The position numbers and the translations under genes were made by a program. From an uncultured Bacilli bacterium (GTDB taxonomy: Bacteria > Bacillota_I > Bacilli_A > RF39 > UBA660), in the NCBI GenBank assembly GCA_947632715.1, contig CANRQF010000002.1, positions 1 to 48,113 of the forward strand: a stretch of DNA of 48,113 nucleotides, written 5' to 3'. Below, piece by piece: positions 1 through 48,113 of this stretch. Within the stretch, counting starts at the first letter, position 1; every line of letters starts with the position of its first letter. The notes beneath the pieces were generated by a model. It saw only the letters and a program-made list of their open reading frames with translations. It ran no database searches and was not told the origin of the DNA.

Positions 1-189
1 TATTGAAAATCTTATATTCAATGTCATTCCTTCTTTGTAATTCTACTTTACGTTAAATTTTTATGCGATTGCCTTAGGAAATATAAGATTAAATTTATTT
101 ATCTGTTATTTATTTTTTGTAAATATCAAAATATTAATAACAATTAATATCGTTAATAAGTTAATAATTATTGAATATAAAAACAAGAA

Positions 190-375
190 ATTGTTAATAA
201 CTTTTTGTTAGAAAGTCCAAAATATCTTATTATTATTATGTTTTTAACAATTTCAACATTAAATAAAATCTCTTTTTTTAAAAAAATTAATAAAAAAATG
301 TTGATAACGTTGAAAATTGTGTGTAATATAGATTTTATCTAAAAAAGTTAATGTTGAAAGTTTGTTAATAAAAAA
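190..375. promoter_or_regulatory. oriC left half: DnaA-box-like cluster upstream of dnaA
   Basis: TGTTGATAA at 299-307 has 1 mismatch to TGTGGATAA. TGTTAATAA occurs at 192-200 and 363-371, and TGTGTGTAA at 318-326. All sit in very AT-rich DNA immediately 5' of dnaA. Confidence 0.55.
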
Positions 376-446
376 GTTTAACTTGTAATAAATATTTATT
401 TAAGTTAAAATGAAATTGGGATATTTTTTGAAATGTGGGGTGAGGT

Positions 447-1835
447 ATGGAAACACATGATTTTTTTACTAAATTTCTAACTCTCATGAGTGAAAAAGTT
501 AGTGCTGGTTCTTATTCTGTTTGGTTTAGTAACTTAAAATTAGTTAGTATTACTGATTCAGAAATTATTGTTCAAGTACCTTTGCAAGCCCACAAAACTT
601 TATTAAAACAACAATACATGGATATTATTGATGAAGCTACAATAACATTGTTAGGTAAAAGTTATAATTATACGTTCTTAACTGCAGATGAACTTAATGA
701 AAATAATACTGTTACACAATTTTTGGATAACGATGATAATCATGATCATAATGATGATATACATAATAATGAAAAGAATGATTTAGAATGGGATACTAAC
801 TTAAATCCCTCAATGAATTTTGATAATTTTATTATAGGAGAATCAAATAGATTAGCATTTGTATCAGCGATGAATGTTGCTCAATCACCTAGTACAATTA
901 ATAATCCATTATTTATATATGGACGAAGTGGTATAGGTAAAACGCATTTAATGTATGCAATAGGTAATTATATTTATGAAAATTCAAATAAAAAAGTATT
1001 ATATACAACTAGTAATGATTTTAGAGATGAATATGTAGAAATATCGAAAAAGGAAAAAGGAAAAGAAACTATTGAATATGCTAATAAATTCAAGAATAAG
1101 TATCGTAATGTCGATGTATTACTAGTTGATGATATTCAATTTTTAGTTGGTAATGAAGGAACTCAACAAGAATTTTTCCACACATTTGAAGCATTATACA
1201 AAGCTAATAAACAAATAATTATATCTAGTGATCGAAGTCCAGATGATTTAAAGAAAATTGAAGATAGACTTAGAAGTAGATTTACTTGGGGACTTCCGGT
1301 TGATATTTATCCACCTGATTTTACATTAAGATGTGATATTATTAAACAACATTTAGAAAATACAAGTATTAAAGGAAAAATTAATAAAGATGTTATAGAG
1401 TATATTGCTAATGCTTGTCCAAACGATGTAAGACACATAATTGGTACAATTAATAGGTTGCTTGCTTATACTGCAATGATGAGACCAAAAGTAATTAATT
1501 TGGATTTTGCAATTGAGGCAATTAAAGATTATGTATCTACAAATATATATCAAGAGAATACTATTTCCCATATTCAAAAAGTAGTTGCTGATTTTTATAA
1601 AATAACCGTAGATGATTTAAAAAGTAAGAAAAGAAGTAATAATATAGCATGGCCAAGACATATAGCAATGTATTTATGCAGAATTGAAACAGAAGAAAAT
1701 TTACTAAAAATAGGGCAAGAATTTGGAGGGAGAGATCATTCAACAGTTATAGCAAGTTGTGACAAAATAAAAGCTGAATTAATTACTAATGAAACATTAA
1801 ATGATACTATAAAAGAAATAAAAGCTAAATTATAG
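447..1835 (+). CDS. dnaA: chromosomal replication initiator DnaA
   Basis: Walker A GRSGIGKTHL, Walker B LLVDDIQF, sensor/box VII SDRSP, C-terminal DNA-binding signature HSTV. GGGGTGAGG RBS lies before the ATG. Domain II carries an N/D/H-rich linker. Confidence 0.97.
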   Translation: METHDFFTKFLTLMSEKVSAGSYSVWFSNLKLVSITDSEIIVQVPLQAHKTLLKQQYMDIIDEATITLLGKSYNYTFLTADELNENNTVTQFLDNDDNHDHNDDIHNNEKNDLEWDTNLNPSMNFDNFIIGESNRLAFVSAMNVAQSPSTINNPLFIYGRSGIGKTHLMYAIGNYIYENSNKKVLYTTSNDFRDEYVEISKKEKGKETIEYANKFKNKYRNVDVLLVDDIQFLVGNEGTQQEFFHTFEALYKANKQIIISSDRSPDDLKKIEDRLRSRFTWGLPVDIYPPDFTLRCDIIKQHLENTSIKGKINKDVIEYIANACPNDVRHIIGTINRLLAYTAMMRPKVINLDFAIEAIKDYVSTNIYQENTISHIQKVVADFYKITVDDLKSKKRSNNIAWPRHIAMYLCRIETEENLLKIGQEFGGRDHSTVIASCDKIKAELITNETLNDTIKEIKAKL

Positions 1836-1839
1836 TTAA

Positions 1840-1916
1840 TTATTTGTTGATAAAATAGAACTTATCAACATTAAAAATCTAGATAATAAAAGAAAAATTA
1901 ATAAGTTATTAACAAT
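1840..1916. promoter_or_regulatory. oriC right half: DnaA boxes in the dnaA-dnaN spacer
   Basis: Inverted pair TGTTGATAA (1845-1853) and TTATCAACA (1862-1870), plus TTATTAACA (1906-1914), followed by a pure A/T tract. This matches the bipartite oriC layout known from Bacillus. Confidence 0.55.
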
Positions 1917-1960
1917 TTTAACAGTATAATAATAATAAATATATAGAAAGAAGGAATAAT

Positions 1961-3079
1961 ATGAAATTTGTTATTGATAAAAATATTTTATTAGAGGCTC
2001 TTACTAATGTTTCAAGAGCTATAGGAACTAGGACAACTATTCCTATATTAAATGGTATTAAAATAGATTTAAATTCAGATGGATTAAGTTTAATGGCTAG
2101 TGATTCAGAACTTACGATAAGAGTTATGATACCAGAAAAGGATATAAAGAAAATTGATAAAACAGGAAGTATGATTATTCAAAGTAAATATATTCTTGAT
2201 ATTATAAGAAAAATGCCAGCAGATATAATAAATTTTGAAGCAGAAGATGAAAGTAAATTAAAAATATATACAGATAATAATGAATTTAGTTTAAATTGTT
2301 ATGATATTAATGATTATCCAAATATAATATTAGAAGAAAGTAAAGAACCAATTACAATAAAAGATGAAGTTTTAAAAAGTATAATAAATGAAACTTCTTA
2401 TGCTGTATCAACACAAGAAGTAAGACCACTTTTAACAGGTGTTAATTTAAAAATAGTTGGTGATATATTAGAATGTATAGCAACAGATTCATATAGACTA
2501 GCTAAAAAAAATATTAAACTTGCCAATGTTGTTAATAATGCAATTAATATTGTAATTCCAGGTAAAAGTATTATTGAATTAGAAAAAATGTTAGATACGG
2601 ATGAAGATGTAATTATGCATATATTTAATAATAAAATATTATTTAAGTATAAAAATGTTGAATTTCAAACTAACTTATTGAGTGGAACATATCCTGATAC
2701 AAGTAATTTTATTCCTAATGAATTTGCATATATGATTAATTTAAATTTGAAAGATTTTAATGATGCAGTTGATCGTGCTTCTTTATTAGCAGTTAATAAA
2801 GATAAAAATATTGTAAAAGTTTTAATAGATAATAAAACGATGATTATTTCTTCATCATCAAATGAAATAGGTAAAACAGAAGAAAAATTAACAATAGAAT
2901 GTAGTAATAAAGAAAAATTGGAAATTGCATTTAGTTCAAGATATATGTTAGAAGCATTGAAAGTTATAAAAGATGATAGTATCTTATTATTAATTAATAG
3001 TGATGATAAGCCAATTTTAATTAAATCTATTAAAGATGAATCATTGGTAGAACTTATTTTACCAGTAAAAACATATTAA
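1961..3079 (+). CDS. dnaN: DNA polymerase III beta sliding clamp
   Basis: 372 aa, in the typical position after dnaA. N-terminus MKFVIDKNILLEAL...PILNGIKI and C-terminal LILPVKTY are characteristic of DnaN. Confidence 0.95.
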   Translation: MKFVIDKNILLEALTNVSRAIGTRTTIPILNGIKIDLNSDGLSLMASDSELTIRVMIPEKDIKKIDKTGSMIIQSKYILDIIRKMPADIINFEAEDESKLKIYTDNNEFSLNCYDINDYPNIILEESKEPITIKDEVLKSIINETSYAVSTQEVRPLLTGVNLKIVGDILECIATDSYRLAKKNIKLANVVNNAINIVIPGKSIIELEKMLDTDEDVIMHIFNNKILFKYKNVEFQTNLLSGTYPDTSNFIPNEFAYMINLNLKDFNDAVDRASLLAVNKDKNIVKVLIDNKTMIISSSSNEIGKTEEKLTIECSNKEKLEIAFSSRYMLEALKVIKDDSILLLINSDDKPILIKSIKDESLVELILPVKTY

Positions 3080-3106
3080 AAAGTTAGAAATTTACTAACT
3101 TTTTTT
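3078..3106 (+). terminator. rho-independent terminator after dnaN
   Basis: Stem AGTTAG (3082-3087) / CTAACT (3095-3100), extended by A/T pairs, then T6 at 3101-3106. Confidence 0.6.
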
Positions 3107-3181
3107 ATTATATAAGAAAAACTGACAATTTTTTTAAAATAGTTATGTTATAGTAGGCTTTAATTTTTTAGGAGGCCATGT

Positions 3182-3622
3182 ATGGATAACTATATAATTA
3201 ATGAAAATACGTTTGCAGTATTACAAAAAGATGATAAAGTAATTATCTATGATGTTGATAACTACAGAGTTATTAACAAAAAAATTAAAAGATTAATCAA
3301 TGATAATTGTTTAATATATGGTAGTGATTATTTAGGAAGAAAAAAATTTGCTCAAAAAATATTAAAAATAAAATACAAAGTACCAATTATTATATCTTTA
3401 TCTAAAAATATTATTCTTTTACAAATTAATAATTTAAGAAATGAGGATTGCTTATTTATTGTTGGGAACAAAGTAATAAACTATGAAAATAAGGAAGATA
3501 TGTTAAATATACAATTTGTTAATAACAAAGAATTAAAAACAAATATATCTATTTATAGATTTGAAAAATTGTTAATAAATTATCTTAAATTAATAAATTA
3601 TTTAAATTATCAAAATAAGTAA
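3182..3622 (+). CDS. ComK-family protein (short, 146 aa)
   Basis: By-eye alignment to B. subtilis ComK. NTFAVL matches GATIAVL. CLIYGSDYLGRKKFAQKILKIKYKVPIII matches CRFFGSSYAGRKAGTYEVTKISHKPPIMV. EDCLFIV matches PQCGWIS. AGGAGG sits 7 nt upstream of the ATG. Confidence 0.55.
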   Translation: MDNYIINENTFAVLQKDDKVIIYDVDNYRVINKKIKRLINDNCLIYGSDYLGRKKFAQKILKIKYKVPIIISLSKNIILLQINNLRNEDCLFIVGNKVINYENKEDMLNIQFVNNKELKTNISIYRFEKLLINYLKLINYLNYQNK

Positions 3623-3647
3623 AAATTTCTTTAAAAAGTACCTATTT

Positions 3648-3658
3648 TATGATATAAT
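3648..3658 (+). promoter_or_regulatory. extended -10 promoter element (TATGATATAAT) upstream of recF
   Basis: A TRTGnTATAAT-type extended -10 lies 67 nt upstream of the recF ATG. The same element recurs before dnaX (10779-10789), rpiB (35850-35860), hpf (39207-39217) and secA (40573-40583). Confidence 0.45.
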
Positions 3659-3724
3659 AAATATTAGGTATAGGAGTACTTAGATGCCTATTTTGTTAAA
3701 CAGCAACTAAAAGAAGGTTAAATT

Positions 3725-4810
3725 ATGAAAATATTGACATTAAAACTCTCCAATTTTAGAAATTATGAAAAACTAAAATTAATATTTAATGATAATTTAA
3801 ATATTTTTTATGGCAATAATGGAATAGGTAAAACAAATTTAGTGGAAGCTATATATGTTTTATCATTAACTAAATCTTTTAGAACAAATAATGATCGTAA
3901 TTTAATAAAAGATGGTGAAATAAGTACTAAAATAGAAGGCGAGGTAGAAACAAATACAACTAATGAATATGAAGTAGTAATTAATAAAGAAGGAAAAAAA
4001 GTAAAAATTGATAATAATGTTGTATCAAAACTAAGTGAATATATATCTAAAATTAATATTGTATTATTGGAAGCTGATGAACAAATTATATTTGAAGAAA
4101 GTCCTTCAGAACGAAGAAAATTATTAAATATTGAATTATGTAATATAAAAAATGATTATATTATTTATTTAAATAATTATAATAAGATATTAAAACAAAG
4201 AAATTTTTATTTAAAAGAATTATATTTAAATAGTAATGGTAGTTTAGAATATCTAGATATATTAACTAAAAAATTGATTGAATATGGTAAAAAAATATAT
4301 GATTATCGAAAAGAATTTATAGATAATATTAATAAATATATATCTGATAAGTATAAAAGTATTTTTGAATATGGTGATATATTTATAAAATATAATAGTG
4401 ATTATACTAAAAATGAAGATGAGATATTTAATTATTATAAAATTAATTATAATAAAGAATTGAATTTAGGAAAAACGTTATATGGGATTCATCATGATGA
4501 TATAATTTTTCAATTAAATAAAAAAGATATAGCAATATGGGGGAGTAATGGTCAAAAAAAGAATGCAATTATTGCTTTTAAATTAGCTTTAATAGAATTA
4601 ATATATGCTGAAAAGGGTAGTTATCCAATTTTAATTTTAGATGATTTATTTAGTGCTTTAGATAATTTAAAAGTTAAAAATATTATTAAGATATTATCAG
4701 ATAATATTCAAACATTTATTACAACAACAGACTTAGAAAAAATTGATAATTCTTTATTAGAGAAAGCAGATATATTTGATATAGGTAATTGTGGTGTGTT
4801 TAATGAATAA
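3725..4810 (+). CDS. recF: DNA replication/repair protein RecF
   Basis: N-terminal LKLSNFRNYEKL...GNNGIGKTNLVEAI (Walker A), C-terminal ILILDDLFSALD (Walker B), with dnaN-recF-gyrB synteny. Confidence 0.9.
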   Translation: MKILTLKLSNFRNYEKLKLIFNDNLNIFYGNNGIGKTNLVEAIYVLSLTKSFRTNNDRNLIKDGEISTKIEGEVETNTTNEYEVVINKEGKKVKIDNNVVSKLSEYISKINIVLLEADEQIIFEESPSERRKLLNIELCNIKNDYIIYLNNYNKILKQRNFYLKELYLNSNGSLEYLDILTKKLIEYGKKIYDYRKEFIDNINKYISDKYKSIFEYGDIFIKYNSDYTKNEDEIFNYYKINYNKELNLGKTLYGIHHDDIIFQLNKKDIAIWGSNGQKKNAIIAFKLALIELIYAEKGSYPILILDDLFSALDNLKVKNIIKILSDNIQTFITTTDLEKIDNSLLEKADIFDIGNCGVFNE

Positions 4811-4843
4811 TAGATTTTTAAAACGATAAAGAAGGGTGGTAAT

Positions 4844-6772
4844 ATGGAAGAGAATAATTTACATTATAGTGAAAGTGATATTCAAGTATTAGAAGGACTA
4901 GAAGCAGTTCGTAAAAGACCAGGTATGTATATTGGTACTACTGATGTTAAAGGTCTTCATCATTTAGTATGGGAAATTGTTGATAATGCTATAGATGAAG
5001 CTTTAGCAGGTTTTTGTAATCATATTGAAGTTGTAATAAATAAAGATAATTCTATAACTGTAAAAGATAATGGACGTGGTATTCCAGTTGGAATTCATCC
5101 TAAAACAGGTATTTCAACAGTTGAAACCGTTTATACAGTATTACATGCTGGAGGTAAATTTGGTGGCGGTGGCTACAAAGTAAGTGGTGGACTTCACGGT
5201 GTTGGTGCATCAGTTGTTAATGCTCTTTCTAAATGGGTTGTTGTAACTGTTTATAAAGATGGAAAAATATATGAAACAAAATTTGAAAATGGTGGAAAAA
5301 CTGTTCAAAAACTTACAGAAATAGGTACATGTGAACTTAATAGAACAGGAACGACAGTTTCTTTTAAGCCTGATCCTGAAATATTTGATACTGATATTTA
5401 TGATTATGAAACTTTAAAAGTAAGAATTAGAGAATTAGCATTTTTAAATAAAGGATTATCTCTTACAATAAGAGATGATAGAGATATGGAAGATACTACT
5501 GGCGAAAATTTCCTTTATGAAGGTGGAATATCTGAATATGTTCGATTTATAAATCAAGGAAAAAATGTATTGCATGATGAGATAATTCATTTAACTGGTG
5601 AAAAAGATGGCATTATGTTTGAAGTAGCTATGCAATATAATTCTGGATATAATGAAAATATTTATTCATTTGTAAATAATATTAATACGCATGATGGTGG
5701 TACCCATGAAGATGGTGTAAAAAGAGCTTTAGTTAGAGTTATTAATAATTATGCGAGAAAAAATAATATATTAAAAGAAAAAGATGAAAATTTAAAAGAA
5801 GACGATGTTAAAGAAGGATTAACGATGATTATTTCCTGCAAACATCCAGATCCACAATTTGAAGGTCAAACTAAAGGTAGATTAGGAAATTCAGAAGTTA
5901 AAAATTTAGCTGATAGTGTGTTTTCTGAAGGGTTTGAACAATTTTTATTAGAAAATCCTGATTATGCTAAAATAATTATTGGCAAAGCAGTATTAGCAAG
6001 AGATGCGAGAATGGCTGCTAAAAAGGCTAGAGAAGCAACAAGAAAAAGTGATTTAGCTACAACTAATTTCTTTGGAAAATTATCTGATTGTAAGAGTAAA
6101 GATCCTACTATTTCAGAAATATTTATTGTCGAGGGAGATTCAGCTGGTGGTTCAGCAAAAGAAGGTAGAGATTCGATGACACAAGCTATTCTTCCATTAA
6201 GAGGTAAAATATTAAATGTTGAAAAAGCGAGATTAGATAAAGCACTAGGTAATGAAGAAATTAAAACAATTATTACAGCATTTGGTACAGGTATTGGTGA
6301 ATATTTTGACTTATCAAAATTAAGATATGATAAAATAATTATAATGACCGATGCCGATGTTGATGGTGCTCATATTCGTGTTTTATTATTAACTTTATTT
6401 TATCGATTCTTTAAGCCAATTGTTGAAGCTGGACATGTTTATGCAGCGCAACCACCTTTATTTAGAATAATGCATGGAAAAACAAGAAAATATGTATTAG
6501 ATGAACAAGAAAAAGAAGAATACTTAGCATCACTACCTGAAAATGTGAGAAATCGTGCTGAGATAGCTCGAATGAAAGGTTTAGGAGAAATGGATGCTGA
6601 AGAATTAAATGAAACAACAATGGATATTAATAAGAGAATATTAAGAAAAATTACAGTTGGCGATTGTATAGCAGCAGATGCTATTTTTGAAAAATTAATG
6701 GGTGATGAAGTTGAACCAAGAAGAGCATTCATAGAAGAAAACGCTATAAAAGTTAAAAACTTAGATGTTTAG
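4844..6772 (+). CDS. gyrB: DNA gyrase subunit B
   Basis: [32 protein letters not shown], Toprim [15 protein letters not shown] and [12 protein letters not shown]. Confidence 0.98.
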
Positions 6773-6781
6773 GAGGTTGGT

Positions 6782-9400
6782 ATGGATAACGAAGATAAAA
6801 ATATAACAAATATTGATGAAAATTTAGAAAATGAATCAGAAAATATAGAAGAAGAAACAATAAATGAAACAGATTTTGGTGGTGAATTTCATGAAAGAGA
6901 TTCTCACAAAGAAAACAACATTGTAGATGAAGTTAAAGATTCATTTTTAGATTATTCAATGAGTGTTATTACATCAAGGGCTATACCTGATTTAAGAGAT
7001 GGATTAAAGCCTGTTCATAGACGTATTTTGTGGTCAATGTATGAAGAAGGAAATACCCCAGATAAACCACATAGAAAATCTGCAACAACAGTTGGTAACG
7101 TTATGGGACATTATCATCCACATGGAGATTCATCTATTTATGAAGCAATGGTTCGTTTAGCTCAAAGTTTTAATCAAAGATATATGCTTATTGATGGTCA
7201 TGGTAACTTTGGTAATATAGAAGGTGATGGAGCAGCTGCTTATCGTTATACAGAAGCAAGACTTGCAAAAATTTCTTTAGAATTATTAAGAGATATTAAT
7301 AAAGATACAGTTGATATGATACCTAATTATGATGAAACTTTGGAAGAACCTAAAGTTTTACCATCAAGATTTCCAAATATTTTAGTTAATGGATCTATGG
7401 GTATTGCTGTAGGTATGGCAACCAATATTCCTCCACATAATTTAGGTGAAATAATTGATGGATGTGTTGCTTATATTGATAATCCTGAAATTGATACTCT
7501 TGGTTTAATGCAATATATAAAAGGACCGGATTTTCCAACTGGAGGCATAATCTTAGGTAATTCAGGAATTAAGAAAGCATATGAAACTGGTCGTGGATCA
7601 ATTACAATTAGAAGTAGAGCTAGTATAGAAGAACATAATAATCATAGTGTTATTGTGATAACCGAAGTTCCATATGGAGTAAATACACAAGAATTAAAAG
7701 ATAAAGTCGCAGAACTAGTAAGAGATAAAGTTATTGATGGAATAACAGATTATCATACAGATTTAAAAGATGGTGTAAAAATTACTATTACGTTAAAAAG
7801 AGATGCAAATGCTCAAGTAATATTAAATAATTTGTATAAACATACATCTTTTCAAGTAAATTATGGTATTATTTTCTTAATGCTTGATAATGGTACACCA
7901 AAAACTCTTGGTTTAAAAGATATAATTTCTAAGTATATTGATCATCAAAAGGAAGTTATAATAAGAAGAACTCGCTTTGACTTAGCAAAAGATGAAAAAA
8001 GAGTACATATTTTAGAAGGCTATAAAATTGCTCAAGATAATATAGATGAAGTTGTTAGTATAATTAAAAATGCTTTAGATGATTTAGATGCAAAAACTAA
8101 ATTAATTAGTCGTTTTTCTTTATCTGAAGTTCAAGCTGATGCTATATTAGAATTAAAATTACGTAGATTAACAGGTTTGGAAAGAGATAAAATTGAAGAA
8201 GAATTAAATGCTTTATTAAAAGAAATAGAAGAATTAAAAGCAATTTTAGCATCTGAACAAAAAGTATTAGATATAATTAGAAAAGAATTATTGGAAATAA
8301 AAGATAAATATGCTGATGAAAGAAGAACAACAATTGATATGACCGCAATTGATTATATTGAAGATGAATCTTTAATTCCAGTAGAAGATTCTATGATAAT
8401 AGTTACTGATAAAGGGTATGTAAAAAGAACTAAAAATGATACATTTAAGATTCAAAATCGTGGTGGTGTAGGTATTAAAGGCTTAACTACAACAGATGAT
8501 GATTTTGTAAGTCATTTATTAAATATTAAAACACACGATTATGTTATGTTCTTTACTAATAAAGGTAAAGTGTATAGATTAAAAGGCTATGAAATCCCAG
8601 AATTTAGTAGACAATCAAAAGGATTACCAGTAATTAATCTTTTACAAATTGAAAAAGGCGAAAAAATTAATACTATAATTAAGGTAACGAATGATGATGA
8701 AGCTAAATATTTAATGTTTGCAACAAAGAAAGGTATTGTTAAACGTACCGATATAAAAGAATTTGAAAATATTAGAAATTCTGGTAAATTATGTATTAAT
8801 TTAAAAAATAATGATGAATTACTTGCTGTTAAAAAGACGAATGGTAATAATGTAATCTTATTAGGTAGTAGTAATGGTAGAATGGTTAAATTTGATGAAA
8901 ATGAGATTAGAGCAATGGGTAGAACTGCTACGGGAGTAAGAGGAATTAACCTTGGAGATAATGATAATACTTGTATTTGTTGTGAAGTTGCTAATGAAGA
9001 ATCAATGCTTTTATTAGTAACAGAAAAAGGTTATGGAAAACGTACTAAAGTTAGTGATTTTAGACAAACAAAACGTGGTAGTAAAGGTGTTCTTGCTTTA
9101 AATATCACTGAAAAAAATGGTAAATTAATTGCTTCTAAAGTTGTTGAAGAAGATAAAGCTGCTGTAATAATGACTAACGCAGGTATAACAATTAAATTGC
9201 CTGTTGATCAAATATCTATTTTAGGTAGAGTAACTCAAGGATTAAAATTAATTTCATTACGTGATAATCAAACTGTTGCTACGGTTAGTGTTGTTGAAAA
9301 AAATCAAGAAAATGAAGAATTAATTGAAAATGAAACAACTGAAAATAGTGAGCAGGTAGATGATTCACAAGTAATAGTAGAAAACGAGAATCACAATTAA
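6782..9400 (+). CDS. gyrA: DNA gyrase subunit A
   Basis: [36 protein letters not shown] (QRDR), catalytic-Tyr region [11 protein letters not shown], and a beta-pinwheel CTD. It has an acidic N-terminal extension of about 45 aa and an acidic C-terminal tail. Confidence 0.97.
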
Positions 9401-9403
9401 TTT

Positions 9404-9432
9404 AAAGCATAGGTGTTTTACCTATGCTTTTT
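9404..9432 (+). terminator. rho-independent terminator after gyrA
   Basis: 10-bp stem AAAGCATAGG (9404-9413) / CCTATGCTTT (9421-9430), 7-nt loop, T-run. Confidence 0.7.
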
Positions 9433-9479
9433 ATACAATTTGATATTATCAAAATGATATTAACAAAGTATCAATAACT

Positions 9480-9497
9480 ATGTTTCGCGTGAAACAT
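9480..9497. other. parS-like site 1 (variant, centre CGCG: ATGTTTCGCGTGAAACAT)
   Basis: One mismatch to the perfect palindrome. Flanks extend the pairing (AACT...AGTT). Confidence 0.65.
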
Positions 9498-9646
9498 AGT
9501 TACACACATTTTAAAATAATAATAATTTATTTTAATTTTATATATCTATAGGAGTTATTTTAAAAATAGTAATATAATTAAACAATAATTAAATCAAATT
9601 TACTTAATATAAAAAATTTATTAAACATATCTAATAAAAGTTTTTA

Positions 9647-9664
9647 ATGTTTCACGTGAAACAT
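9647..9664. other. parS site 2
   Basis: Perfect 18-mer, embedded in a 30-bp perfect palindrome at 9641-9670 (TTTTTAATGTTTCACGTGAAACATTAAAAA). Confidence 0.8.
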
Positions 9665-9748
9665 TAAAAATATCAACTAATTAAATTCAAATTAATAAAT
9701 TAGCAATTTTTTTATGTATTCTTTGTAATTTCTAAAAAAATTAGTACA

Positions 9749-9766
9749 ATGTTTCACGTGAAACAT
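9749..9766. other. parS site 3
   Basis: Perfect ATGTTTCACGTGAAACAT. Confidence 0.8.
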
Positions 9767-9875
9767 ATAAAAATAATCTAATTATCAAAATATTATTTTT
9801 AATTTCATAGTATATATATTAAATAATATTAAAACATATAATTTAAAATACATTTATTATACAAAAAATAAATCA

Positions 9876-9893
9876 ATGTTTCACGTGAAACAT
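9876..9893. other. parS site 4
   Basis: Perfect 18-mer. The palindrome extends to 24 bp (TCAATG...CATTGA, 9873-9896). Confidence 0.8.
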
Positions 9894-9952
9894 TGATTGG
9901 TAAAATACGTTAAATAAAATTTTGAAGTCTTAATAATTATTAAAAGTTAATT

Positions 9953-9970
9953 ATGTTTCACGTGAAACAT
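9953..9970. other. parS site 5
   Basis: Perfect ATGTTTCACGTGAAACAT. Confidence 0.8.
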
Positions 9971-10197
9971 AGTAATATTTTATTTTTTTTAATTGCATTA
10001 TAATTCAATTAATTATTTTTTTATATTTAACTTATTAAATTAATAAGAAAATAAGCAATAATAATGTTAAAAATGCTTTGAATTAGAGTATTGATAAACA
10101 AAAATTAATATATAATATAAATGATCAAAATAATAATATTATAATAATTAAATTGGATAACAATGTAAATTATATGTATTTTAATTATATTAAAACA

Positions 10198-10215
10198 ATG
10201 TTTCACGTGAAACAT
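10198..10215. other. parS site 6
   Basis: Perfect 18-mer that ends 5 bp upstream of the predicted -35 of the SRP RNA promoter. Confidence 0.8.
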
Positions 10216-10220
10216 TAAGT

Positions 10221-10249
10221 TTGCATAACTAATAATAATATGCTAATAT
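10221..10249 (+). promoter_or_regulatory. sigma-A-type promoter for the SRP RNA
   Basis: TTGCAT (10221-10226), 17-nt spacer, TAATAT (10244-10249). This places the predicted start about 7 nt downstream, at the 5' arm of the SRP RNA helix. Confidence 0.45.
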
Positions 10250-10253
10250 TAAG

Positions 10254-10333
10254 TTGCACAACAAATATATTGTAACCTGGTCAGAGTTGGAAGACAGCAG
10301 CCATATCAATCCCTATTTGTGTGTGCTTTTTTT
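10254..10333 (+). ncRNA. ffs: signal recognition particle RNA, minimal 4.5S-type (about 70-75 nt)
   Basis: CCTGGTCAGAGTTGGAAGACAGCAGCC matches the universally conserved SRP domain IV (E. coli CCAGGUCAGGUCCGGAAGGAAGCAGCC), including the GGAA tetraloop. The closing helix is GCACAACAAATA / TATTTGTGTGTGC, followed by T7. The ends are approximate. Confidence 0.75.
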
Positions 10334-10345
10334 AAGGTGTAATTT

Positions 10346-10765
10346 ATGAATGAATATTTAAAAATAATATTAAAAGAATCACAAAAAGCAATAAGTGATA
10401 ATGAAGTTCCTGTAGGAGCACTAATAATAAAAGATAACAAAATAATTTCCAAAGCACATAATAATCGTCAAAGAAAATATAATGTTTTAGGACACGCAGA
10501 AATAAATGCAATAATAAAAGCCGAAAAAAAATTAAAAGATTGGCGATTAGATGATTGTATTATGTACGTTACACTCGAGCCTTGTGAAATGTGCAAATGC
10601 ATTATTAGAGAAAGTAGATTAAAAAAAGTATATTATTTATTAGATGGCAAACAAAACACTAAAAATGATAATAAATTTCAAAAAATAGATGAACAAATGT
10701 TCGGTAACAGTGAATATAAAAATAAAATAGAAAATTTTTTTCAAAATTTAAGAAATAAATCTTAA
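10346..10765 (+). CDS. tadA: tRNA adenosine(34) deaminase
   Basis: CDA zinc motifs GHAEINAI and LEPCEMC, 139 aa. The tadA-dnaX neighbourhood is as in Bacillus. Confidence 0.9.
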   Translation: MNEYLKIILKESQKAISDNEVPVGALIIKDNKIISKAHNNRQRKYNVLGHAEINAIIKAEKKLKDWRLDDCIMYVTLEPCEMCKCIIRESRLKKVYYLLDGKQNTKNDNKFQKIDEQMFGNSEYKNKIENFFQNLRNKS

Positions 10766-10814
10766 TTATAATTAAAATTATGATATAATAATACTGAAAG
10801 GAATTTAAAACATC

Positions 10815-12368
10815 ATGAAATATAAAGTTTTGTATAGAAAATATCGACCAGATAATTTTGAAAATGTAGTAGGACAAGATTATATCGTAACAACGTTAAA
10901 AAATTCTATACTTAATGGTACAGTTTCACATGCTTACTTATTTTCTGGACCTAGGGGAACGGGTAAAACATCAACTGCTAAAATTTTTGCTAAAGCTGTT
11001 AATTGTTTATCACCAGAAAATGGCTCTCCATGTGGCAAATGTGAATTTTGTACAAACTTTAAAGATAATCCAGATATAATAGAGATGGATGCTGCTTCAA
11101 ATAGGGGTGTTAATGAGATTCGTAGTATTATTGATAATGTCAAACTTACACCTACTAATGGAAAATATAAAGTATATATAATTGATGAAGCACATATGTT
11201 AACAGATGAAGCTTTTAATGCTTTGTTACTTACATTAGAAGAACCTCCAAATCATGTTATATTTATCTTGGCAACTACTAATGTTGAAAATGTGCCAATT
11301 ACAATCCTTTCAAGATGTCAAAGATTTGATTTTCAAAAGATTAAAGTTGATGATATTGTTAAAGCGTTAAAAAATATAAGTAATCAAGAAAATATTGACA
11401 TTGAAGATGATGCATTAACAGAAATTGCTTATTTATCTGAGGGTGGAATGAGAGATGCTTTGAGTTTGCTTGATCAATTATCGAAATTGAATGAAAAAAT
11501 TACATTAAAATTAATTGAACAAGAAGTTAAGGTAGTATCTCAACAAACAGTAATAAATTTAATAGATTCTATAGAACATAATGACATTAATGCTTTTTTA
11601 ACTATATTTGATAATTTAAGAAATAGTGCTGTTGATTATAAGAATTTAGTAAAAAGAATTATTGATATAATAAGTAAAAAAGCCTTAAATTTAAAAAAAT
11701 CATTTAAAAGTAGTAATTTAAATTTTGAAGATTATAAAAAAATAATTTTTGAATTATCTAATACTTTAGTTAAAACTAATATTAATGTTGATAATTATAC
11801 AATAATGGAAATGATATTATTAAACTATTTTAATGTTATAAATAGTGAAAATAACCCTAGTAAAGTAGAGAAAAGCATTGAAAGCGTTAAATTTAAAGAA
11901 GTGGAATCTAATACTTTAATAGATGATAACTTCATAAACATCCGAATAAATAATTGCTTTGTAAATGCGAAGAAAAATTATTTGGAAAGTGCAAAAACAG
12001 AATTAGAAAACTTAATATCAAATTATCAAATAGATGGTAATATTAAGACTATATTATTAGATTCAAATGTAGTTGCTGCTTCTCAAACAAATTTAATATT
12101 TACTTGTAATAATAACCATAATGTTGATAAAGCTAATAAATTATTAGAAGAAATAGAAAAATATTATAAAAATGAGTTAAAAAAAGATTATAAAATAGTA
12201 TTTTTAACAACAGATAGATGGATTAAAGAAAAAGAAAAATATATTGAAAATATAAAAATGAATAAAACATATTCTTATATTCAAGAGAAAGACACAAAAA
12301 ATAATGAAGAAGAGAGTATAGTGAAAATAAATGATGTATTCAATCAATCAAAGGTTGAAATTATATAA
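10815..12368 (+). CDS. dnaX: DNA polymerase III subunit gamma/tau
   Basis: HAYLFSGPRGTGKTSTA (Walker A), zinc module CxxxxxxxxCGKCEFC, IIDEAHML (Walker B), SRCQRFDF sensor. Confidence 0.95.
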   Translation: MKYKVLYRKYRPDNFENVVGQDYIVTTLKNSILNGTVSHAYLFSGPRGTGKTSTAKIFAKAVNCLSPENGSPCGKCEFCTNFKDNPDIIEMDAASNRGVNEIRSIIDNVKLTPTNGKYKVYIIDEAHMLTDEAFNALLLTLEEPPNHVIFILATTNVENVPITILSRCQRFDFQKIKVDDIVKALKNISNQENIDIEDDALTEIAYLSEGGMRDALSLLDQLSKLNEKITLKLIEQEVKVVSQQTVINLIDSIEHNDINAFLTIFDNLRNSAVDYKNLVKRIIDIISKKALNLKKSFKSSNLNFEDYKKIIFELSNTLVKTNINVDNYTIMEMILLNYFNVINSENNPSKVEKSIESVKFKEVESNTLIDDNFINIRINNCFVNAKKNYLESAKTELENLISNYQIDGNIKTILLDSNVVAASQTNLIFTCNNNHNVDKANKLLEEIEKYYKNELKKDYKIVFLTTDRWIKEKEKYIENIKMNKTYSYIQEKDTKNNEEESIVKINDVFNQSKVEII

Positions 12369-12390
12369 ATTTTAGGAGGTGAGATAGAAC

Positions 12391-12690
12391 ATGAATATGC
12401 AAAATTTAATGGCACAAGCTCAAAGAATGCAAAGAGATATAACTGCTAAAAAAGAAGAATTAGAAAGTATGGAATTTACAGGAAAATCAGAATGGGTAGA
12501 AATGGTTTTTAGTGGAGGTCGTGTTTTAAAAAGTGTTAAAATTTTAAAAGAAGGTACTATAAACGAAGATGATAAAGAAATATTAGAGGATATGATAAAA
12601 ATTGCAACAAAAGATGCTTTTGTAAAAATAAATGAAGCAATGGCAGATAAATTAGGTCAATATGCTGGAGCATTGGATGGTTTAATGTAA
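12391..12690 (+). CDS. ybaB: nucleoid-associated protein YbaB/EbfC
   Basis: 99 aa, N-terminal NLMAQAQRMQ..., in the conserved dnaX-ybaB-recR arrangement. Confidence 0.9.
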   Translation: MNMQNLMAQAQRMQRDITAKKEELESMEFTGKSEWVEMVFSGGRVLKSVKILKEGTINEDDKEILEDMIKIATKDAFVKINEAMADKLGQYAGALDGLM

Positions 12691-12691
12691 T

Positions 12692-13294
12692 ATGATATAT
12701 CCAGAATTGCTTCAAAAATTAATTGACTATTATAAAAAATTACCCACAGTTGGTGAAAAGTCTGCAGAAAGAATGGCATTAGCAACATTAAATTTCAAAA
12801 AAGAAGATATAGAAAGTTTTGCAAAAGTTTTAGTTGATAGTAAAGAAAATTTAAAACAATGCAAGATATGTGGTAACTTAACAGAAAATGAAATATGCCA
12901 TATTTGTGAAAATGAAAATAGAAATAAAAATCTAATTTGTGTAATTGAAGATTATAAAAGTGTATTTTCGTTTGAAAAAGCGGGACGTTATAATGGCGTT
13001 TATCATGTATTAAATGGGCTTATTTCACCAATGGATAGTATTGGACCAGATGATATCAATATATCATCCTTAGTAAAAAGGGTTGAAAATTTAGAAAATC
13101 CAGAATTGATATTAGCATTGAAATCTTCTATTGAAGGTGAAACAACAACAATGTATATAAAGAAAATTTTTGAAAAGAAAAATGTTAAAATATCAAGATT
13201 ATCTTATGGCTTGCCTATGGGAGCTGAAATAGATTATTTAGATATTATCACATTAGATAAAGCTTTAGAGGATCGTAAAATAATCTCAGAATAA
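12692..13294 (+). CDS. recR: recombination protein RecR
   Basis: LPTVGEKSAERMA helix-hairpin-helix, CxxC...CxxC zinc finger (CKICGNL...CHIC), Toprim region, 200 aa. Confidence 0.95.
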   Translation: MIYPELLQKLIDYYKKLPTVGEKSAERMALATLNFKKEDIESFAKVLVDSKENLKQCKICGNLTENEICHICENENRNKNLICVIEDYKSVFSFEKAGRYNGVYHVLNGLISPMDSIGPDDINISSLVKRVENLENPELILALKSSIEGETTTMYIKKIFEKKNVKISRLSYGLPMGAEIDYLDIITLDKALEDRKIISE

Positions 13295-13332
13295 AATATA
13301 TTTATAGTCATATAATTTAATGGGTGAAATAA

Positions 13333-13521
13333 TTGAAAAACAAATTGGGATTAATTTTAAAAAAGATAATATTTGCTTTTGGTGCTATTTACTCAATAAA
13401 TTTAATATTAAGCAATGTTGGTATATGCTTACCGATAAATTTGGCAACAATTGGTATTACTGCTTTTTTGGGTTCTCCCGGTTTATTGTCTCTATTTACC
13501 ATCCTCTATATAGTTCATTAG
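13333..13521 (+). CDS. bofA: BofA-family small membrane protein (pro-sigma-K processing inhibitor-like)
   Basis: TTG start. VGICLPINLATIGITAFLGSPGLLSLF aligns with B. subtilis BofA LGIHVPINLVTTAISGILGIPGIAALV. Its position after recR matches Bacillus. It is chosen over the overlapping ORF 13320-13541. Confidence 0.65.
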   Translation: MKNKLGLILKKIIFAFGAIYSINLILSNVGICLPINLATIGITAFLGSPGLLSLFTILYIVH

Positions 13522-13527
13522 GAGGCT

Positions 13528-14391
13528 ATTATAGAAAATAAACAATTAGAACAACTAATTACGTATTATAAAGAAAAAAAGTTAGCACATGCTTATTTAA
13601 TTTCTACAAATAATATTGATAAATGTTATAAAGTTCTTTTAAATGTTATAAAGAACATTTTTTGCGTAGAAGAATATAAGGAAAATTGTAATAAATGTTC
13701 TTTGTGCCATTTAATTGATATAAATAACTTACCTAGTTTAAAAACGATTGCTCCCGATGGTCAAATGATAAAAAAAGAACAAATTATGGAATTAAAAAGT
13801 TTATTTTCAAAAGATTCAATATATACTAATGAATCAATATATATAATTAAAGAAGCAGAAAAATTGAATAAAGAAGCTGCAAATACGATGTTGAAATTCT
13901 TAGAAGAACCAGAAGGAAATGTTATAGGATTTTTTATAACAAATAGTAAAGATAACATGATGTTAACTATAAAAAGTCGATGTCAGTTAATTGATGCCTA
14001 TTTTAATAATTCTGATTTTGAAGAATTAAATATTGATAATGAAACATATGAAAACTATATAAATATATTAAATGAATACTTGTATAAAGTAGAAATTGAA
14101 AGAAAAGAATCAATAATTTATAATAAAGAATATTTAAGTAATTTAGAAAAAAGTGAAATAATAAAATTATTAGATATTATGTTAAAAATATATAAAGAAA
14201 AAATGGAATTATCAATTTTAAATAAACATAATGATAAATTTTCATTTTTAAATAATTTTTCATATCAAAATTTATCAAGTAAAGTAAATTTATTAATTGA
14301 TACATTGAACAGAATAACTTATAATGTAAATGTTGAATTATTGATGGATGATTTTGTATTAGAAATGGAGTTGCTAAATGAAACTTTATAG
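13528..14391 (+). CDS. holB: DNA polymerase III delta' subunit
   Basis: The ORF track starts at TTG 13702, but the in-frame upstream codons read IIENKQLEQLITYYKEKKLAHAYLISTNN...CNKCSLC, a typical delta' N-terminus with its zinc module. That stretch contains no ATG, GTG or TTG. AGGAGG at 13520-13525 points to an ATT (13528) or ATA (13531) start. Downstream motifs are LKFLEEP and KSRCQ. Confidence 0.8.
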   Translation: MIENKQLEQLITYYKEKKLAHAYLISTNNIDKCYKVLLNVIKNIFCVEEYKENCNKCSLCHLIDINNLPSLKTIAPDGQMIKKEQIMELKSLFSKDSIYTNESIYIIKEAEKLNKEAANTMLKFLEEPEGNVIGFFITNSKDNMMLTIKSRCQLIDAYFNNSDFEELNIDNETYENYINILNEYLYKVEIERKESIIYNKEYLSNLEKSEIIKLLDIMLKIYKEKMELSILNKHNDKFSFLNNFSYQNLSSKVNLLIDTLNRITYNVNVELLMDDFVLEMELLNETL

Positions 14392-15151
14392 TGTTATTTT
14401 TAAAGAACATGGTAAAAAATATCATTTTGTTGGTGAAGATAATTTAGAAATTGGTAAAAATGTTATTGTTGAAACAGAAAATGGATTACAATATGGCAAA
14501 TTAGATGGTATCATTGATACTCATTTTGACGATTCTAAATATAAATCTATAGTTAAAATATGTACTGATGAAGATAAAAATTATTATTTAACATTACTAA
14601 AAGAAAATAAAGAAGCGTTACAAAAATGCAAAGAATTAGTTAGTAAAATGAATTTAAATATGACCGTAATTAGTGCTGATTTTAACTTTGATAAATCACA
14701 ATTACTATTTGGATTTTTAGCTGATGAACGTATTGATTTTAGAGAACTTGCTAAAAAACTTGCCTCAATCTACCATACAAGAATAGAATTACGTCAAATT
14801 GGAGTTAGAGATAAAGCTAAAAAAATTGGTGGCTTTGGTGTATGTGGTCAAACTATTTGTTGTTCAAGATTTCTAAATCATATTGATACTATTTCAATGA
14901 ATATGGCTAAGAATCAAAATTTAGCATTGAACCCATCAAAAATAAATGGTTTGTGTGGTCGACTATTATGTTGCTTACAATATGAAGATGAAAATTATTT
15001 AGAGTGTAGCAAAGGCATGCCTTCAATTGGTGATAAAATAAAAACCCAAAATGGTGAGGGAGAAGTTGTAAGTGTAGATGTTCTTAATAGAAAATGTAAG
15101 GTTTTAGTTGGTAGTAATAAAGAAGAAGTAGAAATTAATAAAAATGAATGA
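14378..15151 (+). CDS. ricT: PSP1-domain protein (YaaT/RicT family)
   Basis: Cys-rich core GVCGQTICCSRFL...GLCGRLLCCLQYE is typical of PSP1/YaaT. It follows holB, as in Bacillus. Confidence 0.85.
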   Translation: MKLYSVIFKEHGKKYHFVGEDNLEIGKNVIVETENGLQYGKLDGIIDTHFDDSKYKSIVKICTDEDKNYYLTLLKENKEALQKCKELVSKMNLNMTVISADFNFDKSQLLFGFLADERIDFRELAKKLASIYHTRIELRQIGVRDKAKKIGGFGVCGQTICCSRFLNHIDTISMNMAKNQNLALNPSKINGLCGRLLCCLQYEDENYLECSKGMPSIGDKIKTQNGEGEVVSVDVLNRKCKVLVGSNKEEVEINKNE

Positions 15152-15863
15152 AAAAGTACTTAATGATTTATTTGATTATGACAATTTAAAAATTTATCAA
15201 AGTAAAACTGGGTTTAAATTTTCAATTGATTCAATTTTACTTGCAGAATATGTTAAATTAACTAACAGAACTAAAACTATACTAGATTTGTGTACAGGTA
15301 ATGCAGTTATACCTTTAATATTATCAACAAAAACTAATTCTTTAATGGAGGCATTTGAAATTCAGGAAGAAATGTATAACTATGCAAAAGAGAGCATTGA
15401 ATATAATAAAAAATCATCACAAATAAAAGTGTATAATTCTGATATAAAGAATATTGATGATTTCATATTTAATAAAAAATATGATATAATAACTTGTAAT
15501 CCGCCATATTTTAAAGTAAATAAAACGGATTATATTAATGAAAATGAAATGTTAGCAATATCAAGACATGAAATAAAAATATCATTAGAAGAAATATTTG
15601 AAATTGCTTCTAGACATCTTGAATGTAAGGGAGAATTTTATTTAGTACATAGAATAAGTCGTTTAGATGAAATTATTATTTATGCAAACAAGTATAACTT
15701 AAATGTTAAAAATATATGTATGATTCAAACAAAGAAGAATGTTCCGCCTTATATAGTTTTAGTAAGATGTATCAAAAACGCTAATTTAGGAATTAAAATT
15801 AGTAATATTTACAATATAGAAAATAAAAAAACATATCAAAATATGTTTAAGGAGGAGTTATGA
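15144..15863 (+). CDS. SAM-dependent N6-adenine methyltransferase (YabB/TrmN6-like tRNA m6A37 methyltransferase)
   Basis: SAM-binding ILDLCTGNAVIPL and the catalytic NPPY motif (ITCNPPYF). It overlaps neighbouring genes, indicating translational coupling. Confidence 0.8.
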   Translation: MNEKVLNDLFDYDNLKIYQSKTGFKFSIDSILLAEYVKLTNRTKTILDLCTGNAVIPLILSTKTNSLMEAFEIQEEMYNYAKESIEYNKKSSQIKVYNSDIKNIDDFIFNKKYDIITCNPPYFKVNKTDYINENEMLAISRHEIKISLEEIFEIASRHLECKGEFYLVHRISRLDEIIIYANKYNLNVKNICMIQTKKNVPPYIVLVRCIKNANLGIKISNIYNIENKKTYQNMFKEEL

Positions 15864-16408
15864 AACTAGTAGTGGGATTAGGAAATCCAGGAAGAGAATA
15901 TAAAAATACAAGACATAATATAGGATTTATGGTATTAGATAATTATTTAGGAAAAGTTAAATGGAAAAATAAAATGGAAAGTAATTATTATTTAGATGAT
16001 AGTAATCAAGTAATATTTATAAAACCACAAACATATATGAATTTATCTGGACTTGCCGTAAGTAAAATAGTAAATTATTATAAAATTGATGTTCAAGATA
16101 TACTAGTTATTCAAGATGATTTAGATATGGAAATTGGATCATATAAATTAAAAAATAATAGTTCATCTGGTGGACATAATGGTTTAAAATCAATTATAAA
16201 TGAATTAAATAGTGATAAATTTGGTAGACTAAAAATAGGAATTGGTAAAAATAATCGAATTCCTGTTGATAAGTATGTTTTATCAAAATTTAGTAAAGAA
16301 GAATTAGAAGTAATTAATAGTAATCAAGATAAATTTAATACAATAATTGATTTATTTATAAAGGAAGAATTTGAAAACACTAAACAAAAATATAATCAAT
16401 TAAATTAA
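15860..16408 (+). CDS. pth: peptidyl-tRNA hydrolase
   Basis: LVVGLGNPGREYKNTRHNIGF, and GGHNGLKSI. Confidence 0.95.
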   Translation: MKLVVGLGNPGREYKNTRHNIGFMVLDNYLGKVKWKNKMESNYYLDDSNQVIFIKPQTYMNLSGLAVSKIVNYYKIDVQDILVIQDDLDMEIGSYKLKNNSSSGGHNGLKSIINELNSDKFGRLKIGIGKNNRIPVDKYVLSKFSKEELEVINSNQDKFNTIIDLFIKEEFENTKQKYNQLN

Positions 16409-16418
16409 GAGGAATATT

Positions 16419-19400
16419 ATGGATTTAAGTAGTTATTTTAATTTTAAAAATAATGGTATAACATATGGGTTAACTGATGAGTTAATCGCTTTTTACGTTG
16501 ATGAATTATTTAAAAAAGAAAATAAAAATATTATTCTAGTAACAAGTAATTTATACGAAAGTAATAAATTATATAATATTATTAAACTTCATAATGTTAA
16601 TACAGATATATTCTTAATGGATGATTTTATAACTTCAAAAGTAGTAGCTATGTCACCTGAATTTACTTTAGGAAGATTAAATGTATTAGAAAACTTAAAA
16701 AATAGAAAAGAAATAATTGTAACTAACTTAATGGGATATTTAAAATATTTACCAAATAAAAATGAAATAAATAGTATCAAACTTACTAAAGATATAGATA
16801 TAAATCGAAATGAATTTATTAATAAACTAGATGATTTTGGTTATAATCGCGAATCAATGGTTACTACTTCAGGAGAATATTCTGTAAGAGGATTTATTAT
16901 TGATATCTATGTTATAAATAAAGTACATCCAATTAGAATAGAATTCTTTGGTAGTACGATAGAAAGTATTAGATATTTTGATGAGAATACCCAAAGAACT
17001 TTAGAAGATATTAATGAAATAGAAATACTACCTTTTAATGAAATAAAAACTCTTACTAATAGTAGTCTATATGATTATACCGATAATGGAATAGTAGTTT
17101 ATTTAAATAAAAATCAAATTGATGTTGCATATAATAAGTTACTTGATGAAATAAATGAATATAATGAAGATAAGAATACTCAAGAACAATATATGTATGA
17201 GTTTAGTGATATTAATCCAACTTATGAATTATATATTGATACAATTAGTAATAAAAGTGATATTGCCGCAATGGAAATACCTCAATTTAATGAAAATTTT
17301 GAATTATTAGAGAATAATTATCATAAATGGATAAAAGAAAATAAAAAAGTATATTTTTATTTATCTAAAACTAGTGAAATAAAGATTATAAAAGGTCTTA
17401 TTCCAAATGCTAATATTATTAATAAAGAGATTAGTAAAGGATTTGTAATTGGTAATATAGTATGTATTTCTGAACATGATATTGGTGTTCATACAACTAT
17501 TCAAAATAATTATAAAAATAATCTTCATATTGGAACTAAGATAAAAAATTATAACGATTTAGAAAAAGGCGATTATATAGTACATCCAATGCATGGTATA
17601 GGTATTTATAATGGTTTAGTAACTTTAACTAAGGATGGAGTAGAAAAAGATTATATTCAATTATTATATGAAGGTAATGATAAAATATATATTCCTGTTG
17701 AAAAAATAAATAATATCTATAAATATAGTAGTAAAGATGGGGTAGCTCCAAAAATTAATAAACTTAACTCACCTAATTGGAATAAAACAAAAAATTATAT
17801 TAAAAGTAAAGCTGAAGATATATCTAAAGAATTGCTTGCTTTATATGCAAAAAGAGCAAAAGTTAAAGGTATACCTTATAAAGATTATGAGGAAGAAGCA
17901 GTTTTTGCTAGTTCATTTGCTTATACAGAAACTCGCGATCAAACGAAAGCTATATATGAAATTAATAAAGATTTAAATAGTGTTAGACCAATGGATAGAT
18001 TATTATGTGGTGATGTTGGTTTTGGTAAAACTGAAGTTGCCATGCGTGCTATTTTTAAAACTGTTATCAATAATATGCAAGTTATGTATTTATGTCCTAC
18101 AACAATATTATCTAAACAACAATATAATGTTATTAAAGAAAGATTTAAAGATGTACCTGTTGAAATTAGACTTTTAAATAGATTTACTTCCCCAAAAGAA
18201 ACTAAAGAAATATTAGATAAATTAAGTAAAGGAACAATTGATATTTTAGTTGGTACTCATCGTATTTTAAGTGATGATATTAAACCTAGTAAGCTTGGTT
18301 TACTTGTTGTAGATGAAGAACAAAGATTTGGTGTTAAACATAAAGAAAAAATAAAAGAACTAAAAAATGATGTTAATGTTTTAACTCTTTCTGCAACACC
18401 AATACCAAGAACATTAAAGATGGCTTTATCTGGTTTAAGAGATTTATCAATAATTGATACGCCACCAGTTAATAGATATCCTGTTCAAACTTATGTTATT
18501 TCTGAAGATGATTTATTAGTAAAAGATGCAATCTACAAAGAACTTGGAAGAAAAGGACAAGTATTTATTCTTTATAATAGAGTAGAAAAACTAGAAAGTT
18601 TAGTAGATAAGATTAAATCATTAGTTAAAGAAGCAAGAATATGTTATGCTCATGGTCAAATGTCTAAAGAAGAGTTAGAAAATATCATGGATGCTTTTGT
18701 TAACTATGAATATGATATTTTAATTTGTACAACAATTATTGAAAATGGTATTGATATTGCTAATGCTAATACTTTAATTGTTTATGATGCTGATAACTTT
18801 GGTTTATCCCAATTATATCAAATAAGAGGTAGAGTTGGAAGAAGTGATAAAGTTGCTTATGCCTATCTACTTTATGATAAAAAGAAAATGTTAAATGAAA
18901 TAGCGATAAAAAGATTACAAGCTATTAAAGAATTTACGGCCTTAGGTAGTGGTTATAAAATTGCCATGCGTGATTTATCTATTCGTGGTGCTGGTGATAT
19001 CTTTGGCAGTAATCAAGCTGGTTTTGTCGATGCTGTCGGACTTTCTTATTATATGAAATTAATTGAAGATGAAATGGCTAAAGCTAAGGGTGAAGAAGTA
19101 AAAGAAGAAGATTTATCTAATAAAAACTTAATCGAAGTTTCTACCCATATTAAAGATGATTATGTTTCAGATGAAGATATTAAGATTGAAATTCACCAAA
19201 AAATTAATGAAATTGATTCATTAGAAAAATTAAATTTAGTTAAAGAAGAATTAGAAGATCGTTTTGGTAAAATAGATGAAGATATGGAAATATATATGTA
19301 TGAAGAATGGTTTACTAATATGTGTGAAGAATTAAATATTAAAGAAGTTGATAAAAATAATCGTACTATAGATATTGCTCTTTCTGAAGAATTATCAAGT

Positions 19401-19574
19401 ACTATTGCTGGTGATAAGTTATTATTAGAAACAATGAGTATATCTAATAGATTTAATATAAAATATCGTAATAAACAAATTATAATTAGTTTATTATATA
19501 ATAACTTAGATAAACACTACGTATATTATTTAGTTAAGTTATTATTAGCAATTAAAGAATGTGTCAAGAATTAA
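16419..19574 (+). CDS. mfd: transcription-repair coupling factor
   Basis: RNAP-interaction region GDYIVHPMHGIGIY and helicase motifs GDVGFGKTEV, VVDEEQRFG, LSATPIPRT, QLYQIRGRVGR. At 1051 aa it is shorter than the B. subtilis protein. Confidence 0.95.
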   Translation: MDLSSYFNFKNNGITYGLTDELIAFYVDELFKKENKNIILVTSNLYESNKLYNIIKLHNVNTDIFLMDDFITSKVVAMSPEFTLGRLNVLENLKNRKEIIVTNLMGYLKYLPNKNEINSIKLTKDIDINRNEFINKLDDFGYNRESMVTTSGEYSVRGFIIDIYVINKVHPIRIEFFGSTIESIRYFDENTQRTLEDINEIEILPFNEIKTLTNSSLYDYTDNGIVVYLNKNQIDVAYNKLLDEINEYNEDKNTQEQYMYEFSDINPTYELYIDTISNKSDIAAMEIPQFNENFELLENNYHKWIKENKKVYFYLSKTSEIKIIKGLIPNANIINKEISKGFVIGNIVCISEHDIGVHTTIQNNYKNNLHIGTKIKNYNDLEKGDYIVHPMHGIGIYNGLVTLTKDGVEKDYIQLLYEGNDKIYIPVEKINNIYKYSSKDGVAPKINKLNSPNWNKTKNYIKSKAEDISKELLALYAKRAKVKGIPYKDYEEEAVFASSFAYTETRDQTKAIYEINKDLNSVRPMDRLLCGDVGFGKTEVAMRAIFKTVINNMQVMYLCPTTILSKQQYNVIKERFKDVPVEIRLLNRFTSPKETKEILDKLSKGTIDILVGTHRILSDDIKPSKLGLLVVDEEQRFGVKHKEKIKELKNDVNVLTLSATPIPRTLKMALSGLRDLSIIDTPPVNRYPVQTYVISEDDLLVKDAIYKELGRKGQVFILYNRVEKLESLVDKIKSLVKEARICYAHGQMSKEELENIMDAFVNYEYDILICTTIIENGIDIANANTLIVYDADNFGLSQLYQIRGRVGRSDKVAYAYLLYDKKKMLNEIAIKRLQAIKEFTALGSGYKIAMRDLSIRGAGDIFGSNQAGFVDAVGLSYYMKLIEDEMAKAKGEEVKEEDLSNKNLIEVSTHIKDDYVSDEDIKIEIHQKINEIDSLEKLNLVKEELEDRFGKIDEDMEIYMYEEWFTNMCEELNIKEVDKNNRTIDIALSEELSSTIAGDKLLLETMSISNRFNIKYRNKQIIISLLYNNLDKHYVYYLVKLLLAIKECVKN

Positions 19575-19629
19575 GGATTATTAATTTTAAATAAATGGTG
19601 AAATGTTATACTAATGTTAGAGGTGTGAT

Positions 19630-20631
19630 ATGGAGAATAAAAAGAAATTTATAATAGTATTAATAGTTACTATTGTAATTATTTTAAGCATAGTTTTGAT
19701 TAGTATTTTAATTATGAACCATAATAATAAACAAGACGATGAAAATAATAATACAAAAGAAGAAGAAAATCAAATTGTTATTAGTAAAGATTCTATTATG
19801 AATTTAGCCCAAAATGAAGACTTAAAAATAAATACTGAATTTAATAATAATGTTTTAGTATCTTCTTATCAAATGGATAATAGTAATTTAGATATTAGAT
19901 TAATAAATGATAATGGTTTGTATTTAGTTGGCAGTAATAATCATAAAATAAAAATCAATAATTTTAAAGAAACAGTTGTTACTATTATTGATGCTGAAAA
20001 TAATTGTTCTTTAGATGATACTGATATATTAATATTAACTACTGAAGGTAATTTATATGCAATTGAACATGCAAGTGGTGCATATAGATTTAATCAAAGT
20101 TTTTATTTAAGTTTTAATGATATGACTAATTATAATTTGCGTTTAAAGAAATTAAATAAAAATTTAAAAGTATTAGCTATCACCAATATAACAGATGATT
20201 CTAGAGGTAATACTTGTTCACTCGGAAGAAGAGTGGTTTATGCTAGTGATAATAATTATTACTATTATGATACTTTTGAAAAAATAGATAATTATATTGA
20301 AAAAGAAATATATCCAAGTGTATGTCAAATAGAACCTGATTGTGGTTTATTAGTATATCATGATCAAACTATATCAATAGATAATAATAATCTAATTAAA
20401 GATATGCAAGGAAATAATATTCTTTATAAAGAACATTATATAGATAAAAATGGAAATATATATTTAATATCTCAAAATGATAATTTAAATATTTTCAATT
20501 TTAGAGTAATAGCTAATAATGTTTTACATAATGTAACTTATAAAAAATTAAAAAATGTTACTCAAGAAAATAATAAAGTAATATTTATTTTAGAAGATAA
20601 TACAAATATAACTATTGAACTAGGTGAATAA
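19630..20631 (+). CDS. hypothetical N-terminally membrane-anchored protein
   Basis: A GAGGTG RBS precedes a single N-terminal TM segment (FIIVLIVTIVIILSIVLISILI), then an N/D/E-rich linker and a domain of about 270 aa. No recognisable motif. Confidence 0.55.
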   Translation: MENKKKFIIVLIVTIVIILSIVLISILIMNHNNKQDDENNNTKEEENQIVISKDSIMNLAQNEDLKINTEFNNNVLVSSYQMDNSNLDIRLINDNGLYLVGSNNHKIKINNFKETVVTIIDAENNCSLDDTDILILTTEGNLYAIEHASGAYRFNQSFYLSFNDMTNYNLRLKKLNKNLKVLAITNITDDSRGNTCSLGRRVVYASDNNYYYYDTFEKIDNYIEKEIYPSVCQIEPDCGLLVYHDQTISIDNNNLIKDMQGNNILYKEHYIDKNGNIYLISQNDNLNIFNFRVIANNVLHNVTYKKLKNVTQENNKVIFILEDNTNITIELGE

Positions 20632-20752
20632 TTAATTTATTCATCTTTTTAAATATTGTTTCTATAATAATTAATACAATTCTTTATTAATATTTAATAA
20701 TAAGAATAAATCTTAAAATATTACTCACACTATAAAAAGGAGTGTGTAGTAT

Positions 20753-21259
20753 ATGATTAAAAGTGGAATTACTAGAAGAATTGATGAATTAGGAAGAATT
20801 GTAGTTCCCAAAGAAATAAGATATAACTTAGGAATAAGAGATGGAGAACCATTAGAAATATATACTGGCGATAATTCAATTATAATTAAGAAGTATTCCC
20901 AAGTTGAAAATATAAAGAATATTAGTGCAATTTTATGTGAGATATTCAACCAAATATGTGGAATAGAGGTCATAATAACTGATAGAGAAAAAGTAATTGC
21001 AACAGATGCCAATAATTTAAATTTAATAGATTATAAACTAAATGATAAATTAAAAAGTTTAATTGATAATAGAGAAAATTTAATTAGTGAGAAAGAAGAT
21101 AATTTATTTGATAAAACTGGTTATTTTGTTATGTTACCAATTATTACTTCCATAGATTCAAGTGGGTTAGTAATTGTATTTAGTAAAAATAATAGTAATG
21201 ACAATTTAAAATATGCAAAGTTAATTCAAAAACTTTTAATTCAAAAATTAGATATATAA
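20753..21259 (+). CDS. spoVT: stage V sporulation protein T (AbrB/SpoVT-type regulator)
   Basis: The N-terminal swapped-hairpin motif GITRRIDELGRIVVPKEIRYNLGIRDGEPLEIY and a C-terminal domain of about 115 aa. It lies downstream of mfd, as in Bacillus. Confidence 0.85.
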   Translation: MIKSGITRRIDELGRIVVPKEIRYNLGIRDGEPLEIYTGDNSIIIKKYSQVENIKNISAILCEIFNQICGIEVIITDREKVIATDANNLNLIDYKLNDKLKSLIDNRENLISEKEDNLFDKTGYFVMLPIITSIDSSGLVIVFSKNNSNDNLKYAKLIQKLLIQKLDI

Positions 21260-21273
21260 TATTATGGCAAATC

Positions 21274-21330
21274 CGGAGTATATTCCGAATTTACCAATTT
21301 TTGACTTTTTCGGAGTGAATTCCGAATTTG
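21274..21330. repeat. two 20-bp direct repeats, each an imperfect palindrome (putative operators)
   Basis: CGGAGTATATTCCGAATTTA (21274-21293) and CGGAGTGAATTCCGAATTTG (21311-21330). Each has CGGA-N6-TCCG arms. The second abuts or overlaps the -35 of the ATPase promoter. Confidence 0.4.
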
Positions 21331-21356
21331 ACAAAAAGCAAAACAAATGGTATCAT
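21328..21356 (+). promoter_or_regulatory. sigma-A-type promoter of the AAA+ ATPase gene
   Basis: TTGACA (21328-21333), 17-nt spacer, TATCAT (21351-21356). It lies only 5-17 nt before the candidate start codons, which implies a very short leader. Confidence 0.45.
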
Positions 21357-21360
21357 TTAA

Positions 21361-22575
21361 TTGGTGATGACAATGAACTATAAAAGAAACATTGAAAAAG
21401 TTTTTATGGAATACAATAAAATGTTTAAAGTAGTATTATTAACAGGACCTAGACAAGTTGGAAAAACAACGTTTTTAAAAGCAATTAAAGAAAAAAATCG
21501 AAAATATATTACTTTAGATGATTTAGAAATTAGAAAATTAGCTAATGAAAATCCTAAAGAATTTTTAGATATTTATTCTCCTCCAGTTATTATCGACGAA
21601 ATACAATATGCACCTAAACTTTTATCTTATATAAAAATAATATGTGATAATTCAAAAGAAAAAGGATTGTTTTGGTTAACTGGTTCGCAAAAAATTGAAG
21701 TAATGAAAGGTGTTAGTGAGTCTTTAGCAGGCCGAATGGGAGTATTAGATATGAGTTCTTTTTCATATCGAGAAATTATAAAAAGCAAATATCCTCCTTT
21801 TGATTTTTTAGAATTTACTAATAGAGATAAATTAACACAAGATACAATTCTTCAAAATATATTAAATGGTGGTATGCCAGAATTTATTGTAGAGCAAACA
21901 AAAAGAGAATACTTTTTTAAAAGTTATGTTACTCTATATTTAGAAAGAGATATTAGAGAATTAAAACAAATTGCCGATTTAAATGATTTTTATACATTTA
22001 TAGTTTCTGTAGCATCTAGGGCTTGTCAGGTTTTAAATTATTCTAGCATTGCTAAAGATTGTAAAAAAGATGATAAAACAATTAGGTCATGGATTAGTAT
22101 TTTAGAAGCAACTGGTATCATAAAATTGATATATCCTTATCGAAAAGATGAATTAAAAAGAATTACTTCATCACCTAAAATAATTTTTATGGATAGTGGT
22201 TTATGTACTTATTTACTAGGATTAAATAGTAAAACAGCTTTAGAAAATTATACTAATTTTGGTTTTTTATTTGAAAATTATATTATTTCTGAAATGATAA
22301 AGACAAATTTGAATTATAGTTTAGGTAATAATTTTTATTATTATAGAGATAAAGATGGTAATGAAATAGATTTAGTTATTGTTGACTATGATAATATTAT
22401 TCATTTATTTGAAATTAAATATCGAAATAATGTCAATGTTAGTATGATAACATCTTTTAAGAAAATGATGAATTTAAAAAACATAGGTAAAAGTGGTATC
22501 ATTTGTAATGAAAATATGGTTAAAAATTTAACTAATACTTGTGATATTATTCCAATTTCTAGTTTTTTAACTTAA
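21361..22575 (+). CDS. AAA+ ATPase with C-terminal PD-(D/E)xK-like module (COG1373 / DUF4143-type ATP-binding protein)
   Basis: Walker A LLTGPRQVGKTT, Walker B VIIDEIQY, and a C-terminal GNEIDLVI...(13 aa)...LFEIKY resembling D...ExK. The start is ambiguous among TTG 21361, ATG 21367 and ATG 21373. Confidence 0.8.
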   Translation: MVMTMNYKRNIEKVFMEYNKMFKVVLLTGPRQVGKTTFLKAIKEKNRKYITLDDLEIRKLANENPKEFLDIYSPPVIIDEIQYAPKLLSYIKIICDNSKEKGLFWLTGSQKIEVMKGVSESLAGRMGVLDMSSFSYREIIKSKYPPFDFLEFTNRDKLTQDTILQNILNGGMPEFIVEQTKREYFFKSYVTLYLERDIRELKQIADLNDFYTFIVSVASRACQVLNYSSIAKDCKKDDKTIRSWISILEATGIIKLIYPYRKDELKRITSSPKIIFMDSGLCTYLLGLNSKTALENYTNFGFLFENYIISEMIKTNLNYSLGNNFYYYRDKDGNEIDLVIVDYDNIIHLFEIKYRNNVNVSMITSFKKMMNLKNIGKSGIICNENMVKNLTNTCDIIPISSFLT

Positions 22576-22581
22576 AAATTA

Positions 22582-22610
22582 TTGCTAAAAAAAATAAGTT
22601 ATGATAAACT
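22582..22610 (+). promoter_or_regulatory. promoter of the T-box leader
   Basis: TTGCTA (22582-22587), 17-nt spacer ending in TG, then TAAACT (22605-22610), which forms an extended -10. Confidence 0.4.
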
Positions 22611-22616
22611 AAACTT

Positions 22617-22820
22617 AATTAACGGAGAATAAGTATTATAATTAGGAAATATTAAAGAGAGTTAATGGTTGGTGGAAATTAATATAGGAACTAATTAGGT
22701 ATGGACTTAGGAGTTAAAGCGCATGATGAGCGTTATGCATTAAAGTGTATGATTAAATCATAAATAAAGGTGGTACCACGGGTTATCTCGTCCTTTGCCT
22801 TATTTATGATTTTTTATTTT
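22617..22820 (+). promoter_or_regulatory. T-box riboswitch leader (probable Met specifier)
   Basis: AGAGAG (22656-22661), distal-loop-like GGTGGAAA (22671-22678), and the T-box sequence AAAGGTGGTACCACGG (22766-22781). The terminator arms are TCATAAATAAAGG (22758-22770) and CCTTTGCCTTATTTATGA (22792-22809), followed by a T-run. The candidate specifier ATG is at 22701-22703. Confidence 0.8.
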
Positions 22821-22830
22821 AGGAGGTAAT

Positions 22831-23316
22831 GTGGAAAGATATTTTGAAAAAATAAGTTTTAAACAATTTAAAAATGATATTAAAGATGATAAAAAATTGT
22901 ATGAAGCTTATAAACTTCCAGAAAGAAAAACGAAGAATAGTGCCGGATATGATTTTATAGCTATGGAAGATTTTGAAATAAAACCAGGTGAAATAAAAAA
23001 GATACCGACAGGTTATAAAGCAAAATTTATGGATGATGAAATACTTCTTATCGTTGTAAGAAGTAGTATGGGCTTTAAATATAATATTCGTCTTACTAAT
23101 CAAATTGGAATAATAGATGCAGATTTTTACAATAATAAAGAAAATGAAGGACACATGTATGTATCGTTACAAAATGAAGGAAAAGAAACATATATTGTTA
23201 AAAAGGGTGAATCTTATGCCCAAGGTATATTTATTAAATATTTAACTTGTGGTGAAGAAATAGATAAGAAAAGAGATAGTTGGAGCGGGAATCCAAATAG
23301 AAAGAAGGAAATATAA
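22831..23316 (+). CDS. dut: dUTP diphosphatase family protein (YncF/YosS-like)
   Basis: GTG start 8 nt after AGGAGG. Motifs NSAGYDF, VVRSSMG and GIIDADFYNNKENEG fit dUTPase motifs I-III. The C-terminal motif V is not obvious. Confidence 0.7.
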   Translation: MERYFEKISFKQFKNDIKDDKKLYEAYKLPERKTKNSAGYDFIAMEDFEIKPGEIKKIPTGYKAKFMDDEILLIVVRSSMGFKYNIRLTNQIGIIDADFYNNKENEGHMYVSLQNEGKETYIVKKGESYAQGIFIKYLTCGEEIDKKRDSWSGNPNRKKEI

Positions 23317-24875
23317 TGGATAAAAAATATTTTATAACTACTGCGATTGCTTATACATCAGGTAAACCTCATATAGGTAATACTTATGAAATTGTTTTAG
23401 CGGATGCTATAGCAAGATATAAAAGATTAAAAGGATTTTATGTATTTTTTCAAACTGGAACTGATGAACATGGAGAAAAAATTGAATTAAAAGCTAAAGA
23501 AGCTGGACTTAGTCCTCAAGAATTTGTAGATAATGTATCAACTGAAATTAAACGCATTTGGGATGTAATGAATACAAGCTACGATAAGTTTGTAAGAACA
23601 ACTGATAAACATCATGAAGAAATAGTTCAAAAAATATTTAAGAAAATGTATGATAAAGGTGATATTTATTTAGGAGAATATAAAGGACTATATTGTACGC
23701 CATGTGAATCTTTTTGGACCGAAAAAGAATTAGTAGATGGTAAATGCCCAGATTGTGGTAGAGAAGTTAGTGAAAAATGTGAAGAGGCTTATTTCTTTAG
23801 ACTATCAAGATATCAAGATAAATTAATTGAATATATTGAAAGTCATCCAGAATTTATTGAGCCTGAAGCAAGAAAAAATGAAATGATTAATAACTTCTTA
23901 AAACCAGGATTACAAGATTTATGTGTATCAAGAACATCTTTTAAATGGGGAATACCTGTAACATTTAATGATAAACATATTGTTTATGTATGGCTTGATG
24001 CTTTAACAAATTATATAACAAATATTGGTTATGATCCGGATAAAGAAAGTGCTGAATTTAATAAATGGTGGCCAGCAGACCTACATTTAATTGGTAAAGA
24101 TATAATTAGATTCCATACTATTTATTGGCCATGTTTCTTAATGAGTTTAGATTTACCACTTCCAAAACAAGTCTTTGGTCATCCTTGGCTTTTAATGAAT
24201 GATGGTAAAATGAGTAAGAGTAAAGGTAATGTTATCTATGCTGATGATTTAGTTAAATATTTTGGGGTAGATGCCGTTAGATATTACCTACTACATGAAA
24301 TACCTTTTAGTACTGATGGAGTTATCTCTTATGAATTATTAATTGAAAGAATTAATAGTGATCTTGTTAACATTTTAGGTAATTTAGTTAATAGAACTAT
24401 TACAATGGGTATTAAATATTTTGATGGTAAAGTACAAAATAAGAAAGTATCAAGCGATGTAGATGCAAGTTTAATTAGACTTATAAATAACTTAGATAAA
24501 AATGTTGAATTAAAAATGGATAAGTTAGAAATAGGTAGTGCTATAGATCAAATTTTTGAAGTATTAAGAAGTAGTAATAAATATATTGATGATACTACAC
24601 CATGGGTTTTAGCTAAAGACGAAAGTAGTAAAGATAGACTTGAAACAGTAATCTATAATTTACTTGAAGCAATTAGATTATCTGCTATCTTAATTAAACC
24701 ATTCTTACCAGAAACATGTGATAATATGTTAGATCAATTAAATATTATAGATTATACATTTAAATTTAATGAAAATAATACTTATGAATTAAAAAATCCA
24801 TATATTTTATTCCAAAGAATTGATATGAATCAAAAACTACACGAAATAGAAGAAGATAAAAGTAAAAATGAATAA
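23316..24875 (+). CDS. metG: methionine--tRNA ligase (short form without the C-terminal tRNA-binding domain)
   Basis: HIGN signature (GKPHIGNTYE), zinc knuckles CTPCESF...CPDCG, KMSKS (DGKMSKSKGN). Its ATG shares one nucleotide with the dut stop (ATAATG). Confidence 0.95.
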   Translation: MDKKYFITTAIAYTSGKPHIGNTYEIVLADAIARYKRLKGFYVFFQTGTDEHGEKIELKAKEAGLSPQEFVDNVSTEIKRIWDVMNTSYDKFVRTTDKHHEEIVQKIFKKMYDKGDIYLGEYKGLYCTPCESFWTEKELVDGKCPDCGREVSEKCEEAYFFRLSRYQDKLIEYIESHPEFIEPEARKNEMINNFLKPGLQDLCVSRTSFKWGIPVTFNDKHIVYVWLDALTNYITNIGYDPDKESAEFNKWWPADLHLIGKDIIRFHTIYWPCFLMSLDLPLPKQVFGHPWLLMNDGKMSKSKGNVIYADDLVKYFGVDAVRYYLLHEIPFSTDGVISYELLIERINSDLVNILGNLVNRTITMGIKYFDGKVQNKKVSSDVDASLIRLINNLDKNVELKMDKLEIGSAIDQIFEVLRSSNKYIDDTTPWVLAKDESSKDRLETVIYNLLEAIRLSAILIKPFLPETCDNMLDQLNIIDYTFKFNENNTYELKNPYILFQRIDMNQKLHEIEEDKSKNE

Positions 24876-25632
24876 TTATTTTACAGATAGTCATTGTCAT
24901 ATTTATAGTGAGTATTATGATAATATAGATGAAGTAATTAAACTCGCAGAAAATAATAATGTTAAAAGATTTATTAATAATGGAACAGATAGAAATTCTA
25001 ATATAGAAGTATTAAATTTAATAAATAAATATCCAAATATGTATGGTGCTATTGGCATCCATCCTGAAAATGTTCATGAATATACGATGGAAGATATTAA
25101 ATTTATTGAAGATAATTTAAATAATAAAAAAGTAATAGCTATCGGGGAAATAGGCCTTGATTATCATTACACAAAAGAAGATAAAGAAGATCAAATTAAA
25201 CTATTGGAATTACAATTATCTTTAGCAGAAAAATATAATATACCTGTAATTATTCATAGTAGAGATGCAACTTTAGATACACTTAATACTTTAAAAAAAT
25301 ATCATGTAAAAGGGATAATTCATTCATTTTCCGGAAGTATTGAAACCGCTAGAGAATATATTAAAATGGGCTACTTACTTGGTATTAATGGGGTAATAAC
25401 ATTTAAAAATGCTAATTTAAAAGATGTGTATAAAGATATAGAGTTAGAAAACATCGTATTAGAAACGGATTCACCATATTTAACTCCAGAACCTTTTAGA
25501 GGAAAACAAAATAATCCTAGTTATATTTATAATATCGCTACTTTTGTTGCCAATTTAAAAAATATTTCTTTAGAAGAGCTAGCAAGTATTACTAATAATA
25601 ATTTAAATAAAGTATTTAATGTTGATAACTAA
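24868..25632 (+). CDS. tatD: TatD-family metal-dependent DNase/hydrolase (YabD)
   Basis: DSHCHI, IGEIGLDYH, IIHSR, IHSFSG, LETDSPYL. It follows metG, as in Bacillus. Confidence 0.9.
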   Translation: MNNYFTDSHCHIYSEYYDNIDEVIKLAENNNVKRFINNGTDRNSNIEVLNLINKYPNMYGAIGIHPENVHEYTMEDIKFIEDNLNNKKVIAIGEIGLDYHYTKEDKEDQIKLLELQLSLAEKYNIPVIIHSRDATLDTLNTLKKYHVKGIIHSFSGSIETAREYIKMGYLLGINGVITFKNANLKDVYKDIELENIVLETDSPYLTPEPFRGKQNNPSYIYNIATFVANLKNISLEELASITNNNLNKVFNVDN

Positions 25633-25651
25633 ATGGTTATCAACATTTTTT
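25618..25651 (+). terminator. rho-independent terminator overlapping the tatD stop
   Basis: 12-bp stem AATGTTGATAAC (25618-25629) / GTTATCAACATT (25636-25647), followed by a T-run. Confidence 0.65.
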
Positions 25652-25674
25652 AAGTGTTAAATTAATGACATTTT

Positions 25675-25703
25675 TTGACAAATAATACTAATTTAGTTAT
25701 AAT
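25675..25703 (+). promoter_or_regulatory. consensus sigma-A promoter
   Basis: Perfect TTGACA (25675-25680), 17-nt spacer, perfect TATAAT (25698-25703), upstream of the 3D-domain gene. Confidence 0.6.
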
Positions 25704-25728
25704 CATTTATAGATAAGGAAGATGAATA

Positions 25729-26271
25729 ATGAAAAGAAAGTTTATTATACTAATTCAATTTAATATTATTATTCTTTTTGTTATTTTAGCAGGTAATTAT
25801 ATTCCTTTAATTGAAAATAAAATATATAGTGATAATATAAATAAAAATGTTAATTTATCTACTATGGCATTAAAATTAGATGAATTTAAAGAAAATGATA
25901 TATATAGTGCAAAAGATACATATACTGGTGATTTAACAGGTTATGTTTATAATTGTCCTTTGTGTAGTGGTCATTTAGGATGCTTATATAGGTATGACAT
26001 ATCTGATGGTAAAAATACTTATGATGATGAAACATATGGTACAGTTAATATTGTAGCGTCTTCAACTAATTTAGCTTGTGGAACTATTGTCAGATTTAAT
26101 ACAAGTAGAATATCTGATGAACCAATATATGCCATAGTCTTAGATAGAGGAGTAGCAGGTAATGCTTTAGACTTTTTAAGTCCGGATTTAGATTATGCTT
26201 TAAATTTAGGTAGAAGTATTATAACTTATGATGTTCTTAGAAATGGTTGGGGGAATAAAGTTGAAGGCTAA
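25729..26271 (+). CDS. 3D-domain (RlpA/MltA-like double-psi beta-barrel) cell-wall protein, YabE-like
   Basis: An N-terminal TM anchor. TGDLTGY...CPLCSG...GTVNIVASS...CGTIVRF...YAIVLDRGVAGNALD resembles the 3D domain. Its position between tatD and rsmA matches yabE. Confidence 0.6.
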   Translation: MKRKFIILIQFNIIILFVILAGNYIPLIENKIYSDNINKNVNLSTMALKLDEFKENDIYSAKDTYTGDLTGYVYNCPLCSGHLGCLYRYDISDGKNTYDDETYGTVNIVASSTNLACGTIVRFNTSRISDEPIYAIVLDRGVAGNALDFLSPDLDYALNLGRSIITYDVLRNGWGNKVEG

Positions 26272-27031
26272 AAAAAGTTTAGGTCAAAATTTTTTAATAG
26301 ATAATAATATTATAAAACGAATTAGTGATTCTATTTCAGCGGGTGAAAATGATTTAATAATTGAAATAGGTCCTGGAATGGGTGCTCTTACTAAATATTT
26401 AAAGGATAAAAATGCATACTTAATTTGTTATGAAATTGACGAAGATTTAAAAAATTATTTAAATTCTTTAAATGATAGTAAAACTCAAATAATCTATAAT
26501 GATATTTTAAAAAGTGATATTAAAAATGATATAAAAAATATTAATTATAATAATTTATATATAGTTGGTAATTTACCATATTATATTACAACACCAATTA
26601 TAAAGTGTTTAATAAGTATGGATTTAGATATTAAAGAGATGGTTTTCATGGTTCAAGAAGAAGTTGCAGATCGTTTTACTGCTAAGGAAAAACATAAAGA
26701 ATATGGAAGCATTACATTATATTTAAAATATTATTTTGATTTATATAAACTATTTAATGTTAGTAAAAAGTGTTTTCAACCAATTCCTAAAGTTGATAGT
26801 GCTGTTATAAAATTGATAAAAAGAAATACTAAAATAAATGTCGATAAAAATAAATATTTTAAATTAATTGAAGATAGTTTTAAAATGAAAAGAAAAACTT
26901 TAAAAAATAATTTAAATAATTATGATTTTAATAAAGTTAGTGAAGTATTAGCTAAATATAACTTAAATGAAAATGTTAGAGCTGAAGAAATATCTGAAGA
27001 AGTATTTGTAGATATTTGTAATAACCTATAA
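26228..27031 (+). CDS. rsmA: 16S rRNA (adenine1518/1519-N6)-dimethyltransferase
   Basis: KKSLGQNFL, EIGPGMGALT, GNLPYYITTPI. The real start is probably internal, at TTG 26261 after GGGGGA or at ATG 26243. Confidence 0.9.
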   Translation: MMFLEMVGGIKLKAKKSLGQNFLIDNNIIKRISDSISAGENDLIIEIGPGMGALTKYLKDKNAYLICYEIDEDLKNYLNSLNDSKTQIIYNDILKSDIKNDIKNINYNNLYIVGNLPYYITTPIIKCLISMDLDIKEMVFMVQEEVADRFTAKEKHKEYGSITLYLKYYFDLYKLFNVSKKCFQPIPKVDSAVIKLIKRNTKINVDKNKYFKLIEDSFKMKRKTLKNNLNNYDFNKVSEVLAKYNLNENVRAEEISEEVFVDICNNL

Positions 27032-27140
27032 ATAATAACTTATGTTACTAAGTCCATTTTCAAGTTAATGTTAATTAAATAAAAAATATTATAGAAAATT
27101 TATTAAAGTATGATAATATTATTATAGAAAGGATACTAGT

Positions 27141-27824
27141 ATGGAAAATAGTAATATAAATAAAAGTTTAATTATAGTAGTAATAGTAGTAGCATTATGT
27201 TCTAGTATTATAGGTTCAATTATTGGAGCAAATTTTGTAAGTAGAAGAAATAATATAAATGTAAATAATAACTTACCAAATAATAAAGATGAAGAAAATA
27301 ATAATACAGAAGTTGTTAAAAAGCCAAATGAATTTTTTGATAATTTATTAGAGCCATATAAAGATGCAGCAGGAGATTTTGAAATAAATAATATTGATAA
27401 TAAATTCTTAGCCCAATTTGTACTAAATTATTATGTTTTTGGGAAAAAATTAAAACTTCAACAACTTGATAACCAAGATTATGATTTTAAAACCGAAATT
27501 TCTAAAAAGGATGTAAGTAACTTAATAAATTCATATTTTTATCAAAGTAATGTAATATTAGATAATTTTGAAAATAAGGATTATTATAAACTAGAAAATA
27601 GTGGTGATAAATATATTATTTATGTTAAAAATACTGATTATGATTTTGCTGATATGACTATAACTAATGTATCTTATAATGGTAATGAAATAACAGTTAA
27701 ATATACTTTAAAAATGCCATATGAACCATATGAAGAAGTAGGTAATACAGTATATAAAATAAAATATGAAAATGGTAGTTATAAAATACAAAGTAAAAAA
27801 ACAACAATGACTAAAGAATGGTAG
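27141..27824 (+). CDS. hypothetical N-terminally membrane-anchored protein
   Basis: A single TM segment (LIIVVIVVALCSSIIGSIIGANFV), an N-rich linker, and no recognisable motif. Confidence 0.5.
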   Translation: MENSNINKSLIIVVIVVALCSSIIGSIIGANFVSRRNNINVNNNLPNNKDEENNNTEVVKKPNEFFDNLLEPYKDAAGDFEINNIDNKFLAQFVLNYYVFGKKLKLQQLDNQDYDFKTEISKKDVSNLINSYFYQSNVILDNFENKDYYKLENSGDKYIIYVKNTDYDFADMTITNVSYNGNEITVKYTLKMPYEPYEEVGNTVYKIKYENGSYKIQSKKTTMTKEW

Positions 27825-27871
27825 AAATACTATTCTTTTTTAATTTGCATATAATTTAATGGTGATTTATA

Positions 27872-28645
27872 TTGGAAATTAATTTGGGGGATTATGTAAC
27901 AAGAAAAAGTTATAATAATGATACTGTTTTTAAAGTTATTAATATTAAAGATGATATCTATTATTTAAAGGGTGCCGAAGTAAGATTATATGCCGATAGT
28001 GTTTTTAGCGATTTAGTAAAATGTGATAAACCTAAAGAAGAAGAGATTAGTATTGATACACGAGGCATTGATATTGCTGATAAAGATTATTTTTATTTAC
28101 CTGGTAAAATAGTTCATTTAGACTCAGATGGTGAATTTTTAGATAAGTGTTTAAAATTTTATAAAAATGCTGGTGTTCATGCAATTGGTAAAAAAATAAA
28201 AGAAGAAGATATGTATGAACAAGTTGGTAATTTATTAAATGAATATCGTCCTGATGTATTAATTATTACAGGACATGATGCATATTACAAGAAAAAAGGA
28301 AATATAAAAGATATTGAGAATTATAAAAATACAAAAAATTTTATTAGGGCAATAAAAGAAGCAAGGAAATATGAAAAAAGTCATGAAAAATTAGTTATAA
28401 TTGCTGGTGCTTGTCAAAGTAATTATGAAGAATTAATTAAAGCTGGTGCTAATTATGCATCAAGTCCCAAAAGAGTTAATATTCATGCACTAGATCCAGC
28501 CATCATCGCTGTTACTATAGCATTAACCGAAAGAAATAAAGAAATAGATTTAAAAAGTTTACTTGAAAAAACGAAATATGGTAAAGAAGGAATGGGTGGA
28601 ATCATTGGTAATGGCCTAATGTATGTGGGGTATCCTCGACAATGA
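27872..28645 (+). CDS. yabG: sporulation-specific peptidase YabG
   Basis: TTG start. LGDYVTRKSYNNDTVFKV, VRLYADSVFSDLV, LPGKIVHLDSD and YRPDVLIITGHDAY parallel B. subtilis YabG. Confidence 0.85.
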   Translation: MEINLGDYVTRKSYNNDTVFKVINIKDDIYYLKGAEVRLYADSVFSDLVKCDKPKEEEISIDTRGIDIADKDYFYLPGKIVHLDSDGEFLDKCLKFYKNAGVHAIGKKIKEEDMYEQVGNLLNEYRPDVLIITGHDAYYKKKGNIKDIENYKNTKNFIRAIKEARKYEKSHEKLVIIAGACQSNYEELIKAGANYASSPKRVNIHALDPAIIAVTIALTERNKEIDLKSLLEKTKYGKEGMGGIIGNGLMYVGYPRQ

Positions 28646-28854
28646 ATATAAATTTAGTTAGAGAAAAAATAAATAGTAACATAAATAAGCGGGTTATAAT
28701 TACTGTTTATGGTATGCGTAATAAAATTACAAGATATGAAGGTATACTTTATAAAACATATCCCAATATTTTTAGTATACTAGATAATAATGTTGAAAAA
28801 AGTTTTTCTTATAATGATTATATTACGGGTGATATTAAAATAAAGTTCATTTAG
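28642..28854 (+). CDS. veg: Veg protein
   Basis: 70 aa. KRVIITVYGMRNKITRYEGILYKTYPNIFSI aligns with B. subtilis Veg [31 protein letters not shown]. It shares an ATGA overlap with yabG. Confidence 0.8.
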   Translation: MNINLVREKINSNINKRVIITVYGMRNKITRYEGILYKTYPNIFSILDNNVEKSFSYNDYITGDIKIKFI

Positions 28855-28929
28855 TATAAAAAAATAGTTGAAAAATCAGCAGTTATGTTTTAAAATAAAG
28901 ATGTGAAATCAAGATAAGGAGTGATAGTA

Positions 28930-29214
28930 ATGGAAATTACAAACGTACGTGTTCACAAAATTGAAAAGGAAGGGTCAAGACTTAGAGGTTATGCAACAGT
29001 AACTATTGACAACTGCTTTGTAGTAAGCAATATAAGAATAATAGAAGGAGAAAACAGATTATTTTGCGCTATGCCTAGTCGTAAAGTAAATGATGAAAAA
29101 TTTGAAGATATCGTTCATCCAACAAATAGTGAAACTAGAGAAATGTTCGAATCTAAAATTTTAGAAGAATATAATAATCCAACAAATGTTGAAAAACCAC
29201 AAGAAGAAGAATAA
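28930..29214 (+). CDS. spoVG: septation/sporulation regulator SpoVG
   Basis: MEITNVRVHKIEKEGSRLRGYATVTIDNCFVVSNIRIIEGENRLFCAMPSRK is a typical SpoVG. The ATG at 28930 follows TAAGGAG. The ORF-track start (GTG 28921) is probably too early. Confidence 0.9.
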   Translation: MEITNVRVHKIEKEGSRLRGYATVTIDNCFVVSNIRIIEGENRLFCAMPSRKVNDEKFEDIVHPTNSETREMFESKILEEYNNPTNVEKPQEEE

Positions 29215-29216
29215 TT

Positions 29217-29253
29217 AAAAAAAACTGTAATGAATAATCATTACAGTTTTTTT
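29217..29253 (+). terminator. rho-independent terminator after spoVG
   Basis: An A-run, then the 9-bp stem CTGTAATGA (29225-29233) / TCATTACAG (29238-29246), then T7. Confidence 0.75.
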
Positions 29254-29335
29254 ACATGCAATTTACAAATTCTTAGAAAAAATATACATTACTAAGTATT
29301 TATTTGGTAAAATATTTATAGAATGAAGGTGTTTT

Positions 29336-29845
29336 ATGGGAATGTTAGATAGGCCAAGACATGGATGGGAAGGCATTAGTAATGGCGGAGAAATATATGG
29401 TAATTCAGGAAGTAAAATGCATGGGTCTGATAATACTTTAGAGATAATGTATAGACAAGCTAAAGAAATGGATAAACTAAATAAACAAGTGGAAGAAAAT
29501 TTAAGATTAATAGATCCAAATTATGGTCTTTTACAAGATGGTCTTTCATTAGTAGATGAAGTTAAACAAAAATTAGAAAGGTTTAGAGAATATTTATCAT
29601 TAGAGATAATAATTTCTGAAAATGAGGATATAACCGATTATTTAAAAACATACAAAGGTTTAGAACCTAATATTGAAAAATTAAACAGAATTAAAAATCA
29701 TTTATTAAAACTTTATGATTCAGAAAAATATAGTGAATTAGAAGAATTTGTATCTTCCATTAAAGAAGCATTACCTCAAATTTTAGAGATGAATTTTCCT
29801 AATGAAACATTAGGCAAATTAGAAGAAAGCAATATCCATAGATAA
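29336..29845 (+). CDS. hypothetical protein (predicted helical/coiled)
   Basis: A 169-aa ORF with GAAGGTG upstream. No motif recognised. It sits between spoVG and yabP. Confidence 0.45.
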   Translation: MGMLDRPRHGWEGISNGGEIYGNSGSKMHGSDNTLEIMYRQAKEMDKLNKQVEENLRLIDPNYGLLQDGLSLVDEVKQKLERFREYLSLEIIISENEDITDYLKTYKGLEPNIEKLNRIKNHLLKLYDSEKYSELEEFVSSIKEALPQILEMNFPNETLGKLEESNIHR

Positions 29846-29866
29846 CTAAATTGGTTATCTTTTTTT
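29840..29866 (+). terminator. rho-independent terminator overlapping the stop of ORF 29336-29845
   Basis: Stem AGATAAC (29840-29846) / GTTATCT (29854-29860), then T6. Confidence 0.55.
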
Positions 29867-29899
29867 ATCTGTTTTCATATGCTTTATTAGGAGGACTAT

Positions 29900-30190
29900 A
29901 TGGAAAGTATAATGGATACAACTAGTTATGGTAGTCATGAAATAAAGATAACTGATAGAAGTATAATAAGTTTAAGTGGTATAAATAAGATTAGTAGTTT
30001 TGATGATCAAGAATTTTTGATGGAAAGTACAATGGGAGTAATTCTTCTTAAAGGTGAAGGGTTAGAAATAATTAAACTTGATACACATGATGGTAATGTA
30101 AAAATAAAAGGAAAACTTATTAGTTTAGCATATATCGAAAATTTAAAGAAAAATAAAGAAGAAAGTCTACTTTCTAAATTATTTAAGTAA
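29900..30190 (+). CDS. yabP: sporulation protein YabP
   Basis: HEIKITDRSIISLSGINKISSFDDQEFLMESTMGVILLKGEGLEI is a YabP-family pattern. AGGAGG RBS. The yabP-yabQ-divIC order is preserved. Confidence 0.8.
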   Translation: MESIMDTTSYGSHEIKITDRSIISLSGINKISSFDDQEFLMESTMGVILLKGEGLEIIKLDTHDGNVKIKGKLISLAYIENLKKNKEESLLSKLFK

Positions 30191-30492
30191 TGAATAATAT
30201 TATTCAACTAATATCTATTTTTATATCCTTTTTTTATGGTATTATCTTTTACTTATTAACTAATTTATTATTTTACTTAATTGAAAAAAATAAAAGAATA
30301 GTAAAACATTTAATTACTTTTATTTATGTTATAGATATGGCAATTATATATATGATTATTTTATATAATATTAATAAAGGTTATTTTCATATTTATTTTA
30401 TATTTATGGTTTTTTTAGGGTTTATAATAGGAAGTTTTTTATATAGAAAATATTTAAGTAAAATACATGTAAAGCAATTATTTAAACATTGA
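30190..30492 (+). CDS. yabQ: spore cortex biosynthesis protein YabQ (small polytopic membrane protein)
   Basis: A 100-aa protein with about three TM segments. It shares a TAATG overlap with yabP and lies between yabP and divIC. Confidence 0.6.
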   Translation: MNNIIQLISIFISFFYGIIFYLLTNLLFYLIEKNKRIVKHLITFIYVIDMAIIYMIILYNINKGYFHIYFIFMVFLGFIIGSFLYRKYLSKIHVKQLFKH

Positions 30493-30548
30493 AAATAGTA
30501 GATGGTTATGTTACATTTAAGTTAGGTATTAAAAAAGGGAAGATATTC

Positions 30549-30839
30549 ATGCGTACTAAAAAGACAAAAAAGGAGAGAAAAAGAATTTTTTTAATTACTG
30601 TAACAATAATGGGATTATTGACTTTTTTAGTTGGAAGCGTATATAAAGATTGGCAACAAATACTTATTAATCGAAAAGAAGAACAAAAATTAAATCAAAA
30701 ATATGAAATGCTACTAGATGAAGAAGAAAAATTAAATGCTGAGATTGCTAAATTAGGTGATGATAGTTATTTAGCAAGATATGCCAAAGAAAAATATATG
30801 TTATCTAGTGATGGAGATACAATTATAAAGATGAAATAA
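30549..30839 (+). CDS. divIC: septum formation initiator (DivIC/FtsB family)
   Basis: A basic N-terminus, one TM segment (IFLITVTIMGLLTFLVGSV), a coiled coil, and C-terminal YLARYAKEKYML. The ATG at 30549 after AAGGGA is preferred over the TTG at 30489. Confidence 0.65.
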   Translation: MRTKKTKKERKRIFLITVTIMGLLTFLVGSVYKDWQQILINRKEEQKLNQKYEMLLDEEEKLNAEIAKLGDDSYLARYAKEKYMLSSDGDTIIKMK

Positions 30840-30876
30840 AAAACTTAATTAATTTAAAATTTAATTAAGTTTTTTT
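30838..30876. terminator. bidirectional terminator between divIC and clpP
   Basis: Stem ACTTAATTAA (30843-30852) / TTAATTAAGT (30861-30870), flanked by an A-run and a T-run. Confidence 0.6.
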
Positions 30877-31453
30877 ATATTATCATATCTATTAAACCAT
30901 ATTTTAAAGCATCTTCAGGATCCATAAAATTATCTCTTTCAGTATCTTTTTCAATAGTTTTGATATTCTTATTAGTAACATTTGCTAAAATATGATTAAG
31001 TTTATTCTTAATTTTTATTATTCTTTCCGCAGCAATTTTAATATCAGTAGCTTGACCTTGTGTTCCCCCAAGGGGTTGATGTATCATTATTTCCGAATTA
31101 GGTAAACTACATCTTTTACCAATTGTTCCATTAGCAAGAAGAAAGGCTCCCATACTTGCAGCAAGACCTATACATATTGTTCTTACATCACTTTTAATAT
31201 AGTTCATGGTATCGTATATAGCCATTCCACTTGTTATACTACCACCAGGTGAATTAATATATAAATATATTTCGTTATGGTTTAAACTATCAAGATATAA
31301 TAATTCTGATACGACTACACTAGCTAAGTTATCAGTTATTTCGCCATTTATAAATACTATTCGATCATTTAAAAGTCGTGAATATAAATCAAAGGCATAT
31401 TCTTTATTGTTATGCTTTTCTAGTACTGTTGGTATAATATTCAAATTTATCAC
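30875..31453 (-). CDS. clpP: ATP-dependent Clp protease proteolytic subunit
   Basis: YINSPGGS, active-site Ser context [11 protein letters not shown], His context IMIHQPLGG, 192 aa. Confidence 0.95.
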
Positions 31454-31550
31454 CTATAAATATAATATAAAAAAAGTATAAATTTTATTCAAAAAATTTT
31501 AATATTATGATACAATAATAAGTAGTAAATTAAAGGTAGAGGGTTGACAT

Positions 31551-33197
31551 ATGGATTATATTACAATTACTATTCCAAATGGAGAAAAAAAAGAATTTAA
31601 AAAAAATACAACTTACTATGAAATAAGTAAGAGTTTTAATTGTGGTAAAGAAATATTAGGAGTTAAGATCAATAATGAATTTATACCTTTAAATAGAAAA
31701 GCAACAACAGATGCAGTTGTCAAATTTGTTGGTTTAGATGATGTAACAGGTAATAAAGTATATAAGAGTGGATTAAAATTTATTTTTGAAGTAGCTTTAA
31801 AAGAAGTGTTTCCTAACTTAGAAATATATTATCTTCATAGTGTACCTAAAGGCTTTTTAGGTGAAATAGTTGGGGATGTAAATATAACACCAGAGGATTT
31901 AAAAAAAATTAGAGATGTAATGGATGAAATAATTAAAGAAGATATTCCTATTCAAAAACTAACTGTTAAAAAGAAAGAAGCTATAGAATTTTATGAAAAA
32001 AGGAATGCTGAAGAAAAAGCATTAAATATTCAGAATATATCAGATATTGTTGTAAGTTTATATCATTTGAAAGGTAGATATAATTATTTTTATTCAGATA
32101 TGCCATATTCAACTGGTAGTATTACAGAGTATGATATTGTTTTTTTAGGAAGAAATAGAATTGTCTTTGTATTTCCTAGTAAAGAAAGTGATGGATTACT
32201 TCCGGAATATGTCCATTATGATAATATTATTAATTCATTTTTAGTTGGAAGAGAATGGTTAAAATCTTTAAATATGGAGTATGTTACTAGTATTAATAAA
32301 ACTGTTGGATCAGGAAAAATAAAAGAATTTATTAAATCTTGTGAATTAGTATTTAATTTAAATATTTCCAAAGTAGTAGATGAGATAACTAGTAATAGAA
32401 ATATAAAATTTATTTTAATCGCTGGTCCATCTTCTAGTGGTAAAACTACAACTACTAAAAGAATGTCACAATATTTAGTAGCAAAAGGATATGAACCAAT
32501 ATGTTTATCTATTGATGATTTCTTTATAGATAGAGAATTTAATCCAAGAGATGAATTTGGTAATTATGATTTTGAAAGTTTAAAAGCTATAGATATTGAA
32601 TTATTTAATAATGTTTTACAAGATTTATTAAATGGTAAAAAAGCTAATATACCAAGTTATAATTTTGTTACTGGTAAAAAAGAATATAATGATAATTATA
32701 AAGAATTAAAAGATAATAGTATTATATTAATTGAAGGATTACATGCTTTAAATGATGAATTATTACCATCAATTGATAATAAATTAAAATATAAAATTTA
32801 TTTAAGTCCATTTATTCCACTTAATATAGATAAACATAATTATATATCGACAATAGATTTAAGACTTATTAGAAGAATAATTAGAGATAACATGACAAGA
32901 AATATCTCTGTTAATGAAACAATAGATTTGTGGCAAAGTGTAAGAAAAGGAGAAGAAAAGTATATATTTCCATTTATACATCAAGCTGACACAATTATTA
33001 ATACGGCATTGCCATATGAACTTGGTGTAGAAAAAGTATATATAGAACCACTTTTATATAGTGTTAGTGTAGAAAGTGATTATTATGAAGAAGCAAGAAG
33101 ATTATTAAGCTTTTTAAAAATATTTTATTCGATTACAAGTGAGTATGTTAATAAAGATTCGATACTTAGAGAATTTATAGGAGGAAATGATGATTAG
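31551..33197 (+). CDS. uridine-kinase-family nucleoside kinase with N-terminal TGS/ThrRS-like domains
   Basis: A TGS-like N-terminus (ITITIPNGEKKEF) and P-loop IAGPSSSGKTTT in the C-terminal half. This 548-aa architecture is common in clostridia-like genomes. Confidence 0.75.
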   Translation: MDYITITIPNGEKKEFKKNTTYYEISKSFNCGKEILGVKINNEFIPLNRKATTDAVVKFVGLDDVTGNKVYKSGLKFIFEVALKEVFPNLEIYYLHSVPKGFLGEIVGDVNITPEDLKKIRDVMDEIIKEDIPIQKLTVKKKEAIEFYEKRNAEEKALNIQNISDIVVSLYHLKGRYNYFYSDMPYSTGSITEYDIVFLGRNRIVFVFPSKESDGLLPEYVHYDNIINSFLVGREWLKSLNMEYVTSINKTVGSGKIKEFIKSCELVFNLNISKVVDEITSNRNIKFILIAGPSSSGKTTTTKRMSQYLVAKGYEPICLSIDDFFIDREFNPRDEFGNYDFESLKAIDIELFNNVLQDLLNGKKANIPSYNFVTGKKEYNDNYKELKDNSIILIEGLHALNDELLPSIDNKLKYKIYLSPFIPLNIDKHNYISTIDLRLIRRIIRDNMTRNISVNETIDLWQSVRKGEEKYIFPFIHQADTIINTALPYELGVEKVYIEPLLYSVSVESDYYEEARRLLSFLKIFYSITSEYVNKDSILREFIGGNDD

Positions 33198-34194
33198 AGT
33201 AGCGATTAATGGTTTTGGAAGAATTGGAAGAGTAGCATTTAGAGAAATGATTACGGGAGTTGATTTTGATATTGTAGCAATAAATGATACTTCAAATGCT
33301 GAAGAATTATGTCATTTATTAAAATATGATACTGTTCATAGATCATTTCATGAAGATGAAATTACTTTTGAAGGAAATGAACTTATAATTAAAGGACAAA
33401 AAAGAATTAAAGTATTTGCTGATAGAGATCCTTTAAATTTACCATGGAAAGATTTAAATATTGATTTAGTTTTAGAATGTACTGGTGCTTTTACAGATTA
33501 TCAAGGTGCTCATAAACACATTCAAGCTGGTGCTAAAAAAGTTTTAATTTCTGCTCCAGGTAAAGGTGATATGAAAACTGTTGTTTATAATGTTAATGAT
33601 AGTATATTAGATGGTAGTGAACAAATAGTATCTGCGGCATCTTGTACAACAAATTGTCTTGCTCCAGTGCTAAAGGCTTTAGAGGATGCTTATGGTATAG
33701 AAAAAGGTTTTATGAGTACAATTCATGCCTTCACTAATGATCAAGTAACTTTGGATGTAACTCATAAAAAAGGAATATATGCAAGAAGAGGTAGAAGTGC
33801 TAGTCAAAATATAATTCCAGCATCAACTGGTGCAGCATCTGCAATTGGTCTTGTTATACCATCTTTACAAGGTAAAATGGATGGTGGAGCTTATCGTGTA
33901 CCTGTTTGTGATGGTTCACTTATTGATGTAACTCTAGAATTAAAGAGTAGTCCTACAAAAGAAGAAGTAAATAATTTATTTAAAAATAAACAAAGTGAAA
34001 CATTAAAATATACTGAAGATCCAATTGTATCTAGTGATATAATTGGTAAAAAATATGGTGCCTTAGTAGATGGTCTTCTTACAAATGTAGTGGAAGTTAA
34101 TGGTAAAAAATTATATAAAGTAGTAGCATGGTATGATAACGAAATGGGTTATACTGCGCAAATGCTAAGAACTGCTAAAGCAATGTTCAAATAA
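33187..34194 (+). CDS. gap: type I glyceraldehyde-3-phosphate dehydrogenase
   Basis: INGFGRIGR Rossmann motif, catalytic ASCTTNCLAP, WYDNEMGY. Confidence 0.95.
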   Translation: MMIRVAINGFGRIGRVAFREMITGVDFDIVAINDTSNAEELCHLLKYDTVHRSFHEDEITFEGNELIIKGQKRIKVFADRDPLNLPWKDLNIDLVLECTGAFTDYQGAHKHIQAGAKKVLISAPGKGDMKTVVYNVNDSILDGSEQIVSAASCTTNCLAPVLKALEDAYGIEKGFMSTIHAFTNDQVTLDVTHKKGIYARRGRSASQNIIPASTGAASAIGLVIPSLQGKMDGGAYRVPVCDGSLIDVTLELKSSPTKEEVNNLFKNKQSETLKYTEDPIVSSDIIGKKYGALVDGLLTNVVEVNGKKLYKVVAWYDNEMGYTAQMLRTAKAMFK

Positions 34195-34214
34195 AAAAGC
34201 CAGATGGCTTTTTT
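34194..34214. terminator. bidirectional terminator between gap and the convergent membrane-protein gene
   Basis: AAAAGCC / GGCTTTT stem with a 4-nt loop, flanked by A- and T-runs. Confidence 0.6.
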
Positions 34215-34225
34215 ATTTGGTTAAA

Positions 34226-35782
34226 TTATTTATTTACTTCAAATAAATAGATATTATATCTTCTTCCTTCATATTTTTGTTTACTAATATCAATTACTTT
34301 ATAGTTTGTAAATAATAATTTCTCTTGTTCTCTTAATTTTGTTTCATTCCATTTAGTAATATAAACAATATGAGTTGTCTTTTTTTCTTTCACATAACTA
34401 TTTAAGGAATCTTCATTTAAAGGAAAATATTTATAATTAAAATTATGTTTTTGAAAGAAATAAGTAGATGGTACAATATCAGCTGTAGTAAATAAACCCC
34501 AATCTAAGAACCCCATATTAACTAAACTAGCATTTTCATAATTATTTAATATTTTGGCATATTTAAATTGATTATAAGAACTTTTAGGTTTAAATAAATA
34601 ATTTTTATAATTAGCATAATTATATGAATAAAAAACGCTTAATAAGATGGTAAATATCATAATAGATAAATAGAAATATTTATTAATTTTATTTAAAGAT
34701 ATATCAAATAAATTAAATATTAATAATAAAGATATAGAAGAAAATAATAAAATAAATAATATATAATAACGATAGAATTTTAAACCACATAATACTCCTA
34801 AAATAGTCATAATTATTAAAATAATATATAATATTTTAGCTTTATTATTTATATTTAATTTCCATATCAATATAGGTGTTAATATAATTAAATAAAATAT
34901 AATTGGATTAGTATATAAAGATATATAGAAACCATCAAATAATTCTTTAATTCTTTCTAATATATTCATTTTTCCAACTGAGTAAGAAGTAATATTGATG
35001 GTAAAGTAATTATGAAAGAATGCCATAAAACCATGATTAACTAGAAAATAAAAACTAAATAATATAAATGGTATAAACATACCAAATAATAAAGTTAAAG
35101 GATATATAATAGCTTTCTTTAAATCTTTTTTAAATAAATAATCAACAAATATAGAAAAAGTAAAACCAATCCAAAAACCTAATAAAGTATATTTAGTAAG
35201 TAAAACTAAACCTGCTACTATACCATTAATAAGCATTTCTTTAAATGTTAATTCTTGAACTTTAAAATGCCTAAAGAAATAATAAAGGGTTATAAAGAAA
35301 AAAGAAGAGCAAAATTCTTCGGCACTACCACCATGAGTAAAAGCTTTACTTGTCGTAAAAAGTGCTGTAAATATTGGTAATATTAAAAGAGATGATTTAG
35401 TACTTAAAAATAATTTTAAAGTTTTATATAAATAATATAAACCAATAGTAAATATTATAAGTTCAATTAAAAATACGCCAATAAAAGAACGATGAGATAT
35501 TAAATAACCTATACCATATAATAAATATAAGAAAGGACCTTTTTGTTCAAAAATATCTTTATAAGGAACAAGGCCATGCATCATACTTTTACCAACTGTA
35601 AAAAAAGCGTTGGCATCTGCCCAATCATTAAAAGCATAAAAAGGAGAATTCTTAGTAGTAAATAAAAGAATAAATAGGGAAATAAAAAAACAATATAATA
35701 TGATATAAATTTTTGATTTGTTTTTCAAAACACCACACCCTAACGCTAATTTTATTATATATCTGTAACATTTTTTGTGCAA
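34226..35782 (-). CDS. polytopic membrane glycosyltransferase-like protein (GT39/PMT_2-like)
   Basis: At least 10 predicted TM segments. The N-terminal loop NDWADANAFFTVGKSMMHGLVPYKDIFEQKGPFLYLLYG resembles ArnT/PMT-type lipid-linked sugar transferases. This assignment is from memory of the family and has not been searched. Confidence 0.5.
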   Translation of the reverse strand: MHKKCYRYIIKLALGCGVLKNKSKIYIILYCFFISLFILLFTTKNSPFYAFNDWADANAFFTVGKSMMHGLVPYKDIFEQKGPFLYLLYGIGYLISHRSFIGVFLIELIIFTIGLYYLYKTLKLFLSTKSSLLILPIFTALFTTSKAFTHGGSAEEFCSSFFFITLYYFFRHFKVQELTFKEMLINGIVAGLVLLTKYTLLGFWIGFTFSIFVDYLFKKDLKKAIIYPLTLLFGMFIPFILFSFYFLVNHGFMAFFHNYFTINITSYSVGKMNILERIKELFDGFYISLYTNPIIFYLIILTPILIWKLNINNKAKILYIILIIMTILGVLCGLKFYRYYILFILLFSSISLLLIFNLFDISLNKINKYFYLSIMIFTILLSVFYSYNYANYKNYLFKPKSSYNQFKYAKILNNYENASLVNMGFLDWGLFTTADIVPSTYFFQKHNFNYKYFPLNEDSLNSYVKEKKTTHIVYITKWNETKLREQEKLLFTNYKVIDISKQKYEGRRYNIYLFEVNK

Positions 35783-35880
35783 TAAATTATTGCTTGAAAC
35801 GTTTAATTTAAGTCAAATTTAAGGTATTATTAAGATAAATTTATTATTTCATGATATAATCTATTTAGGAGAGTGAATTT

Positions 35881-36336
35881 ATGACTATTTATATTGCTGC
35901 AGATCATTTAGGAGTTGAAACAAAAAAAGAAATTATAAAACATTTAGAAAGCAATGGTATTAAGACAACAGAAATAGGTTTAGAAAATTATGAATTAGAT
36001 CATTATCCTGATTTTGCTTTTAAATTAGGAAGATTAGTAAGAGAAACTAAAGATTCTTTAGGTATACTTATATGTGGTAATGGTGTTGGTATGAGTATTG
36101 CTGCTAATAAAGTAAAAGGAATTAGATGCGTTAAAGCAAATTCAGTAGATGATGCTTTTAAAGGAAAACAACATAATGGATGTAATGTTATAGCAGTAGG
36201 AGCAGATACAAATATTGAACTTATAAAAGAAATAATTGATACATTTATATCTACTAAACCAACAAATATAGATAGATATTTAAAAAGAATAGATAAAATC
36301 ATAAAATATGAAAATGGAGAATATAATGAACTATAA
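35881..36336 (+). CDS. rpiB: ribose-5-phosphate isomerase B (RpiB/LacA/LacB family)
   Basis: IYIAADHLG, LGILICGNGVGMSIAANKVKGIRC, NVIAVGA. Confidence 0.9.
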   Translation: MTIYIAADHLGVETKKEIIKHLESNGIKTTEIGLENYELDHYPDFAFKLGRLVRETKDSLGILICGNGVGMSIAANKVKGIRCVKANSVDDAFKGKQHNGCNVIAVGADTNIELIKEIIDTFISTKPTNIDRYLKRIDKIIKYENGEYNEL

Positions 36337-36511
36337 GATATATTTATATGCTTTCTTTCTATTTATAAGCATATACATGTTATCAGGTATTAATTTTGAA
36401 AAGTTTATGCGAAAAAATAAAGTAATGGAAGCAAGATTATTAATTATGGCTCTTGGCTTTATTTTTTCTTATTTGTTAACTAATTTTGTTGTTGATTTTT
36501 TAAATTTATAA
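36308..36511 (+). CDS. DUF1146-family small membrane protein (YwzB-like)
   Basis: Two TM segments with INFEKFMRKNKVMEARLLIMALGFIFSYLLTNFVVDFL between and across them. This resembles the DUF1146 signature as I recall it. The start is probably the ATG at 36326. Confidence 0.5.
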   Translation: MKMENIMNYKIYLYAFFLFISIYMLSGINFEKFMRKNKVMEARLLIMALGFIFSYLLTNFVVDFLNL

Positions 36512-36520
36512 AGGAGAATA

Positions 36521-37432
36521 ATGTTAAATAGAATATTATTAATTATAGTAGTTATTCTTAGTATCGTTTTAGTAAAAGTAAGTAGTATTTCAAGTACTAC
36601 TTTTTTTAGCACTACCAAAGTAAATGATAAAACTATTGCTGTTAAAGATAGTACTCTTAATAATATTGATGAAATGAATTTAGAAGAATATGTTATTGGT
36701 GTTGTAGCAGGAGAAATGCCAGCATCATTTGAAAGTGAGGCTTTAAAAGCTCAAGCTATCGCTGCCCGTACTTATGCGACATATAAAATTGAAAAAAGTA
36801 ATGGTAACTATGATGTGGTAACAGATGTTTCTAACCAAAAGTATATTACCATAGATGAAATGAAAATAAAGTGGCAAACAGAATTTGATAAGTATTATAA
36901 TAAAGTAAAAGATGCGGTTTTAAAGACAAAAGGTATGATTATGACTTATAATGATGATGTAATTGAAGCTTTCTACTTTGCTATGAGTAATGGTTATACA
37001 GAAGATGCAAGTTTAGTATTTAATGAAGATTTAGACTATTTAGAAAGTGTTGAATCAAAATATGATAATAATAATTTAAATAATTTTGAAGTTGTAACTA
37101 AATTTAGTAAAGAAGAAGTTTGTAATAAATTAAATATATCTTGTGATAATTTAAGTTTTAGTAATATTGAAAGAAGTAATACTAATAGAGTTAATTATAT
37201 AACTGTTAATAATAAAAAAATAAAAGGTACAGAATTTAGAAGTAAACTAGGATTAAGATCAACTGATTTTGATATAAGTATCGATAATAATGTAGTGAGT
37301 ATTACGACAAGGGGTTATGGTCATGGGGTTGGAATGAGCCAATATGGTGCCAATGGTATGGCTAAAGAAGGCAAAAATTATGAAGAAATATTAAAATATT
37401 ATTATAAAAATATAGAAATTAAGACTCTTTAA
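36521..37432 (+). CDS. spoIID: stage II sporulation protein D (SpoIID/LytB lytic transglycosylase)
   Basis: EEYVIGVVAGEMPASFESEALKAQAIAARTYA, YFAMSNGYTED, GYGHGVGMSQYGANGMA. Confidence 0.85.
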   Translation: MLNRILLIIVVILSIVLVKVSSISSTTFFSTTKVNDKTIAVKDSTLNNIDEMNLEEYVIGVVAGEMPASFESEALKAQAIAARTYATYKIEKSNGNYDVVTDVSNQKYITIDEMKIKWQTEFDKYYNKVKDAVLKTKGMIMTYNDDVIEAFYFAMSNGYTEDASLVFNEDLDYLESVESKYDNNNLNNFEVVTKFSKEEVCNKLNISCDNLSFSNIERSNTNRVNYITVNNKKIKGTEFRSKLGLRSTDFDISIDNNVVSITTRGYGHGVGMSQYGANGMAKEGKNYEEILKYYYKNIEIKTL

Positions 37433-37477
37433 GTATAAAGAAAAATTTTTCGTCAATACTTGTAGTAGGACGGTGAA

Positions 37478-38110
37478 TTGATGAAAAAAATGAAGTTGAA
37501 AGGATTTGTATTACCAACCATTTATTTTATTATTACAGTAGGGATTTTTGTTGGGGTTATGCTTTTAGGCCAAGCTTTTAAATTTGAACCAAGTGATTAT
37601 GATTATGGAGTAGGAGCACTTAAAGATGATAGTGTACCAGTTGTTAATGAAGATAATGAAGTAAATCTTAATATATCATCGCCAGTAAGTGCCGATATTA
37701 AACCTAGTATTCATTTTTATGGAAGAGAGGATACCCCAGAAAATCAACAAAATAGTTTAATTTATTATGAAAGTACTTATATTCCAAATACTGGAGTATT
37801 ATATGCAAGTGATACGGAATTTGAAGTAAGAAATGTTTTTGAAGGAAAAGTAACAGAAATAACAGATGATGAATTTTTTGGTAAATGTATTGTTATTGAA
37901 CATAGTCCTAATTTAAGAACATATTATTATGGTGTTAAAGATATTGAAGTAAATATTGGTGATGAATTAACAACTAATGCTGTTTTAGGAGTATCTAATA
38001 ATAATACTATTATGAATGATAAACAAACATTATTATTTGAAACTTATTATAATAATAAATTAATTAATCCAGAAACATTTATTGGTAGTAAAATAACTGA
38101 TTATAAATAA
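37478..38110 (+). CDS. degenerate LytM/M23-domain membrane protein (SpoIIQ-like)
   Basis: An N-terminal TM segment. The LytM core GKVTEI...GKCIVIEHSPNLRTYYYGV...GDELTTNAVLG is present. The metal ligands look lost: NTGVL stands where HxxxD is expected and LLFE where HxH is expected. It is adjacent to spoIID. Confidence 0.55.
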   Translation: MMKKMKLKGFVLPTIYFIITVGIFVGVMLLGQAFKFEPSDYDYGVGALKDDSVPVVNEDNEVNLNISSPVSADIKPSIHFYGREDTPENQQNSLIYYESTYIPNTGVLYASDTEFEVRNVFEGKVTEITDDEFFGKCIVIEHSPNLRTYYYGVKDIEVNIGDELTTNAVLGVSNNNTIMNDKQTLLFETYYNNKLINPETFIGSKITDYK

Positions 38111-38111
38111 G

Positions 38112-38136
38112 ATAATCCCCTTAAGGGATTATTTTT
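38112..38136 (+). terminator. rho-independent terminator
   Basis: Stem ATAATCCC (38112-38119) / GGGATTAT (38125-38132), then TTTT. Confidence 0.65.
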
Positions 38137-38150
38137 AAAAGGGAGATATA

Positions 38151-38741
38151 ATGGAAAATATTTTGTATTTAGATGATTATATAAATTTATATAATATAGA
38201 TTGTAATAAAATAATAGTATATAAACCATATAAAAATAGTTTAAATAAAGGAAGAATAATTAATAAAGATAAATTTATTAAAATATATAATAAGATGTTA
38301 AAAGAATATAATTTAAATAATAAAATATTTGGAAGTAATATTAGAGTAATTTTAAATAAAAATATTTATGAAGAAGATAAAAATATATTAATAAATGTTT
38401 TAGAAAATTTAAATTATAAAAATATAGTATTTACTAAAGAAGATAAATATTTAAAGATAAGTAAGAATGACTTATATATAATTTATAACTATACTTATTT
38501 TTATATATATTATATGGATAATTTAGGTAATATTAAAACAGTTATGTATGAATTAAATGATAATATAAAATTATTTTTAAGTAATATATTAGAGTCTTAT
38601 CAAAAAAAGAATATTTATATATATGGTAAAAATTATCAAGAATTAAAAAATATTTTAGATAAAGAAAAAATAGATTATTATTATTTCTATGATAGTGATA
38701 ATTTAATAATAAAAATAATATTAAATGATAAATTTGTGTAA
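38151..38741 (+). CDS. hypothetical protein (N/K/Y-rich)
   Basis: A 196-aa ORF with GGGAG upstream. Composition is extremely AT-rich and no motif was recognised. Confidence 0.4.
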   Translation: MENILYLDDYINLYNIDCNKIIVYKPYKNSLNKGRIINKDKFIKIYNKMLKEYNLNNKIFGSNIRVILNKNIYEEDKNILINVLENLNYKNIVFTKEDKYLKISKNDLYIIYNYTYFYIYYMDNLGNIKTVMYELNDNIKLFLSNILESYQKKNIYIYGKNYQELKNILDKEKIDYYYFYDSDNLIIKIILNDKFV

Positions 38742-38900
38742 AGTAGTATATTATTTTTAAAAATACTCTTTAAAAATTGATGTTAGTTTGATATATTAAC
38801 ATAGTCCGCTGCTAAAAATGTCGAATTTTGAATGACGAATTTTATTGCACGAATATCCACTATATGAAATAATAAGTGTGAAGAAAAGAGGTGGGTAGTA

Positions 38901-39113
38901 ATGCATGGAAAAGTAAAGTGGTTTAACAATGATAAGGGATACGGCTTTATTGAATATGAAAATTTAGATGATATTTTTGTTCATTATTCAGCAATAGTAA
39001 AAGAAGGTTATAAAACTTTAAACGAAGGAGCCCTTGTAAATTTTAAGCTAATTGAGACATCAAAAGGATTACAAGCAGTAGACGTTGTAGAAGAACAAAC
39101 AACTACAGTATAA
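38901..39113 (+). CDS. cold-shock protein (CspA family)
   Basis: GKVKWFNNDKGYGFI (RNP1) and IFVHYSAI (RNP2), 70 aa, with a GAGGTGG RBS. Confidence 0.95.
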   Translation: MHGKVKWFNNDKGYGFIEYENLDDIFVHYSAIVKEGYKTLNEGALVNFKLIETSKGLQAVDVVEEQTTTV

Positions 39114-39139
39114 TTTTTAAAAGCAGTAAAGTTAATGAT

Positions 39140-39175
39140 CCCAAAATCTGGCAGTATATGGATTTTGGGTTTTTT
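39140..39175 (+). terminator. rho-independent terminator after csp
   Basis: 9-bp stem CCCAAAATC (39140-39148) / GATTTTGGG (39161-39169), then T6. Confidence 0.75.
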
Positions 39176-39233
39176 ATTGTAATAATTGTTTAGTTTATTA
39201 ATTATTTATGTTATAATTTAGTTAGGAGATGAT

Positions 39234-39770
39234 ATGATGAAATATAATATTAGGGGAGACAAACTAGAGGTTACTAAATCTATAAAAGATTATATTGAAG
39301 ATAAGCTTAATAGATTAAACAAATATTATGATAATTATAATGATTTAGAATGCAAAGTTTTAATAAGAAGTAAAAATAATTTACAAACGATTGAAGTAAC
39401 AATTCCATTAAATAAATTAATTTTAAGAGCTGAAGTATCAGAAAAAGATTTATATGCAGCGATAGATTTAGTTGTTGATAAACTAGAAGGACAAATAAGA
39501 AAAAATAAGACTAGATTAAAAAAGAGATTAGAAAAATTACCAGAACCAGATATGATGTTAGACTTCGATGAAGACGAAGATGATGAAGATACAAATGAAA
39601 TAGTAAAAAGAAAAGATATTGATACGAAGCCAATGGATGAAGAAGAAGCTATTTTACAAATGAATTTATTGAATCATGATTTCTTTGTTTTTAAAAATGT
39701 TGATGAAGAATGTGTTTCAGTTATTTATAAACGAAATGATAATAAATATGGTATTATCAATGTAAAATAA
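39234..39770 (+). CDS. hpf: ribosome hibernation promoting factor (long HPF)
   Basis: N-terminal MKYNIRGDKLEVTKSIKDYIEDKL, an acidic linker, and the C-terminal dimerisation domain KPMDEEEAILQMNLLNHDFFVFKN. The hpf-secA neighbourhood is as in Bacillus. Confidence 0.9.
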   Translation: MMKYNIRGDKLEVTKSIKDYIEDKLNRLNKYYDNYNDLECKVLIRSKNNLQTIEVTIPLNKLILRAEVSEKDLYAAIDLVVDKLEGQIRKNKTRLKKRLEKLPEPDMMLDFDEDEDDEDTNEIVKRKDIDTKPMDEEEAILQMNLLNHDFFVFKNVDEECVSVIYKRNDNKYGIINVK

Positions 39771-39813
39771 GAGGTTATCCTCTTATTTTATTTAAGAAGA
39801 AAAAGAGGTTATA

Positions 39814-40518
39814 ATGAAGTTAAGATTTTTAGGAACAGGAAGTATAAGTAATCCATCATTTAGTGCTTCCTACTTGATTGATGATAAAATAATTGTGGAT
39901 ATGCCTGGTGGTAATTATAAAAATATGATTAGAGAACATATAGATTTTACTAAAATAAATCATATCTTATTTACACACTTTCATGGTGATCACTTTTTAG
40001 ATATTCCTTTCTTTTTGTTAGAAAAATTAAAGTTAAAAGATAGAAAAGTAACTAATTTATATACATTTAAAAAAGGAAAAGAAACTATAAAAGAAATAAA
40101 TAAATTAGCTTTTATTAATGATTATAAAGAATTTAATATTAGATATAATATCTTAGATGATTTTAAAGTAGATAGATATGATGTTAAAAGAATTTATGTA
40201 AATCATGGTAGTATTAAAGCATGTGGCTATATTTTTAGTGATGGTAATTTAAATATTGGTTTTACGGGTGATGCTTCTTTAGATGAAAATATCGAAAATA
40301 TGGCATCAGTATGTAATTATTTAATATGTGATTGTAGTTTAGAGTGCGGAACTAATAAACATATGGGAATAGATAATATATTATATCTTATTAATAAGTA
40401 TCCTAATTGTCATATAATACCTAGTCATATGTTTGTCGAAACGAAAGAAAAATTAGAAAAATTAAATAATTCAAAAATATTAATACCATATGATGGAATG
40501 GAGATAGAATTGTCTTAA
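39814..40518 (+). CDS. MBL-fold metallo-hydrolase
   Basis: HxHxDH motif (FTHFHGDHF), a downstream GD...H pattern, 234 aa. Confidence 0.75.
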   Translation: MKLRFLGTGSISNPSFSASYLIDDKIIVDMPGGNYKNMIREHIDFTKINHILFTHFHGDHFLDIPFFLLEKLKLKDRKVTNLYTFKKGKETIKEINKLAFINDYKEFNIRYNILDDFKVDRYDVKRIYVNHGSIKACGYIFSDGNLNIGFTGDASLDENIENMASVCNYLICDCSLECGTNKHMGIDNILYLINKYPNCHIIPSHMFVETKEKLEKLNNSKILIPYDGMEIELS

Positions 40519-40600
40519 AAAAACTATTATTTTAGTTTTTTTTATTGGTTTTATTTTGAATAAAGTTGCTCTTATGTTATAATATTGGTTGAGGTGGATT

Positions 40601-43087
40601 ATGAGCTTATTTAAAAAATTATTAAATAGTGAATATAAAGAATTAAAAAGATTTGAAAAAATAGCAGATCAAATAGTTGCATTAGATGAGGATATGCAAA
40701 AATTAAAAGATGAAGATTTTATTAAGAAAACAGAAGAGTTTAAAGAAAGACTAAAAAATGGTGAAACTTTAGATGATATTTTAGTTGAAGCTTTTGCTTT
40801 AGCTCGAGAAGCTACAAGTAGAACTATTGGTGAAAAAGCTTATTATGTTCAACTTTTAGGTGGTCTTGCTATTCATTATGGTAATATTGCTGAAATGAAA
40901 ACTGGTGAAGGTAAAACTTTAACTACGGTTCTTCCTGCTTATGTTAATGCTTTAACTGGTGAAGGTGTCCATGTAGTAACTACTAATGAATACTTATCTA
41001 CACGTAATGCGGAATGGATGAAACCTGCTTATGATTTACTAGGAGTATCTGTTGGCGTTAATTTAAGAGAAATGTCTCCAAAAGAAAAACAAGATGCATA
41101 TAACTGTGATATTTTATATTCAACAAATAACGAAGTTGGCTTTGATTATTTAAGAGATAATATGGTAGTAAGAAAAGAAGATAGAGTTCAAAGACCTCTT
41201 AATTATTGTATTATCGATGAAGTTGATTCAATTTTAATTGATGAAGCTAGAACTCCACTTATTATAAGTGGTGGTAAAATGAACTCTAGAAGTTTGTATA
41301 TTGATGCTGATAGAGCAGTTAAAAAGTTAAAAGAAAATGAAGATTATGATATTGATGTAAAAACAAAGAATGTATCACTTACTGCTGAGGGTAGTAAAAA
41401 GATTGAACAAATATTCAATTTGAAAAATTTATATGATTTAGATAATACAGCATTAGTTCATCATTTAAATCAAGCCCTAAAAGCTAATTATGGATTTAAG
41501 AAAGATGTAGATTATGTTGTTCAAGATGATGAAGTAATAATTGTTGACCAATTTACTGGTAGATTAATGCATGGAAGACAATTTAGTGAAGGATTACATC
41601 AAGCCATTGAGGCAAAAGAAAATGTTACTATTAATGAAGAAACAAAAACAATGGCAACAATAACATTTCAAAATTTATTTAGAATGTATAAGAAATTATC
41701 TGGTATGACAGGTACTGCTAAAACTGAAGAAGAAGAATTTAGAAATATTTATAATATGTATGTTATTGAAATACCTACTAATAAAGAAGTAATTAGAGAA
41801 GATTATGCTGATTTAGTGTATGCAACTAGTAAAGGTAAATATAATGCAATTATAAAATATGTTACAGAAATACATAAAACAGGTGAACCAATCCTTATTG
41901 GTACTATTTCTGTTGAAGCAAATGAATATTTAAGTGGACTACTTAAAAAAGCTGGCTTAAAACATGAAGTATTAAATGCTAAAAATCATGAAAGAGAAGC
42001 CGAAATAATTGCTAAAGCTGGTGAAGTTGGAGCTATTACATTAGCTACAAACATGGCTGGTCGTGGAACTGATATTAAACTTGGAGAAGGCGTTAAAGAA
42101 CTTGGTGGTCTTTGTGTAATTGGTACAGAAAGACATGAATCAAGACGTATCGATAACCAATTAAGAGGTCGTGCTGGTCGTCAAGGAGATCCAGGTAAAA
42201 GTCAATTCTTTGTTTCTTTTGAAGATGATTTAATGAAAAGATTTGGAACTGATAGTATTAAAAATATGCTTACTAAATTAGGTATAGATGAATCACAAGC
42301 TATTCGTTCTAAAGCATTAACTAATGCTATTGAAAGTGCCCAAAAGAAAGTTGAAGGAAATAACTACGATATAAGAAAAACATTACTTGATTATGATAAT
42401 GTTTTAAATGAACAAAGAGAAATTATTTATAATAGAAGAAATGAAATATTAGACCAAGATAGTATTCATGAAAGTATTTTAGGTATATTTAAAAGTACAA
42501 TAACTAATTTAGTTGAAAGTCATTATTCTAAAGAAGGTAAAATAGATGATGATGATAAAAAAGAATTAGTAGAATATGTAAATGCTAATTATTTACAAGA
42601 TAATGAATTAAAATTTAATGATGTTAAAGATTTAGATGATGAAGAATTAAGAGATTATCTATATAATTTAGTTATTGAAGATTATGAAAAGAAAATGGTT
42701 GATACACCAATTATGAATGAATTTGAAAAAGCTATTTCCCTAAGAATAATTGATTCTAACTGGGTAGATCATATGAGTGCAATGGAACATTTAAAAGAAG
42801 GTATTGGTTTAAGAGGATATGCTCAAAGTAATCCAATTCAAGCTTATACAATGGAAGGCTTCGAAATATTTGATAATCTACTTATTAAGATTGAAGAATT
42901 AACTGCTCAATTTCTTTTAAAGGCAGAAGTAAGACAAAATACAGAAAGAAAACAAACTTTAAATGGTGTTGCTAATGATGGTAAAGAAACAGTTAAAAGT
43001 ACACCAAAGAGAGTAACTAAAGTTGGTAGAAATGATCCATGTCCATGTGGTTCGGGTAAAAAGTATAAGAACTGTTGCGGAAAATGA
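40601..43087 (+). CDS. secA: preprotein translocase ATPase SecA
   Basis: MKTGEGKTL (Walker A), IIDEVDSILIDEARTPLIISG, TNMAGRGTDI, and a C-terminal SEC-C zinc tail DPCPCGSGKKYKNCCGK. The ATG at 40601 after GAGGTGG is preferred to the TTG at 40589. Confidence 0.97.
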   Translation: MSLFKKLLNSEYKELKRFEKIADQIVALDEDMQKLKDEDFIKKTEEFKERLKNGETLDDILVEAFALAREATSRTIGEKAYYVQLLGGLAIHYGNIAEMKTGEGKTLTTVLPAYVNALTGEGVHVVTTNEYLSTRNAEWMKPAYDLLGVSVGVNLREMSPKEKQDAYNCDILYSTNNEVGFDYLRDNMVVRKEDRVQRPLNYCIIDEVDSILIDEARTPLIISGGKMNSRSLYIDADRAVKKLKENEDYDIDVKTKNVSLTAEGSKKIEQIFNLKNLYDLDNTALVHHLNQALKANYGFKKDVDYVVQDDEVIIVDQFTGRLMHGRQFSEGLHQAIEAKENVTINEETKTMATITFQNLFRMYKKLSGMTGTAKTEEEEFRNIYNMYVIEIPTNKEVIREDYADLVYATSKGKYNAIIKYVTEIHKTGEPILIGTISVEANEYLSGLLKKAGLKHEVLNAKNHEREAEIIAKAGEVGAITLATNMAGRGTDIKLGEGVKELGGLCVIGTERHESRRIDNQLRGRAGRQGDPGKSQFFVSFEDDLMKRFGTDSIKNMLTKLGIDESQAIRSKALTNAIESAQKKVEGNNYDIRKTLLDYDNVLNEQREIIYNRRNEILDQDSIHESILGIFKSTITNLVESHYSKEGKIDDDDKKELVEYVNANYLQDNELKFNDVKDLDDEELRDYLYNLVIEDYEKKMVDTPIMNEFEKAISLRIIDSNWVDHMSAMEHLKEGIGLRGYAQSNPIQAYTMEGFEIFDNLLIKIEELTAQFLLKAEVRQNTERKQTLNGVANDGKETVKSTPKRVTKVGRNDPCPCGSGKKYKNCCGK

Positions 43088-43247
43088 GGTAAATAAAGGG
43101 TTTTAGAAAATTTTAAATAATAAAAAATTTAATCTAATTCAAATTTTGTCCACAAAAAAATTCAAAAAGTGATAAAAGGCTACGTAAAATAAAGGATGTC
43201 GCAATATTAAAATGGTTGACATCTTTTAAATTTAAGGAGGTGTATAA

Positions 43248-44249
43248 ATGAAGAACAATGATGATTCTAATAATATCATTATTTATCAATCAGAAGATGG
43301 AGAAACTAAAATTGATGTAAAATTGGAAAACGAAACCGTTTGGCTAAATCAAGAACAATTAGTTAAATTATATAATTCAAGTAAATCTAATATATCTGAA
43401 CACATTAAACATGTATTTGAAGATGGAGAATTAGAAGAAAATTCAGTTGTTCGGAAATTTCGAACAACTGCAAATGATGGTAAAAGTTATAATGTAAATT
43501 ATTATAATCTTGATATGATTGTTGCAATTGGCTTTCGTGTTCGCTCAAATATAGGAACAAATTTTAGAAAATGGGCTACCGAAAGATTAAAAGAATACAT
43601 GATTAAAGGATTCACATTAGATGATGAACGTCTTAAAGGCAATGCTGGTGGTAATTACTGGAAGGAATTATTAGCGAGAATAAAGGATATCAGATCTTCA
43701 GAAAAAGTTCTCTACCGCCAAGTTTTAGATTTATATGCTACTGCAGTTGATTATAATCCAAAGGATGAAAAATCTATTGAGTTTTTTAAAATTGTACAAA
43801 ATAAACTTCATTTTGCAACTCATGGCCATACTGCTTCAGAATTAATTTATGAAAGAGCTGATTCAGAAAAACCATTTATGGGACTTACAACCTTTAATGG
43901 TGAAATACCAGTTATGAGTGATGTAGTCATTGCTAAAAATTATTTAACAGAAGAGGAATTAAAAATTTTAAATAATTTAGTATCAGGATATTTTGATTTT
44001 GCTGAAATTCAAGCAATTAGGCATAAACCAATGTATATGGAAGATTATATAAGAGAGCTTGATTCCATTTTATCCACTACAGGAGGAAATACATTAATTG
44101 GTGCAGGTACTATAAGTCACGATGAGGCAATAAAAAAAGCAAAAAGTGAATATAGAAAATATCAAGTAAAAGAAATTAGCCCTGTGGAAAAAGCATATTT
44201 AGAAACATTAAAAGACATTAGTAAAAAAATTGATGATAAAGAGAGTTAA
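43248..44249 (+). CDS. rhuM: RhuM-family protein
   Basis: IIIYQSEDGETKIDVKLENETVWLNQEQLVKLY...NISEHIKHVFEDGEL...VVRKFRTTANDGKSYNVNYYNLDMIVAIGFRVRS is the characteristic RhuM N-terminal region. Confidence 0.85.
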   Translation: MKNNDDSNNIIIYQSEDGETKIDVKLENETVWLNQEQLVKLYNSSKSNISEHIKHVFEDGELEENSVVRKFRTTANDGKSYNVNYYNLDMIVAIGFRVRSNIGTNFRKWATERLKEYMIKGFTLDDERLKGNAGGNYWKELLARIKDIRSSEKVLYRQVLDLYATAVDYNPKDEKSIEFFKIVQNKLHFATHGHTASELIYERADSEKPFMGLTTFNGEIPVMSDVVIAKNYLTEEELKILNNLVSGYFDFAEIQAIRHKPMYMEDYIRELDSILSTTGGNTLIGAGTISHDEAIKKAKSEYRKYQVKEISPVEKAYLETLKDISKKIDDKES

Positions 44250-44427
44250 CAAAATAATTTTGCTAACCTTTTTTTATTTAAAAATAATAATGATTAAAGA
44301 GAAATAAAAGTGGATAAAATGATCATTATTGCTTTAAAGCTTAAAAAATAATGACGGATATGTAGAAATGTTGTCAACGGGAATATTTTTATGATATTAT
44401 TTTTAATAAAAGGAGAAACTTTTGTAA

Positions 44428-45462
44428 ATGAAAATAGAAAATATAAAACAAAAAGATTATGTTATAAAAGATTTTATGAATATAAATGATTTTTTTGAAA
44501 AATTAGCATCTAATTTTGGATTAGGTAAAATAATAAATAAGCCATCTAGAGTAAGTGGGGGTTTAACTCATAAAATGTATAAATTAACAACTGATAAATC
44601 TAAATATATAATAAAATTACTAAACCCAAATATAATGAAAAGGCCATCAGCATTAGAAAATTTTGAGAATGCCGATAAATATGAAGAAATATTAAAAGAA
44701 AATAATATTGATGCAATCTATTCTTTAAAATTTAATGGTAAAAAGCTACAAATACAAGACAATCAATATTTTTATGTCTATGATTGGTATGACGGAAAAT
44801 CTCTTAAGGATTGTGAAATAAAAAAAGAAAATTGTGAAAAAATAGGAAGAGTATTATCAGAAATTCATAACATTACTTTAAAAGAAGATACTTGGAAAGA
44901 AAAATCAAAAAATATTAATTGGGAATATTATATTAATTTAGCTAAAGATAAAAAATCACCAATTTACGATATGTTATTTGATAAGATAGATATATTAAAT
45001 GATAGTATGAATAAAGGAAATGAAGTAGTAGATAAGTTACCTAATTATATTGCAGTTTGTCATAATGATTTAGATAGTAAAAATGTTCTGTGGTTGAATG
45101 ATAATTTTAAAATCATTGATTTAGAATGTTTAGGATATTCTAATCCATATTTAGAGTTATTTACACTAGCCCTATGTTGGTCAGGTTATGAATCATGTAA
45201 TGTTAATTTTGAATTATTCAAAGCATTCATTAATAGTTATTTTGAAAATTCAAAATTGAGCAAAAATGTTAATTGGGAAGCTTTATATTATGCTAATAAT
45301 AGTAGATTAGAATGGCTAGAATATAATATAAAAAGATCTTTAATGTTAGAAACAGATTCAGAGGAAGAACAAAAATTAGGTATTAATGAAGTTAAAGAAA
45401 CAATGGATCATATTATTTATTATTACTCATTAAAAGATGAAATACTTAAAAATTGTAAATAA
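44428..45462 (+). CDS. aminoglycoside-phosphotransferase-fold kinase (APH/choline-kinase family)
   Basis: An N-lobe lysine context (YIIKLL), the catalytic loop VCHNDLDSKNVLW (Brenner HxDxxxxN) and the metal-binding IIDLE. The substrate cannot be inferred. Confidence 0.7.
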   Translation: MKIENIKQKDYVIKDFMNINDFFEKLASNFGLGKIINKPSRVSGGLTHKMYKLTTDKSKYIIKLLNPNIMKRPSALENFENADKYEEILKENNIDAIYSLKFNGKKLQIQDNQYFYVYDWYDGKSLKDCEIKKENCEKIGRVLSEIHNITLKEDTWKEKSKNINWEYYINLAKDKKSPIYDMLFDKIDILNDSMNKGNEVVDKLPNYIAVCHNDLDSKNVLWLNDNFKIIDLECLGYSNPYLELFTLALCWSGYESCNVNFELFKAFINSYFENSKLSKNVNWEALYYANNSRLEWLEYNIKRSLMLETDSEEEQKLGINEVKETMDHIIYYYSLKDEILKNCK

Positions 45463-45667
45463 TTAAAAGTTGATGTAAATTATAAATAATAAACGAATAT
45501 TGAAAATAAAGATAAAATATCAATATTTGATATCTTGGCGATATATAATTATATTAAGATAATATATTAAAATATCTAAGGATATGTTTAAAATCTTTGT
45601 ATTAAAAGTAACTTATTTATGATGTACAATTTCAAAGTAAAAGAAATTTGATAGGAGATATAACATT

Positions 45668-46111
45668 ATGAAATATATTAATAAAAAAAATCCTAAAATA
45701 ATATATAAAAAGCGTCCAGGTGCTTATGCAATTATTATTAGAAAAGAAGATAATAAAATAGGTATTGTGACCGATGGCAATGATTATTTTTATTTAGGCG
45801 GAGGTATAGAAGAGCCTGAAACAGCATTAGATGCATTAAAAAGAGAATTAATTGAAGAATCTGGTTATTCGTTAAAAAATATTAGAGAATTTGCCAATGT
45901 TGATTCTTATATATATGATGAGAAACACGGCTATCTTGAAGTAATTGCTAATGTATACATAGGGGAATTTGATAAAAAAATAACTAATCCAATAGAAAAA
46001 GATCATGTTGTATTATGGGTTAATGCTCAAGAATATATAGGAAAAATGTGTAGAGAATGGCAAGAATATATATTAAATGAATTTATCAATCATTTTGATA
46101 GATTTATATAG
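45668..46111 (+). CDS. Nudix hydrolase
   Basis: A complete Nudix box, GGGIEEPETALDALKRELIEESGY, fitting Gx5Ex7REUxEExGU. Confidence 0.8.
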   Translation: MKYINKKNPKIIYKKRPGAYAIIIRKEDNKIGIVTDGNDYFYLGGGIEEPETALDALKRELIEESGYSLKNIREFANVDSYIYDEKHGYLEVIANVYIGEFDKKITNPIEKDHVVLWVNAQEYIGKMCREWQEYILNEFINHFDRFI

Positions 46112-46369
46112 TGAATAGTAATAGTAAAATTTTATTTGAAACTAATATGAAATAATATTATTGAAAAATAAAATTGCGAGCAAATGATAACAATGTTCTC
46201 AATTGTGAAATATTTATTTTAAAGATAGTACTATAAATAATATATGAGAGCATGTGGATATAATCTTTATGATTTGTTTCCAGAAATTAAAGAAAATTTA
46301 TAGATAATATATATAAGTAATGTTATACTTAAATTAGTGGGTTAAACATTTTTAATTGAGGTGATGTAA

Positions 46370-47542
46370 TTGAAAAGACTTTTACAGATTAGTTTAGATA
46401 CCTTATTGACTTCTATATTACCGATAATTATGTGGATAATTTTAGGATTTACTTTAACCAAAGAAATATCAAATGTCTTTTCTCTTACTTACCCTTTACA
46501 ATTTTTTTATATGATATTTGTTAATTTATTCGCAATAGGACCTAACATTACTGCAAAGAAAAAAAATAATAAAGATGTTGTTTATTCTAATATGTTATTT
46601 GGATTATTAATTGTTGGACTATTAACTTTAATATTAGTTATTAATGTGAATACATATATCAAAATAATGAATATGAATGTAAATACATATCATCATTTTT
46701 GTATTTACTCAATTATTTGGATGTATTTAAGCTTCGTTATGCAAATGATTATGCAAAAGCTTTATTATGATAATAAAAATAATGAATCCAATAAAATAAA
46801 TATAATATTTAATTTAACTAACTTTATTTTAATAATTATACTTACATGTATTTTAAAGGATTATATTGCAATTATTGTAACTTTAGTAATAGATTTTTTA
46901 ATAGTACTCACTGTATTTATAAAATATTATAAAAAAACTAGATTTTGCTTACAAATTAAAGAAAATATTAAATATACATCATTTAATATTTTAAGAAATT
47001 TAGGTATGTTTTTAATTTATGGAATAGGATTTGGCAATAGTTTCTCTTATGGTGAAAAATATGCAACAGCAATAAACTTTGAAAGTTTAACAACTGATAC
47101 CCAATGGGATATGTTATATTCAGTTGATACAGCATCAAAAATAGATTTAGCTGAAAACAAATTTAATTATAAAGAATCACGGAAAAATGCATATAAGTTA
47201 TTATCGATATTAATTTCTACAATTTTAATTATGAATTTAACGCTTTATTGGTATTTTAAACCAGATTTAATTGTTTTAGAAATATTATTAGCAGTTCAAA
47301 TAATAGATATGTTAATAGATCCATTAAAGACTTTAAGAATGAGTTATATACAAATAAATGATAATAATAAAAAGCATAATATATTTTACCTACTATCAAG
47401 ACTAATTCGTTTACTATGTTCCTTTATACCAAGTGCATTTTGTACATATATTGGTCAAGCAATATCTGCAATATATTTATATGTTTATTCGTTGGTTGCA
47501 TGTAGAAATGTAAAAATTTTTAAATCGAGTAATAGTAATTAA
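46370..47542 (+). CDS. hypothetical polytopic membrane protein
   Basis: TTG start after GAGGTG. About 10 hydrophobic segments and no motif recognised. A remote flippase-like topology is possible but unsupported. Confidence 0.5.
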   Translation: MKRLLQISLDTLLTSILPIIMWIILGFTLTKEISNVFSLTYPLQFFYMIFVNLFAIGPNITAKKKNNKDVVYSNMLFGLLIVGLLTLILVINVNTYIKIMNMNVNTYHHFCIYSIIWMYLSFVMQMIMQKLYYDNKNNESNKINIIFNLTNFILIIILTCILKDYIAIIVTLVIDFLIVLTVFIKYYKKTRFCLQIKENIKYTSFNILRNLGMFLIYGIGFGNSFSYGEKYATAINFESLTTDTQWDMLYSVDTASKIDLAENKFNYKESRKNAYKLLSILISTILIMNLTLYWYFKPDLIVLEILLAVQIIDMLIDPLKTLRMSYIQINDNNKKHNIFYLLSRLIRLLCSFIPSAFCTYIGQAISAIYLYVYSLVACRNVKIFKSSNSN

Positions 47543-47682
47543 CTAAATAATATAGTACACTAAAATTAGTAAACGGATGCAAACAATGTTTGCAAATTGT
47601 TTGCAGATGAGAAAATATTTATAGTAACAATAATACCATAAATATTATAAATATCAATGTTCACAAACCTATAATTACTTGA

Positions 47683-47781
47683 AATAACGATAATACTATA
47701 AATTACATAAATACTATATATACTCGTTATTATATAACTTGTGGAAGTGGTAAAAAGTATAAAAATTGCTGTGGAAAGTAG
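47683..47781 (+). pseudogene. start-less relic encoding a SEC-C zinc-tail motif (…TCGSGKKYKNCCGK-stop)
   Basis: The open frame runs from the stop at 47680-47682 to TAG at 47779-47781 and contains no ATG, GTG or TTG. Its last 13 codons (47740-47778) are identical in amino acids to the secA tail, but 9 of 39 nt differ and all differences are synonymous. The first Cys of the CxC pair is missing. Confidence 0.5.
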
Positions 47782-47996
47782 GCTTGAATCCCTTATAAAA
47801 TAAGGAAATAGCGAGTTTTTTGCTCTATTATTGATAAAATAATACTATTTGTATAAGAAAAAAATAAAAATAGTCTGTTATATTGTTGAAAATTAATAAA
47901 TAGTCACTTGAAAAAACATGAGTTAGCGTTGTATACTTAAATAGTAGTTGTACAAAATAAATGATTTAAATTATTTTAAATAGAGGGGGAAAATAA

Positions 47997-48113
47997 ATGA
48001 AAAAAGATTTAATGACAACAGAAATAATTGTTCAAGAAAATAAAATTGGAATAATGCGAGTTGGAAATGTTAATTATATTTCTTTAACTGATTTAGCAAA
48101 ATATGCGAATCCC
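47997..48113 (+). CDS. KilA-N domain protein (5' partial, runs off the window)
   Basis: A GAGGGGGA RBS precedes MKKDLMTTEIIVQENKIGIMRVGNVNYISLTDLAKYANP. The motif xYISLTDhAKY is typical of KilA-N N-termini. An upstream promoter reads TTGAAA-18-TATACT with TGT. Confidence 0.6.
   Translation, partial: MKKDLMTTEIIVQENKIGIMRVGNVNYISLTDLAKYANP

Follow-up and report, generated by a model that had tools for sequence, protein, structure and literature searches.

A compact origin-proximal parS cluster between gyrA and ffs, a probable chromosomal centromere of uncultured gut Bacilli

The F plasmid sopC, a type Ia plasmid centromere, consists of regular tandem 43-bp repeats of plasmid-specific sequence that are bound by SopB, and the Noc-binding sites (NBS) of Bacillus subtilis are scattered over the chromosome. 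The ParB-parS-SMC system of Firmicutes, exemplified by B. subtilis Spo0J and by the orphan ParB of Streptococcus pneumoniae with its four origin-proximal parS, comprises 4–10 sites, frequently within genes, spread across tens to hundreds of kb. ParB-parS loads SMC, and S. pneumoniae and Staphylococcus aureus possess ParB-parS and SMC but no ParA (PMC7333895, PMC7022226). Tight clustering of parS is the rule, scattering being peculiar to a few lineages that include the Bacilli, and clustering is thought to provide SMC with one entry point and to avoid SMC collisions (PMC8357415). The tight clusters found outside Bacilli, such as the four sites near oriC in Pseudomonas aeruginosa, usually adjoin parAB.

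Here, we analysed a stretch of 48,113 bp with a GC content of about 23%, which is an entire contig of a metagenome-assembled genome and is referred to as the window. Six copies of parS, to which the chromosome-partition protein ParB binds, lie within 0.74 kb of it. We interpret these sites, from sequence and comparative evidence, as an origin-proximal chromosomal centromere (a parS cluster) of an uncultured, low-GC gut bacterium of the RF39/CAG-302-like group of Bacilli, with a probability of roughly 0.8. The array shares with the Firmicutes system the same TGTTNCACGTGAAACA sequence and its origin-proximal position, and the lack of a nearby parA recalls S. pneumoniae and S. aureus (PMC7333895, PMC7022226). 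It differs from that system in its compactness and in that parB is not beside the sites, with relatives lacking parB at the ancestral rsmG-noc-soj-spo0J position. The array is a compact, otherwise ordinary example of a known system. What is particular here is the occurrence of a tight cluster within the class Bacilli and its placement between gyrA and ffs, away from par genes, in a lineage in which the ancestral rsmG-noc-soj-spo0J locus has been dismantled.

The parS array and its surroundings

The 18-mer ATGTTTCACGTGAAACAT occurs six times within positions 9480–10215 (Table 1), five copies being exact and the other carrying a CGCG centre, against 0.03 copies expected, and none of 100 shuffles reached six. 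When up to three mismatches were allowed, no further match was found in all 48,113 bases of the window. The motif search with mismatches and the shuffles thus agree with the preliminary description of this DNA, which had listed the six copies at these positions. Its statement that the inner 16 nt fit the parS consensus exactly holds for five copies, in which the 16-mer is TGTTNCACGTGAAACA; the first copy has one mismatch, a G replacing an A in one half-site at the position that separates parS from NBS. The sole additional match to TGTTNCACGTGAAACA in the window has three mismatches. We recovered the same irregular start-to-start spacings (167, 102, 127, 77 and 245) and the same 30-bp perfect palindrome around the second copy as had been described before, and a second palindrome of 28 bp was found around the fourth. 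The flanks of the sites are about 65–84% alike across some 20 nt of AT-rich DNA, which is near background.

Table 1. Coordinates of the parS sites and of the neighbouring features in the window
Feature	Position	Strand	Remarks
DnaA-box-like TTATCAACA/TTATTAACA clusters (oriC context)	192..1914	.	both sides of dnaA; nonamers start at 192, 299, 363 and 1845, 1862, 1906
dnaA	447-1835		
ComK-family ORF	3182-3622		
gyrA	6782..9400	+	left neighbour of the gap
gyrA-ffs gap	9401..10244	.	non-coding, very AT-rich, longest ORF 36 aa
gyrA intrinsic terminator hairpin, then U-run	9404..9430	+	-15 kcal/mol, z = -4.8; left boundary of the array
parS-1	9480..9497	.	variant ATGTTTCGCGTGAAACAT, centre TTTCGCGTG, one mismatch
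parS-2	9647..9664	.	exact 18-mer; centre of 30-bp perfect palindrome 9641-9670
parS-3	9749..9766	.	exact 18-mer
parS-4	9876..9893	.	exact 18-mer; centre of 28-bp perfect palindrome 9871-9898
parS-5	9953..9970	.	exact 18-mer
parS-6	10198..10215	.	exact 18-mer; ends 4-5 nt 5' of the putative SRP-RNA promoter -35
Putative ffs promoter	10220..10249	+	consensus match only, read from sequence; -35-like TTTGCA/TTGCAT (10220-10226), extended -10 TGcTAATAT (10241-10249)
Small SRP RNA (ffs)	10245..10342	+	RF00169, Rfam 56.8 bits vs gathering score 40; right boundary of the array
tadA	10346..10765	+	first gene past ffs; then dnaX-ybaB-recR

As described previously, the array occupies an ORF-free gap between the gyrA terminator and the promoter of the SRP RNA. 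The genes follow the order dnaA, dnaN, ComK-family ORF, recF, gyrB, gyrA, gap, SRP RNA, tadA, dnaX, ybaB and recR, and the remainder of the window resembles the region to the right of the B. subtilis origin, with holB, ricT, pth, mfd, a spoVT-like gene, metG behind a T-box, tatD, ksgA, yabG, spoVG, yabP, divIC, clpP, gap, spoIID, a spoIIQ-like gene, hpf and secA. Given that DnaA-box-like clusters flank dnaA on both sides and that no DnaA boxes were found in the gyrA-ffs gap, where they were looked for as a second origin element, oriC is placed 7.5–9 kb to the left of the array. The array therefore lies within the origin domain, as expected of chromosomal parS. Genes for ParA, ParB and SMC are absent from the 48-kb window, in agreement with the earlier statement that it holds neither parA nor parB.

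The preliminary description had considered so dense an array to be more typical of plasmids, scattered sites being typical of chromosomes. Our comparison with other loci does not support this view. We scanned metagenomes for two perfect parS 40–70 nt apart, which returned at least 120 contigs with a GC content of 0.2–0.7, and a scan of viral contigs returned 27. Among the 147 loci listed (120 metagenome, 27 viral), 87 have at least three sites per kb and 38 at least four; the densest of those listed are L107, with 15 per kb upstream of dnaA, and L170, with 10 per kb beside soj-spo0J. Most of the listed loci lie beside soj-spo0J or dnaA, a soj homologue adjoining 69 of them and spo0J 59. Dense chromosomal arrays thus occur in many lineages and, together with the published statement that clustering is the rule (PMC8357415), indicate that the density observed here is ordinary for bacteria at large. 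The window array resembles L107, L170 and the P. aeruginosa cluster in having canonical parS within a short origin-proximal stretch, but it differs from the tight clusters that adjoin parAB (69 of the 147 listed loci) in its placement between gyrA and ffs, across oriC from the position expected for parAB.

The array also shares with sopC the presence of many palindromes of the kind bound by ParB-family proteins in less than 1 kb. A tandem-repeat centromere of that type was considered and rejected, since the spacing is irregular (77–245 bp), the flanks are unrelated and no different from AT-rich background, the sites have the chromosomal consensus, and the chromosomal dnaA-gyrA-ffs context is kept in 80 genomes.

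Conservation of the locus and turnover of its copies

Relatives were collected in a scan with one genome per species, which yielded 80 loci with GyrA proteins 70–92% identical. All are gut metagenome-assembled genomes assigned to uncultured Bacilli, 'Tenericutes' or 'Clostridium sp. CAG:302/CAG:628', the best match coming from a rabbit. The order dnaA-dnaN-comK-like-recF-gyrB-gyrA-[gap, ffs]-tadA-dnaX-ybaB-recR is kept in all 80. The 46.3 kb that separate the stop of gyrA from the start of tadA contain 287 parS-like 16-mers, 160 of them perfect, compared with 59 in the 1.487 Mb outside, and most of these 59 adjoin the gap, lying in the last gyrA codons, in the tadA-dnaX spacer or inside dnaX. 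At least two sites are present in 70 of the 80 genomes and at least four in 47 (median 4, range 0–11), located before ffs, behind it or in both places.

The logo built from 334 sites in the 80 species reads A-TGTT[T/C]CACGTG[A/G]AACA-T. Conservation is 96–100% over these 18 bp, with the outermost A and T at 96%, and the bases beyond them fall to background frequency. The two free positions vary independently between half-sites (T/A 194, C/A 48, C/G 35 and T/G 24). Since the half-sites vary without compensation, the constraint acts on a half-site recognized by protein and not on base pairing in a hairpin. Together with the 287 sites inside the gaps against 59 outside, this pattern argues for evolutionary conservation as a protein-binding site.

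These data bear on whether the copies could instead belong to a repeat of a mobile or structural kind (MITE termini, REP-like hairpins or terminators). The copies are perfect palindromes, two of which extend to 28–30 bp, and one resembles a terminator when the minus strand is scored. Most copies, however, lack a U-run, and the uncompensated half-sites point to constraint on sequence and not on structure alone. Furthermore, a generic repeat of the MITE type would be expected in dispersed copies, which are absent from the remaining 47 kb of the window and nearly so from the 1.49 Mb of flanks in the relatives. We consider a repeat of this kind extremely unlikely, the least probable of the explanations weighed here.

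Outside the sites, the gap evolves rapidly. When the gap of the window is compared with those of its two closest relatives, nothing but the sites can be aligned, and the intergenic DNA is unalignable even at 90% GyrA identity. The preliminary description had proposed that selection acts on each site individually, and the comparison bears this out, as the 18-mer is kept in 334 sites across 80 species while the number, spacing and flanks of the sites change freely. Its corollary, that the array did not grow by amplification of a larger unit, stands for the window, where the flanks are near AT-rich background, but fails for the closest relative, L001, whose gap is made up of units of roughly 220 and 440 bp repeated in tandem. 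Amplification of larger units is therefore one route by which arrays grow, followed by decay of everything except the sites. The retention of the locus across an order-level group, while individual copies are lost and created, is the hallmark of a functional array of binding sites; it rules out a chance cluster and speaks strongly against a mobile repeat and a decaying relic, and the array thus appears to be a conserved, fast-turning-over centromere. Since arrays occupy this position in nearly all related species, the one in the window is very probably the site of chromosome segregation and condensin loading in this lineage.

The same comparison was used to weigh a role in gene regulation, in which the sites would be operators for a ParB-family or other CACGTG-binding regulator of ffs and tadA-dnaX, in the manner of KorB, and not a segregation site. 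The last site is close to the -35 of the putative ffs promoter, at a distance that we read as 4–5 nt where 5 bp had been given before. A parS or NBS lies directly upstream of ffs in three of the four closest relatives (L001, L089 and L003, but not L002). In S. pneumoniae, moreover, a neighbouring operon is affected when ParB spreads from a parS site (PMC4488948). On the other hand, five of the six sites are 230–740 nt from the ffs promoter and have no promoter as partner, sites in relatives are found before or behind ffs, past tadA and within the dnaX ORF, and what is conserved is the full universal parS sequence, which is more than a CACGTG core. A regulatory side effect would be compatible with the centromere reading but would not replace it, and we regard a purely regulatory array as very unlikely.

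ParB-family genes and NBS near the origin

The preliminary description had expected parA and parB to the left of dnaA. We followed this region through Jag and DnaA homologues over 10–13 kb in seven related genomes, and the expectation was not borne out: parA is absent from the 10–13 kb left of dnaA in all seven, and the only ParB-family gene there is a Noc-type paralogue, some of the genomes having none. A ParB with parS-type specificity residues was found neither in the 48-kb window nor in these left flanks. A tblastn search with an approximate B. subtilis Spo0J query returned no match in the window or in the 80 loci. In L001, the left flank reads rpmH-rnpA-yidC-jag-(hypothetical genes)-mnmE-mnmG-rsmG, after which comes one ParB-family gene, without any parA; the same arrangement of rsmG and a lone ParB-family gene is found in three more genomes.

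The protein encoded after rsmG reaches 273 bits with the NCBIfam Noc model, which is below the cut-off of 315, and it matches the PDB structure of Noc (7ng0, 198.7 bits) better than that of B. subtilis Spo0J (6sdk, 175.8 bits). The GERR CTP-binding motif and the HTH are retained in this protein, which lacks both the N-terminal membrane-targeting helix of Noc and the N-terminal ParA-activating LGKGL peptide of Spo0J and has a long additional C-terminal region. Its specificity residues are Q173, K179, S184 and R201. In ParB these are R-T-A-G and in Noc Q-K-K-R; Jalal et al. (2020) reported that Q173 reads A1 and that R201 reads C6 once there is a lysine at 179 or 184, and that parS-specific variants invariably keep R173 (PMC7383237). 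By these rules, the Q-K-S-R protein should prefer NBS over parS. In a test for co-variation between site variants and ParB residues, all variation of the sites fell at the two free positions of the consensus.

The Noc-type residue pattern prompted a search for NBS in the relatives. Perfect NBS (TATTTCCCGGGAAATA) number 103 in 1.6 Mb of their sequence. In the clade nearest the window, they are interleaved with parS within the gyrA-ffs gap, with parS and NBS numbering, respectively, 6 and 4 in L001, 4 and 4 in L002, 2 and 7 in L003, and 3 and 1 in L089, and more NBS are scattered through the flanks of relatives. Degenerate NBS copies are also present in L001. The window, in turn, contains no match to the NBS palindrome tATTTCCCGGGAAATa (A1, C6) with up to three mismatches and no remnants of NBS units in its 48 kb, and its six sites carry G1 and A6 except in one half-site, which sets them apart from NBS. 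The closest relatives resemble the Noc-NBS system of Bacilli in combining perfect TATTTCCCGGGAAATA sites with a Noc-type gene (Q173, K179 and R201) behind rsmG. They depart from it in that their NBS are mostly clustered at the origin and the protein has no membrane-targeting helix, while the window departs from it in lacking NBS altogether. The nearest relatives L001, L089 and L002 all have NBS, and the Noc-type gene was shown in L001 and L089, the two of them whose left flanks were searched.

A second clade, comprising L085, L086 and L088, has parS only: no ParB-family gene follows rsmG, NBS are absent, and the parS arrays persist and even extend into dnaX. In this clade, an N/Q-rich ORF of 391–447 aa after rsmG was considered as a remnant of Noc but found no support, the C-termini looking alike in an alignment but BLASTP giving E > 4. 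Given that these three genomes keep parS without the Noc-type gene, parS appears to be maintained independently of that gene, with which NBS go together, and a separate ParB of canonical specificity must then be encoded elsewhere.

It could be argued instead that the lineage has no other ParB-family protein than the Noc-type paralogue, which would then bind parS itself through dual or shifted specificity. No other ParB-family gene was found near oriC in the relatives, the protein retains the GERR motif and the HTH while having neither the helix of Noc nor the peptide of Spo0J, and variants of dual specificity are known from mutational scans (PMC7383237). Its Q-K-S-R residues, however, are an NBS-type combination, R173 being invariable in parS-specific variants (PMC7383237); the genomes that have the gene also have perfect NBS, and those without it (L085, L086 and L088) keep or expand their parS arrays. 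We therefore regard this option as very improbable.

The failure to find a canonical parB near oriC in the seven relatives examined, in a lineage with reduced genomes (PMC10868615), might also suggest that the array is a relic whose cognate ParB was lost and whose sites persist without function. Against this stand the hundreds of perfect 16–18-bp palindromes kept in 80 species amid intergenic DNA that is otherwise unalignable. Unselected parS would have decayed, as the degenerate NBS of L001 did, which makes a relic highly improbable.

Proposed function and significance

Considering the evidence for a chromosomal centromere, the array most likely works as a pad of several sites onto which ParB-CTP clamps and, by way of these, SMC are loaded, as judged by analogy with known systems. 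Canonical ParB dimers would nucleate on each 18-bp palindrome, bind CTP and close into clamps, which would then slide onto the flanking DNA and free the site for the next dimer. Six loading sites in 0.74 kb would raise the loading rate while still providing one entry point. The resulting dense ParB domain would cover the gyrBA-dnaA-oriC side as well as the ffs-tadA-dnaX side, marking the origin for segregation and recruiting SMC-ScpAB at a single position, as in the ParA-less S. pneumoniae. Packing the sites into less than 1 kb would thus offer a single entry point for loop extrusion. The lack of parA in the roughly 60–70 kb around oriC covered by the window and the left flanks of relatives suggests that the system operates in a ParA-less mode. 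A side effect of ParB on the adjacent ffs promoter is possible, by analogy with the pneumococcal case.

It is also possible, if doubtful, that in this order of gut Bacilli two ParB-family clamps land in the gyrA-ffs gap, which would be a composite, rapidly evolving pad, with a canonical ParB on parS and a Noc-derived paralogue on NBS. In that case, ParB would be encoded away from the origin and the system would apparently be ParA-less, while the paralogue would act without a membrane helix on NBS interleaved with parS in the sister species. The species of the window would then be a natural parS-only variant from which NBS have been purged over at least 48 kb, and the other clade would have lost the Noc-type gene and its sites independently.

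The array very probably fixes the position of chromosome segregation and condensin loading for a large group of uncultured, genome-reduced gut Bacilli. It indicates that a segregation site can stay conserved as a locus while its single copies turn over fast, and the relatives provide a natural series, from 0 to 11 parS at one locus, in which the reason for clustering and the number of sites required can be addressed. What may matter more than the array itself lies outside the window, namely the NBS arrays of the closest relatives and their Noc-type protein, which is devoid of the membrane helix. If real, these would point to a role for the Noc branch of ParB proteins that has gone unrecognised, and would put the parS/NBS recognition code to a natural test.

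Noc-binding sites and a Noc-type gene in relatives

A motif search for the Noc-binding site (NBS), TATTTCCCGGGAAATA, found perfect copies clustered among the ParB-binding parS palindromes in the gyrA-ffs gaps of the closest relatives, and 103 perfect copies in total across 1.6 Mb of relatives' DNA. The gap of L001 contains six parS and four NBS, and that of L003 two and seven, respectively. In L001 and L002, most NBS are followed at a constant distance by a -35-like hexamer (TTTACA/TTGACA). No NBS was found in the 48-kb window.

A lone ParB-family gene was identified after rsmG in four related genomes (see table), with no parA beside it in any of them. The encoded protein is nearer Noc than Spo0J and has the recognition residues Q-K-S-R, lacking both the membrane-targeting N-terminus of Noc and the ParA-activating peptide of Spo0J, while a long and variable C-terminal extension brings its total length to 329-512 aa. 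This Noc-type gene is present in all four NBS-containing genomes examined, and it is absent from the three examined genomes of the clade with parS arrays and no NBS (parS-only clade). In this latter clade, an N/Q-rich ORF with no Pfam match occupies the position after rsmG. Its final ~40 residues resemble the Noc-type C-terminus by appearance, and BLASTP gave no support for it as a Noc-type homologue (E > 4).

Locations of features in the window and in related or unrelated contigs. L001-L050, loci of related species; L081-L088, stretches left of dnaA in related genomes; L089, a further close relative; L107, a contig from the scans for close parS pairs
Feature	Location	Remarks
gyrA-ffs gaps with perfect NBS	L001:12590-13900; L002; L003; L006; L089:18860	closest relatives
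Lone ParB-family gene after rsmG	L081:17103-18092; L083:14647-15666; L087:17166-18221; L089:607-2145 (minus strand)	
N/Q-rich ORF after rsmG	L085:17168-18400; L086:14616-15959; L088:16122-17297	parS-only clade; 391-447 aa
parS 18-mers in dnaX	L044:14291-14357; L050:4574-4751	parS-only clade
Dense parS array	L107:1200-2030	
rpiB, spoIID, M23 peptidase	L085:18479-20624	parS-only clade
rpiB, spoIID, M23 peptidase	window 35881-38110	
ComK-family ORF	window 3182-3622	Pfam PF06338, E = 1e-19
Sporulation-associated genes	window 13333-13521, 20753-21259, 27872-28645, 28921-30839, 36521-38110	
Candidate BofA-like ORF	window 13333-13521	62 aa
holB	window 13702-14391	TTG start
T-box leader	window 22616-22798	Rfam, 102 bits
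dUTPase-like ORF	window 22831-23316	
metG	window 23316-24875	
RhuM-family 'virulence protein' ORF	window 43248-44249	Pfam, E = 4e-105

Gene order around oriC and other genes of the window

A ComK-family ORF lies between dnaN and recF, a position kept in relatives and presumably occupied by yaaA in B. subtilis. The genes rpiB, spoIID and that of the M23 peptidase follow rsmG on the left side of the origin in the parS-only clade (L085), but are found 36 kb to its right in the window, which suggests an inversion across oriC between the parS-only clade and the window clade.

In this small gut genome of 23% GC, the window carries a sporulation-associated set comprising a SpoVT-like gene, yabG, spoVG, yabP, divIC, spoIID, a SpoIIQ-like M23 peptidase and a hydrophobic candidate BofA-like ORF, the last judged by eye only; the species may form spores. 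The holB product (DNA polymerase III delta') aligns to its profile only from position 68 and appears to lack the N-terminal ~67 residues, and ~180 nt without an assigned gene precede it. The T-box leader is followed by the dUTPase-like ORF and then metG. The RhuM-family ORF may form a small accessory island with two neighbouring ORFs, one resembling choline/aminoglycoside kinases and the other of NUDIX type.

Dense parS arrays in unrelated organisms and parS sites within dnaX

Very dense arrays of canonical parS were also detected in metagenome and viral contigs of unrelated uncultured organisms: 15 sites within 1 kb upstream of dnaA in L107 (GC 0.35), 10 per kb adjoining soj-spo0J in L170, 17 over 9.7 kb in L168, and 8 per kb in L230, a contig classed as viral.

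The uninterrupted dnaX reading frame of parS-only clade members (L044, L050) contains parS as well, with two to four perfect 18-mers per gene, each coding for NVSRET in the variable linker. Judged from these matches, the predicted centromere has extended into coding DNA in this clade.
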